DNA from: Pseudomonadota bacterium
GTDB lineage: Bacteria > Pseudomonadota > Gammaproteobacteria > JAKAQQ01
Length of the DNA stretch: 64,000 nt
Assembly (NCBI GenBank): GCA_027320085.1
Contig: DAHVLZ010000010.1
Location: 1-64,000, forward strand
Direction: 5' to 3'
The notes beneath the pieces are model-generated. The model searched no databases. It saw nothing but the letters and a program-made list of their open reading frames with translations, and was not told the origin of the DNA. Positions 1 through 64,000 of this stretch are shown here, piece after piece (the stretch's first letter is position 1; every line of letters begins with the position of its first letter). The position numbers and the translations under genes are program-made.

Positions 1-2
1 AA

Positions 3-95
3 TGGCGGAGAGAGAGGGATTCGAACCCTCGAAGGGCTTAAAGCACCCTTACTCCCTTAGCAGGGGAGCGCTTTCGACCACTCAGCCATCTCTCC
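3..95 (-). tRNA. tRNA-Ser (GCT)
   Basis: Reverse complement GGAGAGATGGCTGAGTGGTCGAAAGC..CTGCTAA..GGTTCGAATCCCTCTCTCTCCGCCA: long variable arm, T-loop, encoded CCA; follows csrA as is typical. Confidence 0.97.
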
Positions 96-104
96 GAAAC
101 CCGA

Positions 105-383
105 TCAGTCTTCCTGTCGCTCGTCGTATTCCTCATCATCGGCCGGTTCCTGGTTGAAATTACCGCCGCGGCCTGATGCGACCTGACCCATCGAGAGTGC
201 CGTGAGCCCCTGCTGGGCCCGTTCCCTCTGGATCCGGACATAGATTTCCTCGCGATGGACGGCAATTTCCTTGGGTGCACTGACTCCGACCCGGACTTGG
301 TTCCCCTTGACTCCAAGGATGGTCACCGTCACATCATCACCGATCATGACCGTCTCGCCGACTCGCCTCGTTAGAATAAGCAT
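105..383 (-). CDS. csrA: carbon storage regulator CsrA with acidic C-terminal extension
   Basis: [48 protein letters not shown]; GAAGGAG RBS. Confidence 0.97.
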
Positions 384-498
384 GAATGAACTCCTTCAAC
401 CTCTTTAAAAAATAACAACTTACAGATGGCTCCACTCCGGCTGGAAAATTTCAAGAATTCGCTGGCAGGGAGACCCAATGACCCAAAGGTCTCGTCAT

Positions 499-527
499 AT
501 TATGCGCCCTTTGTCCGGGACTGTCAT
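499..527 (-). promoter_or_regulatory. probable sigma70 promoter of csrA
   Basis: Minus strand ATGACA-17 nt-CATAAT, ~115 nt upstream of the csrA start. Confidence 0.55.
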
Positions 528-679
528 CCCGCAAGACAGAAAAAGCATGAATCCATGAATATCCATGGCGTTTGACGGCTCCTGGGTCTAGTCCCGAAGG
601 ATCTGACCCTGAATCCATCCTGATGGCGGGCATCATGGCAGCTAAAATGCTCATATCCCGACCCCTGCAGAGAAAGCCC

Positions 680-3476
<2,797 letters not shown>

Positions 3477-5591
3477 GGAGCAGGATCGGGTTGTTGCATC
3501 CCTGGTCGTACTGCATCTGGGCGGCGAACTTGTAGGAATTGCTCGGCACGACCCGGTCGTCGTCGGTCGAAGTCGTGATGATCGTGGGCGGATAGCAGAC
3601 CCCTTTCTTCAGGTTCTGGAGGGGGGAGTAGGCGTACAGCCAGCGGAAGTCCTTCTTTTGGGAGGAGGTGCCGTACTCCGGGATCCAGTACTCCCCGCCC
3701 GAGAACTTCTGGAAGCGCAGCATGTCGAGCACGCCGTGTCCGATGTAGACCGCACCGAAGAGATGCGGATTTTGGGTCACGCTGGCACCGGTCAAAAGTC
3801 CACCGTTCGAGTAGCCCATGATGCCCAAGTGGGGCGTATCCGTGAAATGGTTCCGGATCAGCCAACGGGCCGCATTGGCGAAATCATTGAAGACATTCTG
3901 CTTGTTGCCGAGCATGCCGGCTTCATGCCAGGCCTGGCCGTAGACGCCGCCGCCCCGCAGGTTAGCCATGGCGTAGATTCCACCCATGCGGATCCAGGTG
4001 GCCACGGACGGGCTGAAATGCGGTGTCAGCGTGATATCGAAGCCCCCATAGCCATAAAGGATCGTGGGCGTATGGCCATCGAGCCGGATTCCCTTCCGGT
4101 AAACAAGGAACATGGGGACTTTGACTCCGCCCGTGGACGGATAGAAGATCTGGCTCACCACATAATGAGCCGGGTCGAAGCGGACGCGGGGCTTGAAAAA
4201 GACGGAGGCTCGCGCTTCGGGCACGTTGAAACGGGCGATCTCCCCCGGACGGAGAAAGGAGGTGAACGCATAGTAGACGTCCGGCGAATGGGCGCGGGCC
4301 GAGATCCCGCCCACCGTGCCCATCGCATCCGGCAACGGAATGGCCCGGACCCAGAACCCGTGGAGGTTGTAGAGGGCAAGGCGGCTTTTGGCCACGACCA
4401 TGCGATGGATGAGGAGACGCCCGTCGGCCAGGTGGGCCGAGACCAGAACCGAGCGCGCCTCATCCGGGATGACGGTCCGCCAGTGCGCCGGGGCAGGCTG
4501 CTTGAGGTTGACGGCAATGACCCGGCCCATCGGCGCATCCTGGTCGGTCTGGACAAAAACCGTCCCGCCGCGGGTGCCGACCGGGGTATAGGAGGCATCA
4601 TCCTTCACAAAGAGGGGATGCACCGGCGCCAGGAGATTGGGCTTCATCGGATTGCCCAGATTCATGTAATACAGTTCGTTCCGGGTGATGCGGAACTGGA
4701 AGTCGATGAAAAGATAGCGGCCGTTTTCGGAAACCGAGCCGTCGATGATCCAGTCCGGGTGGCCGGGACGGGCATAAATGACCTGATCGTCGGACTGGGG
4801 TTTCCGGATCCAGTGGTAGTAGAGCGTCTGGTCCCGCAGGCGCACGCTGATGGCGCGGCCGGGCGGCGGTTTCGGATAGCGGGAATAGAAGAAACCCCCG
4901 CTGTTCCGTGTCCAGCTCAGGCCGGAAAACTTGACCCAGCGCACGACATCCGGGAGATTCCGGCCGGTCTTGACGTCCATGACATGAACCGTCTCCCAGT
5001 CCGACCCACCGACCGAAAGCGCGTAGGCCAGATAATGCCCGTTGGGCGAGGGACTCCAGCCGGCGAGTGCGATGTCGCCGTTGGGTGAGAGCCGGTTGGG
5101 ATCGAGAACGAGACGGGGTTTACCCTTGGGGCCATGTTGGACATAGACCGAAGCCTGGTTCTCAAGGCCCGAGTTCTGGTCGAAAAAGAGCCAGGGCCCG
5201 CGCTGGATCGGCGGGGTTTCCTTGGCATAGTTCCAGAGCGCCCGGAGATGCCGGTCGAAAACCCGCCTCAGGGGAAGCTTTCCGAGATAAGCATCGGTGA
5301 GCCGGTTCTCGGCCGCAATCCAGCGGGTGAGGCGCGGACTCGACAGATTCTCCATCCACCGGTAAGGAGCCGGAACACGGGTACCGAAGTAATTCGCGAC
5401 CAGCCGGTCCCTGTGGGCCTTGGGATAGACGAGCGGATGGGCCAGGAGGAGGGGCGCGGCGAGCCCTCCGCAAGCGCAGAGAACGAGCAACCTGGATGGC
5501 AGACTCCGGAAGCGACTCATGGTGATTTTCTCATCGGGGATGTTTTCAATATAGCACGCCCCCGGGCGGGCTCGATCCAGGCCCGCAGGGC

Positions 5592-6149
5592 CTAGTCGAA
5601 GAGTTCCGCCTGGGCCAGAAGCGGGGCCAGCCGGTCTTTTTCGGAAAGCCGGGGCAGGCCCGACGGGCAGGCGGCAACGGGCCAGGCAATCCCGAGCCCG
5701 GGATCGTTCCAGCGGAGGCTCCGGTCGGAGGCCGGGTCCCAGTATTCGGTGGTCTTGTAACAGACATCCGCCGCCTCGCTCAGGACGAGAAAGCCGTGGG
5801 CGAATCCCGGCGGGATCCAGAGCTGGCGTTCCGTCTCCGCCCCGAGCTCGAAGGCGACCCAGTGCCCGAACCGGGGTGAATGCCGCCTGAGATCGACGGC
5901 CACGTCAAAGACCCGTCCGGACATCACGCGGACGAGCTTGCCCTGCGGATGGACGAGCTGGTAGTGGAGGCCCCGGAGCGTTCCTCCGGCCGAGTGCGAG
6001 TGATTGTCCTGGACGAACTCGAGATCGAGACCCGTGGCCCGGGCGAAATCCCGCCGGTTGTAGCTTTCGCAAAAGAAGCCGCGGGCATCGCCGTGACGGT
6101 CGGCCTCGATGAGGAGGACCTCGGGGAGCCTCGTCGGATGCGCCCGCAT
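5592..6149 (-). CDS. rfbC: dTDP-4-dehydrorhamnose 3,5-epimerase
   Basis: DARGFF, FVQDNHS, LRGLHYQ, GFAHGF. Confidence 0.95.
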   Translation of the reverse strand: MRAHPTRLPEVLLIEADRHGDARGFFCESYNRRDFARATGLDLEFVQDNHSHSAGGTLRGLHYQLVHPQGKLVRVMSGRVFDVAVDLRRHSPRFGHWVAFELGAETERQLWIPPGFAHGFLVLSEAADVCYKTTEYWDPASDRSLRWNDPGLGIAWPVAACPSGLPRLSEKDRLAPLLAQAELFD

Positions 6150-6151
6150 GA

Positions 6152-7234
6152 TCAGGATCCGGCGGGTGCGGACCGGCCCGCCGGGCCGTAGTGCAGGCGG
6201 ATCCAGTCCCGGTAGGCGCCGTTCACGACGTGCGTCACCCACTCGGGATGATCGAGGTACCAGCGCAGCGTTTTTTCGATCCCGCTTTCGAAGGACTCCC
6301 GGGGCTCCCACCCGAGTTCACGGCGGATTTTTCCGTTATCGATGGCGTAGCGCCGATCGTGCCCGGGCCGGTCGGGCACCCGGACGATGCCTTGGGCGTG
6401 GCTGCCCCCGGGACGGGGGCGCCATCGGTCGAGGATCCGGCAGATCAACTCCACGACTTCGCGGTTCGTCCGTTCGCCGCCCCCCCCGACGTTGTAGGTC
6501 TCCCCCTCCCGGCCCGTCTCGAGGATGCGGACCAGGGCCCGGCAATGGTCCTCGACATAAAGCCAGTCGCGGATCTGTTCCCCATCTCCGTACAGGGGGA
6601 GCGGGGAGCCCTCGAGTGCGTGGTGGATGACCAGCGGAATCAGCTTTTCCGGAAACTGGTAAGGCCCGTAGTTGTTCGAACAGTGGCTCACGAGGACCGG
6701 CAGCCCATAGGTCCGGCCATAGGCCCGGACCCAATGGTCGCTCGCCGCCTTGCTGGCCGCATAGGGGCTGTTCGGTGCCAGGGGAGAATCCTCGGTGAAG
6801 GCGGGTGCACCGGCGGAGAGCGAACCGTAGACCTCGTCGGTCGAGACATGGAGAAGGCGGAAGGCCGCCTGCTCCGGGGCCGGACGTCGGTCCCAGTCGG
6901 CCCGGATGGCCTCCAAGAGATTGAAGGTGCCCATGACATTGGCCCGAAGAAAGGCATCCGGTCCCCGGATCGAGCGGTCGACGTGGGTCTCGGCGGCAAA
7001 GTGGACAACCGCCCGCGGCCGATGCCGGGATAAAAGCGGATCCAGAAGGGCCCGGTCGTTGAGATCGCCCTTGACGAACTGGAGGCGCGGGTCCGAGGCG
7101 CGGGAGGCCAGGTTTTCGGGATTGCCGGCATAGGTCAGGGCATCGAACACGACCACGGGCTCGTCCGTCTGGTCGAGCCAGTGATGGACGAAGTTGCTGC
7201 CGATGAACCCGGCCCCCCCGGTCACAAAAATCAA
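6152..7234 (-). CDS. rfbB: dTDP-glucose 4,6-dehydratase
   Basis: GGAGFIG, HVDRSI, STDEVYG, YAASK, DRPGHDRRY. Confidence 0.96.
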   Translation of the reverse strand: MIFVTGGAGFIGSNFVHHWLDQTDEPVVVFDALTYAGNPENLASRASDPRLQFVKGDLNDRALLDPLLSRHRPRAVVHFAAETHVDRSIRGPDAFLRANVMGTFNLLEAIRADWDRRPAPEQAAFRLLHVSTDEVYGSLSAGAPAFTEDSPLAPNSPYAASKAASDHWVRAYGRTYGLPVLVSHCSNNYGPYQFPEKLIPLVIHHALEGSPLPLYGDGEQIRDWLYVEDHCRALVRILETGREGETYNVGGGGERTNREVVELICRILDRWRPRPGGSHAQGIVRVPDRPGHDRRYAIDNGKIRRELGWEPRESFESGIEKTLRWYLDHPEWVTHVVNGAYRDWIRLHYGPAGRSAPAGS

Positions 7235-7297
7235 CGGCTCACCCTCCCCCCTGCTTGCCTGAGTGTAGCCTAACGGGCCCCCGAACCCGAGACGGGC

Positions 7298-7906
7298 TCA
7301 GACCTCCTCGGAGGCCGGGACGGGTTGAGGCCCGACGATTGCGTGGCGTGAGACCTTGCGGTAAACCCAGACGCCCACCCACCCGAAGCCATATCCGATC
7401 AGCCCGCCGCAGATCACGTCCAGGGGGAAATGTTCGCCGTTGTAGACCCGAGAGAAGGCCACGAGGGTCGCGAGCGTGTAGAAGACAGCCCGTCGCCGGG
7501 GATACAGGAAGGACAGGGCAACGGCCAGCGCAAAGGCGGTCTCGGAGTGCCCCGACGGAAACGAGTAGGCCGTGAGGTGCCGGCCCAGGACCACGACATG
7601 CACCCGGCCCTCCTCGATCAGCCGGTGAAGTGCCACGATCGGCCGCGGGCGGTCGACCAGGCGCTTGAGGACATCCACCACGGCACCCGGGATGGCCTGG
7701 GTCAGGAAAAGCAGGAGGAAGGATTCGCGGAAGGGACGGGGATCCCAGCGGTAGAGGTAGACGACCGCGATCCAGTAGACCACCCACCCGTTGCCGAGGA
7801 AGGTGAGGGCCCGCATGTTGTCGTTCAGGGCGGAAAAATGGAAGTGATTGTTGATGAAAAGGAAAAGCGCGGTGTCCGCGTGGACCAGACTCGAGAGAAT
7901 TGCCAT
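7298..7906 (-). CDS. PAP2 family phosphatase (undecaprenyl-PP phosphatase-like)
   Basis: KxxxxRPRP, SFPSGH, SRVYNGEHFPLD; membrane helices. Confidence 0.9.
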   Translation of the reverse strand: MAILSSLVHADTALFLFINNHFHFSALNDNMRALTFLGNGWVVYWIAVVYLYRWDPRPFRESFLLLFLTQAIPGAVVDVLKRLVDRPRPIVALHRLIEEGRVHVVVLGRHLTAYSFPSGHSETAFALAVALSFLYPRRRAVFYTLATLVAFSRVYNGEHFPLDVICGGLIGYGFGWVGVWVYRKVSRHAIVGPQPVPASEEV

Positions 7907-8029
7907 GGCGATCGACCGGGTTCTCTCGGGCGGAAAGTGACCCTATGGTATCGGACTCCCCCCCTAAAATCAAAGGGGAATCCGCCCCCGGCGCCTCCGG
8001 GTCGGGGAAGGCGATCGAATCGGGCGCGA

Positions 8030-8632
8030 TCAAAAGATCCTGGGCACAAGCGCCCAGGAATGCTTCTGGTATTGCTGGTACTCGTCCCCGAACTGCGCCC
8101 CCATCCACCGCTCTTCCCGGCCCAGCTTGACGATGAGCGAACCCCCGACCAGGAGCAGGGACAAAAGGCCCCGCCACTGGCCTTGGGCCAAAGCCGTGCC
8201 GGCAAACGCGACGATTATCCCGGTATAGATCGGGTGGCGGATTACGCGGTAAGGTCCCTCGCGGACAAGCGAGTGGCCCTCCTTGAGGGTGACCGTGCCA
8301 CTCCAGTTGCCCCCCAGGTAGCGCCGGGCATAGATGGAAAAACCAAGCCCCGCGACCGTGATCCCGAGTCCGAGCCAGGCGAGGATGGCCGCGGGGGGGA
8401 CGAAACGCATGAAGAGCAGGCCGGACGTCCCCTTCACCTCCGGTAACCAGAACAGCCCAACCGCAATGGCCAGCGGGAGGGTGTGGCCCAGCCTCTCCAG
8501 GCCGGACTCCCTCCGCGCCACCGGCTTGAGCCGTCCCCGTCCCGCCATGAGCCAGTAGAGCACCCAGGCCAGCCAGGCGAAATTGAACAACCAGGGCAAA
8601 ACCCGACCGGACATGGCAGACACCTCTTGCAT
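8030..8632 (-). CDS. isoprenylcysteine carboxyl methyltransferase family membrane protein
   Basis: LGGNWS, GPYRVIRHPIY, EERWM..FGDEY. Confidence 0.88.
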   Translation of the reverse strand: MQEVSAMSGRVLPWLFNFAWLAWVLYWLMAGRGRLKPVARRESGLERLGHTLPLAIAVGLFWLPEVKGTSGLLFMRFVPPAAILAWLGLGITVAGLGFSIYARRYLGGNWSGTVTLKEGHSLVREGPYRVIRHPIYTGIIVAFAGTALAQGQWRGLLSLLLVGGSLIVKLGREERWMGAQFGDEYQQYQKHSWALVPRIF

Positions 8633-8741
8633 GGGATCCCGGATCTTTGCGTTTCTTGATATTAATCTTGATGGAAAGAATAACCGAAAACTGCGGACCA
8701 GGGTGCCATGATGACCCATCCCGCCACTCGCCGGAAGTCCA

Positions 8742-9989
8742 TTACGGGGGGGGCCGCCTGCCTTCGATCGCGTCCGCGACCCGTTCGGCCGCACCGGCTG
8801 CGAGTGTCCAGCCGAGCGGTCCATGGCCGGTATTGAGAAAGACGCCCTGCACCCGGGTGGAACCGAGGAGCGGCAGGCCATCCGCCGTCATGGCCCGGAG
8901 ACAGGCCCAGTCCAGTGTCGACGGGGCCGAGGCCAGCCCAGGGAACCAGTCCATGGCCGTCTCGTGGAGGCGGGTCAGGTAGCGCGGTTCCAGCCGATCG
9001 TCGAAACCGGTGAACTCGGCCATGCCGGCCACACGCAGCCCCCCTCCGAGCGGGGTCAGGACGACCTTGCGACTGTGGTCGGCGAGTGCCGGACCGCGAA
9101 GCGCCAGTGGCGAGACCGGATAGGTCCGCGTGTAGCCCTTGACCGGACAGAGTCCAAGCCGGATGCCGAGCGGCCGGGCGAGGCGCAGGCTGTCCACACC
9201 GGCCGCGATCACCACCGCCCGCCCGGCCCATACCCCATCCCGGGTCCGGACCTGCACCGACCGACCTTGCGGCTCGACGGCCAGGACCGGGGTGTCCAGG
9301 TGGAGGAACGCCCCGTGGGATTCAATCCACCCGGCGAGCCGGCCGGCGGCCTCCCGGCAGTCCCCGAAGCGGTCGCGCGGATACCAGATGCCGCCCGCCG
9401 GCCGGACTTTCGCGGTGGCGAGTTCGGGCACGAAGGAGACCATCTCGCCCGAGGCGACCGGAACCGCCTGGATTCCGGCGGATTGCTCCCGTTCGAGCAA
9501 CCCCCGCGCCCGATCCCACTCCCGCGGATGCCGGTAGAGGTAGAGCACGCCCTGACCGGGCGCGAGCGGGGCGGCGGTTTCGGACTCGATCCTTTGCCAG
9601 ACGGCGACACTGAACTCGGTCAACGCGTGGAGCCGGCTTCTGGACTCGAGATAGCGGTTGAGACGGAGGTGGCCGCCCGCCGAGAGCAACCAGGACCAGC
9701 CCGCCAGTCCCATCGCGACGGGCTTCACGGACAACGGCCGGTGGCGGTCGAACAGCCAGTGCACGAGTTCCGGCAGGATCGTGGGCGAAACCCAGGGTGC
9801 CCCGCTGTCGGTCGACAGATGACCGCCATTGGCATGGGAGGCCCTTCCGGCAAAGTGGGGGCCGGACTCGAACAGCCGGACCGCATGCCCGCGCCGGCAG
9901 AGCGCATAAGCCTGGGCCAGTCCGACGATTCCGCCGCCGACCACGAGCACGGCATCGTCCGGGCCGGTGGCGGCCGGCAGATCCCTCAT
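8742..9989 (-). CDS. D-amino acid dehydrogenase-like FAD oxidoreductase
   Basis: GGGIVG, ASHANGG, PVKGY, NTGHGPLGWT. Confidence 0.88.
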   Translation of the reverse strand: MRDLPAATGPDDAVLVVGGGIVGLAQAYALCRRGHAVRLFESGPHFAGRASHANGGHLSTDSGAPWVSPTILPELVHWLFDRHRPLSVKPVAMGLAGWSWLLSAGGHLRLNRYLESRSRLHALTEFSVAVWQRIESETAAPLAPGQGVLYLYRHPREWDRARGLLEREQSAGIQAVPVASGEMVSFVPELATAKVRPAGGIWYPRDRFGDCREAAGRLAGWIESHGAFLHLDTPVLAVEPQGRSVQVRTRDGVWAGRAVVIAAGVDSLRLARPLGIRLGLCPVKGYTRTYPVSPLALRGPALADHSRKVVLTPLGGGLRVAGMAEFTGFDDRLEPRYLTRLHETAMDWFPGLASAPSTLDWACLRAMTADGLPLLGSTRVQGVFLNTGHGPLGWTLAAGAAERVADAIEGRRPPP

Positions 9990-10003
9990 GATTCAGGATT
10001 CCT

Positions 10004-10576
10004 TCAATAGACGAAGGGTAAAAGCCGGCGCGTCCTCAAACGGTAGTTTTCATAGGCTTGGCCGAAGTGGTCGATCAGGACTTTTTCCTCGCGGGAGATC
10101 CGGTAGGCGTAGGCCGGAATCACGAAGCCGATCAGGATGAAAAGACTCGCGTAGTTGGCGAGCACACAGGCCAGACCCAGGAGCAGCACGATCACCCCGA
10201 GATAGCTGGGATGGCGGATCCAGCGGTAAAACCCCCGCTCGACCAGACGGTGGTCGGGGAGAATCGAGACCGAGGTCATATGGAAGCGGCCCAGGGTCTT
10301 CATGGCACTCAGGCGGATGCCCATGCCGATCAGCATACAGAGGAGTCCCGAGATGGCCAGGGGATCATCATCCGGCATGCGACCGCGGCTGAAGCTCACC
10401 GCAGCACATAGGGCGAGGATGAGACCGACGGAGTTGGCAAGGATGAGGACGCGGCACGACCGGGGTTCGCAATGTCGGGCCCGGTCATGCGGTCTTTGGG
10501 CCAGAAGCCGCTGGTCGACCACAAACCAGACCGAGAGCAGGGCCAATCCCGCCACCTTGAAAGCCACATCGGTCAT
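10004..10576 (-). CDS. isoprenylcysteine carboxyl methyltransferase family membrane protein
   Basis: TLGRF, GFYRWIRHPSY, EEKVL..FGQAY. Confidence 0.87.
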   Translation of the reverse strand: MTDVAFKVAGLALLSVWFVVDQRLLAQRPHDRARHCEPRSCRVLILANSVGLILALCAAVSFSRGRMPDDDPLAISGLLCMLIGMGIRLSAMKTLGRFHMTSVSILPDHRLVERGFYRWIRHPSYLGVIVLLLGLACVLANYASLFILIGFVIPAYAYRISREEKVLIDHFGQAYENYRLRTRRLLPFVY

Positions 10577-10835
10577 ATACACACCATGCCACCCCATCGA
10601 TCACCGGGAATCCGGCGCCCAGAAACCCAACCGTCGGACCCTCTGATCCTAACACGGTCTCGCGCCGGGGGAAACCCTGCCCGACCGCAATCCTCCTCTT
10701 TTTCCTTGCGTGGCCCCAACGCCTGTGCTAGGCTCGAAAAAATCGCCTCCGGCGTCGCATGACGCCCCTCCCAGCTCCCCCTGTCGTTCCCACGGGCGGG
10801 TTCTGTTCCGCCTCCTTGCAGCCGAGGGCTCTTCC

Positions 10836-13800
10836 ATGCCGAAGTCTCATCCCGCCCGTTTCCCCCTCTGCGTGGTTTTCCTTCTCCTGGCCGCGGCGTC
10901 ATCCTCAGGGGCATCAGCCCACATCCGGCTCGCTCCCTCCCTCTACCGGGCCCTCCACTACCGGTTCATCGGGCCGGGCGAGGGACGCATCGCCGCCGTC
11001 CAGGGGATTCCGGGCAATCCCCGCATCTACTATCTCGGCACATCCTCGGGCGGCATCTGGAAAACCACGGACGGCGGCATCCACTGGAAACCGGTCTTCG
11101 ACCGCGAACCCGCCCAGTCCATCGGGGCCCTCGCCCTCGACCCGGGCCGTCCCCGGGTCGTGTGGGCCGGCACCGGCGAGACCTTCTATATCCGGCCGAC
11201 CACCGGCATCGGGGACGGCGTCTACCGTTCGGACAATGGCGGCCGCACCTGGAAGCACCTGGGCCTCTCCGGAACCGACCGCATCGCGCGCATCGTGGTC
11301 GATCCCACGGACCTCCGGCGGGTGTACGTGTGCGCCACCGGCAGCGGGTTCGGTCCCTCCAAGGACCGGGGGGTCTACCGGACGGACGACAACGGACGTC
11401 ACTGGACGCGGGTCCTCTTCGTCAATCCGATGACGGGCTGTTCGGACCTCGCGATCGATCCCCAAAACCCGCGCGTGCTTCTGGCCGGCCTGTGGCAGTT
11501 CGACGTCCACCCGTGGAACCTGGACAGCGGTGGGCCGGGCAGCGGGGTCTACCTCAGCCGCAACGGGGGGAAAACCTGGAAGCGGCTCGCCCATGACGGC
11601 CTGCCCAGGGGCCCGGTGGGGAAGGTGGCCGTGGCCATCTCCGGGAGCAACCCGCACATCTACTACACCCTCATGGAGGGAAAATGGGCTCCGGGCCTGT
11701 ACCGCTCCATCGATTCAGGGCGCCATTGGCGGCTCATGAGCCACAACCACGCCATGGACGAACGGGCCCCCTATTACACCCGCTTCGCCATCTCCCCCAC
11801 GAACCCGGACCGTCTCTACTTCGTCTCGACCAACTTCCTGACCTCGCGCACGGGAGGTCTCCACATGCACTACGAGCGGTGCGGGTGCGGCGACAACCAC
11901 GACATCTGGATCGATCCGAAAAACCCCAAGCGCATGGTCGTGACCTTTGACGAGGGCGCCACCATCACCCAGGATGGCTGGAAGCAGTGGCAGGAGATCG
12001 CACTCCCCAACGCCCAGCTCTACCACGTCGCCACGGACCGGGACATCCCCTTTCATGTCTTCGTCAACCGGCAGGACGGGCATGCCTACCGCCTGCCCTC
12101 GAACACGCGGACCCCGTATGGCGGCATCAGCCCCGGCTACTGGACCGGCCTCAACGGCTGCGAAAGCGGTTTCACCCTGCCGGAGAGGCACAACAACAAC
12201 ATCGTCTGGTCCGGCTGCTACGACGGCTGGATCGACCGCTTCAACATCCATCGCGGCGAGGGCCGGGCGGTGTCCGTCTTTCCGCTATCGGGCTACGGCT
12301 GGCCACCCGGGAAACTGCCGAACAGCTGGGACTTCGTCTTCCCGCTCGCGCTCTCCCCGCAGAACCCCCACGTCGTCTACGCCGGCAGCCAGTACGTCTA
12401 CCGGACCGACAACGGCGGCCAGAGCTGGCAGCGCATCAGCCCCAACCTGACGCTCAACATCAAGCGGGAGGAGGGCTCGACGGGGGGTGTGAGCCATGAC
12501 AACCTGGGCACCTTCGACGCCATGTCGCTCTCGATCATCGCCCCCTCGCCCCTCCGTCCCGGCATGATCTGGACCGGCGGCTATGACGGCCAGGTGCACC
12601 TCACGCTGAACGGCGGCCGGACCTGGATGAATGTCACCCCACACGGGCTCCCGCCCGGGGGCGACGTCACCAGCCTCTCGCCTTCCCGCCACGACCCGGA
12701 CCGGGCCTACCTCTCGGTCGACCGCCAGCTCATGGGCGACAGCCGGCCCTATATCTATGTCACCCGCGATGCCGGCCGCCACTGGCACCGGATCGTCCGG
12801 GGCATCCCGGTCAACCAATTCTCGATTGTCCACTGCGTGAAGGAGGACCCGCTCGATGCGAACGTCCTCTTTGCCGGAACGGACAACGCGCTCTACTGGA
12901 GCCCGAACCGCGGCCGTCGCTGGTATCCGCTCCAGAACAACCTGCCGCATGTCCCGGTCTACTGGGTCACGGTCCAGCCGGTCGCGAACGATCTCGTGGT
13001 CGCCACCTACGGCCGGGGTGCCTACATCCTCTCCGACCTCTCCTCGCTCACCCATCTCGCGCAAGCCCTCCGTGCCGGAGAACCCACCCTGTTTCCCCTC
13101 CGGACCGCCTGGCGTTTTCACCTGCTGGCCCGCAGGCGCTCGGCTCCGGACTACCCGGCCATGGGACGGAATCCGCCCTATGGCGCGGTTGTCGACTTCT
13201 ACCTTCCGCACCCGCCGACCCAACCCGCAAGCCTCGTCATCCGTGGACCGGGCGGGCGGCTCATCCGCACCTTCTCGAACCGGCCTGGCACCCGCCACGC
13301 CGACCGCCTGCCCGCGCTGCATGCCGGGATCAATCGTTTCGTCTGGGATCTGCGCTATGCCCCGGTCCGGCACCTCAGTGACTGTCCCGGCTCCGGCCGT
13401 TGCCCCGGCCGGGTCTTCCTGCCCCCGCCGCACGCCCCGTGGGTTCACGTGGGGCCCAAGGGGTTCCGGCCGATCGAGATCTTCGACCTGCGCCGCACGC
13501 TGAGCGGGCCGCTCGCAGTCCCGGGAACCGACACGGTCGAGCTCACGATCGGAAACCGGCACTGGACGCAGCCCCTCCGGGTCCGGAAGGATCCCAACTC
13601 GGCCGGCAACCTGGCGGACATCCGGGCCCAGGTCGCCCTCGCGCTCCAGATCCGCAACCGGATCAACGAGACCCTGTCCCTCATCACGGAGATCGAATGG
13701 ATGCGGCTCACGCTCGCCCATCTCGAATCCCGCCTCAAGGTGCTGGGCGGCCATTCCGGAACGCTCCGCGACGCCCGCGCGCTCGGGCGGGCCCTCCTGG

Positions 13801-14087
13801 CCGACGAGGGACATCTCTTTGACATCTATCTGACCGGTGCCCGCGAGGATGCCTTCCAGCATCCCGTGGAGATCCTGGGCCGTCTCGCGGTCCTCCTCAA
13901 GGCCGTCGAACACAGTGCGGACTACCCGCCCACCAACTCGGATGTGGCGGTCTACCGGCTCCTCGCCGGTCAACTGGAACGGGCCCGGCAACGCCTGGAA
14001 TCGATCATCACGCGACTCGTGAAACCCTTGAACCGCCGTCTGGCGGCCCGGGGGCTCAGCGGGGTCATCGCCGTCCGCCGGTCCTGA
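10836..14087 (+). CDS. secreted BNR/Asp-box (VPS10/sortilin-like) glycosyl hydrolase
   Basis: Signal peptide; many S/TxDxGxxW repeats; C-terminal helical region. Confidence 0.85.
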   Translation: MPKSHPARFPLCVVFLLLAAASSSGASAHIRLAPSLYRALHYRFIGPGEGRIAAVQGIPGNPRIYYLGTSSGGIWKTTDGGIHWKPVFDREPAQSIGALALDPGRPRVVWAGTGETFYIRPTTGIGDGVYRSDNGGRTWKHLGLSGTDRIARIVVDPTDLRRVYVCATGSGFGPSKDRGVYRTDDNGRHWTRVLFVNPMTGCSDLAIDPQNPRVLLAGLWQFDVHPWNLDSGGPGSGVYLSRNGGKTWKRLAHDGLPRGPVGKVAVAISGSNPHIYYTLMEGKWAPGLYRSIDSGRHWRLMSHNHAMDERAPYYTRFAISPTNPDRLYFVSTNFLTSRTGGLHMHYERCGCGDNHDIWIDPKNPKRMVVTFDEGATITQDGWKQWQEIALPNAQLYHVATDRDIPFHVFVNRQDGHAYRLPSNTRTPYGGISPGYWTGLNGCESGFTLPERHNNNIVWSGCYDGWIDRFNIHRGEGRAVSVFPLSGYGWPPGKLPNSWDFVFPLALSPQNPHVVYAGSQYVYRTDNGGQSWQRISPNLTLNIKREEGSTGGVSHDNLGTFDAMSLSIIAPSPLRPGMIWTGGYDGQVHLTLNGGRTWMNVTPHGLPPGGDVTSLSPSRHDPDRAYLSVDRQLMGDSRPYIYVTRDAGRHWHRIVRGIPVNQFSIVHCVKEDPLDANVLFAGTDNALYWSPNRGRRWYPLQNNLPHVPVYWVTVQPVANDLVVATYGRGAYILSDLSSLTHLAQALRAGEPTLFPLRTAWRFHLLARRRSAPDYPAMGRNPPYGAVVDFYLPHPPTQPASLVIRGPGGRLIRTFSNRPGTRHADRLPALHAGINRFVWDLRYAPVRHLSDCPGSGRCPGRVFLPPPHAPWVHVGPKGFRPIEIFDLRRTLSGPLAVPGTDTVELTIGNRHWTQPLRVRKDPNSAGNLADIRAQVALALQIRNRINETLSLITEIEWMRLTLAHLESRLKVLGGHSGTLRDARALGRALLADEGHLFDIYLTGAREDAFQHPVEILGRLAVLLKAVEHSADYPPTNSDVAVYRLLAGQLERARQRLESIITRLVKPLNRRLAARGLSGVIAVRRS

Positions 14088-14128
14088 CGGGCGGCTCGCG
14101 CCGGCACGCCGTCCCAAGCCGGCTTTCG

Positions 14129-14177
14129 GGTCACGACGTGAGGGGCGCCTGTGAGAGGCGTCCCTCACGTCGTGACC
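14129..14177. terminator. long hairpin between convergent genes
   Basis: GGTCACGACGTGAGGGGCGCCT-GTGAG-AGGCGTCCCTCACGTCGTGACC, 22-bp stem with one G-T pair. Confidence 0.6.
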
Positions 14178-14382
14178 TCACTGCAAGCGAACAGGACACG
14201 CGGCAGAACACCGCCGTCCTGAAACTATCTTTCCGTACCGCAAGTCCCGGGAAAAGGGCGAACGGCGGATGCCCTTGTACCCAAGTGGCAGTTGGGAGAT
14301 ATCGTTCGCCATCCCAGCTTGCCCAACTCCCCCGAAGGGGCCCCACGCCGGATTGATGGTGGAATGACGATCCCAATCCCGG

Positions 14383-16182
14383 TCAGGAGGTTTTGGCCGC
14401 AGTTCTCCTCCTCCGGGCGATGAGCAGCGCCATGAGCACGATGAGCGCCTCGATCCCGAAGCTGCCGCTGCCACTGGATGTCGATGGAGCGGGAGGCGGC
14501 GGCACCATCTCGACCGCGACAGACGCCTGATTGTTGGCGGGGTTCGGGTCCGCCTCGTTGCTGGATACGCTGGCTTGGTCCACAACCGTCCCGGAGGTCT
14601 GCCTCGCCCCGACCCAGATCGAGGGATTCCACACCGCTCCCGGTGAAAGCGTCCGGAGCAGGCAGGTGACGGTATTCGCCGCAGTCGAACACTCGCCTTC
14701 ATCCGGATTGGCCCCGAGAAACTGGAGACCCGATGGGATCGTATCCGTGACCGTCACATCGCCCGCTGAAGCCTCCGGATCCAGGTTCGAAACCGTGAGT
14801 TCGAGTGCCTCCGCATCCGCGCTCGAGAAGGGATTCTGGTTGGGCGAGATCCCGATGCCAAGGTCGATGGTCGATTGATAGAGATCAGCCTCGCCGGCCC
14901 GGCTCAAGCCGTTCACGGTCGCATAGGGATCACCGATGAGCGCCGTGCTGCCAGCACCCGAGAGGGCAAACCCGCTATAGGAAAACCCGTCGCCTGCTGT
15001 GGGCGTCGATGCGGTCAGTGTTTTGGTGAGGGTCCAGACACCGTGGACGAGATTGTAACGGTAGGCCTGCCCTGCACGGGAGAGGCCATTGACTGTGGCA
15101 TCGGAACCCACGAGTGCAATCCTTCCATTGTCCGAAAGGGCGGTCGGGAAACCAAATCCATCACCCGCGAGGCCGTTCGGGTCGGGAAGTGCCTGGGTTT
15201 CTGTCCAGACACCGTTCAATTCACGGAAGACATAGGCCTGGCCCGCACCTGAAACACCGTTGACATCCGTCCCCAAGGCTCCGACCAGGGCCGTTTGACC
15301 GTTTTCCGAAAGCGAAACGTCTGCATAACCGAAAATGTCCCCGGCTTGAGCCAGGGGATCATCAAACTCGTGCGTTTCGGTCACCTGCCCATCCGAGATG
15401 CTGTAGAGATAGGCCTTGCCGGCAGCTGGCTGCCCATTGACCGCAGCAACGGAGCCGATCAGGGCCTCCGATCCATCCGGCGTGAGGGCAGCCGCGCTTC
15501 CGAAAGCGTCATCCACCTGATCGTCGGGGTCGGGAATGGCCGTCTGGACCCACCGCCCGTTGATCAGGCTTTCGACGTAAACCACCCCCGCATCCGTCAC
15601 CCCGTTGACACTGGTACCCACCGCCGCGATGAGGAGGGTATCGCCATTGGCCGAGATCCCAAGTCCCCCACTCGAGCCGAAACCATCATTCACGATGGCC
15701 GGGGGGTCGTCGAACTCATGGCTCTCGGTCCAGACCCCGCCACTCAAAGTGTAGAGATAGGCCTTGCCGGCACCTGACTGTCCATTGACCGCAGCAGCAG
15801 AGCCGATCAGTGCACTCGTCCCGTCGGCCGAAAGCACGATGCAGGATCCAAACCGGTCGCCGGAGCCAGTCCCGGGGTCGGAAACCGTCTGGGTTTCCTG
15901 CCACCGGTTATTGACATACTGGTAGAAGTAGGCTACTCCCTCGCCCGTGCCCGCACTGGCGTAGGGAGATCCCACGACGGCGACGGATCCATTGCCCGAA
16001 AGGGCAACGTTTCCATCGCAGAGGCCACCGTTACTGAACTCGCCTCCCGAGGTTGGGGTGGGTGCGGTCAGGAGGGTGGTCTTTGAATAAAGGCCTGTCG
16101 CAGCGCGTGCCGGAAACGAGATCACGAAAAGGAGCGGCAGCGCCGCAAGTAGCCACTTGGCCTCGTTCTTGACTTGCCCCAT
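14383..16182 (-). CDS. surface protein: FG-GAP beta-propeller, DUF11 domain, GlyGly-CTERM-like anchor
   Basis: Repeats of FG..LS.DG.TAL.G..AG.AY; VTVTDTIPSGL and DPNPANN; tail SGSGSFG-TM-RRRR. Confidence 0.85.
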   Translation of the reverse strand: MGQVKNEAKWLLAALPLLFVISFPARAATGLYSKTTLLTAPTPTSGGEFSNGGLCDGNVALSGNGSVAVVGSPYASAGTGEGVAYFYQYVNNRWQETQTVSDPGTGSGDRFGSCIVLSADGTSALIGSAAAVNGQSGAGKAYLYTLSGGVWTESHEFDDPPAIVNDGFGSSGGLGISANGDTLLIAAVGTSVNGVTDAGVVYVESLINGRWVQTAIPDPDDQVDDAFGSAAALTPDGSEALIGSVAAVNGQPAAGKAYLYSISDGQVTETHEFDDPLAQAGDIFGYADVSLSENGQTALVGALGTDVNGVSGAGQAYVFRELNGVWTETQALPDPNGLAGDGFGFPTALSDNGRIALVGSDATVNGLSRAGQAYRYNLVHGVWTLTKTLTASTPTAGDGFSYSGFALSGAGSTALIGDPYATVNGLSRAGEADLYQSTIDLGIGISPNQNPFSSADAEALELTVSNLDPEASAGDVTVTDTIPSGLQFLGANPDEGECSTAANTVTCLLRTLSPGAVWNPSIWVGARQTSGTVVDQASVSSNEADPNPANNQASVAVEMVPPPPAPSTSSGSGSFGIEALIVLMALLIARRRRTAAKTS

Positions 16183-16326
16183 GGTTTGTTCCTCCGGCTC
16201 TTTTGTTTGCAGCCTTTACAGGCAGGGAAGCACGCACGGCCCTTGAAGTTTTTTGGCCTCAAGTTCCAAGTGCAACGTTTCCAGTGGATGGGTCGACCTG
16301 GATCGGTTCCACTGAAGCATATCCGC

Positions 16327-16566
16327 GAGATAAAGTCAAATCTGCTGGAGCGGGTCTTCGGGCCATGGGTTCAGGGAACGGCTGAACCGGTGGAGTGTCC
16401 TCTGCCGGCACACCGTCTTCGAACGGAGCGCTTTCGGGTATCCCTCAATGCGGTCAAGGCCGCGAATCCTGCGCCATGACTGCTCCGCTTCCTGAACCCG
16501 TTTGCATGCCAATCCAAGGAAGCCACCGCAACCCGCCGTTCCCCGTTCGGGGAGTGCGGTGGCCAA
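16327..16566 (-). mobile_element. IS256-family transposase C-terminal relic with terminal IR
   Basis: FLGLACKRVQEAEQSWRRIRG resembles IS256 C-termini; end CAGATTTGACTTTATCTC. Confidence 0.65.
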
Positions 16567-16629
16567 TCAGGTTTGATCCGGCGGGACGGGCGGAGTCAGG
16601 GTGGGGTGGGCAGTTTCCGGATCATCGCA

Positions 16630-17837
16630 CTAGAACTCGAGGGCCCGATGAATGGCGGCGAGCGCGCGCTCCCCATCCTCTTCGGGGAGTGTGACCGAAA
16701 CCTTGATTTCGGCATTCGCCATCATCCGGACCGAGATCCGCTCGGCGGCAAGCGTGGAGAGCAGACGGGCAATCAGTTCCGGACGCGACTTGAGTCCCAG
16801 GCCGACGACGGACAGCTTGGCGATGTGCGGGGTCGAGATCACCCCTTCGGCCCCAATCGCGCCGGCCGGCTCGCCGAGCAGGGCAAGAGCCCGGTCCAGG
16901 ACCGGACGGGGAACCGTGAACCCGAGATCGACCCGGCCGTCGCGGGCCCGGTTCTGGACGATGAGGTCGATCTCGATCCCGCCGGCACTGAGCGGCCCCA
17001 GGAGGATGGCGGCGAGCGCCGGCTGTTCGGGAATGCCCAAAACCGTGATCTCGGCCTCGTTCCGGCTGAGGGCCACCCCGCAGAGCACCCGGACGTCCTC
17101 GGGCGGGGGGTCGATGAAGTGGGTCCCGCGATCTCCGGGACGACCGGTGCTGGACAGGACCCTGAGCGGAACCCGATGCCGCCCGGCGAGTTCGACGGAC
17201 CGGCGTTCCAGCACCTTGGCACCGCCGGCCGCGAACTCGAGCATTTCGGGGTAGCTCAGGGCCTCGTGCCGGCGGGCCGTCTGGATGATCCGGGGATCGG
17301 CCGTATAGACGCCGTCGACGTCGGTGTAGATCTGGCACTCATCGGCTTCGAGCGCCGCAGCCAAGGCAACCGCCGTCGTGTCGGACCCACCCCGGCCCAG
17401 GGTCACGTAATCCCCATTCCGGTTGATCCCCTGGAAGCCACAGACCACCGGCACGAACCCCTGTTCCAAATCCGACCGGAGCCTGCGGGCTTCGATGGCC
17501 TGGATCCGGGCCTGATCGATTGCACCCTCGGCCAAGAGACCGATCTGCCAGGCACTGTAGGAACGGGACCGGATGCCGACGGTGCCGAGCGCCAGGGCGA
17601 AAAGCGCGGCGCTCGCCTGCTCGCCGGTCACGAGCAGGGCGGCCAGCTCGCGCGGGTCGGGATCGGAACTGAGGAGATGGGCGAGCCCGATCAGCCGGTC
17701 CGTCTCTCCGGCCTGGGCCGAAACCACGACGATCACCTGCGCCCCCGTGGCCCGATGATCGGCCACGAGTCCTGCCGCGTGGCGCATGCGGTCCGGATCG
17801 CCGACCGAGGTCCCGCCGAATTTGAGAACCCGGAGGG

Positions 17838-17841
<4 letters not shown>
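16630..17841 (-). CDS. lysC: aspartate kinase
   Basis: KFGGTSV, TLGRGGSDTTA, DVDGVYTADPR, ACT domains. Confidence 0.96.
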
Positions 17842-20447
<2,606 letters not shown>

Positions 20448-20491
20448 GCCCGGTCTCTTCCCCCGCTTCCGGCGCTCCGGTCCCGGCCCCT

Positions 20492-21766
20492 TCAACTGGG
20501 GCCTCCATCCGTCCGGGTGGGGGCCGGGCGCACCGCCCCTCTGCCTTCCGCGACGGCCCGAATGCGGAACATGGCAACACCATGGGAGGCCACCCGGGCC
20601 GTGATCCGGTCACGGGCCACGGTGGTCTTCCCGGTCCAGAGGTTGCGGACATGGACCGGGCTCCGCCCGATGCCGAGGATCCCGAGACGGACGGTGGCCG
20701 TGGCCGCCATCGGTCCCCGATTGAAAAAGACGACCGCGTGCGCGCCCCCGACGAGCGGTCGCGACAGGATGTCGATGGTCCCTGCGCGTCGGACCAGGCG
20801 CGCCTGAACCCCGAGCGGATCCTGGTCGACCGCGATCACGGCACGGTTGGACAGGATGGCGAGTGCCGCGGGCGAGAGACGGGCCACGTCCGTGCTGATC
20901 AGGAGGGGAGCCGCCATCTCCGCCCACAGGCTGAACTGCGTGCGCTGCTCGCGCAGGCTGAGTCCCCGGTTTCCCACCTCCAGCATGTCCGGATCGTTCC
21001 AGGCTCCCGGATGGGCGTAGCGCCAGAGTCCCACGTTGCCCGTGTAGTTGGCCACAATGCTCTTCCAGGCGTCCTCGACATCGTCGTCCGTACGCCACAG
21101 GTTACAGACCGACCCGATCCAGGACATGACCTCGGCGTAGGCCTTGGGCTGGCCGTAAACGTAGGCGGGTGGGGAGCAGCTGAAGACGATGGCCCGGCCG
21201 GAATGCCGAAGCGCCCGGCTCACGGCGGCATAAACCCGGTGCGCCACCTTCGAGAAATCGAGGCCCGGGTAGCGGTTTGTGGGTGGATTGCAATAATCGA
21301 GCTTGAGATAATCCACTCCCCAGGCGGCGAAGGTACGGACATCCTCCCGGATGTGGCCATACATGCCGGGCCGACCCTGACAGGTCTTGTAACCCGCATC
21401 CTCGTAGATCCCGAACTTGAGTCCGTGGGCATGGAGAAAGTGCCCCAGCCACTTGAGGCCACGGGGGAAAAGCCTGTGCCGGACAACCAGTTGTCCCTCC
21501 GCGTTGCGGTGGCGGGCCATCCAGCAGTCGTCGATGTTGACGTCGCGGTAACCGAGGCGCGCGAGTCCGGTCCAGATGAGTGCCCGGGCCGTCTCGACGA
21601 AGAGTCTCTGGCTGATGTGGCACTCGTAATGGGCCCAGTCATTGAACCCCATGGGGGGGCGGAGCGCGAGACCGTTTTCGGAACGCGGGAGGGGAGCGGC
21701 CAGTGCGGGCCGGCTCGCCCCGAGACTGCACAGGAAGACCGCCAGGCAGAGACAGAATATGCGCAT
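20492..21766 (-). CDS. secreted alpha-galactosidase (GH27)
   Basis: PPMGFNDW, NIDDCW, YLKLDYC, WRTDDD, WNDPDML. Confidence 0.92.
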   Translation of the reverse strand: MRIFCLCLAVFLCSLGASRPALAAPLPRSENGLALRPPMGFNDWAHYECHISQRLFVETARALIWTGLARLGYRDVNIDDCWMARHRNAEGQLVVRHRLFPRGLKWLGHFLHAHGLKFGIYEDAGYKTCQGRPGMYGHIREDVRTFAAWGVDYLKLDYCNPPTNRYPGLDFSKVAHRVYAAVSRALRHSGRAIVFSCSPPAYVYGQPKAYAEVMSWIGSVCNLWRTDDDVEDAWKSIVANYTGNVGLWRYAHPGAWNDPDMLEVGNRGLSLREQRTQFSLWAEMAAPLLISTDVARLSPAALAILSNRAVIAVDQDPLGVQARLVRRAGTIDILSRPLVGGAHAVVFFNRGPMAATATVRLGILGIGRSPVHVRNLWTGKTTVARDRITARVASHGVAMFRIRAVAEGRGAVRPAPTRTDGGPS

Positions 21767-21924
21767 CAAGGCCCCCGGAGAGATCGGCATGAACAGCGAC
21801 AAGATCCTCTCGCGCCATCCGGCGTTCGAAAACCCCGTTTTCGGGAGTGTAACGAGACTGCTTGTCGAACTCAAGGAAGAGGCGGCATCAACCGCACGCT
21901 CCTGCACCGTCCGGGATCCGTTCC

Positions 21925-22911
21925 TCAGTTGAGGCCCGCCGGCCAGTCGTAACCGGATCGGCGGAAAAGCCCCAGACAGGCCCCGACCACCTCCGCGTCC
22001 AGCGTCTTGCCCTGGCACCGCTCCACCTCGGCGAGGGCGGCCTTGAGACCGAGTGACGGCCGGTAGGGCCGGTGGGAGGACATGGCCTCCACCACGTCGG
22101 CCACGGCGAGAATCCGGGACTCGAGCCGGATATCGGATCCTTTGAGGTGGGCGGGATAGCCGCTGCCGTCCAAACGCTCGTGGTGCTGGTAGGCGACCGC
22201 TGCCACGGGATCCGGCAGGTCGAGGTGCTCGAGGATGGCGTGTCCATGCTGCGGGTGACTCCTCACGATCTCGAACTCGGGCTCCGTGAGACGCCGGGCG
22301 GTGGTCAGGATCTCGATCGGCACCCCGAGCTTGCCGATATCGTGGACGTCACCGGCCAGATGGAGGGTCTCACAGGTCCGCCGATCCAGCCCAAGGGCAC
22401 GGCCGAGGGCGGCCGAGAGCGCACCCACCCGGGTCTCGTGCACGCCCGTGTAGGGGTCCCGGAGGTTGCTCATGTGGGCCAGGGCACGGATGGCACGGAT
22501 CGCCTCCTCGTTCCAACTCGACCTCGCGGAGCGTTCCATTCCGCTGACGTCCGGAAGGGCCGGGACATCCAGCAAACAGACCAGGGTGAGCCGGCGCTTG
22601 CGGCCGCAGCGGGTGGTGACGGAGACCGCCTCGAGCCCTCGGCTCGCGCCCTCCCGGGTGACGATCGGGAAACGGAGACGCGAGACCGGATCCCCCTCCT
22701 CAAGCGCACGGGCCAGTCCCGCCCGCACGGCGTCCCGGTGGGCGGGGTGGACGAACTCCAAGAGGCCCCGACCCTCAAGGCTCCCGGGTTCCAGTCCCAG
22801 AAGACCCTCAAGCAGGGGGTCGGTGCCCGCGAGGACCAGATCCTGACCCATGCGGGCGACCGCCAGTCGCGACGGAGCGACCGGGACTCCTCTCTTTTTC
22901 TCCATGCCCAC
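21925..22911 (-). CDS. PAS + HD-GYP cyclic-di-GMP phosphodiesterase
   Basis: VHDIGK, HHERLDGSGYP, HRPYR; N-terminal PAS-like VHPAHR. Confidence 0.9.
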   Translation of the reverse strand: MGMEKKRGVPVAPSRLAVARMGQDLVLAGTDPLLEGLLGLEPGSLEGRGLLEFVHPAHRDAVRAGLARALEEGDPVSRLRFPIVTREGASRGLEAVSVTTRCGRKRRLTLVCLLDVPALPDVSGMERSARSSWNEEAIRAIRALAHMSNLRDPYTGVHETRVGALSAALGRALGLDRRTCETLHLAGDVHDIGKLGVPIEILTTARRLTEPEFEIVRSHPQHGHAILEHLDLPDPVAAVAYQHHERLDGSGYPAHLKGSDIRLESRILAVADVVEAMSSHRPYRPSLGLKAALAEVERCQGKTLDAEVVGACLGLFRRSGYDWPAGLN

Positions 22912-23021
22912 AGATCCCGATGAAATGCCAGACGAACATTTTCAATGTAACCCAAGAACTTCAGATCCGCAAACCCCGTCGTGGGATGGTAGACTCGGGC
23001 GAGATGCTGACGAGATAGGCG

Positions 23022-25151
23022 ATGGCCGCGGTTCGTATTCCGCCGCTGGTCCTGGAGGGCCGGGATCCGGGGGCGAAACGGCGGGAGATCCGCTCGGTAT
23101 TCCAGCGGACCTTCTCCCTCTACGAGAGGCTTTTCGAACACCTGGCGACAGAGGACGCCTGGTATCGGAAAGCCGTTCCCCTGCGCCATCCACTCATTTT
23201 CTATTACGGCCACACGGCGGTCTTCTACGTCAACAAGCTCCTTCCGGCCGGGCTCCTCGAGGAACGGATCGACCCCACCCTGGAATCCCTCTTCGCCGTC
23301 GGCGTGGACGAGATGTCCTGGGATGACCTCGACGATCGCCACTACGACTGGCCCGCGCCCGCCCGCGTGGTCGACTACCGCAGGCAGGTCCGCGAACGGG
23401 TCGATGGCCTGATCGACCGCCTCCCGCTCGAACTCCCCATCCGCTGGGACTCCCCCTGGTGGGCCATCCTCATGGGGATCGAACACGAAAACATCCACTT
23501 GGAGACGAGTTCGGTCCTGATGCGCCAACTCCCGCTGGGCGCGGTCCGTCCCGTCGCTGATTTTCCGGCGGACACCGGAGGGGGTCCACCCCCCCCGAAC
23601 CGTCGGATCCCGGTCCCGGCCGGGACCATCCGGCTCGGCAAGGGGCGGGAACACCAGCTCTATGGCTGGGACAACGAATATGGTCAGGAGGAGATCCCCC
23701 TGGACGGCTTTTCGGCCGCCCGTCTGCTCGTGAGCAACGGCGAGTTTCTGCCCTTCGTCGAAGCCGGGGGGTATGAGGACCTCCACTACTGGACCGACGA
23801 GGCCCGCAACTGGCTCGGCTTCGCCCGGCCCCGTCACCCGACCTTCTGGATCCGCCACGGGCAGGAGTGGAGGCTCCGTCTCCTCGCGGAGGAACGCCCC
23901 ATGCCCTGGAACTGGCCGGTCGAAGTCAACTGCCACGAGGCCCGGGCCTTCTGCCGCTGGCTCTCGGAGCGCGAGGGACGGAGCCTGCGCCTGCCCACCG
24001 AGGCCGAGTGGCACAGGATCCGTGGGATGGCAGGACTCAGCGACTGTGACGGCTGGGTTGAGGCACCGGGCAATATCGGGCTGGCCCAGGCCGCTTCGCC
24101 CATGGCCGTGGACCGCTTTCCCCAGGGACCCTTCTGTGACGTCGTGGGCAATGTCTGGCAGTGGACGGAAACCGCGATCTATCCCTTTCCGGGTTTTGCG
24201 CCCCATCCCCTCTACGACGACTTTTCGGTTCCCACTTTCGATGGTCAGCACCACCTCCTCCTGGGCGGATCCTTCATGAGTCTCGGCAACGAAACCCAGG
24301 CCAGCGCCCGCTACGCCTTTCGCCGCCATTTCTTCCAGCACGCGGGCTTCCGCTACGTCGAATCCGGAAATCCGCTGCCCCGGATCCCCGTCTACGAGAC
24401 TGACCAGGCGCTCACCCAGTACGCGGAGTTCCACTACGGCGAGGAGTACTTCGGCGTTCCCAACTTTCCCCGGGCGGTGGCCCAGCTCGCACTCACCGCC
24501 TCCGCCGGTCGGCCACTTCGACGGGCCCTCGATCTCGGCTGCTCGGTCGGGCGGACGGCCTTCGAACTGGCCCGGGTCTCGCCTGAGGTCACGGGCATCG
24601 ATCTCTCCGCACGGTTCATCCAGGTGGGGGTCCACCTGCGGGACGAGGGCCGCTACCCGTATGCCGTCGTGGAGGAGGGAGAGATCCAGAGCTACCGGAC
24701 CGCCGACCTCGCGCGTCTCGGGCTGGCCGCAACCGCCGGGCGTGTCCAGTTCTTCCAGGATGATGCCACCAACCTGAAACCGCTTTACACCGGCTACGAT
24801 CTCGTGGTGGCCGCGAACCTCATCGACCGCTTGCGGAACCCGCGGAAATTCCTGGAAAGCATCGGCGAGAGGATCCGTCCCGGCGGACTCCTCCTCCTCA
24901 CCTCTCCTTACACCTGGCTGGTCGAGCACACCCCGCGGGAGGAGTGGCTGGGCGGCTTCCGCGAGAACGGGGAGAACCGGACCACGCTGGAGGCGCTGCG
25001 GGTGATTCTGGCTCCGCACTTCCGGCTGCTCGAGGGCTATCCCCTCGACCTGCCCTTCGTCATCCGCGAGACCGCCCGCAAATTCCAGCACAGTCTCGCC
25101 CAGGTGACCCTCTGGGAGCGCACGGGGGAAGACGACAGCAGCAAGTGCTGA
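23022..25151 (+). CDS. ovoA: 5-histidylcysteine sulfoxide synthase / methyltransferase (ovothiol biosynthesis)
   Basis: LRHPLIFYYGHTA, IEHENIHLETSSVL, RYAFRRHFFQHAGFRY, C-terminal SAM MT ALDLGCSVGR. Confidence 0.93.
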   Translation: MAAVRIPPLVLEGRDPGAKRREIRSVFQRTFSLYERLFEHLATEDAWYRKAVPLRHPLIFYYGHTAVFYVNKLLPAGLLEERIDPTLESLFAVGVDEMSWDDLDDRHYDWPAPARVVDYRRQVRERVDGLIDRLPLELPIRWDSPWWAILMGIEHENIHLETSSVLMRQLPLGAVRPVADFPADTGGGPPPPNRRIPVPAGTIRLGKGREHQLYGWDNEYGQEEIPLDGFSAARLLVSNGEFLPFVEAGGYEDLHYWTDEARNWLGFARPRHPTFWIRHGQEWRLRLLAEERPMPWNWPVEVNCHEARAFCRWLSEREGRSLRLPTEAEWHRIRGMAGLSDCDGWVEAPGNIGLAQAASPMAVDRFPQGPFCDVVGNVWQWTETAIYPFPGFAPHPLYDDFSVPTFDGQHHLLLGGSFMSLGNETQASARYAFRRHFFQHAGFRYVESGNPLPRIPVYETDQALTQYAEFHYGEEYFGVPNFPRAVAQLALTASAGRPLRRALDLGCSVGRTAFELARVSPEVTGIDLSARFIQVGVHLRDEGRYPYAVVEEGEIQSYRTADLARLGLAATAGRVQFFQDDATNLKPLYTGYDLVVAANLIDRLRNPRKFLESIGERIRPGGLLLLTSPYTWLVEHTPREEWLGGFRENGENRTTLEALRVILAPHFRLLEGYPLDLPFVIRETARKFQHSLAQVTLWERTGEDDSSKC

Positions 25152-25312
25152 GTCCCCCGCGGGAGGGATGAACCGAGCGATTGGTCAGAAACCCAGTTTT
25201 TCTTGGTTTTAAGCCCGATTAAACGGAAGTCCGAATAGACAACCGTGTTAGACTTTGGTTCTAAACAGTCTGGGAGGGTTCCCCTGCGCCCAAGCCAGAA
25301 GCCAAACTTCGC

Positions 25313-25660
25313 TTGACTCCCGCACGCCTGATTGTTCATTGCATGGCAGAAAAAAATGCGGGCGGATGGCAGGCCTTTGCTCTTGACTTCGACCTGGCTG
25401 CGCAAGCAGAGAGCTTTGAAGGCGCCAAACTGAAACTCGAATCGATGATCGAAAGCTATGTTCATGACGCATTAATCGGCGAGGATCGCCAATATGCCGG
25501 TGAGTTTCTGCGCCGTCGCGCACCGCTGTCCCTCTGGCTGAAGTACTGGTGGGGCAAACATGCGAGAAAAGCAAGCGGCGCGAACCGACGGCATGCGTCG
25601 TACTCGGAATCATTGCCCTTGATACCACGACATCCACAGAGTGAAGCAGCCCGTGCATGA
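25313..25660 (+). CDS. HicB-like antitoxin (start uncertain)
   Basis: WQAFALDFDLAAQAESFEGAK..L RNase H-like HicB pattern; overlaps hicA. Confidence 0.65.
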   Translation: MTPARLIVHCMAEKNAGGWQAFALDFDLAAQAESFEGAKLKLESMIESYVHDALIGEDRQYAGEFLRRRAPLSLWLKYWWGKHARKASGANRRHASYSESLPLIPRHPQSEAARA

Positions 25661-25927
25661 GTTCGCAAAATCCTCCCTTGACCTGCGCCCAGGTCAAGGA
25701 GATTCCCAGGAGACTCGGTTTTAGCCCCAGGCCTCAGAAGTCCGGCACGAGTCATGAGCAGTGGGTGAAAGGTGCCGATGGCAAACGCTGGGAGGTGACC
25801 GTTGATTGCCCGAAGGCTCCATTCAGCCCCAGTTTGATTGCCAGCATGGCGAGGCAGGCGGGCATCAGCAAGTAAGGATTTGTACGCCACATTGCAGGGC
25901 AGAGAAAGAAGGGACGTTGGTGCCTGA
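25657..25927 (+). pseudogene. HicA-like toxin, probable late frameshift (ORF stops at 25875)
   Basis: LGF..GTSHEQW..VTVD..SMARQAG; shifted frame continues KDLYATL. Confidence 0.65.
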
Positions 25928-25967
25928 GGGGGGATTCCTTGGTTCAGACCCGTGGATCCGCATATCG

Positions 25968-26687
25968 ATGAACATAGAGAGCCCCGTATTTCTCCTGGAA
26001 ATAACGACTGCCGTCGCAACAGTCTCACTGGCCTCTGCGACTTGGAAGTTGGCACGTCAAAGCGCAAAACAAGTGGGTGTGGCAACAGCGGCCCTGAAGG
26101 CCCAGGTGCGGCCGCTCGTCGTAGTTCAAACTCACCCTGTTTTTAAACAGCCCCCCGGGGTTCAATCCGCGAAGGACTTGCAGCCAGTCGCAGGACTCCC
26201 ACTCCCCGGCTTGTTCCACGAACCGATACCCGATGAAAAGATGGCAACACATCATCTGTATGCGATTGCTGTGGAATACGCGAATCTGGGTGTTGGCCCC
26301 GCCCTGAATCTTGCCCTGTATCTCTACTTTAACAGTGGCCAAGGCGAGAAAACCTGCTGCAAGGTTCCTGATGCACTACCCAGGCAAATAGTTGGGGCCA
26401 AACCGTCCAATGATTCCATTCCTTACTTGAATGCGTTTGAGACGGATGGTTATTTGATGTTTTTAGGCTACGCATTGACGTACGAAAATATAGAGGGCGC
26501 ACCATACTGGACAGAGGCGTGGGTCCAGCAAGCCGATCCACTCGGCCGAATGGATGATATCCATTTTGGAGAAGGACCGTTCTCTGCCCAGGAATCCCCA
26601 GACATCCTTCGCCCTACTTTTTTGGACTCACAAACGCTGAACTGGGTTCGTATCGCAGCAAATCCCCCATCGATGCCGCATCAGTAG
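25968..26687 (+). CDS. hypothetical protein with N-terminal membrane anchor
   Basis: Long ORF in a lower-GC segment; ITTAVATVSLASATW, NLGVGPALNL. Confidence 0.65.
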   Translation: MNIESPVFLLEITTAVATVSLASATWKLARQSAKQVGVATAALKAQVRPLVVVQTHPVFKQPPGVQSAKDLQPVAGLPLPGLFHEPIPDEKMATHHLYAIAVEYANLGVGPALNLALYLYFNSGQGEKTCCKVPDALPRQIVGAKPSNDSIPYLNAFETDGYLMFLGYALTYENIEGAPYWTEAWVQQADPLGRMDDIHFGEGPFSAQESPDILRPTFLDSQTLNWVRIAANPPSMPHQ

Positions 26688-26920
26688 GTCACTACTGTCC
26701 AGAGTGAGAAGTGCGCATGCAGAAGCGCCTGCTGCGCTCAAGGAGGAGTCTATGGTCTTCTCCATACGATGGGCTCGGGACCACGACTGCGGGCCGCGAG
26801 GTTCGCGGATGACGGGCCATCTACACCCTGATCGAAGGGGGCTTATGAGCGTCGCAGGAGGCCGTTACTAGAAGACCTTTGAGCGCGCATAAACGTTCCA
26901 TGAATCGCCGGTTCGGAACA

Positions 26921-27382
26921 CTAGTCCTCCAGGAACGCCCGTCCCCAGGACTGCCAGAGACCGGCCACGGTGGCCGAGGGAAACCCCCGTCTCAGGAGGA
27001 AGCGGGCCTGGATCCCTTGTGCGCCGGGATCTTCCGGCAGATCACCGCCGAAGCGCGCGCGGCGTGCCGCCTCGGCGGCCCGGACCCATTCTCCTCCAGG
27101 CCGGTCGAGATGGCGGGCGGCGAGATCCCGGCCGATACCGCGCGCCTCGAGCGCCCGGGCGATGCGGAGCGGCCCCTCTCCCCGGGCCAGGTGGATCCGG
27201 ACGAACTCTTCCGTGAAACGCTCGTCACTCTGTGCCCCTTCGTTGCAGAGGGCCTCGAGCAGAGGCGTGATTTCAGGCTCCGGACAACCGGTGCGGATCA
27301 GCCGTTCACGGAGTTCCGAGGTCGAGTATTCACGCCGGGCCAGCCAGGCGAGGGCCCGGTCACGGGGTTCAGTCCGCTTCAC
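26921..27382 (-). CDS. recX: regulatory protein RecX
   Basis: LARREYS..EL, QSDERF, GPLRI, FLLRRGF; overlaps the recA stop. Confidence 0.9.
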
Positions 27383-28406
27383 CCGGAGAACGATCCGGGG
27401 CACCCAGGCGTCCCGCGGCCGGAGCCCGTTCCCGGATTTCGCTCTCGAGCGCGGAGCGGATTTCGGGGTGCTCGGCAAGATACTGACGGGCATTGTCCCG
27501 CCCCTGGCCGATCCGCTCCCCCTTGAGACTGAACCAGGAGCCGGATTTCTCGACGAGGCCGGCGCCCACGGCGAGATCGAGCACCTCCCCCTCGCGGGAA
27601 ATTCCCCGGTCATAGAGGATCTCGAACTCCGCCTGGCGGAACGGCGGGGCCACCTTGTTCTTCACGACCTTGACGCGGGTCTCGCTCCCGATCACCTCCT
27701 CGCCCCGCTTGACCGTACCGATGCGGCGGATGTCGAGACGGACCGACGCGTAGAACTTGAGGGCATTGCCGCCCGTCGTGGTCTCCGGATTGCCGAACAT
27801 GATGCCGATCTTCATGCGGATCTGGTTGATGAAGATGACAAGCGTGTTGGAGCGCTTGATGTTCCCCGTGAGCTTGCGGAGGGCCTGGGACATGAGGCGG
27901 GCCTGGAGCCCCACGTGCGAATCCCCCATCTCCCCCTCGATCTCGGCCCGCGGGGTGAGGGCCGCCACCGAGTCCACGACGACGACGTCAACCGCCCCGG
28001 AGCGGACCAGCATGTCGGCGATCTCAAGCGCCTGTTCGCCGGTATCGGGCTGGGAAATGAGGAGTTCCTCCACTTTGACCCCGAGTTTCCGGGCATAGCC
28101 CGGATCGAGCGCGTGCTCGGCATCGACGAAAGCCGCCACACCGCCCTGTTTTTGGGCCTCGGCGATGACATGGAGGGTGAGGGTGGTCTTGCCCGAGGAT
28201 TCCGGTCCGTAAATTTCGACGACCCGCCCGCGCGGGAGGCCACCGATACCGAGGGCGAGATCGAGGCCGACCGAGCCCGTCGGGATCACTTCCACGTCAC
28301 GGGGCTCGACATCGTCGCCCAGCCGCATGACGGCTCCCTTGCCGAACTGTTTTTCGATCTGCCCGAGCGCCTGGGTCAGGGCCTTCTTGCGGTTGTCATC
28401 GGTCAT
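27369..28406 (-). CDS. recA: recombinase RecA
   Basis: [35 protein letters not shown]. Confidence 0.99.
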
Positions 28407-28473
28407 GGGAAGCCTGGGGGAGCGGTTTCAACCTGCCGATTATTCCACACTCCGGGTGCGGCTCCAACCGGGA

Positions 28474-28510
28474 AAAAGGCCCGGAACGCCCGTCTGGGGC
28501 GCCCCGGGTC
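28474..28510 (-). terminator. rho-independent terminator after the ECF operon
   Basis: Minus strand GACCCGGGGCGCCC-CAGAC-GGGCGTTCCGGGCC-TTTTT. Confidence 0.55.
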
Positions 28511-28526
28511 TGGGGTGGTCAAGCCT

Positions 28527-29471
28527 CTAGTGCCCCTTGGTCATTTTTTCAAGGCCGATGTTCCCGCTCAGGGTCCGGATCCGGACCCGCGCACCGCCGG
28601 GCCCGCTCACGAAGTGGAGCACTTCACCCGGCCCGAAGCGGCTGCGGGGGTGGGCCGGCGGACCGATTGCATCCCCGATGTCGCCGCTCAGGCTCACCAC
28701 CTGGAACAGGGCGCCCGGCCGCGGGGCCGGGGCGAAGCCGATGTTCCCGCTCACACTGCCCAAGCCGTAGCGCCCGCCCGGAACCAGGCGCCCCACAAAC
28801 TGGATCGGTCCCGAAACCGTTCTCAGGCGGGCGCGGCGGAGAGCCTTGGATCCGACCCAGACCGACCCGCTGACACTGGCGGCCCGGAGCCGTCCCGCCA
28901 CGTTCTCGATCGTGATCCTCCCGCTCACCGTGTGGGCCACGATCCGCGCAGGCCGGGCCGAACCGTCAAGGGCAATGTTGCCGCTCACCGATTTGGCCAC
29001 GATCCGGTGTGAAGAAGACTCGAGCTTGATGGATCCGCTCACGCTCTTGAGCCGGATGGGACCCCGGAGGTTTTGGGCCATCACAGAGGCACTCACGGTC
29101 CGGACGGTGAGCCGGCTCGCCACCGGAATGTCCACCTGGAGATGGGCTCCCCGGATTCGCTCCGCCCCCGGCCCGGGATGCCGCCTCATGATCCGGATGA
29201 TCAGGAGGTGTCCCCGGACCCGGAGACGGAGACGGTCCCGGGGATCCATGGTGCCGGTGAGCCGGAAGGCGGGGTGCTTCCAGCCGGTTACCGTGACCTG
29301 GCCGGCAATATTCACGATCAAGACCCGGGCATGGGAGGCGAGCGGTCGAGACAGGTTGAGCGTCCGGAGCGGGACCGCCCGGGCACTTCCGATGCAGGCG
29401 AAAAGCACGGCCGGCGAAAGGAGCGCGCAGAGAATTGGAGGGATTCGGAATTGCTGGGATTTGAGGGTCAT
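28527..29471 (-). CDS. DUF4097 beta-strand repeat exported protein
   Basis: Signal peptide; repeated (S/T)VSG.I motifs. Confidence 0.85.
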   Translation of the reverse strand: MTLKSQQFRIPPILCALLSPAVLFACIGSARAVPLRTLNLSRPLASHARVLIVNIAGQVTVTGWKHPAFRLTGTMDPRDRLRLRVRGHLLIIRIMRRHPGPGAERIRGAHLQVDIPVASRLTVRTVSASVMAQNLRGPIRLKSVSGSIKLESSSHRIVAKSVSGNIALDGSARPARIVAHTVSGRITIENVAGRLRAASVSGSVWVGSKALRRARLRTVSGPIQFVGRLVPGGRYGLGSVSGNIGFAPAPRPGALFQVVSLSGDIGDAIGPPAHPRSRFGPGEVLHFVSGPGGARVRIRTLSGNIGLEKMTKGH

Positions 29472-29950
29472 TGCCAGTTCCTCGAGTGGAGTTGGGCATC
29501 TTCAACGGTCGCAAGAAAACGGGCCCGGTCGGTTTCAACCTGGACGAGGAGCCCCCGCACGGCAGGGGCGCCCGGATCACGGGCCAGCCGGCGCTCGATG
29601 AGCACTTGGGCCTGATCGAGGGTGCGGAGATCGGCCGGGAGGGACGCCCGGACCGGGCGGGGCAGCGCGGCGTCACGTGCCACCCGGGTCACAAAAGCGG
29701 CGGCCAGGTCGATGGGGGGGCGGCCTACGACGGGAGCGCCTCCCGGTACGGTCGCCGGAGAAAAAAATCCGAACGAGAAGGCCACGATCCCGGCCGTAAC
29801 CAGGATGGCACCGGAGGCCACGACTTGCCGGGTACGCCTTCGGCAACGGATCGTCCGGGCAATGCCCGGCCACAAATCGGCTTCCGGGGCCCGCTCCCGG
29901 GGCAGCGTGGAGAGGGCCTTCTCGAGGATGGAGGGGGGCTGATCGTTCAT
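29468..29950 (-). CDS. putative anti-sigma factor
   Basis: LPRERAPEADLWPGI plus single TM; coupled to the ECF sigma gene. Confidence 0.7.
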   Translation of the reverse strand: MNDQPPSILEKALSTLPRERAPEADLWPGIARTIRCRRRTRQVVASGAILVTAGIVAFSFGFFSPATVPGGAPVVGRPPIDLAAAFVTRVARDAALPRPVRASLPADLRTLDQAQVLIERRLARDPGAPAVRGLLVQVETDRARFLATVEDAQLHSRNWQ

Positions 29951-30525
29951 GATTCCAACTGATCCTGAAGGAGCTGCCGGGCTCGATGGAGATGGGCTTT
30001 CGAGGTTCCCACGGCCAGCTTGAGGAGGGAGGCGACCTCCGGATGCCCGTAACCTTCGACATCGTGGAGCACAAAGACCAGCCGGGCCATCGGCGGCAGC
30101 TTCCGGATGGCTCCCTCCAAATCGAGCGTGAGCCCATCCGGGGATGCGGGAAGCGCCACGGATTCGATCTCGGAATCGCTTGATGCATAAGAAAAGGACC
30201 GTTCCAGACGGCCCTCCCGAAAGCGCTCAAAAACGACCCGGACCGCAATCCGGTGCAACCATGAGGAGAAGGCGGCCTCCCCCCGGAAGCGGCCGAGACC
30301 CTTCCAGGCCCGGATGAAACAGTCCTGGGTCGCCTCCTCCGCATCTCCGGGATGGCCACTCAGCCTGAGGCAGAGGGCGTAGATATGACCCACATGGATC
30401 CGGTAGAGGGCTTCGAAGGCCGAAAGTTCCCCCCGTCGGGCCCGTTCCACGAGGCCCCCCTCGGTCAGCTCAGGCCGGGTGCGGTCCTCCGGCATCACGG
30501 TCCGGGCCGGCAGCGAAATCGTCAT
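29947..30525 (-). CDS. ECF RNA polymerase sigma factor
   Basis: AFEALYR, AEEATQDCF, FSSWLHRIA, VGTSKAHLHRAR. Confidence 0.92.
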   Translation of the reverse strand: MTISLPARTVMPEDRTRPELTEGGLVERARRGELSAFEALYRIHVGHIYALCLRLSGHPGDAEEATQDCFIRAWKGLGRFRGEAAFSSWLHRIAVRVVFERFREGRLERSFSYASSDSEIESVALPASPDGLTLDLEGAIRKLPPMARLVFVLHDVEGYGHPEVASLLKLAVGTSKAHLHRARQLLQDQLES

Positions 30526-30680
30526 TTCCACAGTTGCTCCATATCGCATTAGATGCAAACCGGAACCCAAGGGTTTAGCCCCCGGGAGGCTTCCCGTTCC
30601 GGGGGGCCACCGGGGACCCTCTCGCCCAAACCCCCCCAAAAAGTTCATAATAGCGCCCACCTCACCTCAAGATCTTCACC

Positions 30681-31343
30681 ATGGCAACGGACGACGGGAT
30701 GGTTTCGACGGTCCTCAAGGACAAACTCCACGAGCGGGGCGAGAGCCACGACTCTCCCTCCTACATCCGCCTGCACCGGGCCATCAGCTGGCTCGCCCGG
30801 GCGGAACGGGAATCCGGTGACCCGGACAGCCAGTTCATTTTTCTCTGGGTCGCCTTCAATGCGGCCTACGCCCAGGAATTCGAACCCGACGAAGAAACCC
30901 GCAAGCAGCTCCGGGGTTTTTTCAACCTCTTGCTGTCAGTCGACAAGAAGGGCCAGATCCAGGCGCTCCTCCTCCGAAAATACTCGGGGCCGATCCGTAC
31001 CCTCACCTCGAACCCCTATGTCTTCGAGCCGTTCTGGCGCGCGCTGCGCGAACATGATGCGAGCGAACATTGGAAGGAATCGTTCCAGGCAAGCGCCCGG
31101 AAGACACTCCAGGCCCTGCTTGACCAGGAGGTCCGGGAAGTCCTGTCCGTGGTTTTCGACCGTCTCTATGTGCTGCGCAACCAGCTCCTCCACGGCGGGG
31201 CCACCTGGAACAGCCAGCTCAACCGGAGCCAGGTCAAGGATGGTGCCTCCATCCTCCTCGAACTCATCCCGATCATCATCGATCTCATGATCGAAAACCC
31301 GGACGAGCGCTTCGGTTCGATCATGTACCCGCCCTTGTCCTGA
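30681..31343 (+). CDS. stand-alone HEPN domain protein
   Basis: FIFLWVAFNAAY and RNQLLHG (Rx4H). Confidence 0.8.
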   Translation: MATDDGMVSTVLKDKLHERGESHDSPSYIRLHRAISWLARAERESGDPDSQFIFLWVAFNAAYAQEFEPDEETRKQLRGFFNLLLSVDKKGQIQALLLRKYSGPIRTLTSNPYVFEPFWRALREHDASEHWKESFQASARKTLQALLDQEVREVLSVVFDRLYVLRNQLLHGGATWNSQLNRSQVKDGASILLELIPIIIDLMIENPDERFGSIMYPPLS

Positions 31344-31454
31344 AACCGGGGCAGTACCTTTCCGACGGTCGAGATCGCGCAAAGACCGCGACCCCGACGG
31401 GCTCGTCCAGCCGTTATCATGGCGGGGTCGGTTTGAGACCCTGCCCCCCCTGAG

Positions 31455-32495
31455 ATGAGCCCCCGGAAAGCCACCCCGCCCCGCCCCCGCGTTCTCGTGA
31501 CGGGGGGCACCGGCTTCATCGGATCGCACACGACGGTCCTGCTGCTCGAAGCCGGCTACGACGTCCTCATCGTGGACAACCTCTCAAACAGCACGATCGA
31601 AGTGGTGGGAGCGATCGAGACAGTGGCCGGCCGACGTCCGGATTTCGTCTGTGGCGATATCCGGGACGGGGCCCTCCTGGCCCGCCTCCTGGCCCGCTCG
31701 GCGATCATGGCCGTCTTCCATTTCGCCGGCTTGAAATCCGTCGCCGAATCCCTGGCATCTCCCCTCGATTACTACGCGAACAACGTCGGCGGCACGATCG
31801 TCCTCTGCCGCGAGATGGCAGCGGCCGGCCTCCAGACCCTGGTCTTCAGTTCCTCGGCGACCGTCTACGGAGACTCCCAGGCCCTGCCCCTCACCGAATC
31901 CTCTCCCCTGGGCCCGGCCCAGCCCTATGGTCGCTCCAAGCTCATGATCGAAACCCTGCTCCGGGATCTCGCGGCCACCGATCCCCGCTGGCGCATCGCC
32001 TCCCTCCGCTACTTCAACCCGGCGGGCGCGCATGACACGGGCGCGCTCGGCGAACACCCGAGGGGGATCCCCAATAACCTCATGCCTTACCTGTGCCAGG
32101 TCGCGAGCGGCGAACGGTCCGAACTCATCGTGCATGGCAACGACTACCCGACACCGGATGGCACCGGGGTCCGGGATTACATCCACGTCATGGATCTCGC
32201 CCAGGGCCATCTCGCCGCCCTCGATTACTTGGGAACCCATCCCGGTTTCATCGCCATCAATCTCGGCACCGGACGGGGCTACTCCGTCCTCGATCTGGTC
32301 CATGCCTTCGAGCGCGTCATCGGCCGTACCCTCCCCTGCCGCATCGGCCCGCGCCGGCCGGGTGACATTGCCGCCTCCTGGGCGGCCGTGGACCGGGCAC
32401 GGGAGCTTTTGGGGTGGCAGAGCGAACGGGGGCTCGATGCCATCTGCCGGGATGCCTGGCGCTGGACCTGTGCGGGGCGCCATCCGGCACCCTGA
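31455..32495 (+). CDS. galE: UDP-glucose 4-epimerase
   Basis: GGTGFIGSH, FSSSATVYG, YGRSK, LRYFNP, GVRDYIHV. Confidence 0.96.
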   Translation: MSPRKATPPRPRVLVTGGTGFIGSHTTVLLLEAGYDVLIVDNLSNSTIEVVGAIETVAGRRPDFVCGDIRDGALLARLLARSAIMAVFHFAGLKSVAESLASPLDYYANNVGGTIVLCREMAAAGLQTLVFSSSATVYGDSQALPLTESSPLGPAQPYGRSKLMIETLLRDLAATDPRWRIASLRYFNPAGAHDTGALGEHPRGIPNNLMPYLCQVASGERSELIVHGNDYPTPDGTGVRDYIHVMDLAQGHLAALDYLGTHPGFIAINLGTGRGYSVLDLVHAFERVIGRTLPCRIGPRRPGDIAASWAAVDRARELLGWQSERGLDAICRDAWRWTCAGRHPAP

Positions 32496-32555
32496 CCCAC
32501 CCGTCCGCTCCAGCGGATCTCGGGATTCCGCATCCGGTGTTCGGCGGGGTCGGTT

Positions 32556-33059
32556 TCAGGGTTCGCCCAAGCCATCACCCCCGTCTTCTCTGCCCTCACG
32601 GGGGGGCGTCGAGGCGGGGGCGCGTTTCATGAGGTGGGGCAGCCAGTCCCCGATCCCCTGCTCGATTCGCGCGAGCGCACGCTCGTAATCCCGGACCGGA
32701 CGACCATAGGGATCGTCGATCTCGTAGCCCCCCCAGTGCCCGATCAGGTACACCCGGCCGATCAGAAACGGCCAGCGCGCACCGATCCATTCCCGCTGCC
32801 AGTGCTCCATGACGAAGATGAGATCCTGGGCCCGGAGGAGTCCGGCGGTCGCCTGCCGCGCGCGATGGCTCCGGATGTCGATCCCGCGCGATGCCAGGAG
32901 GCGGATCGCCTCGGGCGACGGGGATGCCCCCACTTCCGCCATGAGCCCGGCGGAACTGAGTCCGGTCCCGGCCAGCTCCGGTCTCGACCCGAGGAGGCCG
33001 AATGCCATGGGACTGCGGCAGATGTTGCCGGCGCAGAGCACCGCCAGTTTTTCGATCAT
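32556..33059 (-). CDS. low molecular weight protein-tyrosine phosphatase (Wzb-like)
   Basis: CAGNICRS, IDDPY. Confidence 0.92.
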   Translation of the reverse strand: MIEKLAVLCAGNICRSPMAFGLLGSRPELAGTGLSSAGLMAEVGASPSPEAIRLLASRGIDIRSHRARQATAGLLRAQDLIFVMEHWQREWIGARWPFLIGRVYLIGHWGGYEIDDPYGRPVRDYERALARIEQGIGDWLPHLMKRAPASTPPREGREDGGDGLGEP

Positions 33060-33086
33060 GCCCGGCTCCGGGACGGATGCTTCATT

Positions 33087-33821
33087 CTAACGGGAGCGAG
33101 GGCGGGGCCGCGCCGGCCAACCCGCCAGTTTCTGGTAGTCGCGCGGGGCCAGTCCGACGAAGGCCCGGAACCGCCGGGAGAAAGCACTCTGATCCCCATA
33201 CCCGGAAGCCTGGGCCACCTCCGCCACGGTTCGACCCTCGGCCAGGGCGGCCATGGACTGATCGATCCGGATCTTGGCCAGCAGCATGCGCGGAGACAGG
33301 TTGAAGACCCGACGGCACAGCCGCTCGAGCTGACCCAGGCTCATACCGACCTCGTCCGCGAGCCGCCCGAAGCGGACCGGCTCCCCGTAATGCCCGGCGA
33401 GCCATCCGACCATGCGCTGGAGTCTCTCGTAGCCGGGATGGCGCACATCCGGCCGGCCGAGATCGCGGGAAACGCCGATGAGCCCTCCGATCTCGCCATT
33501 CACCCGGAGGGGCCGCTTGGTGCTGAGGCACCAGCCCGGCGCATGGTCCGGGTAGAGGTGGAGTTCGAGCTCATCCGTGATGATCCGGCCGGCCAGGACG
33601 GTCTCGTCCTGGGCCTCGTAGCGCTGGGCGAGGATGGCCGGGAATAGTTCGGAGGCCCGTTTGCCGATGATGTCCCCGCGCCGTTCCCGCCGGAGTCTCC
33701 GCACGAGGGTCTGGTTGGCAAACCGGTAGCGTCCCGCCCGGTCCTTCACGAAAAACACGACGTCCGGGAAAGCATCGAACAGGCGCTCGAGATCGGCGAG
33801 GGAAACCTGCTGTACGGCCAC
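33087..33821 (-). CDS. AraC family regulator with PAS domain, divergent from the hydroxyproline operon
   Basis: VVFFVKD..GRY, GYGDQSAFSRRF. Confidence 0.9.
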   Translation of the reverse strand: MAVQQVSLADLERLFDAFPDVVFFVKDRAGRYRFANQTLVRRLRRERRGDIIGKRASELFPAILAQRYEAQDETVLAGRIITDELELHLYPDHAPGWCLSTKRPLRVNGEIGGLIGVSRDLGRPDVRHPGYERLQRMVGWLAGHYGEPVRFGRLADEVGMSLGQLERLCRRVFNLSPRMLLAKIRIDQSMAALAEGRTVAEVAQASGYGDQSAFSRRFRAFVGLAPRDYQKLAGWPARPRPRSR

Positions 33822-33901
33822 CTTCCGATTATGCCGGAATCGGCCTCCGACCGGCCGACTCCGGACAAGCCTGCTCTCGCGGATCGCGATACGCTCATGC
33901 C

Positions 33902-34855
33902 ATGTGGACGATCGAAGTCGCAGATTCCCACACGGGCGGAGAACCGACCCGCGTCGTGCTCAGCGGCTTTCCGGATCTCGGGGAGGGTCCGCTCACGGAA
34001 CGACGGGCGCGATTCGACCGCGATTTCGGGAAGCTCCGCCTCGCCCTCACGACCGAGCCCCGTGCCCCGCTGGCCACCGTTCTGGCCCTCCTGACCCCGC
34101 CCACCGACCCGGCCTCCGCAACCGGCGTCCTCTACGCGGACAGCGGCGGGTCGCTCGGCATGTGCGGACATGGAACGATCGGGCTGATCCATACCCTGGC
34201 CGCGCTGGAGCGGATCCAGGCCGGCCGCCATACGGTCGAGACCCCGGTGGGCCCGGTCGAAGCCGAGCTTCATCCCGACGGGTCGGTGTCGATCGACAAT
34301 GTCGAAAGTTACCGCTTCAAGAAAGGGGTGACGTGCCTCCTTCCCGACCATGGCCCCGTGACGGGTGACATCGCCTGGGGTGGCAACTGGTTTTTCATCA
34401 CCCCCGCAAGCCCGGTTCCGCTCGAACCCCGCCATCGGGACACGCTCGAGGCCTATGCCCGGGCGATCCGGCAGGCACTCGAAGCGGGGGGGATTACGGG
34501 CGCGGACGGGGCACCCATCGACCACATCGAACTCCATGCCCCCCCGTCGCGGCAGGAGGCGGATTCCCGAAACTTCGTGCTCTGCCCGACCCTGACCTAT
34601 GACCGTTCACCCTGCGGCACCGGAACCAGCGCCCGCCTGGCCTGTCTTGCGGCCGACGGCCATCTCGCTCCCGGAGAAACCTACCGCCAGGAGGGTTTTA
34701 CCGGAAGCCTGTTCGAGGCCTCCTACCGCCCCGGGACACACGGCATCCGGCCGCGGATCCGCGGCCGGGCCCACCTCACCGCCCGCTCCCGACTCCTTTT
34801 CGAGCCCGATGACCCGCTCGTGGGACCGCTGTCCTGGAACTCCGATGGCTCGTGA
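33902..34855 (+). CDS. proline racemase family protein (4-hydroxyproline 2-epimerase-like)
   Basis: DSHTGGEPTR, GMCGHG, DRSPCGTGTSA (two catalytic Cys), WGGNWF. Confidence 0.88.
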   Translation: MWTIEVADSHTGGEPTRVVLSGFPDLGEGPLTERRARFDRDFGKLRLALTTEPRAPLATVLALLTPPTDPASATGVLYADSGGSLGMCGHGTIGLIHTLAALERIQAGRHTVETPVGPVEAELHPDGSVSIDNVESYRFKKGVTCLLPDHGPVTGDIAWGGNWFFITPASPVPLEPRHRDTLEAYARAIRQALEAGGITGADGAPIDHIELHAPPSRQEADSRNFVLCPTLTYDRSPCGTGTSARLACLAADGHLAPGETYRQEGFTGSLFEASYRPGTHGIRPRIRGRAHLTARSRLLFEPDDPLVGPLSWNSDGS

Positions 34856-35942
34856 TCTCATCGTCGTCGGATGTGGCATCGTCGGGGCCTGCATCGCACT
34901 CACCGCCCAGCGGGCGGGTCTCCGGACCCAGATGGTCGAAGCCGGGTTCCCGGGGGGCGGCGTGAGTGCCGCCGGCATGGGGCACCTGGTCGCACTCGAC
35001 GGGGCCGAACTCGCGCTCTCCGTCCGCTCCCTCGCCCTCTGGCAGGAGATCCTCGAAAGGGATCCCGGACCTTTTGAATACCGGAGAACAGGGACCCTCT
35101 GGGTCGCCGAAAACGATGCGGATCTCGCGGCCCTCGCCCAATGGCGGGACAGACTCCAGTCAGCCGGCATCCCAGCCGCACTCCAGGATGCCGCCGGACT
35201 CCGCCGGGAGGAGCCGGCCCTCGCCCGCGATCTCGCGGGTGGACTCCTCCTCGCGGGTGATGGCATCGTCTATCCCCCGAAAGCCGTGCACCAATTTTTG
35301 ACCCGTGCCCTGGAACTCGGGGCCCGTATCCGGACCGGCCGGCGAGTGACGGCACTCACCGCCGATGGCGTGGTCCTCGAGGGCGACCGGCGACTTTCGG
35401 GCGAGGTCGTGATCGCGACCGGCCCTGCCGGATCCGAACTCCTGCCCGAGCTTCCCGTGCTTCCACGCAAGGGGCATCTCGTCATCACGGAGGCCACCGC
35501 ATCCCCCCTCCGCCACCAGATCGTCGAAGCCGGCTACACGCAGGGCATTCATGCCCCGGACGGACTCAGCATCGCGATGAATGTCCAGCCGAGACCCACC
35601 GGCCAGCTCCTGATCGGCTCATCGCGTGAGAACGGCCTGTCGGATCCTTGGGTCTCGCCTGTGGTGATCGCGGCCATGCTCAGACGGGCCCTCCGGTTTC
35701 TTCCGGGCCTGGGCCGGGTGGCTGCCCTCCGCACCTGGACCGGATTGCGGCCGGCCACCCCGGATGGTCTGCCCTATATCGGCCGCGTTCCCGGGCGCAG
35801 GTCCGTCTGGGCCGCTTTCGGGCATGAGGGACTCGGCATCACGACCGCTCCCGCAACAGCCGAACTCCTGGTCGACCTGATCCTCGGCCGGAAAAGCACG
35901 CTCGACCCCGCACCCTACGATCCCGTCCGGTGCCTGGGATGA
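34845..35942 (+). CDS. FAD oxidoreductase, D-hydroxyproline dehydrogenase beta-subunit-like
   Basis: GCGIVG, AAGMGHL, QPRPTGQLLIGSSR, GHEGLGITT. Confidence 0.85.
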   Translation: MARDLIVVGCGIVGACIALTAQRAGLRTQMVEAGFPGGGVSAAGMGHLVALDGAELALSVRSLALWQEILERDPGPFEYRRTGTLWVAENDADLAALAQWRDRLQSAGIPAALQDAAGLRREEPALARDLAGGLLLAGDGIVYPPKAVHQFLTRALELGARIRTGRRVTALTADGVVLEGDRRLSGEVVIATGPAGSELLPELPVLPRKGHLVITEATASPLRHQIVEAGYTQGIHAPDGLSIAMNVQPRPTGQLLIGSSRENGLSDPWVSPVVIAAMLRRALRFLPGLGRVAALRTWTGLRPATPDGLPYIGRVPGRRSVWAAFGHEGLGITTAPATAELLVDLILGRKSTLDPAPYDPVRCLG

Positions 35943-36178
35943 ATCCCCCATCGGTCACGGTCTACGTCGATGGCGTGGCGGTGAGACTGCCCGAGGGCCA
36001 GACCGTGGCGGCCGCGGTCGCCTGCGTCAACGGCCAACACCGGCCCGCTCGGGCGGGACGCGGCCCGTTCTGCGGCATGGGATACTGTGGCGGGTGTCGC
36101 CTGCGGATCGGCGGCGAATTCCGACTGGCCTGCCAGACCCTCCTCTCACCAGGCCTCCGGGTGGAAACGGATGATTGA
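35939..36178 (+). CDS. 2Fe-2S subunit of the dehydrogenase
   Basis: PFCGMGYCGGC..LACQT. Confidence 0.85.
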   Translation: MNPPSVTVYVDGVAVRLPEGQTVAAAVACVNGQHRPARAGRGPFCGMGYCGGCRLRIGGEFRLACQTLLSPGLRVETDD

Positions 36179-37475
36179 TGTTTTTGATCTCGTGATCGTG
36201 GGGGCCGGTCCTGCCGGTCTCGAGGCCGCACGGTCCGCCTCGAGAGCGGGACGGGGAGTCGCCGTGATCGATGACAATCCCCGACCGGGTGGGCAGATCT
36301 GGCGCCACGACCCCACGGAGAATCCACCCCGCCCCCTCCAAAGACTCCTCAACGACCTTGAATCCCGGGAGCGCATCCGCTTCTTCACCGGCCATCGCCT
36401 GGTGGCCTTCGAGTCCGGACCCACCCTCGTTCTCGAATCCGCAACCGGCCGGCGACGCCTCCGGGGCGAGAGCCTGCTCCTCGCCACCGGCGCGCGCGAG
36501 CTTTTCCTGCCCTTTCCCGGTTGGATGCTGCCCGGAATCCATGGTGCCGGCGGACTCCAGGCACTGGTCAAGGGCGGATGGCCCGTGGCCGGCCGGCGGG
36601 TGGTCCTCGCGGGTTCGGGCCCTCTCCTCCTGGCTTCGGCCGCCACACTTCTCCGCCATGGCGCACGGATCGAGGCCATCATCGAGCAGGCACCGACCGC
36701 GGACCTCCTCCGATTCCTGGCCCTCCTCCCGCGCTGGCCCCGCCAGACCACAACCGCCCTCGCCCTCCTGCGACGGCTTTTCCGCGTGCCCTACTGGCGT
36801 GGATCCTGGGTCACCGAGGCGCGGGGACGGGATGGGCTTCAGGAAATCGTGATCACGGACGGACGGCGGGAACGTGTCCTCGGCTGCGAGCTTTTGGGAA
36901 CGGGCTACGGACTTGTACCGAACATCGAGGCCGCGAATCTGCTCGGCTGCGAACTCACCCCGAGCCGTCATCCCGCGGTCCGGGTCGGGTCCCGGGGTGA
37001 AACGAGCCGCCCCGGTCTCTACGCCGCCGGCGAAATCACCGGGATCGGCGGTGCCGGACGGGCCCGTCTCCAGGGTGCTCTCGCCGGGGCTACTGCGGTG
37101 GGGGATCACCGTCAGTCCGACCGCCTGCTCGGCCGCAGCCGGGAGGCCGAAGCCTACGCCCGGCACTTCGCCCGGCATTTTCATCTGGGCGAGCCGGTCC
37201 GCCGGCTGGCCCGACCCGAAACCGTGATCTGCCGCTGCGAAGAGGTCCCACTCGACCGGATTCCCGAAATCCCGCAGGCGGATTCGCGCGGTCTCCGGCT
37301 CCTCACGCGGATCGGCATGGGCCCCTGCCAGGGCCGGATCTGTCTGCATGCCCTGGCCGAGACCCGGCCGGAACCCTTTCTCCGGGACTGGCTCGCCCGG
37401 CCCCGCCCCCCACTTTTCCCTGCCCGTCTCGAGACTCTTGCCGGTCCCGAGGTGGCCCATGGCCCTGAGACCTGA
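36171..37475 (+). CDS. FAD/NAD(P) oxidoreductase, dehydrogenase alpha-subunit-like
   Basis: GAGPAG, LATGARE.FLPFPGW, CRCEEV, GMGPCQGRIC. Confidence 0.85.
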   Translation: MIDVFDLVIVGAGPAGLEAARSASRAGRGVAVIDDNPRPGGQIWRHDPTENPPRPLQRLLNDLESRERIRFFTGHRLVAFESGPTLVLESATGRRRLRGESLLLATGARELFLPFPGWMLPGIHGAGGLQALVKGGWPVAGRRVVLAGSGPLLLASAATLLRHGARIEAIIEQAPTADLLRFLALLPRWPRQTTTALALLRRLFRVPYWRGSWVTEARGRDGLQEIVITDGRRERVLGCELLGTGYGLVPNIEAANLLGCELTPSRHPAVRVGSRGETSRPGLYAAGEITGIGGAGRARLQGALAGATAVGDHRQSDRLLGRSREAEAYARHFARHFHLGEPVRRLARPETVICRCEEVPLDRIPEIPQADSRGLRLLTRIGMGPCQGRICLHALAETRPEPFLRDWLARPRPPLFPARLETLAGPEVAHGPET

Positions 37476-37487
37476 TGTGAGATCCCC

Positions 37488-38381
37488 ATGAACCCATCGC
37501 CCGCCTTCGCCGGCATCTGGCCGGCCATCACCACCCCCTTTGACGGATCCGGCCATGTCGACCACGAGGCTTTGGCCGAGCATGCCGACCGTCTGATGGC
37601 GGCCGGGATCCACGGACTCGTGGCCCTGGGCTCGCTCGGCGAGGGAGGAACCCTCTCGCTCCCGGAAAAACGCGCGGTCGTGAAAACCCTGGTCGGGCGC
37701 CGGATCGCGGTGGCTGCGGCGGTCTCGGCCGTGGCCACCGATCAGGCGGTGGCCTTTGCCCGCACCGCCTCCGATCTCGGCGTGAGCGGTCTCATGGTCC
37801 TGCCTCCCTACGCCTATGTCGGCACGGCCGCTGAGATGGAGTCGCACATGTCGGAGATCTTTTCCGCGACTCCCCTCCCCTGCATGCTCTACAACAATCC
37901 CATCGCCTATGGCACGGACTTTGCGCCGGAGGCGATCCTGAGGCTGGCCCAGGCCCACCCCAACCTCGTTGCGGTCAAGGAATCCTCGGGCGATGTCCGT
38001 CGCATCACGGCCCTGCGGGCGCTCGCGGAGGAGCGACTCCTGCTTTCGGTCGGCGTGGACGACCTCGTGGTCGAAGGCATCGCCGCGGGTGCCCGCGGCT
38101 GGATCGCGGGACTCGCGAACGCCTTTCCGGAAGAATCCATGGCCCTCTACCGGCTGGCCCTCACCGGATCCGGGGCGGAATGCGAGACGCTCTACCGCTG
38201 GTTTCTGCCCCTCTTGCGCCTGGATACCGGTCCGCGATTCGTCCAGTGCATCAAGCTCGCCGAAGCGCGCGTCGGGCTCGGCAGCGAACGGGTGCGCCCG
38301 CCGCGCCGGCCACTCACCGGAGCCGAGCGCGAAGGGGTCCTGGCCGTGATCGAGAAGGCTTTGGCGACGCGGCCCTCATGA
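37488..38381 (+). CDS. DapA family, pyrroline-4-hydroxy-2-carboxylate deaminase-like
   Basis: GSLGE, MLYNNP, AVKESSGD, GVDD. Confidence 0.85.
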   Translation: MNPSPAFAGIWPAITTPFDGSGHVDHEALAEHADRLMAAGIHGLVALGSLGEGGTLSLPEKRAVVKTLVGRRIAVAAAVSAVATDQAVAFARTASDLGVSGLMVLPPYAYVGTAAEMESHMSEIFSATPLPCMLYNNPIAYGTDFAPEAILRLAQAHPNLVAVKESSGDVRRITALRALAEERLLLSVGVDDLVVEGIAAGARGWIAGLANAFPEESMALYRLALTGSGAECETLYRWFLPLLRLDTGPRFVQCIKLAEARVGLGSERVRPPRRPLTGAEREGVLAVIEKALATRPS

Positions 38382-39964
38382 GCACGGCGCAGCTCTGGAT
38401 CCGGGGATCCTTTCAACCGTCCGTGGATGGGGGGGACGCATTCCAGGCCTGGAATCCGGCGACCGGACGGCCGATTCTGGGCGAATACCCGATCTCCGGG
38501 GGGGGCGACCTCGAGGCCCTTCTCACGGCCGCGACCCAGGCCGCCCCCCTCCTGGCCGAAGCCGCCCCCGAAACGATTGCCCGCTTTCTCGAGGGCTACG
38601 CCCTGCGCATCGAATCCCATGCCGTGGCCCTGTCCGGGCTCGCCCACGAGGAAACCGCCCTCCCGGTCCGGCCGCGCCTGTTCGAGGTGGAGCTGCCCCG
38701 CACCCTGAAGCAGCTGCGGGAAGGTGCCCGGATCGCCCGCAGCCGGAACTGGCGGGAACCGGTGATCGACACGGCCGCCAACCTCCGCACCCAACGCGGA
38801 CCGCTCGGCAAGCCGGTCGTGATCTTCGGGCCCAACAACTTCCCCTTCGCCTTCAACGCCTTGTCCGGCAGCGACTTCGTGAGCGCCTGGGTGGCCCAGA
38901 ACCCGGTTCTGGCCAAGAGCCATCCGGGTCACCCCCATGTGACCGAGGCTTTGGCCCACCTGGCCCAGGAAAGTCTCGACGCGGCGGGACTCCCGCCGGG
39001 ATCCATCCAGCTCTGTTACGGGCTTGACGAGTCATCGGGTTTCGCGCTGGTGAGTGACCCCCGGGTCGGTGCCGTCTGTTTCACGGGAAGCCGCCCGGCC
39101 GGGCTTGCCCTCAAGGCCCATGCCGACACAGCCGGCATCCTGTTCTTCGGCGAGATGTCCTCGACCAACCCCCTCTTCATCCTGCCCGGGGCACTGGCCG
39201 AGCGCGGAGAGGCTCTGGCCTCCGAAATCGCCGCCTCCTGTCTTTTGGGATCCGGCCAGTTCTGCACCAAGCCCGGACTCCTCTTCCTGCCTTCCGGCAG
39301 AATCGCGGAGACCTGGATCGGGACCCTGACCGGTCATTTCGCCGCTGCCCCGACCGCCGTTCTGCTCGCGGACGGTGTCCGCAGACGTTTCGAGGCGGCG
39401 CTTGTGGCCTGGGAGCAGGCCGGAGCCCGGCGTCTCACCGCCCTCCGGCCGGTCACCGAGGCCGGCTTCCGGGCCCGGCCCGCACTTTTCTCGGTCGACA
39501 TCCAGACCTTCCTCGCCCACCGGGGTGAACTCGAGACGGAGGCCTTCGGCCCGGCCGCCCTCGTCGTCCACGGGATCGATCCCGGCGAGATGCCCGGGGT
39601 CGCTCACAGACTCGAAGGCCAGCTCACGGCGACCCTCCTCACCGCTCACGACGGCGCGGACGAGGATTTCTACACCCCCCTGGCCGCCGTGCTCCGGAGC
39701 CGGGCCGGCAGGCTGCTCAACGACAAGATGCCGACGGGCGTCCTGGTCTCCCCGGCCATGAACCATGGAGGGCCGTTCCCGGCCACGAACCAGCCCGGTT
39801 TCACGTCGGTGGGACTGCCCGGCGCGATCCGGCGTCTCACCGCGCTTCACTGCTACGACGGCATCCGGCCCGGACGTCTTCCGGCCGAGCTCGGCAACCC
39901 CAACCCCGTTCCGGGACTCTGGCGGCTGGTCGACGGCACCTGGACCGACCGGGATATCGACTGA
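38378..39964 (+). CDS. alpha-ketoglutaric semialdehyde dehydrogenase-like aldehyde dehydrogenase
   Basis: FGPNNFPFAF, FTGS, EMSSTNP, GQFCTKPG, HGGPFPAT. Confidence 0.87.
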   Translation: MSTAQLWIRGSFQPSVDGGDAFQAWNPATGRPILGEYPISGGGDLEALLTAATQAAPLLAEAAPETIARFLEGYALRIESHAVALSGLAHEETALPVRPRLFEVELPRTLKQLREGARIARSRNWREPVIDTAANLRTQRGPLGKPVVIFGPNNFPFAFNALSGSDFVSAWVAQNPVLAKSHPGHPHVTEALAHLAQESLDAAGLPPGSIQLCYGLDESSGFALVSDPRVGAVCFTGSRPAGLALKAHADTAGILFFGEMSSTNPLFILPGALAERGEALASEIAASCLLGSGQFCTKPGLLFLPSGRIAETWIGTLTGHFAAAPTAVLLADGVRRRFEAALVAWEQAGARRLTALRPVTEAGFRARPALFSVDIQTFLAHRGELETEAFGPAALVVHGIDPGEMPGVAHRLEGQLTATLLTAHDGADEDFYTPLAAVLRSRAGRLLNDKMPTGVLVSPAMNHGGPFPATNQPGFTSVGLPGAIRRLTALHCYDGIRPGRLPAELGNPNPVPGLWRLVDGTWTDRDID

Positions 39965-40029
39965 GGCATCCGCCGGGGAGCCGACCTTGCTATGATGGGC
40001 CGGACTGCCCCAGAACAAGAGAGCAAGCC

Positions 40030-41448
40030 ATGGCGATCTGGCAGAACCTGACCCGCCACAAGTCGGTCGAGGAGATTCAGCGGGAGGCCGGCGAAAGCCG
40101 GGCGTTCCAGCGCGTGCTCGGATTGGGACACCTCACCGCCATCGGACTCGGCGGGATCATCGGCGTCGGCATCTTCGTGCTGACCGGGATCGTGGCCGCC
40201 CGGGATTCGGGGCCGGCCATCATCCTCTCCTTCGTGATCGCCGGCACGGCGAGCGCGGCGGCGGCCTTGTGCTACGCCGAGTTCGCGGGCATGCTCCCCG
40301 TGACCGGGAGCACCTACGCCTACACCTATGCCGTCCTGGGCGAGTTTGCCGCGTGGCTCATCGGCTGGGATTTCCTGCTCGAGTATCCGCTCATCGTGGC
40401 GGTGGTCGCGGCCGGTTGGTCCGGTTACGTCCAGGCCCTCCTGGGATCGGCCGGTCTCACCCTACCCCCGTGGGCACAAGGGGCGATGGGGAGTGCGCCG
40501 GGGCATGTGTTTGACGTGATCGCCGCCGGGATTTCCCTCGCAATCGCCATCCTCCTGACCCTCCGCACCGAGTGGGGCGCCCGCTTCAACTCGACCATCG
40601 TCACGATCAAGATCGCAGGACTCCTCCTCGTGATCGCGGTCGGCTTGTTCTTCATCCATCCATCCAACTGGCACCCCTTCATGCCCTTCGGCTTCCACGG
40701 CGTCCTCGTGGGGGCGGCGGTGGTCTTCTTCGCCGTCTTCGGTTACGACACGCTCACGACCGCAGCCGAGGAATCCAAGAACCCCCAGCACGACCTGCCG
40801 TGGGCGGTGGTCCTCTCGCTTGCGATCTCGATGGCGCTCTACCTGGCCGTCTGCCTCGTCTTGACCGGGATCGTCCCCTACACCACGCTCAACAACGCCG
40901 CTCCCGTCGCCAATGCCTTCTCGGCGATCGGCCTGCCCTGGGTCATGATCGTGATCTCGCTGGCCGCGATCGCCGGGATCACGAGCGTGCTCTTCGCAAA
41001 CCTCCTGGCCGGCGCCCGCATCGGCTTCGCCCTGTCGCGGGACGGCCTCCTGCCCGCCTGGTTCGCCCGCGTGCACCCGCGTTTCGGAACTCCCTACCGG
41101 ACGACCCTCCCCCTCGGCGTCCTGATCGCCCTCGTCGCCGGACTGTTTCCGCTGACCACGGTGGCCCGCCTTGTCAACATTGGTTTTCTCTCGGCCTTCA
41201 TCGTGATTTCGGGATCGATCCTGGTCCTGCGCTATACCCGCCCCGAGCTGCCGCGCCGCTTCCGCACGCCCTGGGTCCCCGTCGTTCCCCTGATCGGGAT
41301 GGGATTTTCGGCCTGGTTGATCTCGGGCCTGCCGGCCTCGACCGACTGGGGTTTTGCGATCTGGATCGGGCTCGGCATCCTCGTCTACTTCGGTTACGGC
41401 ATCCGGCGCAGCCGGCTGGCCGGCCGCACCCATCCGTCCTCCTCGTGA
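40030..41448 (+). CDS. APC family amino acid permease
   Basis: GGIIGVGIF, CYAEFA, FMPFG, about 12 TM helices. Confidence 0.92.
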   Translation: MAIWQNLTRHKSVEEIQREAGESRAFQRVLGLGHLTAIGLGGIIGVGIFVLTGIVAARDSGPAIILSFVIAGTASAAAALCYAEFAGMLPVTGSTYAYTYAVLGEFAAWLIGWDFLLEYPLIVAVVAAGWSGYVQALLGSAGLTLPPWAQGAMGSAPGHVFDVIAAGISLAIAILLTLRTEWGARFNSTIVTIKIAGLLLVIAVGLFFIHPSNWHPFMPFGFHGVLVGAAVVFFAVFGYDTLTTAAEESKNPQHDLPWAVVLSLAISMALYLAVCLVLTGIVPYTTLNNAAPVANAFSAIGLPWVMIVISLAAIAGITSVLFANLLAGARIGFALSRDGLLPAWFARVHPRFGTPYRTTLPLGVLIALVAGLFPLTTVARLVNIGFLSAFIVISGSILVLRYTRPELPRRFRTPWVPVVPLIGMGFSAWLISGLPASTDWGFAIWIGLGILVYFGYGIRRSRLAGRTHPSSS

Positions 41449-41464
41449 TTCCTGAACAACCGGG

Positions 41465-42397
41465 GTGATGTCCTTGCCACCATCTCCCACCACCCCGCCG
41501 CTTCGCTACTCCCAAGTCATCTCCCGTGCCTGGACCCTCACCTGGAAGGGTCCCGCAGGCACGCGGCGCTACGGATTGTGGTCGGTCTTGATCCTTGCCT
41601 TGATCGTGCTTCCCCTCTGCGTGCTCGCGGTCGTGACCCTGGTCAGCATGGCCAAAGGGAGCCTCGCAACCCCACCCGTATCCCCACTCGCCCCCTTTGC
41701 GGGTTCCTTTCCCGCCTTCTCCCTTCTGGCCCTCTTCGGGATACTCCCCGCAGACGCCCTTTTTCTCCTCTGGCTGATCGGATTCAATGGGGGACTTGCC
41801 GAATCCTTCTCCGCACGTCCGCCGCGGATGCGGCGCTTCTTTGAGGATTTGGGCCAGAAACAGAGCTGGCAACTGGTCGGCGTGTTCCTGGTCCTGGTGC
41901 TTTGTTTCATGTTCGCCGATCAGGGACTCTTCTGGCTCATGAGCCAGATCTGGGGCCCCCCGTTCCGGGCGATTCCCGGTCGGCCGCCGGCCCCGAACTG
42001 GCTCCATTTCTTTCTGGATTTCCTGTGCGTCTGGATCCTGCTCTATACCCTCGGCGTCTGGACGTATTACGTGATCCCGCTCGCTGCCCGCTATCGCCTG
42101 GGTGCCCGTCAATCCCTGGCGAAGGCGCTCGGCATCTACCGGAAGGGCAGGCGGCGCTGGTTCTGGTTCCCCCTCATCCTGATTTTGCTCTCCCTGGGCA
42201 GTCTGCTCCCGCTTTATCTCCTGCTCGGCCTGCTTGTCCTTCTGGCCTATTGGATCAACCTCCCTCTTCCTTCCGATCTCCACCCGATGATCATCCTGAT
42301 TGCAGCTGCCCTCATGCTTTGCATCCTCGTTTTTTACTTCCTGGTTTTCTTCCTGTTCTACTCCTTCGCCCTGCTCGAAGCCTCTTCCGCACTCTGA
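41465..42397 (+). CDS. hypothetical polytopic membrane protein
   Basis: 310-aa ORF with multiple hydrophobic helices, 16 bp after the permease. Confidence 0.7.
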   Translation: MMSLPPSPTTPPLRYSQVISRAWTLTWKGPAGTRRYGLWSVLILALIVLPLCVLAVVTLVSMAKGSLATPPVSPLAPFAGSFPAFSLLALFGILPADALFLLWLIGFNGGLAESFSARPPRMRRFFEDLGQKQSWQLVGVFLVLVLCFMFADQGLFWLMSQIWGPPFRAIPGRPPAPNWLHFFLDFLCVWILLYTLGVWTYYVIPLAARYRLGARQSLAKALGIYRKGRRRWFWFPLILILLSLGSLLPLYLLLGLLVLLAYWINLPLPSDLHPMIILIAAALMLCILVFYFLVFFLFYSFALLEASSAL

Positions 42398-42954
42398 ACG
42401 CGGGATCAGCAAGCGAGCCAAGGACAGGCCACACGCGGGGCAAGGCGGGTGACCGGCTTTGCTCGCGGGAGGAATCCAGGGAGGGAGAGGGCTTGGCCCC
42501 CGGAGAACACCCGGATCCGGGCGTCCGCCTTCCGCCCCGGGGGCCGGATCAGCCGGCTCAAGCCCGCGTAGTCGTCAATGTCCCTTTGCCTTCCTGTCTG
42601 CGGAGAAGGGGCAAGGAGTGCCCCCGGGCCGCAGCGGACCCCACTGCGGCCCTTCGGGGTGTACGGATGGCGAGGCCAGCCGATCCTTGCGACCTCGGCG
42701 GTCCCCCATAGCTCCCGTGTGGGGTTGCAGAATCCAGGGCGATGTTCCCAAGGAAATGGAGGCGAGCCTGCACAGCTCCAAAGCAGCCAAAATTCCCCCC
42801 CACCAACGGAAAAACACGCGGCTTTCGCCGACAGTGACTTGAATGATTCGCGCCGGAGTGCGTTGAGCCACACTGAAGGCGGCCTAGACACCCGCCGCCC
42901 CGGGTCATTGCCCTCCCTCGGGACAGGGCTACCGGGGTGGACGGGCGATCGGTC

Positions 42955-43563
42955 TCAGGCCTTGAGTCCCTCGGCGGCGAAGGCCTGCTGCACGGCCGGA
43001 CGGCTTGCGATCCGTTTTTGATAGTCAACCAAAGCCGGCCAGCGCGAGAGATCAAAACCGACGGTTTTCGACCAGTTGGTCACGGTGAAGCAGTAGGCGT
43101 CGGCCACGGTGAAGGCACTGCCCATGAGAAAGGGTTGCCGGGCGAGCGTCTCGGAGATGAATGCGTAACGACGTTCGAGGTTCCCGGTAAAGATCTTCTT
43201 GACCTCCGCGGGAACCTGCGGGTTGAAAAGCGGCGAATACTGTTTATGGAGCTCCGTGCTCACGAAGTTGAGCCATTCCTGGAGACGGCTGCGTTCGAAA
43301 GTCCCGGCACGCGGTGCCAGCCCGCTTTCGGGTTTGCGGTCGGCCAGATACTGGACGATGGCCGCCCCCTCCGTCAAGATCGCCCCGTCGTCGAGTTCGA
43401 GGGCCGGGACATACCCTTTCGGATTGATCTCGAGAAAGTTCCGGTCGGTCCCGGTCTTCCGGGTCTTGAGGTCGACCCGCTCGAGCGTGACCGGAAGATT
43501 CGCCTCATGGCAGACAATGTGCGGCGAGAGCGAACAGGCGCCGGGAGAGTAGTAAAGCTTCAT
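42955..43563 (-). CDS. gstA: glutathione S-transferase (beta class)
   Basis: MKLYYSPGACSL, NPKGYVPAL, LTEGAAIVQYLAD, STELHK. Confidence 0.92.
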   Translation of the reverse strand: MKLYYSPGACSLSPHIVCHEANLPVTLERVDLKTRKTGTDRNFLEINPKGYVPALELDDGAILTEGAAIVQYLADRKPESGLAPRAGTFERSRLQEWLNFVSTELHKQYSPLFNPQVPAEVKKIFTGNLERRYAFISETLARQPFLMGSAFTVADAYCFTVTNWSKTVGFDLSRWPALVDYQKRIASRPAVQQAFAAEGLKA

Positions 43564-43663
43564 GCCGGACCCACCAAAAAGCCTTAAAGGTAACCAAGTG
43601 CGAGCGCGTATTTTAAAGAATCGACCGGTGGCTTTCAAGACTCCTCCTGTCGAGCTTCTTCCG

Positions 43664-43810
43664 ATGATCGCGACCCTCAAGACCCATGGGCTCAAGACAA
43701 AGGAGCAGATCCAAGCCTTCCCCGGAGTCACTCTCCCCCTCGGTTTTGAGGCCCCTCCCACAGGGTGCCGCCTATGACTGGGTCCAGGCGCGAGTTGCGC
43801 CGTTTCGATT
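43664..43810 (+). mobile_element. transposase N-terminal relic (integrase-core type, frameshifted)
   Basis: MIATLKTHGLKTKEQIQAF..GFEAP / AAYDWV / ELRRF resembles N-termini of integrase-domain transposases. Confidence 0.5.
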
Positions 43811-43841
43811 CACGTCCTGGTATCAATCGTTGCAGCCCGGA
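43809..43841 (+). repeat. 33-bp direct repeat, copy 1
   Basis: TTCACGTCCTGGTATCAATCGTTGCAGCCCGGA; 32/33 identical to 50098-50130. Confidence 0.9.
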
Positions 43842-43910
43842 GACGACAGACCCTGAGCGAGTTCAGCCCAAAACGGTTTTTTGCAAGGTATCGATTGTAT
43901 GTGTATGCAA

Positions 43911-43988
43911 TATTCAACGCATAATGTGCGTTTAATAGTTGCATCTTGCGATGAATGCCGGTTATAATCAACGCAGAGGATGCGTTGA
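43911..43988 (+). promoter_or_regulatory. fic promoter with two AACGCA-N5-TGCGTT palindromes
   Basis: Palindromes at 43911-43937 and 43968-43988 flank TTGCAT-18-TATAAT. Confidence 0.65.
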
Positions 43989-45098
43989 ATGTATATCCAT
44001 GAACTCAAGGACTGGCCCCACTTCGCCTGGAACGCGGAGCCACTTGTGGAATCACTTGCCTCCGTCCGCCACCGGCAAGGCCGGTGGATCGGCAGCATGC
44101 AAGCCCTCGGGTTCAGCCTCCGGCAGGAGGCCGTCCTGGAGACCCTGACTCGGGATGTTCTCAAAAGCAGCGAGATCGAGGGCGAAAAGCTCGATGCCGG
44201 ACAGGTCCGCTCGTCGATTGCCCGACGCCTGGGCATGGACATCGGTGCGCTCAAGCCAACCGACAGCCACGTTGAAGGCGTCGTCGAGATGATGCTCGAC
44301 GCGACGCGTCATTACGACCGCCCGCTCACTGCGGGCCGTCTGTCTGCCTGGCACGCCTCATTGTTCCCTACGGGGTACAGCGGCATGACAAAAATCCGGA
44401 CGGGCGTCTGGCGCGATGACAGCACGGGACCGATGCAAGTTGTCTCCGGCCCCATCGGCCAGGCGCACGTCCATTACGAAGCGCCGAAGGCGGAGCGCGT
44501 CGACACCGAAATGCGCGCCTTCCTCGAATGGTTTGAGGCCGGCCCTCCAATGGATCTTGTGTTGAAGTCCGCCGAGGCCCATCTCTGGTTCGTGACCCTT
44601 CACCCGTTCGATGACGGGAACGGCCGCATCGCGCGCGCCCTAGCCGACATGGCTTTAGCGCGGTCGGAACGCAGCCCGCAGCGTTTCTACAGCATGTCGG
44701 CACAAATCCGGCAGGAACGGAACGACTATTACGATATTCTGGAGCGTACGCAAAAAGGAACCCTGGACATCACACCGTGGATGGAGTGGTTCCTCGGCTG
44801 TCTCGGGCGTGCCATTGACGGCGCGCAGGCGACCTTGGCCGCGATCCTCGCCAAAGCACGTTTCCGGGACCGCATCAAAAGCATTCCGCTGAACGAACGC
44901 CAGCGCCTTGTCCTGAACCGGCTTCTCGACGGCTTCGAAGGCAAGCTCACGAATTCGAAATACGCAGCACTGGCCAAATGCTCGCATGACACGGCGCTCC
45001 GCGATATTCTCCAGCTCGTCGAGCGTGGCATTCTCGTGCGCAACGCCGAAGGCGGCCGCAGTACGAGTTATTCACTGGCGGGCGAGATGCCCAGATGA
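43989..45098 (+). CDS. Fic family protein (DUF4172-type, C-terminal wHTH)
   Basis: SSEIEGE inhibitory motif, HPFDDGNGRIAR, GGRSTSY. Confidence 0.93.
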   Translation: MYIHELKDWPHFAWNAEPLVESLASVRHRQGRWIGSMQALGFSLRQEAVLETLTRDVLKSSEIEGEKLDAGQVRSSIARRLGMDIGALKPTDSHVEGVVEMMLDATRHYDRPLTAGRLSAWHASLFPTGYSGMTKIRTGVWRDDSTGPMQVVSGPIGQAHVHYEAPKAERVDTEMRAFLEWFEAGPPMDLVLKSAEAHLWFVTLHPFDDGNGRIARALADMALARSERSPQRFYSMSAQIRQERNDYYDILERTQKGTLDITPWMEWFLGCLGRAIDGAQATLAAILAKARFRDRIKSIPLNERQRLVLNRLLDGFEGKLTNSKYAALAKCSHDTALRDILQLVERGILVRNAEGGRSTSYSLAGEMPR

Positions 45099-45162
45099 TT
45101 CTTGCTGGTGTGTATAGGGGGCCAAGCAGCGAAGCGCCCTATCGGGCCCGATGATGGCGACG

Positions 45163-45315
45163 ATGGATTAACGCAAGAGTCGGCTCCGTCCACGCCAGCA
45201 AAGCACACTGATCGCGCACGTTGTGGCGGGCCCCACGGCCCGTGCGGCGGGCGGGATTGTCGGCGTTCAACCCAACACGGCGATCCGCTTCTTGATGCGC
45301 CTACGCCAGCTTACC
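45163..45315 (+). mobile_element. IS1595-family transposase N-terminal relic
   Basis: RKSRL..Q..LI..VAG.TARAA..VGVQPNTA..F..RLRQL; in-frame stop at codon 3. Confidence 0.7.
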
Positions 45316-45344
45316 GTTATTGCAAAGTCCTGCGAAAATCGTTT

Positions 45345-45450
45345 CAAGGCGCTCACACGTCCCAATCACCCTCGATCTCAACTGTTGCATTTTTTGCAAC
45401 AGTTGCTTTTCGAGAAAGCTTCTCGAACCCGAACACATTGCGCAACTGAC
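45345..45450 (-). pseudogene. RhuM-like DNA-binding protein fragment
   Basis: LRNVF..LSRKATVAKNATVEIEG. Confidence 0.6.
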
Positions 45451-45479
45451 TGGAAATCAAGGACTTATCGCGCCCCATA

Positions 45480-45836
45480 CGGTGGACCCAGTTGTCAAGG
45501 CAGATTTCAAGACTTCTATCCCTCACCTGTGGTCTCGTGGAGGACCTCCCATGGGAGATTCATACGCATGGAGGTAGACCTCCCACCCATGGGCGGCCTT
45601 GAGCTCGTGAATTTTCTGGTCCAAGAAGACCCCGGAAAGGCCTTCTCAAGACTGGCTTCTCCACCGGACCAGAAGGGAGTGATGATTTCCGTGCCCGGAT
45701 GCCAACCGAGACAGGGTCTTTCCTTCTCGTAGAAGTTCAAAAACGACCTTCGATTTGAACCCGGGTAGTGTTTGCGATCGGTTTTCATTGTGCTTAAGGA
45801 TCCCTCTCTTTCTTGTCCAGATTTCCGGGTCCATCA
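45480..45836 (-). mobile_element. internally deleted IS3-family element
   Basis: End TGATGGACCCGGAAATCTGGACA, imperfect IR at 45480; orfA relic FKSKVVFELLREGKTLSRLAS. Confidence 0.72.
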
Positions 45837-45935
45837 TAATTCGCGTGACCCTGGCGGCGATTTCTCCGAAAGAGTGACGAGTCTGCGCAAGAGCGCAGAC
45901 TCCATACTCTCGCTGTTGAAGTAGAAGGGGTCTGA

Positions 45936-46172
45936 GTGGCGAAGCCCAAGAAACCAAAGAAGCGCAGTCCATTCGCTGAAGCAGGAAGAATTCCGGCCGG
46001 AGAGGCGAAAGCCGCCGGCCGCGGCACAAGCGTGAACCGAAATCCAAAGCTGGCCGCCCGTGTCGGGCGCGCGCTGCTGCGAGCGGCTGTGGTGACTCGG
46101 TGCACGGCGCGGATGCACGGGACGCTACTTTACGTCTGGGAGAACGGAAAGGTCGTCGCCAAACGCCCGTAA
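45936..46172 (+). CDS. small basic hypothetical protein
   Basis: RAL.RA...AR.HG..LYVWENGKVVA, a pattern seen in small TA-associated proteins. Confidence 0.55.
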   Translation: MAKPKKPKKRSPFAEAGRIPAGEAKAAGRGTSVNRNPKLAARVGRALLRAAVVTRCTARMHGTLLYVWENGKVVAKRP

Positions 46173-46445
46173 TGGGCTTCGCGACGGCGATGCCGGTAAC
46201 TCTGGACGCCCCGATCTCCGGTAGGTCGACAAGCACCAGGGCCACCGGCGCTCAGGTCTACCCGCGGATGAAAGTGCATACCGATTCTCAATGTCTGTAT
46301 GCACTTTCTTCCATGTCCGCCGACCTCAGGAGGTCATTCTGTGAAGCGGCCAACCAAAGAGACCATGGCGGCGGGCCGAAAAAATAGGTAAAATCAATCA
46401 CTAATACCCTCACGCACTGCGAGCCAACCCGGGTAAAATTAGGCA

Positions 46446-46745
46446 ATGGAACGTGACGATGCCCTTCGCCGTCTCCGCGAACGCCGCGAGCAACTGAATG
46501 CCCTAGGCGTCGGGCAGCTATTCCTTTACGGATCGGTGGCGCGCAACGAGGCTCGCGTGGACAGTGACGTCGACCTTCTCGTCGAGCCTTCAAACCAGCG
46601 ATTTTCAATCTTCGATTTGGTGCGCGTGCGAGATGTCTGCCGCACAATCTTGGGCGTCAACGCTGACATTCACGATTACGACGGCCTGCGCCGCCTGCCA
46701 GAATTCCGGCGACGCGTCGGCGGCGATCTCATCCGTGTCTTCTGA
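46446..46745 (+). CDS. MNT nucleotidyltransferase antitoxin (MntA-like)
   Basis: GSVARNEARVDSDVD = GSx10DxD. Confidence 0.9.
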   Translation: MERDDALRRLRERREQLNALGVGQLFLYGSVARNEARVDSDVDLLVEPSNQRFSIFDLVRVRDVCRTILGVNADIHDYDGLRRLPEFRRRVGGDLIRVF

Positions 46746-47124
46746 CACGCCCCGCGGTGGACGTGCGGCGACGCCTCGCGGCGCCGCAGTGGCCGCAGTG
46801 CATGCCGGCCGCAAAGCACAGAAACTCGTCGCGCACGACACTGAAGTCAGTTACTTGGCAAACAGCGAACGCCAGCTTGCCATTGAACGCCTCCTGATCC
46901 GGTTCGGCGAAGCCCTGAAGAGTATTCCCAACCAGACGTTGGCGCAGATTGCCCCTGACATCGCCTGGGCAGGTCCCAAAGGCTTCCGAGACATAGCCTC
47001 GCACTGGTACGAGGAAGGGCTGGATCACCGCTTGATCTGGCACGCGCTCGTGAACGACTTGCCTCATATGCTCGACGCCATGCAGCGGTGGATTGACACG
47101 TGCAGCCCGAAGTCAGCCCCGTGA
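46735..47124 (+). CDS. HepT-like HEPN/DUF86 RNase toxin
   Basis: GEALK, IAW..GFRDIASHWY = Rx4HxY; overlaps MNT. Confidence 0.87.
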   Translation: MSSDTPRGGRAATPRGAAVAAVHAGRKAQKLVAHDTEVSYLANSERQLAIERLLIRFGEALKSIPNQTLAQIAPDIAWAGPKGFRDIASHWYEEGLDHRLIWHALVNDLPHMLDAMQRWIDTCSPKSAP

Positions 47125-47180
47125 TTATCACCACTGCATCCGTCCGAGTCGGGTGAGCAAGGTGGGGAGGTGTGACGCGG

Positions 47181-47732
47181 CTATCGTGGCTTGAGAACGA
47201 CAATGTGGACCCTGCTCCCCTTGCGCAACTCTTTGGCAAATCGGTTCTCCACACGATTACCGGGGCCAAATGCGGCTGAGTACCGAGCACCCGAGGAATA
47301 GTCAAAGAGAACAAGTATGACAACCTTGTAGTAGTGCGAATACAGTAGGGACTGGCTCAGCCCCTCTTTCCAGCGGGCCTTTGCAAATTGATCATTGAGT
47401 TTCTTGCACTCAATAGCGCAGAGCGGGTATTTGCCCGAGCCTCGCAGAAGACACTCAGGTCGAAACTTTTCCCCTACAAATTTGGCGGGTGTGATATTTC
47501 TGTTCTCGATACTGAGATTGCGTTGCAGGAGGTAGTTAATGAGAAAAGCATTGAGCCTTGTCTCCCCAAGTTTTTTTTGCTGCGGGAGGATTCTGAATCC
47601 CTTTATCTCTTTTAGAACGGCACCAAACTGGCCCGCTTCCAATTTTCCCATGCGCCTTTGAGCGGCTCTTTTTCTTGCCACTGTGACTCCCTTATCAGTT
47701 GACTCGCCGAACTGATGGACACAGACAGTCAA
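47181..47732 (-). CDS. hypothetical protein, possible PD-(D/E)xK nuclease (start may be 47651)
   Basis: Low-GC ORF; E..RPE..AIECK..Q...Y pattern. Confidence 0.55.
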   Translation of the reverse strand: MTVCVHQFGESTDKGVTVARKRAAQRRMGKLEAGQFGAVLKEIKGFRILPQQKKLGETRLNAFLINYLLQRNLSIENRNITPAKFVGEKFRPECLLRGSGKYPLCAIECKKLNDQFAKARWKEGLSQSLLYSHYYKVVILVLFDYSSGARYSAAFGPGNRVENRFAKELRKGSRVHIVVLKPR

Positions 47733-48001
47733 TTTACCCCAAAGAATGTCCGGAACGCGGCTCTAGAACTATCGTCCTGACGCCTATCTTGTGTCGCTTT
47801 CGGCACATCTCGTCAATGGGTTCGACGATGCTAAAGGAAATTTGGTTCTGTTGAAAACGGAGTTGGTAACACCGCCACGTCACGGTTGATCCGTGGGAAG
47901 ACGAGCTGGCCTGCGATGAGGATGATGAGCATGCGGACGGTGGGGAAGCAACCATACCCAGGTGTGTTTTATCCACATCTTCATCGCACGGGTGGGGTTC
48001 G

Positions 48002-48090
48002 ATGGGAGTGCGAGAACGATTTGAGCGGTATCTGGGACATCTGGCGACAGCGCTGGGACACACCGACCGGGTCGCCGGGCTCGGAGCGTG
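48002..48090 (+). mobile_element. IS701-family transposase N-terminal relic
   Basis: RFERYLGHLATALGHTDRVAGL. Confidence 0.6.
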
Positions 48091-48093
48091 GTC

Positions 48094-48208
48094 ACCTCCC
48101 ACTCATGGGCGGCCTTGAGCTCGTGAATTTTCTGGTTCGAAAAGACCCCGGAAAGGCCTTCGTGCTTAAAGCCCCCTCTCGTTTTTGTCTAGATTTCTGG
48201 GTCCATCA
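48094..48208 (-). mobile_element. second, more deleted copy of the IS3-family element
   Basis: Near-identical to 45578-45645 joined to 45790-45836. Confidence 0.75.
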
Positions 48209-48406
48209 TACAAAGCGCTCGGCCATCGGATTCAGTGTCAACCACCCCGGCTCGCCGGCGAGCCGCACGTCCCGGGCGATGCCGCCGTCCCCGGCCCGGG
48301 ACAAAACTACCTCACCGCGATCATCGAGTTTTATCCTTCGGCCGGTTGATGATGCTGGCGCCGATAGCGCCGAATGCCGGAGATCCGGCTTGTCGGGCGA
48401 GGCAGA

Positions 48407-49609
48407 TCAGCCTTTCCTGAAGCGGGCGGCTTCTTCCGAGCCCGCGGTGGCGTTGCCGGCGCTGTAGGAGTGCGCTCCCGCGCCGGCAAGCCGGCCTCCG
48501 TCCACAATCAGGTACTCATTCCGGATCGGCCGGTTCTCGAAGAAGCATTCCAGGATTTCCCGGGTTCCGGCCGCATATCGGGCTTGAGCCGACAAGGAGG
48601 TGCCGGAGGTGTGGGGCGTCATGCCGTGGTGCGGCATGGTCCGCCAGGGGTGATCCCCCGGTGCGGGCTGCGGGAACCAGACATCGCCGGCGTAGCCGGC
48701 CAGTTGGCCCGATTCCAGCGCGCGCACGACCGCCTCGCGGTCACAGAGCTTGCCGCGCGCGGTATTCACCAGATAGGCGCCGCGCTTGAACCGCTTGAGC
48801 GTCTCGTCGTTGATCATGTGCTCGGTTTCGGGATATAGCGGGCAATTCAAGGTGACCACATCGCAGGCCCCATACAGGTCTTCCCGGGAGGCATGCCAAG
48901 TCAAGCCCAGTTCCTTTTCAACCGACTTCGGGAGGCGATGGCGATCGGTGTAGTGGAGGTGCACATCGAAGGGCTTGAGGCGCCTGAGCACGGCAAGTCC
49001 GATGCGGCCGGCAGCGACTGTTCCCACATGCATGCCCTCCACGTCATAGGAGCGGGCAACGCAATCGGCAATATTCCACCCTCCTTTCACGACCCATTGA
49101 TAGGACGGGATGTAGTTGCGCACAAGGCCCAGGATCATCATGACCACATGCTCGGATACCGAGATCGAATTGGAGAACGTCACCTCGGCCACGGTGATGC
49201 CACGATCAATCGCAGCCTGCAGGTCGACATGGTCCGAGCCGATACCCGCGGTGATCGCGAGCTTGAGCTTCGGGGCCTTGGCAATCCGCCCGGCCGTCAG
49301 GTAAGCCGGCCAGAACGGCTGCGAGATGACGACATCCGCATCCCCCAACTCGCGTTCGAATACGGAATCCGGCCCATCCTTGTCGGAGGTCACAACCAGA
49401 GTGTGACCCTTGGATTCCAGATATTTGCGCAGCCCGAGTTCACCCGAGACACTGCCGAGCAGGACACCCGGCTGGAAGTCGATGGCCTTGGGCGTGGGCA
49501 GCGTCTGGCCGTCGGGGTAGCGGGTCAGTCTCGGCACACCCTCGCGCGCATAGGATTTCGGGTAGCCATCGACCGGATCGTCATAGAGAACACACACAAC
49601 TTTGGCCAT
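48407..49609 (-). CDS. fdh: NAD-dependent formate dehydrogenase
   Basis: SQPFWPAY, AGIGSDH, AAGRIG, YTDRH, GDVWFPQP, PHTSG. Confidence 0.96.
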   Translation of the reverse strand: MAKVVCVLYDDPVDGYPKSYAREGVPRLTRYPDGQTLPTPKAIDFQPGVLLGSVSGELGLRKYLESKGHTLVVTSDKDGPDSVFERELGDADVVISQPFWPAYLTAGRIAKAPKLKLAITAGIGSDHVDLQAAIDRGITVAEVTFSNSISVSEHVVMMILGLVRNYIPSYQWVVKGGWNIADCVARSYDVEGMHVGTVAAGRIGLAVLRRLKPFDVHLHYTDRHRLPKSVEKELGLTWHASREDLYGACDVVTLNCPLYPETEHMINDETLKRFKRGAYLVNTARGKLCDREAVVRALESGQLAGYAGDVWFPQPAPGDHPWRTMPHHGMTPHTSGTSLSAQARYAAGTREILECFFENRPIRNEYLIVDGGRLAGAGAHSYSAGNATAGSEEAARFRKG

Positions 49610-49649
49610 TTCATTTCCTCCTCATGGCGAAGAACTCTTCATCAGGCAC

Positions 49650-49770
49650 CGCCCCGACAGGTCAATGCGCAAAAAGCGCATAAACGGGGGCCGATCGGTT
49701 ACCTCAGGGTCCAGCGCCCCGTCCGAGAACCCATACCCGTTCCGCAAGACAGACACCTGGACATCAGCCG
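49650..49770 (-). mobile_element. IS5-family transposase fragment
   Basis: VLRNGYGFSDGAL..VTDR..FMRFL. Confidence 0.6.
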
Positions 49771-49894
49771 ATTGAATGTCCATGTTTTCATTGTAACAAA
49801 ACCTTCCCGAGCACATCCCTGTGGGCCGATTTTTTCGTATGGTCTTCCTTTTGCTCCAGCCTCCTCCAATGCATGAGCCTGACCGGGGATCGTG

Positions 49895-50092
49895 ATTCCA
49901 AGGAGACGGTGCCCCCGATGCCCCCGCGACAGGGCCTGGCCGGCTGCGCCGAAAGACACGCCTCGATATCCCTCAGGCTTTTCCGACAGGTCAGCTGCGC
50001 GAAGACAGGCTTGCCGGCGTACATGGCGATCTCCCGAATAAGTCGGGAAAGTCTGCCGGAGGGGGACGGTTTTATTCCAAAGCTAGCCACCA
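49895..50092 (-). mobile_element. IS4-family (DUF4372) transposase N-terminal relic
   Basis: MYAGKPVFAQL..TCRKSLRDIEACL. Confidence 0.7.
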
Positions 50093-50097
50093 AGGCT

Positions 50098-50130
50098 TTC
50101 ACGTCCTGGCATCAATCGTTGCAGCCCGGA
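50098..50130 (+). repeat. 33-bp direct repeat, copy 2
   Basis: TTCACGTCCTGGCATCAATCGTTGCAGCCCGGA. Confidence 0.9.
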
Positions 50131-50141
50131 CAGGCCGATCC

Positions 50142-50236
50142 ATCGTTTCAATATTCGTGAAACGATATCTTGACGATAGGAGAAAACATATATATCTTAA
50201 TAAGATAATCGTTTCAGTCTTTGGAAAATCGTTTCA
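50142..50236 (+). promoter_or_regulatory. operator array upstream of the second fic gene
   Basis: ATCGTTTCA at 50142, 50208 and 50228, inverted copy at 50158; AT-rich. Confidence 0.65.
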
Positions 50237-51537
50237 TGGCATTCACCGACCAAGCCCTTCTTGATTATGTCGCCGCCCATCCCGGCGCGGGCCGGGAGGA
50301 CATCAGGCGCCACATCGCACCCGATGTGAGCGCGCCGACGATCTGGCGCGCGCTCAAGCGCCTGGCCGATGAAGGCAAGCTGGAAGTCTCGGGAAGGGGC
50401 CGCGCCACGGGCTACAGCCTGGCGGGCGCCGCCGTGGTGCGCGCCCACCTACAAACGCCCTACAACCGCCGGCGGCCCACGACCCATAACAGAGAGTTTC
50501 TCGACCGCTACATTCCGAACAGGAGCTTCTATCTCGGCGCTGCCGAGCGGGCGCGGCTGCATGAGACCGGCCGCCCTGAGCCACAGCGGCTGCCCGCCGG
50601 CCCCTATGCGCGCCGCATCCTTGAGCGGCTCCTTGTGGATCTGTCCTGGGCGTCATCGCGTATGGAGGGCAATACCTATGACATCCTCGAAACAGAGCGG
50701 CTGATCCGTTTCGGCCAGGAGGCCGCCGGCAAGGATCGCCGGGAAGCGGTCATGATCCTCAATCACAAGGAAGCGATCCAGTACGTCGTCGAGCATCTCG
50801 CCGACATCACCATCAGCCGCCCTGACCTGTTCAGCATTCATGCCTTGCTCGCCGACGGCTTGCTTGCCGATCCCGCAATGGGAGGACGGCTGCGGTGGAT
50901 GCCGGTCGGCATTTCCTATTCGAGCTACAGGCCGCAGGCTGATCATTTCGCGATCGAGGAAGAATTCGACATACTGGTGCAGAAGGCGGCGGCGATCACT
51001 GATCCGTTCGAGCAATCCTTCTTCCTGCTGGTCCACATCCCGTATCTACAGCCGTTCGAGGATGTCAACAAACGGACTTCGCGCATTGCCGCCAACATCC
51101 CGTTGCTCAAGGCCGGCCACGCCCCTATGTCGTTTTTGACCCTGAACGACGCTGATTATCTTGACGGGCTGATCGGCGTGTACGAGTTGAACAACGTCTC
51201 GCTGTTGCGCGGCGTGTATATCGACGCCTACCTGGCCTCCGCCGAAAACTACCAGGTGCTGCGCGCCGAGCTTGAGAGCCCGGAGAAAGCGTCGCTTGCC
51301 TACCGTGATTTTGTACGCGCGGCTGTACGCCGCAGCGTACTCGAATGGAAGGCGTTTCGGCCGGACTCGGTGATGGCCATGGCCACCGATGCCGGCATTC
51401 CGGAGGCCGACCGCGAGCAGGTCGTCAACTATATCGGCCAGGAGTTCCGGGGCCTTCACGATGGCAATGTCATCCGCTACCGACTGCGCCCCGAGGACCT
51501 TGCCGAGATGGCGCGCGAGCAGGCGGGACAACGATGA
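50236..51537 (+). CDS. Fic family protein, N-terminal wHTH, non-canonical motif
   Basis: SSRMEGNT, LNHKEA, QPFEDVNKRTSR. Confidence 0.9.
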   Translation: MAFTDQALLDYVAAHPGAGREDIRRHIAPDVSAPTIWRALKRLADEGKLEVSGRGRATGYSLAGAAVVRAHLQTPYNRRRPTTHNREFLDRYIPNRSFYLGAAERARLHETGRPEPQRLPAGPYARRILERLLVDLSWASSRMEGNTYDILETERLIRFGQEAAGKDRREAVMILNHKEAIQYVVEHLADITISRPDLFSIHALLADGLLADPAMGGRLRWMPVGISYSSYRPQADHFAIEEEFDILVQKAAAITDPFEQSFFLLVHIPYLQPFEDVNKRTSRIAANIPLLKAGHAPMSFLTLNDADYLDGLIGVYELNNVSLLRGVYIDAYLASAENYQVLRAELESPEKASLAYRDFVRAAVRRSVLEWKAFRPDSVMAMATDAGIPEADREQVVNYIGQEFRGLHDGNVIRYRLRPEDLAEMAREQAGQR

Positions 51538-51547
51538 GGTTTCCCGA

Positions 51548-51583
51548 GCTTCAATGAGGCCGCAGCAAATCACTGCGGAATAT
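51548..51583 (-). CRISPR. solitary CRISPR-like repeat (type I-G/I-U-like); no array or cas genes in the window
   Basis: ATATTCCGCAGTGATTTGCTGCGGCCTCATTGAAGC: 36 nt, CCGCAG/CTGCGG stem, ATTGAAGC 3' handle. Confidence 0.75.
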
Positions 51584-52313
51584 TTGATGACGAAATACAA
51601 CAAATGTGCGGCCTTGGCCTCGATGCTCGGATACGCCGGCTCGCCGAACGCGCTCTGGTCAAGATTCCCCAGGATGGATTCAAGCCCTGCCTTGTGCTCC
51701 TGCCCGAACAATCCGCTGGCTTCGCGGCGCGCGATCAGGTCCCGCTTGAGCACCTCAATGCCGGCATGGGCCTCGGCAATGCCGGGCAACACACCGCCGG
51801 CGGTTCCTTTCGGCTCGGTCAGCAGCCCTTCGTCGTAGCGCTGCAAAAGCAAAAAGGTCCGGGTATAGCAGGCGATGACATCGACCAGGCCGCGGTCCTG
51901 GTCGCCGGTGAGCGCCTCGCGTCCGGCGGTCTTGCGGATGAGCACGAGCGCTGCCTCCAGTTCCCGCGCCTTCTGCTCGAAACGCCGACGATGGACAGTG
52001 TAACCCTGCGTGAGATGCTCTTTGAGGATCTGGGTGGCCCAGATGCGGAACTGGGTACCGCGTTTCGACTTGACGCGGTAGCCGACGGAGATGATCACAT
52101 CCAGGCTGTAAAAGGCGACAGGCTTGTCGGAATTTGCAATGTGCATTTTTTGCACATTGCCATTTTCCTTGAGTTCACTTTCCGCAAAGATGTTCCGAAT
52201 ATGTTTGGTGAGGACAGATCGCCCCCGGCCAGCCGCACGTCCAAGGCGGTCCGGCCGTCCTCGGTCCGGTACAGGAGCACTTCGCCATGATCTTCGGGTT
52301 TTGCCCGGGTCAT
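51584..52313 (-). pseudogene. RhuM + Fic/Doc protein, frameshifted and truncated
   Basis: YSLDVIISVGYRVKSKRGTQFRIWAT; homology ends at KAAHLLYFVIK, before the expected NHPF.DGNKR. Confidence 0.85.
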
Positions 52314-52833
52314 GGTTTTGCCTTCCTGATCGGGCTTGGGCCCATGGTGGACATCGCTTGATCCAGCCGCTGCATGAAATTCCGCTTGGCCCTGTGTCTG
52401 GCCCGCACGACGTCGGGCCACGCTGCGAACCCCCTTTCCTGTTTTGTGCGACGCGTCAAGTTGCGGACCCTAACTATGAGGGCGACGGCTTCATCATAGG
52501 CGGGGTTATTCTTTTGCTCAACGATGCCATTGAGGCGGTTACGGTAGATTTCCGCGGCGTCGGCGGGGTGATTCCTTTCGCGCGCCCGGGCGAGAGCAAA
52601 CCACAGGTCTTGCGTGCAACCACCGGGCAGGTGCAGGAGTAGCCGAGTCGTTTGCCCTCCGCCCAGAGTTGCACGGCGTATTCGTCGCCGCCCCCGACGC
52701 GCGCGTTGATCGTCTCATCCGTCACCACAAGATCGATCACGGCGCCCGGCTCGAAATAGGCGTGACCACGCGCGTAGGCGAGGTCGCCCGCTCCGGTCCG
52801 CAGGACGTTTTCGGTGATCACACCGTTACGCAT
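52310..52833 (-). pseudogene. SWIM zinc-finger protein with internal deletion
   Basis: YARG..YF, YSCTCP joined out of frame to C-terminal LWFALARARE..AYDEA..RAKRNFM. Confidence 0.7.
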
Positions 52834-52975
52834 CCCTCAGTTTCCTGTTGTTCCAGTATCGGCTGGGGAGCCTTGTCCCATGATAACGCCGAAAGGGGAC
52901 AAGCCCCTGTCCCTGGAAATCTCAGAGCCGGATCCTCCACCCGGCGGTGCCGGCCGTGCAGAATCCGGGCCGGGC

Positions 52976-54619
52976 TCATCCGGGCCCGGCGGACATCCAC
53001 CCGGGACCGGACGGTTCCCGGTCCGGACCCCGCAGGCGATCTGCGGCCGGCAGCCGGGCGAGTTCCCGTTCGGGGAGCCTTTGCCAGCTGCGCGAGACGA
53101 GAAAGGTGTCGCGCACCTCGTCCCGGAGCCAGTGGACCTCGGTGCCGCACCGCCGGAGATGATCGAGCCCCCGCAGGCGGAGCAGTCCGTATTCGCGCCG
53201 CGGCCACTCGACGAGCACCAGGGTGAGATCCCGTTCCCGGGCCCATTCCCGGGCCGCCTCGAGTGCGGAAATCCCCATCCGGCGCGGCAGGTAGAACAAA
53301 AGACAGCGGGATTCCGGCCGGAGGGGGTTCTCCGGCCCCTCGCCAAGGAGGAGGCAGGGGAGCCGGAGCCGTCCCGGGCGCAGCGGAGCCGCCCCGGTGG
53401 GATCGCAGGATCCCAGACGGGACAGCAGGTCGCGCCCGTTTCCCCAGCACAGGTAGAACGCCGGAGCCGCCGGACCGCCCGGGGATGGCCGGTCCGGACA
53501 TTCGTGCCAGTCGCTGCCAAAACAGAGGCTCCGACCCCACCGGCCCTCGGATGGAACCGTCCTCTCCTCAAGGAGCGGTGGGAGCGCGGCCCTGAAGGTG
53601 GCCGCATCCATCCGGCCCACGGCTCTGGAAAAGAGCCGCCCGTAGACCTCGATCCGGCGGAACGACCCGTATTCGGCACCGAGTTCGCGCACAGTCTCCC
53701 CGACGAGCCCGGCCAGATCGAAGGGCTGAGACACCCCAGGTTCCCCCGGGGCCCGCCAGGGCGCCGCGGGCACCCGATCCGGCTGGATGCGACCGTACTC
53801 CTCACGCCAGCGACCGGCGATCTCGACCCACGAGGAAGCGGTCTTGGGCGGACGGGTGTGCAGGGTCAGGTACTGTTTTTCGCCCAGGGTCGCGAAATCC
53901 CGGGAGGACCCGGTGTGGGCGAGCGCCTGCTCGACCGCGTGGCTCCGTTTGGACCAGAGCGCAAGCAGGCGTCCGGGAATCTCCCCGATCTCGAAGGCGT
54001 GGGGGGTCGGCCGGATCGTATAGCCGAGCCCGGCAACGCGTGCCGCCAGATCGAGCCGGTAGTAGCCACCGAGGAGTTTCGCGGCATTGAAGAGAAAAAT
54101 GCGGTCGAGCGCGCGGAAGGGCCCCTCCGGGGTTGCCGTGAAATTGAGGATGACGCTGTGGGTATGGAGCTGCGGATCGGCCAGGCGCGACAGTCCATGC
54201 CGGAAGGTTGCGATCAGAAGTCCCGCCCCCGCCACGGCCACCGTGTTCCGGCCGATGTGCTTCTGGAAATAACAGTGTTCCGCCTCAATCCAGGACAAAG
54301 CCTCGCGGACGGACTGGTCGTGCGCATCGACCAGGCGGCGATCCCCCCAGACCAAGGCGGCAATCGAGACCGACTTCGGTGCACTGAAGGTGGCATCCAC
54401 GCCGCGCACGGTGGTCCCGGCGGGCCCCCGGGTTCCGCCGGGCAGGCGGCCTTCCAGCACCTCCCTGAAAACCGTGGGATCGACCGGCGGGACCAGTCTC
54501 CAGGCACGCGCCCATTGCCCGTCCCAGCCACTCGAGAGACGGGACTCGACCGTGAGATCGTCAATCGCAAAGTAATGCTGCACATGGGCCGCATCGCGGA
54601 TGATGCGGAAGCTCAGCAC
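52976..54619 (-). CDS. MOBF (TrwC-like) relaxase with degenerate helicase region
   Basis: MLS start, DATFSAPKSVS, H.LSRLADPQLHTH, WSKR; no Walker A seen. Confidence 0.87.
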   Translation of the reverse strand: MLSFRIIRDAAHVQHYFAIDDLTVESRLSSGWDGQWARAWRLVPPVDPTVFREVLEGRLPGGTRGPAGTTVRGVDATFSAPKSVSIAALVWGDRRLVDAHDQSVREALSWIEAEHCYFQKHIGRNTVAVAGAGLLIATFRHGLSRLADPQLHTHSVILNFTATPEGPFRALDRIFLFNAAKLLGGYYRLDLAARVAGLGYTIRPTPHAFEIGEIPGRLLALWSKRSHAVEQALAHTGSSRDFATLGEKQYLTLHTRPPKTASSWVEIAGRWREEYGRIQPDRVPAAPWRAPGEPGVSQPFDLAGLVGETVRELGAEYGSFRRIEVYGRLFSRAVGRMDAATFRAALPPLLEERTVPSEGRWGRSLCFGSDWHECPDRPSPGGPAAPAFYLCWGNGRDLLSRLGSCDPTGAAPLRPGRLRLPCLLLGEGPENPLRPESRCLLFYLPRRMGISALEAAREWARERDLTLVLVEWPRREYGLLRLRGLDHLRRCGTEVHWLRDEVRDTFLVSRSWQRLPERELARLPAADRLRGPDREPSGPGWMSAGPG

Positions 54620-54638
54620 ACGAGCCTCCGTCCCGACT

Positions 54639-56087
54639 TCACCAAGGCACTCCGACGTCCACAACCGGAAACTCCACCGCTTGCAGCCGGGGTCGTGGCT
54701 GGAAGGCCTGGGTGACCTCCGGTCGCTCGCGGGGCTTGAGCCGGATGGGCCGGATGGGATGGTCCCCGGCCAGGGCCAGATATCCCCTGCAGTCGCGGAG
54801 TGCCTGGATTTCACCGGGCAGGATCAGGCGCTCGAACTGCCGCCGGTCGGTATGCGACGCGCCGCCCCGTCCGTGGGACCACTCGCGCACCACGATCTCA
54901 CGTTCGCCGAGTTCACGGCTCAGGGTCTCGGCGGTACCGGCCTCCTGCGTGCGGAGGACCAGAAGCGATCCGAAGCAGGATCGGAGAATACGCGCACCCG
55001 TGCGACCGTAAGCCTCGTCCAGCTGGCTCACCGACTGGACACCCGCAAGACAGGAAAGCCCGTATTTGCGTCCCCGGGTCAGCGCATCGGTGAGGACCGG
55101 GATCGTACCCAGGGCCCCGAGTTCGTCCAGAACGATCCAGAAGCGCCGCCCCCGCTCCGGCCGCTGGGAGAGGATCCCGCCCACGGCCAGGTCGATCCAG
55201 GCCGCAAGGAGCGGTCTCATCAGGGCCAGCTGGTCGTCCCGGTAGGGCAAAAACAGCCATCCCCCATCGGTCCCGGTTGCCCAGCGTCGCACCGAAAAAC
55301 TGCCGGCATCCGCCATGGGGTTGAGAAAACGGTAGGGCGCGAGGTAGGTCCCGACGATGGCCCGGACCGAGCCCAGCATGCGTTCGGCCCCCTCTTCGAA
55401 GAGGGCGTGGGCCGGATGGCCGGTGACCTGGGCGGCCAGATCCGCGTTGGAAGAGCGCGTGAGCGTCTCGACCAGCGTGCCGGTCGCAGTCTGGCCCGTC
55501 TCCCACAAGCGTCCCATCACGGCCGCGACGAGCGATTGCGCGTAGTGGTGCCATTCGGCCTCAGCCGCGCCGCGGGTCGGGACAAGGCTCCGGGCAAGAC
55601 GTTCGACATCCCAGGCTGCGGTCATCTCCGCAAGCGGCGCCCAATCGACCGAGCGTTCATCCACGGGATTGAGGATCCGGTCTCCCTTCCGGTGGAAGCG
55701 GGACAGGAAATCGCCTCCGCAATCGGCCACGAGGACACGGTCACCCCGCCGCCGCAGGATCTCGAGGCAATCGGCCAAGGCCACACTCTTGCCGGAGCCG
55801 GGGCTGCCTGCGCAGAGGAGGTGGTAGGGCTCGAGCCGGTGCGGGATCCGGATGCCACCCACGCGCAGCCGGCTCATCCGGGCTGTGGCTTGGGTGAGGC
55901 GGTGCCCCAAGACCCGGAGCCAGGCGACCCGGCCGCGCCCTGCGATCTGCCGGCCACGCGAATGGCGACGTCCCGGGCGTGAGCGGCCGAATGGGAAAAA
56001 ACCGCCTCCCGGCAGGCTGCGCCGGATCAGGATCAGGCCCAAGAAAAAACCGCCCAGTGCGGCTGTGCCGATTCCGATTTCCCCCAT
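54639..56087 (-). CDS. type IV coupling protein (TrwB/TraD-like)
   Basis: HLL.AGSPGSGKS, NPVDERS, LDELGAL, RGRKYG, QSVSQL..YG, LGERE. Confidence 0.9.
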   Translation of the reverse strand: MGEIGIGTAALGGFFLGLILIRRSLPGGGFFPFGRSRPGRRHSRGRQIAGRGRVAWLRVLGHRLTQATARMSRLRVGGIRIPHRLEPYHLLCAGSPGSGKSVALADCLEILRRRGDRVLVADCGGDFLSRFHRKGDRILNPVDERSVDWAPLAEMTAAWDVERLARSLVPTRGAAEAEWHHYAQSLVAAVMGRLWETGQTATGTLVETLTRSSNADLAAQVTGHPAHALFEEGAERMLGSVRAIVGTYLAPYRFLNPMADAGSFSVRRWATGTDGGWLFLPYRDDQLALMRPLLAAWIDLAVGGILSQRPERGRRFWIVLDELGALGTIPVLTDALTRGRKYGLSCLAGVQSVSQLDEAYGRTGARILRSCFGSLLVLRTQEAGTAETLSRELGEREIVVREWSHGRGGASHTDRRQFERLILPGEIQALRDCRGYLALAGDHPIRPIRLKPRERPEVTQAFQPRPRLQAVEFPVVDVGVPW

Positions 56088-56183
56088 CCTTTCGCTCCCA
56101 CGGACCGCACCCTGCAGGGTAGGGCCTCAACCACAACGCCCGGGGGGACTCCCCGGGTACCGGACGCCCGGCCGACTACGGCT

Positions 56184-56564
56184 TCAAGGCGAGATGGATG
56201 CGGCCATTTCGCCCAGGATCGGACCGATGACCGCGGCAAACTCAATCTTGTTGACGAAACCATCGACCCCGATTTCCTGTGCCCGCTCGCGGTACTCGGG
56301 ATCGTCGTACAGCGTGATCAGAACCACCTTCGGGGAATCCGCCTTCTGCTTGAGTGCCTCAGCCGCACCCAGCCCGCCGATACCCGGCATGGCCACATCG
56401 AGTAGCACGACATCAGGCCGCAGGGATTCGCACAGGCTCAAGGCCTCCTCACCGGATCGGGCCAGTCCCACGACCTGGACCCCCGGCTGGGCGGCAAGAA
56501 GGCTCGCCACCGATTCGACGAAGAGCGGGTGGTCATCCGCAACCAGGACTTTAAGTCGACTCAT
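56184..56564 (-). CDS. single-domain response regulator (NarL-type receiver)
   Basis: VADDH, VLLDVAMP, FVNK. Confidence 0.9.
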   Translation of the reverse strand: MSRLKVLVADDHPLFVESVASLLAAQPGVQVVGLARSGEEALSLCESLRPDVVLLDVAMPGIGGLGAAEALKQKADSPKVVLITLYDDPEYRERAQEIGVDGFVNKIEFAAVIGPILGEMAASISP

Positions 56565-56629
56565 CCAAGCCTGCTCCTTCTTCCAGCCTGTTGATCGTAT
56601 ACGATTTTCACGGATTAGTCAGCCTCGCG

Positions 56630-58033
56630 TCAGGCTTGAGTCTGGCCATCGGCCACGACTTGAGCGCTAACTCCAGAGATTTCCTTTGGATTTTCGATCT
56701 GGGAAGATTTTTCAGACCCCACGGGTCCTCCCGAATCCTCACCGGAGGCCTGGGTGAGCGCAAAGACCATGGCAATGGTCGTCCCCCGTCCGGGGGCACT
56801 CACCAGGTCGAAATGCCCTCCCGCGAGCTGAACCCGCTCCTCCATGCCCAAAAGCCCGAGACTCGAGCCTCCCTGGACCTTGCGGCGCATTGTCTCCACA
56901 TCAAAGCCGCGACCATCGTCCCGGATCGTGACGCGGAGTTCGTCTCCCTCGACCCGGAATGCGAGTTCGACCTTGATGGCCCCGGCATGACGGGCGATGT
57001 TGTTGAGCGCTTCCTGGACCACGCGGTAACAGGTAATTTCGACAAGCGGGGGGAAACGCGGATCGGCGGGGGGCAGATCGAGTGTCAGCTTGATGCCCGA
57101 CAACGTGGCCATCCGGCTGCCCAGACCGCGGATGGCGGCCACGAGGCCCAGATCATCGAGCAGTGAGGGATGCAGGTTGAGCGACAGGCTGCGGACCTGG
57201 GTGAGCACCCGGTCCAGATTGGCCACGAGTTCCTCGTAGAGCTTTTCACGCCGGCTCAGCTGGAACAGATCGGACATGGCATGGAGTCCGAGCTTGGTCG
57301 CCGTGAGTGTCTGGCCCACCTCGTCGTGGAGCTCGCGGGCCAGGTGACGGCGCTCGTTTTCCTGGGTCTCCAGGAGTTTGCGCGACAGAAGCCTGAGGCG
57401 TTCGGCGTATTCGATCACGGCTTTCTGCACGGTCCGGAGCGCCGTCACATCCCGGGCGATGCCCACGCTGTAATCACGTCCTTCCCATTGGATGAGGTAA
57501 CGGTAACCCTGGACCCAGCGCCACCCGCCATCGGCCATGGCCACACGAAACTCGCTCAAGGGGTAACGGTGCCAGTCCCCGATCCGCTCGAGGTCGACCG
57601 GGTGGATGAGGGATCCCGGATGGCGGTTGCGCAGGGCCTCGGGTTCGAAGCCAAGCAGCGTCTGGTGCGAAGGACTCAGGTACTCCATCTGGCCATCGAG
57701 ACTCGCCATGCTGATCAGGTCCACGGAGTTCTCGGCGATCAGCCGGAACTTGAGAGCCTGCTCCTGCTGGACGCGGCGGATCCGTTCCCGCCGCCGAAGG
57801 TCGCCCTGGAAGCGCTTTTCCTCCTGTACGACGATCAGGGTCGAGAGCAGGATGAAAAGGGCCATGAAGCCGGCCAGGGTTTCGACCGCCGGATCGTAGG
57901 CGTGGGGGCCGAACAGGGTATGGACGATGATCCCGGCCAGAACCAGCCAGACGAGCCCAAGACCCAGATAGCCCAGGGCAATCCGCCAGACCGCCTTTGA
58001 CCCGATACGGGGTTCGCGGGGATTGGTCTTCAT
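56630..58033 (-). CDS. PAS sensor histidine kinase (HisKA_3)
   Basis: Two TM helices, PAS, ARELHDEVGQ, QEALNN, DDGRGF, GLLGMEER. Confidence 0.92.
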   Translation of the reverse strand: MKTNPREPRIGSKAVWRIALGYLGLGLVWLVLAGIIVHTLFGPHAYDPAVETLAGFMALFILLSTLIVVQEEKRFQGDLRRRERIRRVQQEQALKFRLIAENSVDLISMASLDGQMEYLSPSHQTLLGFEPEALRNRHPGSLIHPVDLERIGDWHRYPLSEFRVAMADGGWRWVQGYRYLIQWEGRDYSVGIARDVTALRTVQKAVIEYAERLRLLSRKLLETQENERRHLARELHDEVGQTLTATKLGLHAMSDLFQLSRREKLYEELVANLDRVLTQVRSLSLNLHPSLLDDLGLVAAIRGLGSRMATLSGIKLTLDLPPADPRFPPLVEITCYRVVQEALNNIARHAGAIKVELAFRVEGDELRVTIRDDGRGFDVETMRRKVQGGSSLGLLGMEERVQLAGGHFDLVSAPGRGTTIAMVFALTQASGEDSGGPVGSEKSSQIENPKEISGVSAQVVADGQTQA

Positions 58034-58563
58034 CGACCCGTCCCTCCTTCCGTCTCCAGCATACTCCCACCGCCCCGCCGGATGGAAAAGAATTCCTGGA
58101 GAAGCCGGCGGGAGGGTTCGGCGCGGATCCCGCCCGTGACCGTGAGATGATGGTTGAAGACCCAGCCGAGCTGCCCGGAGGAAAGCCGTTCGACGGCGCC
58201 GAAGCGGGGATCGGATGCGCCGTAGACGAGACGCCCGATGCGGGCCAGCATGAGCGCACCCAGACACATGACGCAGGGCTCGAGGGTGACGTAGAGCGTG
58301 GTTCCACCAAGCCGGTAGTTGCCGATCCGGCGCGCCGCCTCCCGGAGCACGCCGATCTCGGCATGCGCGGTGGGATCCGCCTGGCTGATCGGGGCGTTGC
58401 CGGCCGCAGCAAGGCACTCCCCTTCGCGGACGAGGACGGCGCCGACCGGTACCTCGCCCGCCTGGCGCGCGCGTTCTGCCCACTCGAGGGCCCTATCCAT
58501 CCACGCCTCATCCTGGATCGGATCCACCGCCTTGACCTGTTCAATGGTCAACGCGGTCTCCAC
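58030..58563 (-). CDS. tadA: tRNA adenosine(34) deaminase
   Basis: GEVPVGAV, DPTAHAE, NYRL, LEPCVMC, FNH. Confidence 0.95.
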   Translation of the reverse strand: METALTIEQVKAVDPIQDEAWMDRALEWAERARQAGEVPVGAVLVREGECLAAAGNAPISQADPTAHAEIGVLREAARRIGNYRLGGTTLYVTLEPCVMCLGALMLARIGRLVYGASDPRFGAVERLSSGQLGWVFNHHLTVTGGIRAEPSRRLLQEFFSIRRGGGSMLETEGGTGR

Positions 58564-58974
58564 GGACTGACGAGAGGACTCGTCTTGAGACTGTACCGGA
58601 AACCATCAAAGACCTCATGCCCCGTGATGCGATGCACGCGGGAAACCCCTGACCAGACCGGTCCATCCGACCAGGATCAAGACCGTAGCGAAACAGTGTT
58701 CTCACGATGCTGACCGGAATCATACGCCCAACGCTCTGGTCGAGTGAGCCCCCCCTTTGGTTGAGGACAGCCTGAGGTGCGTGGCGAGTGGGCACCGGGT
58801 GATGATCATCACAGGTTGGGCCCGGGGTGTTGGAAGCATTCGGCGGAAACCGCAGGGACAGCGACGCGCCGCTGGGCATTGGCTGTCCGAAAGCGGGCGA
58901 GCGCACCACTCGGCATCACACGCCCCGCGCAAGACTCCGGAGGCGCGCAATGACGGACCGGCTGACGGAGACAT

Positions 58975-59200
58975 GTAAGCATCCTCCCGTAGCGGCAACG
59001 AAAGGGAGACAGGGATGGCTTTTTCCCAGCCGAGCCAACTCTCGTCATATCGAAAGCGAATCGTGCCGCCCGGCTCCTTAAGCAGCTGGCCAACCAGGCG
59101 ATTGTTGAGAGAGACATGCAGGGGCACATGCTTCCGACGGCGCGGCATCAGAAAAAATCCTCGAGGGTGGCCGCTTGGTCCTTGGGTCGGGGGGTCAAGC
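58975..59200 (-). pseudogene. hipBA relic (HipB C-terminus plus HipA N-terminal 58 aa)
   Basis: KDQAATLEDFF* overlapping MPRRRKHVPL.V.LNNRLVG..FRYDESWL..SLSLPLREDAY; homology then lost. Confidence 0.75.
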
Positions 59201-59452
59201 GCAGAACCCCCACCACTCAACACGACCCGCCGTGCGCTTGGTTTCGGGTGGGCAACCGTTTACCGGCATTGATCAGGGCTTCCCGGATCAAGAAATCGGG
59301 GGCTGCCGCTCCCCTGACTATCGCCAGCATCTGCACGATGAGCAGCACGAAGTAAATGAAACGATCGTTCAGGATCATATGCTCGCAAGCTTGAGCAAAA
59401 CCACATCAAATGGAATAATGGGTGGCGACCCGTAAACTGGGGAATTTGATTC

Positions 59453-59830
59453 ATGGGCGAAGCACTTGTTCAGACGCTTTCCATGCTTGAGACCGAACTC
59501 CAGAAACCCCGGATCCGCAGTGAGAATGATCCTGCAGCCGCGCTTCTCCACCCTGATTTCGAAGAGGTCGGGCGATCCGGGCGACGCTACACCCGCGAGG
59601 CTGTCGTTTCCGCCCTGTCGGGCAAACGCCACTCCGATGCGGTAATCGCAGACTCGTATGCCGCAACTGAGTTAGGCCCGGGCGTTGCACTCCTGACCTA
59701 CCATTCGGCACACAAGGGGAAAAACGGGGCTCTCACGCGGCACACGCTGCGTTCCTCGATCTGGATCCTGATCGGTGACAACTGGCAACTGCGCTATCAC
59801 CAGGGGACAGCTGCTGCTGAACACGGGTAA
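59453..59830 (+). CDS. DUF4440 / NTF2-like protein
   Basis: LLHPDFEEVGRSG, LRSSIW, WQLRYHQGT. Confidence 0.85.
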   Translation: MGEALVQTLSMLETELQKPRIRSENDPAAALLHPDFEEVGRSGRRYTREAVVSALSGKRHSDAVIADSYAATELGPGVALLTYHSAHKGKNGALTRHTLRSSIWILIGDNWQLRYHQGTAAAEHG

Positions 59831-59893
59831 TGGATCAGCGTGTGCTACGCTGGCCTCGTCTCCATGCTGCCTGCCCAGGTGACGCTTTCAATC

Positions 59894-60370
59894 ATGAACA
59901 CAAACGCTTTCGCGCCCACCACCCGCGCACACACCTCGGAAACCTTTCAGTTCCACGTTCCCGCGCCAATGGCCGTCGCCTTTCCACTGTTCGGTGCTCA
60001 CTGCGAACGGCAGTGGGCACCGGACTGGGAACCCGAGTTCATCTGGCCGTCACAGCCAACTGACCGCAGTGGCATGGTGTTCACTGTCGCGCACGGTGCG
60101 CGACAGGCGATCTGGGTGAACACCGACTTCGATCCCGTTGCCGGCCATGTTCGGTACATCTCTGTGCTGCCAGAGGTCATGACGACAGTCATCACGCTGC
60201 AACTGCGCGAACATGAGGCGGGGACCCACGTAGAGGTACGCTATGAGCGCACGTCTTTGAACGCGGCCGCCGACGAACGAGTCCGGGAGTTGGCGCGGGA
60301 AGACGCACAGGCCGGCCCGGAATGGGCCAGCCAGATCGCAAAGCACCTGGCCGATCGACCCGTCCGCTGA
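59894..60370 (+). CDS. hypothetical SRPBCC-like protein
   Basis: FPLFG..ERQWAPDWEP, V.YERT.L. Confidence 0.7.
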   Translation: MNTNAFAPTTRAHTSETFQFHVPAPMAVAFPLFGAHCERQWAPDWEPEFIWPSQPTDRSGMVFTVAHGARQAIWVNTDFDPVAGHVRYISVLPEVMTTVITLQLREHEAGTHVEVRYERTSLNAAADERVRELAREDAQAGPEWASQIAKHLADRPVR

Positions 60371-60860
60371 GCCCCACGCCTCGAGCGGGCGGCCACGGGG
60401 CCTCTGGTGTCAGCCGAACAGTTCGCTGTGCGAGCCTATCCGGGCCCGCCGCTGGGTGTTGGAATCGGATTTTCGGTAGATCACGAGCAGGCCGGTCGTT
60501 ACATGATGACTAGCCCGCCCAGTCGCCCGAAAGGTCACAATCGCGGTAGCGCGTATTGAGGCACTGATATAAAGATACGCACTCTGGGGTGGCCGGCCCA
60601 GTCCATTGCCTCAGGAAACGGCGCATAACGGGCTCATCTGTCTCCAGTGCCTGTGGGCCCCGCCATGGCCAAACGTCGGATCATCCCCGATTGTCAACGA
60701 TGAATATATCTATTTGAAATAGAGATGGTTTTTCAGATCCCGACGCAGCGATACCATGCTCAATACCATGAGCCCAGGACCACTTGGACTGCTCGTCAGA
60801 GATGGATGACTCTCGCTCGCCACGGGAGTTTGCATTCGCCCTGCAATGGAGATACACTGA

Positions 60861-60886
60861 AACTTGTACTATTAAATGTACAAGTT
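60861..60886 (+). promoter_or_regulatory. yefM-yoeB operator palindrome
   Basis: AACTTGTAC-N8-GTACAAGTT with a TGTAC core like known YefM operators. Confidence 0.7.
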
Positions 60887-60939
60887 CAGCCGTTCACTGA
60901 CTGCTGACTACCAGGCGAATTGAATGAACGGAGTAAAAA

Positions 60940-61239
60940 ATGAGAATCGTCAACTTTTCTGAAGCTCGCAACAGCTTACGGGCTGTTATCGACCAAGTGG
61001 TTGAGGATGCTGACGTAACAGTCATCTCGCGCAGAGACGCACCTGACGCCGTGGTCATGTCCCTCAATCATTACAACAGCCTGATGGAAACCGTGCATTT
61101 GTTGAGTTCACCTGCAAATGCGGCGCATCTTGCCAAATCCATTTCGCAGGCTCGTGCAGGTCAAGCGAAGCATCGGGAATTAGTCAACATTTCCGGCGCC
61201 GAGGACCCGCAAAATGCGCAACCTGAAGTTCACGGATGA
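60940..61239 (+). CDS. yefM: Phd/YefM antitoxin
   Basis: NFSEARNSL, YNSLMETVHLLSSPANA. Confidence 0.92.
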   Translation: MRIVNFSEARNSLRAVIDQVVEDADVTVISRRDAPDAVVMSLNHYNSLMETVHLLSSPANAAHLAKSISQARAGQAKHRELVNISGAEDPQNAQPEVHG

Positions 61240-61471
61240 GGCTTGGGAAACCTACCTCTTCTGGCAAACACAGGATAGAAAGACGCTTAAACGCATCAAT
61301 GATCTGATCCAAGCCGCCCTAAGAGATCCTTTCGGCGGCATGGGGAAACCCGAAGCACTCAAACACAGCCTGAGCGGATGCTGGTCACGGCGAATAGATG
61401 AAACCAACCGGCTCGTCTACGAAGTCCAAAATGATGAGTTGGTCATCATTTCGTGCCGGTATCGCTATTGA
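61214..61471 (+). CDS. yoeB: Txe/YoeB toxin
   Basis: GKPEALKH.LSG.WSRRI...RLVY, CRYRY. Confidence 0.93.
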   Translation: MRNLKFTDEAWETYLFWQTQDRKTLKRINDLIQAALRDPFGGMGKPEALKHSLSGCWSRRIDETNRLVYEVQNDELVIISCRYRY

Positions 61472-61546
61472 AATTAGAAGGGTAGAAGGGGAACTGGCCG
61501 CTCCCCCTTTTCCCCCGCACGGAATGCTTCAAGCAACTTTAAATTC

Positions 61547-61561
61547 TCACTCCCACTCGAT
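61547..61561 (-). other. att site: duplicated guaA 3' end
   Basis: ATCGAGTGGGAGTGA = IEWE-stop, the GuaA C-terminus, in non-coding context. Confidence 0.72.
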
Positions 61562-61563
61562 CA

Positions 61564-62346
61564 TCAACGGCGACGATATGCCACTGAATCGCAAGGAAAA
61601 TCTCTAGCCCCTGGCGGGTTTACCCTGAACCTCCCCACGGCTAACGCCCATTGATCCGGCCAGGGCTCGAGATCGTCATCGAGAAATACACTGTTGCCTT
61701 GGTCACGCGGCACTTTTTGCAGCGGCAAGGCGATGAGGTTTCCGAACCCGCCTTGCGGCAGGAAGTCCTGGTTCGGGAAGAGGCGGTCGTAGGAATCCAG
61801 TCCGACGTCCGGCCTGCGTTCCATGGTCTCTGTCAGCAGAGAGGAACCGAGCCGTCTGGCCATTGCCGCTGGTCTCGCCCCCTCGAAAAACAGCCAGACA
61901 TGTCCGCCCCGCCCGGAGCGCGACCGCTCGAACGCAGCCGGCAGGTGCATGCGGCAGCAGGTTTCGAGAAAGGCTTTCGCGTCTTCGCTCCACTCGACCT
62001 TGTCAAAGTCGACCGCCCGAAAGGCGCAGGTTTCGTCCTGGAACAGCGGGTAGCCCCCGGCGACGAAGGGTTCGCCATCAGGGTCGCAACCGGACAGGTG
62101 CCAACGGATGACGTCGTCGGTCAGCGGAAGAAATCGGCGGTGGGGACAGTCCGCGCATTTGACACGCGGCTTTTCGCAGACCCCGCGTACCCATTCGTTG
62201 GCACAAACGGGGGCGTAGCCCGACTTGCCGGTCCTCCTGCTTTCAAATCGCCTCGCGTACACGTCGGCGCGGACGCGGAACAACGGACGAAAGAGCGCGA
62301 TCTTGGCCGCCGGCAATGAAGTTCGGTCGACCATGCTGGACTTCAT
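61564..62346 (-). pseudogene. TOTE conflict-system AEP primase domain, truncated before the helicase
   Basis: KSGYAPVCANEW, AVDFD, ERSRSG.G.HVW, DRLFPNQD, GNLIALPLQ; homology ends near 61640. Confidence 0.8.
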
Positions 62347-62352
62347 TGTTCA

Positions 62353-63307
62353 CTAACTTCCCGGCACCGGCGGTTCGCCAGCGCCAGACGCCGGGGTGGC
62401 AAACCTCGCGGCCAGCGCATCGGTCTGCTCCGCGAACCTCTTCGCATCGGTCTTCTGCAACTGCGCCAGATTGTGCAACTTCCAGCGGATGCCCGGCAGT
62501 TGTTCAAGGTGCGCGATGTCCAGCAGCGACCAGTCCGGCGTGCCGGCTGCCAGCGACAGCAGGAAACGCCGCTCCTTGTCGTCCAGTCCCAGTTCGATTT
62601 CGCGCACCACTCGCTCTCGCGCTGCGAGCAGTGCATCGAGCGGCACCGGCTCGGCCGTCATGCCCTGGAAATTGTTCTCGTAGTCGTGCCGAATATCCCG
62701 CAGGGGCGGGAACAGCAACTCGTGGATTGGCCGGTTGCTGCAGGCCAAATAGACCACGAAAGCGCGGCGGATTCCGGGCGTGATGCCCTCGTTCGCAAAG
62801 AGCTGCATCACGTCGAACAAGTCGCGTGGGTGTTGCCGATCCAGCGCCGCCACCAGCTTGCCGCCGTACGCGTCTTCCAGTGACACGACCGGGATTTCCA
62901 TATCGGCCATCAACACATCGCGGGCGGCGGGCGTAAGCGAAGCGCGCCGCACCGGTTGCACCGTTCCGCGCATGACGAAGTTGACTCCGGTCTTGATCTG
63001 GATCGAGCCACGGCGCACCAGCAACTTCGTCTCCCCCTTCTGCCGCCGCCGGAACATGCGTCTGGAATCCTCGCTTCCGCAACCGGACAGCGGCTTGCCG
63101 GATGGCATCGCCGATGATTGCGAGAGCCTCGTTACGCGGCCGCCGGTGGTCGGAAAAGACCAGATCGAGATCGACCGACAGGCGCGGCATGTCGCGCACG
63201 AACAGATTGATCGCCGTACCACCCTTCAATGCGAAGGTGCCGTCCACGAACACCAGCGGCGCCACCTGCGTCAGCAGACGCGCGGTATCAAGATAAGTCT
63301 GGTTCAT
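62353..63307 (-). pseudogene. AbiEii nucleotidyltransferase toxin, frameshifted
   Basis: LKGGTAINLF..RLSVDLD in one frame, GGKLVAALDRQHPRDLFD in another; shift at the G5 run 63033-63037. Confidence 0.85.
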
Positions 63308-64000
63308 GGCTTGAGCACGAGCAGACCGTCGGCCGACCGGGACACCCAGGGTCGGTTGCTGCCCTTCGGCAGCGTGCCTGGATCGAGCTTGGCCGCCCAT
63401 GGCGACGAGGCCTCCCGGCCAAGTTGCAGGCACAGCCGCACGGTCTTGACGCTTGAGCAGTGCTGCAACAGCTCGCGCAGCACATCGGCGCGGAGGTTGT
63501 AGGTGCTTTCGATGATTTCGCGAGCTTCCTGCAAGGGCTGGCGCACGCCGACTTCGCTCAACAGTTCCAGCAATGCACGCTCCGGCGCCGACACCTGCGG
63601 CGCCCCGCTGCGCTTCTCGAAAGGGCCGACGTGCAGCAGGGCGTCCGGCTGCTCGTCAAACAGGCGCTTGCGGTGGTATTCGGCCGGAAAGCGTTGGGTG
63701 AACCATTCCGGCAGGCGGGCCGCCTTCCAGCCGTACAGTTGCAGCACGGGATGCTGCGACACGTACTGGCGCACGCCGTACCAGTCGAGGGCCGACTTGC
63801 CGCCGACGTGCATCCCTTGGATTCCGCGCTGCAACTGCAGCAGGCTGGGATGCAGGGCCGGGGCGTCATTCGGGCGGCCATACACCCCCCGGGACAGGCG
63901 CATGAGCCAACCCGCCCGGACGTAGTGGACGGCCAAGTCTGCGGAGATGCCGAGCGCCGCCAGGTCCTCTGAGGTCAGCGGTGTTCCCGGCGCCAGCCGA
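63304..64000 (-). CDS. AbiEi antitoxin (5' end outside the window)
   Basis: GWL.RL.RGVY, HVGGKSAL, SAPERALLE, SVKTVRL. Confidence 0.88.
   Translation of the reverse strand, partial: RLAPGTPLTSEDLAALGISADLAVHYVRAGWLMRLSRGVYGRPNDAPALHPSLLQLQRGIQGMHVGGKSALDWYGVRQYVSQHPVLQLYGWKAARLPEWFTQRFPAEYHRKRLFDEQPDALLHVGPFEKRSGAPQVSAPERALLELLSEVGVRQPLQEAREIIESTYNLRADVLRELLQHCSSVKTVRLCLQLGREASSPWAAKLDPGTLPKGSNRPWVSRSADGLLVLKP

Follow-up and report, generated by a model that had tools for sequence, protein, structure and literature searches.

A coupling protein and a helicase-less TrwC-type relaxase as inherited chromosomal genes of an uncultured gammaproteobacterial family, with a secretion system encoded elsewhere in the genome

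Introduction

What do a coupling protein (T4CP) and a relaxase do when they lie behind a housekeeping gene and a two-component pair, in a stretch of DNA that carries no secretion system (T4SS)? The question is raised by a run of five genes in the window, which is the whole stretch of 64,000 nucleotides analysed here and part of contig C45 of genome G000. The genome belongs to a family of uncultured Gammaproteobacteria from acid mine drainage with small genomes of about 2 Mb. Ten family genomes were compared (G000 and nine others), all of them metagenome bins, from three genera (g1, g2 and g3). In the initial annotation the pair was read as a possibly domesticated, signal-regulated module for DNA nicking or translocation and not as a decaying plasmid remnant.

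The gene run

All five genes are arranged head to tail on the minus strand, on which the hairpin described below is also placed. The first is tadA (58030..58563), the housekeeping tRNA adenosine(34) deaminase, which was recognised by the NCBIfam TadA equivalog (158.4 bits versus a cut-off of 150) and by the cytidine-deaminase domains of Pfam. Its stop codon overlaps by 4 nt (ATGA) with the start of a sensor histidine kinase (56630..58033) with Pfam PAS, HisKA_3 and HATPase_c domains, for which the start was set at the methionine of MKTNPREP. A receiver-only response regulator of 126 amino acids follows (56184..56564); the Pfam search gave Response_reg alone, over residues 6-106, and no output domain. 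The run ends with a T4CP of the TrwB/TraD type (482 amino acids, 54639..56087) and a TrwC-like relaxase (548 amino acids with a GTG start, 52976..54619). The remaining gaps are 65, 96 and 19 nt, and both tra-like reading frames are unbroken, which agrees with the annotated picture of co-oriented genes with gaps below 100 bp and uninterrupted tra-like genes. The GC content of the pair had been called host-like. This is fair but loose, as the values for T4CP (0.685) and relaxase (0.690) equal that of tadA (0.682) but exceed the genome mean of 0.614. GC3 ranges from 0.72 to 0.80 across all five genes.

The T4CP matches the Pfam family TrwB_AAD_bind (PF10412) with an E value of 3.9e-96 over profile positions 2-387 of 387 and thus has a full-length TrwB-type nucleotide-binding domain. 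Its ATPase motifs are intact, and Walker A (GSPGSGKS) and Walker B (LDE) are invariant in all nine family T4CPs compared. A hydrophobic stretch at residues 5-22 is visible in the translation and is a candidate for the N-terminal membrane anchor of such proteins. This protein is the sole T4CP of G000; above the cut-off, nine of the ten family genomes have one each and G007 has two.

The relaxase and its carboxy-terminal part

Residues 1-290 of the relaxase (53750..54619) form an HUH trans-esterase domain, according to the Pfam TrwC family (PF08751, E 1.3e-56), the NCBIfam MobF equivalog (NF041492, 190.8 bits, cut-off 100), TIGR02686 (153.7 bits, cut-off 145.5) and an alignment to TrwC in PDB entry 1omh (E 1.2e-35). 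In this alignment the catalytic Tyr16, the activating Asp75 and the metal-binding His141/152/154 pair with Tyr18, Asp85 and His150/161/163 of TrwC, and all five residues are invariant in eight of eight family relaxases. The DDYY motif reads DDL(T/M) in the family, so that the annotation of a kept metal site and Tyr16 next to an altered DDYY was accurate. At the column of the second tyrosine, 121 homologues have tyrosine in 109 cases, leucine in nine, tryptophan in one and a gap in two, and leucine is found only in the nine proteins of about 550 amino acids. Two motif-I tyrosines are described as a defining feature of MOBF relaxases, of which the prototypes need both tyrosines for efficient transfer and require the helicase domain for transfer as well (PMC12857230). 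The family enzyme thus has the TrwC-type domain with its catalytic centre, and it has neither two or more motif-I tyrosines nor a C-terminal SF1 helicase.

The absence of a helicase had been annotated correctly, since no helicase domain or P-loop family of Pfam was matched by the relaxase (AAA_30, UvrD_C and Viral_helicase1 included). The further proposal that the carboxy-terminus aligns with the helicase region is not demonstrable: the match seen by eye corresponds to the best local alignment of the tail with MobF proteins, which falls on the Walker A strand-helix-strand element with a probability of 0.07% and a non-significant E value of 0.7. In profile comparisons with hhalign, only residues 1-349 align with full-length MobF relaxases, and the alignment with the g2 relaxases extends to residue 344. 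By this comparison, residues 291-350 (53570..53749) are a helical linker common to full-length MobF relaxases. They are possibly also the start of a winged-helix-like unit, as residues 299-376 of a low-confidence structural model resemble winged-helix domains with Z scores of 5.6-7.6, a range that the tool calls common.

The last approximately 200 residues (351-547, with the stop codon 52976..53569) are, according to homology searches, a lineage-specific orphan domain that stands in for the helicase. A phmmer search with residues 290-547 against 1.84 billion representatives returned two matches, both from family members. PDB sequences gave no match to the tail at E <= 10, nor did Pfam (five members searched), and it could not be aligned with the tail of the g2 relaxase. 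It might be a relic of a helicase-derived domain. A precedent for a MOBF relaxase with such a domain is TraI of F/R1, where a vestigial helicase domain has lost its helicase function (PMC6736028, on TraI of R1). TraI keeps an active helicase as well, and in the present tail homology to any helicase is not demonstrable. The form of about 550 amino acids is confined to the family among the loci compared: in a search that took a single genome from each of 185,579 species, more than 500 residues were matched in four of the best 80 loci (336 relatives were confirmed), all of this family.

Inheritance and selection

The relaxase was found in eight of the nine other family genomes and, with weak matches, in two of 31 genomes from other families. 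In G009, the remaining family genome with a completeness of 73%, tadA, kinase, regulator and T4CP are followed by the contig end. All three genera have the pair, and the order tadA-kinase-regulator-T4CP-relaxase is kept in six of six g1 and g3 relatives as far as their contigs extend. In these two genera it occupies the same chromosomal site, with common flanking genes such as a glutathione S-transferase gene (GST; G001, G003 and G005), an amino-acid permease gene (G003 and G005) and the gene at 64578-67636 of C45 (G002 and G005). Kinase orthologues share 67-90% identity in g1 and g3 and about 44% in g2, where the kinase lies at another locus; regulator orthologues share 91-100% in g1 and g3. 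A tree of 66 rows unites the T4CPs of the family in a single clade, (g2,(g1,g3)), with an SH-aLRT support of 98. Eleven family relaxases are likewise grouped together to the exclusion of 70 MobF relaxases (SH-aLRT 99), with g1, g1 plus g3, and these plus g2 as nested sets. Among distant metagenome relatives of the T4CP, a full-length MobF relaxase with helicase is the next gene in three of 12 loci, and one of these three lies beside VirB4; this points to a helicase-bearing relaxase as the ancestral form.

Pairwise Nei-Gojobori estimates of dN/dS, for which dS is saturated in comparisons with g3, were 0.19-0.24 for the T4CP and 0.23-0.30 for the relaxase. Within the relaxase they amounted to 0.15-0.26 for the N-terminal domain, 0.28-0.34 for residues 291-547 and 0.17-0.38 for residues 351-547. 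Neighbouring host genes gave 0.02-0.21 and the regulator 0.02. The dS of the pair was similar to that of the flanking core genes.

These data support the view that the pair consists of permanent, vertically inherited chromosomal genes of the family, and the annotated domestication is likewise supported by the family-wide presence, the synteny and a dN/dS of 0.19-0.30 rather than about 1. A decaying plasmid or ICE remnant with no present function would fit the loss of helicase and second tyrosine and also the broken state of neighbouring mobile genes, which had been noted before and is confirmed (RhuM matches its profile only over positions 17-71 of 252, of HipA there is only an N-terminal piece, and a DUF4372 fragment and a lone AEP-TOTE domain complete the list). 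However, the reading frames are unbroken wherever the contigs extend far enough to show it, purifying selection persists over a divergence at which dS is saturated, the catalytic and ATPase motifs are invariant, and none of the seven indels listed in four DNA runs falls within 52976-56087. The remnant reading is therefore close to refuted.

A still-mobile ICE or IME, present by chance or acquired repeatedly, is very improbable as well. Both flanks of the block are island hot spots, where toxin-antitoxin and defence genes occupy 9.4 kb and 6 kb in G000, and G002 has an integrase-like stretch approximately 1.2 kb beyond the relaxase. Against such mobility, the pair lies at the identical chromosomal place in two genera and occurs in all three, its gene trees mirror the genera, its dS resembles that of core genes, and the 550-residue form comes from this family alone among those best 80 loci. 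None of the ten genome matches to the tyrosine recombinase family PF00589 is found on C45 or on the T4SS contig, C44, and relaxase, T4CP and T4SS are not united at one locus but divided between these two contigs.

A secretion system elsewhere in the genome

The annotated absence of a T4SS is true of the window but cannot be extended to the genome. A complete Trb/VirB-type T4SS is encoded on C44 at 18050-27213 and has neither a T4CP nor a relaxase to itself. The operon comprises trbB, trbC, trbE, a trbJ-like gene, trbL, trbF, trbG and trbI, and homologues of VirB2, VirB4, VirB6, VirB8, VirB9, VirB10 and VirB11 are accompanied by a TrbJ-like gene. Apparent TGA stops are seen upstream of the true TrbE start. 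A conserved orphan gene of 775 amino acids follows trbI.

The T4SS operon is syntenic among relatives. A genome search for VirB4 was positive in ten of ten family genomes. VirB4 identity is 76-87% in g1, 54-61% in g3 and 43% in g2. In g2, pair and T4SS are also on separate contigs, each among host genes. C44 and C45 are treated as one replicon on the basis of co-occurrence in ten bins, not of a closed genome, and the presence of T4CP and channel in the same genome is likewise that of a metagenome bin. G000 has one TrwC-type relaxase, and relaxases of the family PF03432 were found in none of the ten family genomes. The T4CP-relaxase pair most likely serves this complete T4SS on the other contig.

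The earlier proposal of a stand-alone module, in which a signal-regulated nicking, recombination or translocation system is co-transcribed with tadA and the two-component genes and works with no T4SS, is accordingly not upheld and is quite unlikely. The shared orientation, the short gaps and the five-gene order kept in two genera speak for it, and TrwC, which catalyses site-specific recombination, offers an example of such an activity. Nevertheless, the pair is accompanied in ten of ten genomes by a complete T4SS that lacks a separate T4CP, all three parts recurring family-wide, and a T4CP has no known role in the absence of a channel.

The proposed signal regulation is not supported either. 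The regulator lacks an output domain. Within the 96 nt that separate its stop codon from the T4CP gene, a scan for terminator-like structures found a GC-rich hairpin of seven G-C pairs with a T/G-rich tail (56139..56157). A hairpin with such a tail is present in five of six g1 and g3 genomes compared, with comparable structures but differing stem sequences in G001, G003, G005 and G007; in its place, G002 has other GC-rich pairings. Compensatory changes were found in none of 21 predicted pairs among four g1 sequences. From its sequence the hairpin looks like a terminator; it may instead be an operator or a relaxase-recognition hairpin. Furthermore, in g2 the T4CP and relaxase genes are not linked to those of kinase and regulator. 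The neighbourhood of tadA, kinase and regulator is an old adjacency shared by two genera rather than an established unit of regulation.

Neither an oriT nor a nic site was recognised, no conserved non-coding sequence was seen downstream of the relaxase, and no conserved oriT candidate other than the hairpin and no trwA-like gene were found. Sequences of oriT have been described as unconserved even among cross-reacting relaxases (PMC4853378).

Possible function

The best explanation, with a probability of about 0.55, is that the pair and the T4SS on C44 together form a fixed, vertically inherited and physically scattered conjugation-type machine of the family chromosome. Both halves are intact, single-copy and family-wide and co-diverge with the genera; T4CP and relaxase, the two components for which dN/dS was computed, are under purifying selection. 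Points against this explanation are that neither oriT nor nic site was recognised, and that the relaxase has neither the two motif-I tyrosines on which efficient transfer by MOBF prototypes depends nor the helicase domain that their transfer requires.

In the mechanism proposed for this machine, the relaxase would nick a chromosomal oriT-like site by means of Tyr16 and the metal centre of the histidine triad and stay on the 5' end. The T4CP, as a hexameric ATPase, would take over the protein-DNA adduct and feed it into the Trb channel, so that DNA would pass from the cell into a neighbour or the surrounding medium. Unwinding would have to come from a host helicase, because the orphan domain appears to have replaced the ancestral one; this domain may now serve docking or DNA binding only. 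With its single tyrosine the enzyme would act like MOBP or MOBQ relaxases and not like TrwC. A tentative extension, with the odds against it, is that the whole family keeps a working apparatus for DNA donation among its core chromosomal genes. It would consist of the Trb-type channel, a single T4CP and a pared-down MOBF relaxase that has one tyrosine, no helicase and a novel C-terminal domain, and it would export host DNA from a nicked chromosomal site, either to neighbours as in Hfr strains or into the medium as with the gonococcal genetic island (GGI). If this is true, these streamlined acid-mine bacteria could exchange genes under host control, and the kinase and receiver next to the pair may tune the process. 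No ComEC was seen in G000 (96% complete), so that a Neisseria-style cycle of secreting DNA for transformation would have no evident uptake arm.

Systems of T4SS and T4CP can also secrete proteins with no DNA. An effector or interbacterial-killing system, with the relaxase-derived protein as substrate or adaptor and no DNA moved, is regarded as unlikely. It would suit a T4SS that has settled in the chromosome and has no integrase gene close by, and a relaxase that has given up processive DNA transfer could well have lost its helicase and second tyrosine. The fast-evolving orphan domain might be a secretion signal or effector module, and the conserved 775-residue gene after trbI could be added to this. 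Chromosomal T4SSs that lack relaxases are commonly taken as protein secretion systems (PMC3158045). However, the nicking centre is invariant across about 50% sequence divergence, which is hard to explain if there is no DNA substrate, unless it was kept for activity in a target cell or for another DNA transaction. In addition, the N-terminal domain is more constrained than the tail (residues 291-547), and no recognisable effector or immunity genes lie beside the pair or the T4SS locus.

Comparison with known systems

The conjugation-type reading can be placed next to several known machines. In R388, TrwB and TrwC are alike in gene order (T4CP directly followed by relaxase), in the fold family and catalytic residues of the N-terminal domain and in the TrwB/TraD type of the T4CP, and the partner T4SS is VirB/Trb-like, as is the Trw system itself. 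The present pair differs by one tyrosine in place of two and by the lack of helicase, trwA-like gene and recognisable oriT, and it resides in the chromosome, is passed on vertically and lies apart from its T4SS.

The nearest functional model for a host-resident set of relaxase, T4CP and T4SS may be the GGI of Neisseria gonorrhoeae, by analogy. Its T4SS requires both TraD and TraI for the export of chromosomal single-stranded DNA, and it is described as a 59-kb island that only some strains carry, where a MOBH relaxase and an F-type T4SS are encoded at one locus (PMC6736028). In contrast, the family has a MOBF-derived relaxase and a P-type T4SS at two loci in every genome, and the ComEC result applies here too.

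Scattered genes are also described for the rvh T4SS of Rickettsiales, a state reported as relatively rare among proteobacteria (Guglielmini et al. 2011, PMC3158045). Both cases concern a long-resident T4SS in small genomes with genes no longer clustered. The rvh system is treated there as protein export, whereas the family keeps an apparently active relaxase.

A single-tyrosine relaxase with no helicase domain is also known from the VirD2-VirD4-VirB system of Agrobacterium, in which VirD2 pilots DNA via the T4CP through a VirB-type channel and its C-terminal part carries targeting signals and not enzymatic functions. VirD2 is a plasmid-encoded MOBP relaxase that acts on defined border repeats, whereas the relaxase described here is MOBF-derived and chromosomal.

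Layout of the five-gene block

The window covers the initial 64 kb of contig C45 in the 2.14-Mb metagenome-assembled genome G000 (47 contigs, 96% complete), and five of its minus-strand genes follow one another head to tail. The first is tadA (58030–58563; NCBIfam TadA 158.4 bits against a cut-off of 150), joined by an ATGA overlap to the gene of a histidine kinase with PAS, HisKA_3 and HATPase_c domains (56630–58033). After gaps of 65, 96 and 19 nt follow, in this order, a receiver-only response regulator of 126 amino acids (56184–56564), a TrwB/TraD-type coupling protein (T4CP) of 482 amino acids (54639–56087) and, with a GTG start, a TrwC-type relaxase of 548 amino acids (52976–54619). The co-orientation and short spacing described in the initial annotation are thus borne out. 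The T4CP matches the whole Pfam profile TrwB_AAD_bind (E 3.9e-96), and the relaxase matches Pfam TrwC (E 1.3e-56) and NCBIfam MobF (190.8 bits against a cut-off of 100); as profile-based assignments of the block proteins to families, these Pfam and NCBIfam results are strong. The Walker motifs of the T4CP are invariant in the family, which comprises G000 and nine relatives from three genera (g1, g2 and g3), all of them metagenome bins.

All T4CPs of g1 and g3 end in the tripeptide VPW (window 54639–54660), and those of g2 have a different, Cys-containing C-terminal extension. F TraD uses its tail to bind an accessory protein, and by analogy VPW may be a candidate docking motif.

Vertical inheritance and selection

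The relaxase is present in eight of the nine relatives; in the ninth (73% complete), tadA, kinase, regulator and T4CP are followed by the end of the contig. Among 31 genomes of other families in the class, two gave matches, both weak. A synteny check suggested in the initial annotation came out positive, as the order of the five genes is kept in all six g1/g3 relatives as far as the contigs extend, and so are the host genes around it: a glutathione S-transferase (GST; G001, G003 and G005) and an amino-acid permease (G003 and G005) on one flank, and on the other the gene at 64578–67636 of the window's contig, C45 (G002 and G005).

Pairwise Nei-Gojobori estimates of dN/dS, which exclude a 37-codon relaxase fragment of G007 and include 10 extra upstream codons in the kinase set, were 0.19–0.24 for the T4CP and 0.23–0.30 for the whole relaxase (0.15–0.26 for its N-terminal domain, 0.28–0.34 for residues 291–547). 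The values were 0.17–0.21 for tadA, 0.12–0.17 for the kinase, 0.02 for the regulator and 0.06–0.11 for GST and permease, with dS alike inside and outside the pair. In a T4CP tree of 66 rows the family forms one clade, (g2,(g1,g3)), with an SH-aLRT of 98. The 11 relaxases of the family likewise group as a single clade when set against 70 further MobF relaxases (SH-aLRT 99), and the nesting is the same. These trees place a single loss of the helicase and of the second tyrosine, both discussed below, before the split of the three genera. When 185,579 species were scanned with one genome each, 336 relatives were confirmed; among the best 80 loci, the match exceeds 500 residues in four, each of them from the family.

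Conserved synteny, a dN/dS of 0.19–0.30 for the pair and genus-like gene trees support the earlier proposal of domesticated rather than decaying genes, and on the same grounds of order, constraint and vertical descent a pseudogene or remnant was rejected. A recent integrative and conjugative element was also rejected, as the flanking host genes are the same, the trees fit vertical descent and no tyrosine recombinase was found in G000 on C45 or on C44, the contig with the secretion genes.

Both borders of the block (window 43761–52976 and 58563–64000, continuing to C45 64578) are insertion hot spots with toxin-antitoxin and defence genes. The inserts in G000 measure 9.4 kb and 6 kb, and several of their genes are broken. 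They include two Fic genes, HepT, YefM/YoeB and AbiEii/AbiEi, besides fragments of RhuM, HipA, a SWIM-like protein, a DUF4372 transposase and an AEP-TOTE domain. In G001 and G003, which do not have these inserts, GST lies 380–550 nt from the relaxase stop.

A relaxase with one motif I tyrosine and no detected helicase

Aligned with R388 TrwC (PDB 1omh; E 1.2e-35), the relaxase has the catalytic Tyr16, the activating Asp75 and the metal-binding His141, His152 and His154, and these residues are invariant across eight aligned family sequences. The second motif I tyrosine is absent, DDYY reading DDLT. Among 121 homologues this column holds Tyr in 109, Leu in nine, Trp in one and a gap in two, and the nine Leu-bearing proteins are exactly the family's proteins of ~550 amino acids. 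Family profile searches detected no P-loop or helicase family in the protein. Profile-profile alignment with 20 full-length MobF relaxases was limited to residues 1–349, which correspond to the relaxase domain and to the helical linker found ahead of the helicase in canonical MobF proteins.

A 2025 review describes MOBF relaxases as having up to four motif I tyrosines, two of which are needed for efficient transfer, and a C-terminal helicase required for transfer (PMC12857230). By descent the pair is a TrwB–TrwC module, but judged from these alignments its relaxase departs from MOBF on both defining features. In the literature covered, with subscription journals outside that coverage, neither a helicase-less, one-tyrosine, chromosome-fixed MOBF relaxase nor this family was found described.

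A metagenome scan covered 12 loci of distant T4CP relatives at 31–39% identity, with the 46–52% sister clade outside it. An ordinary, helicase-bearing MobF relaxase came after the T4CP in three of these 12 loci, one of which adjoins VirB4, and this combination is presumably the ancestral form.

The ~200 C-terminal residues of the relaxase are an orphan. Residues 290–547, searched with phmmer against 1.84 billion representative proteins, matched two clusters, both of family members; a tail profile matched nothing among PDB sequences and Pfam at E ≤ 10, and the ESM Atlas (top feature score 0.76) offered no lead. The match between tail and Walker A that had been seen by eye recurs as the top local alignment, but with a probability of only 0.07%; from sequence, a vestigial helicase is a possible reading of the tail. 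AlphaFold2 gave a poor model of the full-length relaxase on eight sequences (mean pLDDT 45.4). On this model VIA-align found residues 299–376 to be winged-helix-like only, with a Z of 5.6–7.6 in the tool's common range; Foldseek matched the N-terminal domain to TrwC (E 1e-5) and returned non-significant Ras- and FlhF-like rows (E at least 0.28) that possibly touch the tail. A complex prediction of T4CP residues 75–482 with the tail, whose own fold is uncertain, scored 0.01 with a mark of 0.32, which counts neither for nor against an interaction. Whether or not DNA moves, the tail is a candidate for a new T4CP-docking or DNA-binding domain.

A type IV secretion system elsewhere in the genome

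The initial annotation noted no type IV secretion system (T4SS) in the window, which indeed contains none, but the genome carries a complete, intact operon on the minus strand of C44. It consists of trbB/virB11 (26146–27213), trbC/virB2 (25811–26149), trbE/virB4 (23000–25690), a trbJ-like gene (22150–23007), trbL/virB6 (21122–22321), trbF/virB8 (20158–20955), trbG/virB9 (19342–20118) and trbI/virB10 (18050–19345). Directly after trbI lie three conserved orphan genes, one of 775 amino acids and two small ORFs (C44 13997–18147; loci L022 and L023), for which Pfam, NCBIfam and the Atlas gave no lead. They are kept alongside the operon in g1 and g3 and are candidates for accessory components or substrates of the machine.

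The genome search for VirB4 that had been proposed was positive in all ten family genomes, with identities of 76–87%, 54–61% and 43% falling with taxonomic distance, and the operon is syntenic across the family. TGA 'stops' that showed up within some matches are located upstream of where TrbE really starts. Beside the C44 operon there is no T4CP or relaxase, and in G000 as a whole the only T4CP and the only TrwC-type relaxase are those of the window. A single T4CP scores above the Pfam cut-off in nine of the ten genomes, the exception being G007 with an additional, weak one, and PF03432 relaxases were found in none of the ten. Given a complete secretion system that has no T4CP or relaxase of its own, and VirB4 in every family genome, the idea of a stand-alone module is not supported.

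G005 carries a further and far more divergent Trb-type T4SS on contig C30 (locus L126; VirB4 37% identical), and no additional T4CP was detected in this genome.

Proposed function and related systems

Conjugation genes in chromosomes are usually selfish and short-lived, and known 'domesticated' T4SSs have mostly lost the relaxase. Here, selection has preserved relaxase and T4CP along with the channel from a time before the three genera diverged. Genomes of ~2 Mb have little space for ballast, and in those of this family an intact T4SS, an intact T4CP and a relaxase with an invariant nicking centre have been kept together by vertical descent.

The reading favoured here, at a probability of roughly 0.55 and drawn from sequence comparison, is that the pair and the C44 machine still move DNA. 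The relaxase would nick a chromosomal site and stay bound to it via Tyr16, and the T4CP would pass this adduct to the Trb channel. Unwinding would be left to a host helicase, as in the many relaxase families without a helicase of their own, and of what the lost domain did, the orphan tail may retain no more than docking or holding DNA. The main rival, in which the machine has turned to protein secretion with the relaxase as substrate or adaptor, is considered rather unlikely; the nicking domain is invariant and more strongly constrained than the tail, which counts against it. If DNA is still being moved by the relaxase, the system would amount to a donation of chromosomal genes that the host maintains in an extreme habitat, and it would be a natural example of how little a MOBF relaxase needs in order to function, with one tyrosine and no helicase. 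If not, the relaxase would have been recruited to another task.

DprA is present in G000 (contig C21), but a search of this genome, which is 96% complete, did not find ComEC (PF03772), so that a secrete-and-transform cycle would have no obvious uptake arm. Cell-to-cell delivery of DNA is the simpler guess.

By way of life, the nearest models are the gonococcal genetic island and the scattered T4SSs of Rickettsiales. For the former, one report describes both TraD and TraI as needed for secretion of chromosomal single-stranded DNA (PMC6736028). That island is a strain-variable single locus whose relaxase is of the MOBH class and whose T4SS is F-type, whereas the present pair is MOBF-type with a Trb/VirB-type T4SS. 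The Rickettsiales systems are scattered and long-resident, an arrangement relatively rare in proteobacteria according to Guglielmini et al. (PMC3158045).

Two-component genes, hairpin and origin of transfer

The adjacency of tadA, kinase and regulator to the pair is old, being common to g1 and g3. In g2, kinase and regulator lie at one locus, T4CP and relaxase at another. The regulator has no output domain in Pfam, and with a hairpin intervening and the pairs unlinked in g2, the signal regulation suggested at first found no support. The g2 T4CP-relaxase locus adjoins genes that look like housekeeping genes when their translations are read by eye. Its two genes are split by a conserved, g2-only ORF of 127 amino acids (L019 4771–5154, L020 1812–2195) that lacks both a family match and a G000 homologue and is possibly an accessory nicking protein.

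According to one publication, oriT is not recognisable via sequence similarity (PMC4853378). No conserved non-coding sequence was found downstream of the relaxase, and the region upstream of the g2 T4CP shares no motif with g1/g3. A GC-rich hairpin (window 56139–56157) with a T/G-rich tail follows the regulator stop in five of the six g1/g3 genomes compared, with a varying stem sequence and no covariation, and G002 has other GC-rich pairings at this place. Terminator-like in form, it could equally be a recognition site of the relaxase.

Four DNA runs, all from one study, contain the stretch. None of the seven listed indels lies inside the pair, which in the contigs of these runs differs by substitutions only, among the 40 of 184 differences listed. 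No indel was among the listed differences in the coding sequences flanking the regulator-T4CP gap, and other strains of the same study have small indels within this gap at 56109–56142, beside and within the hairpin.
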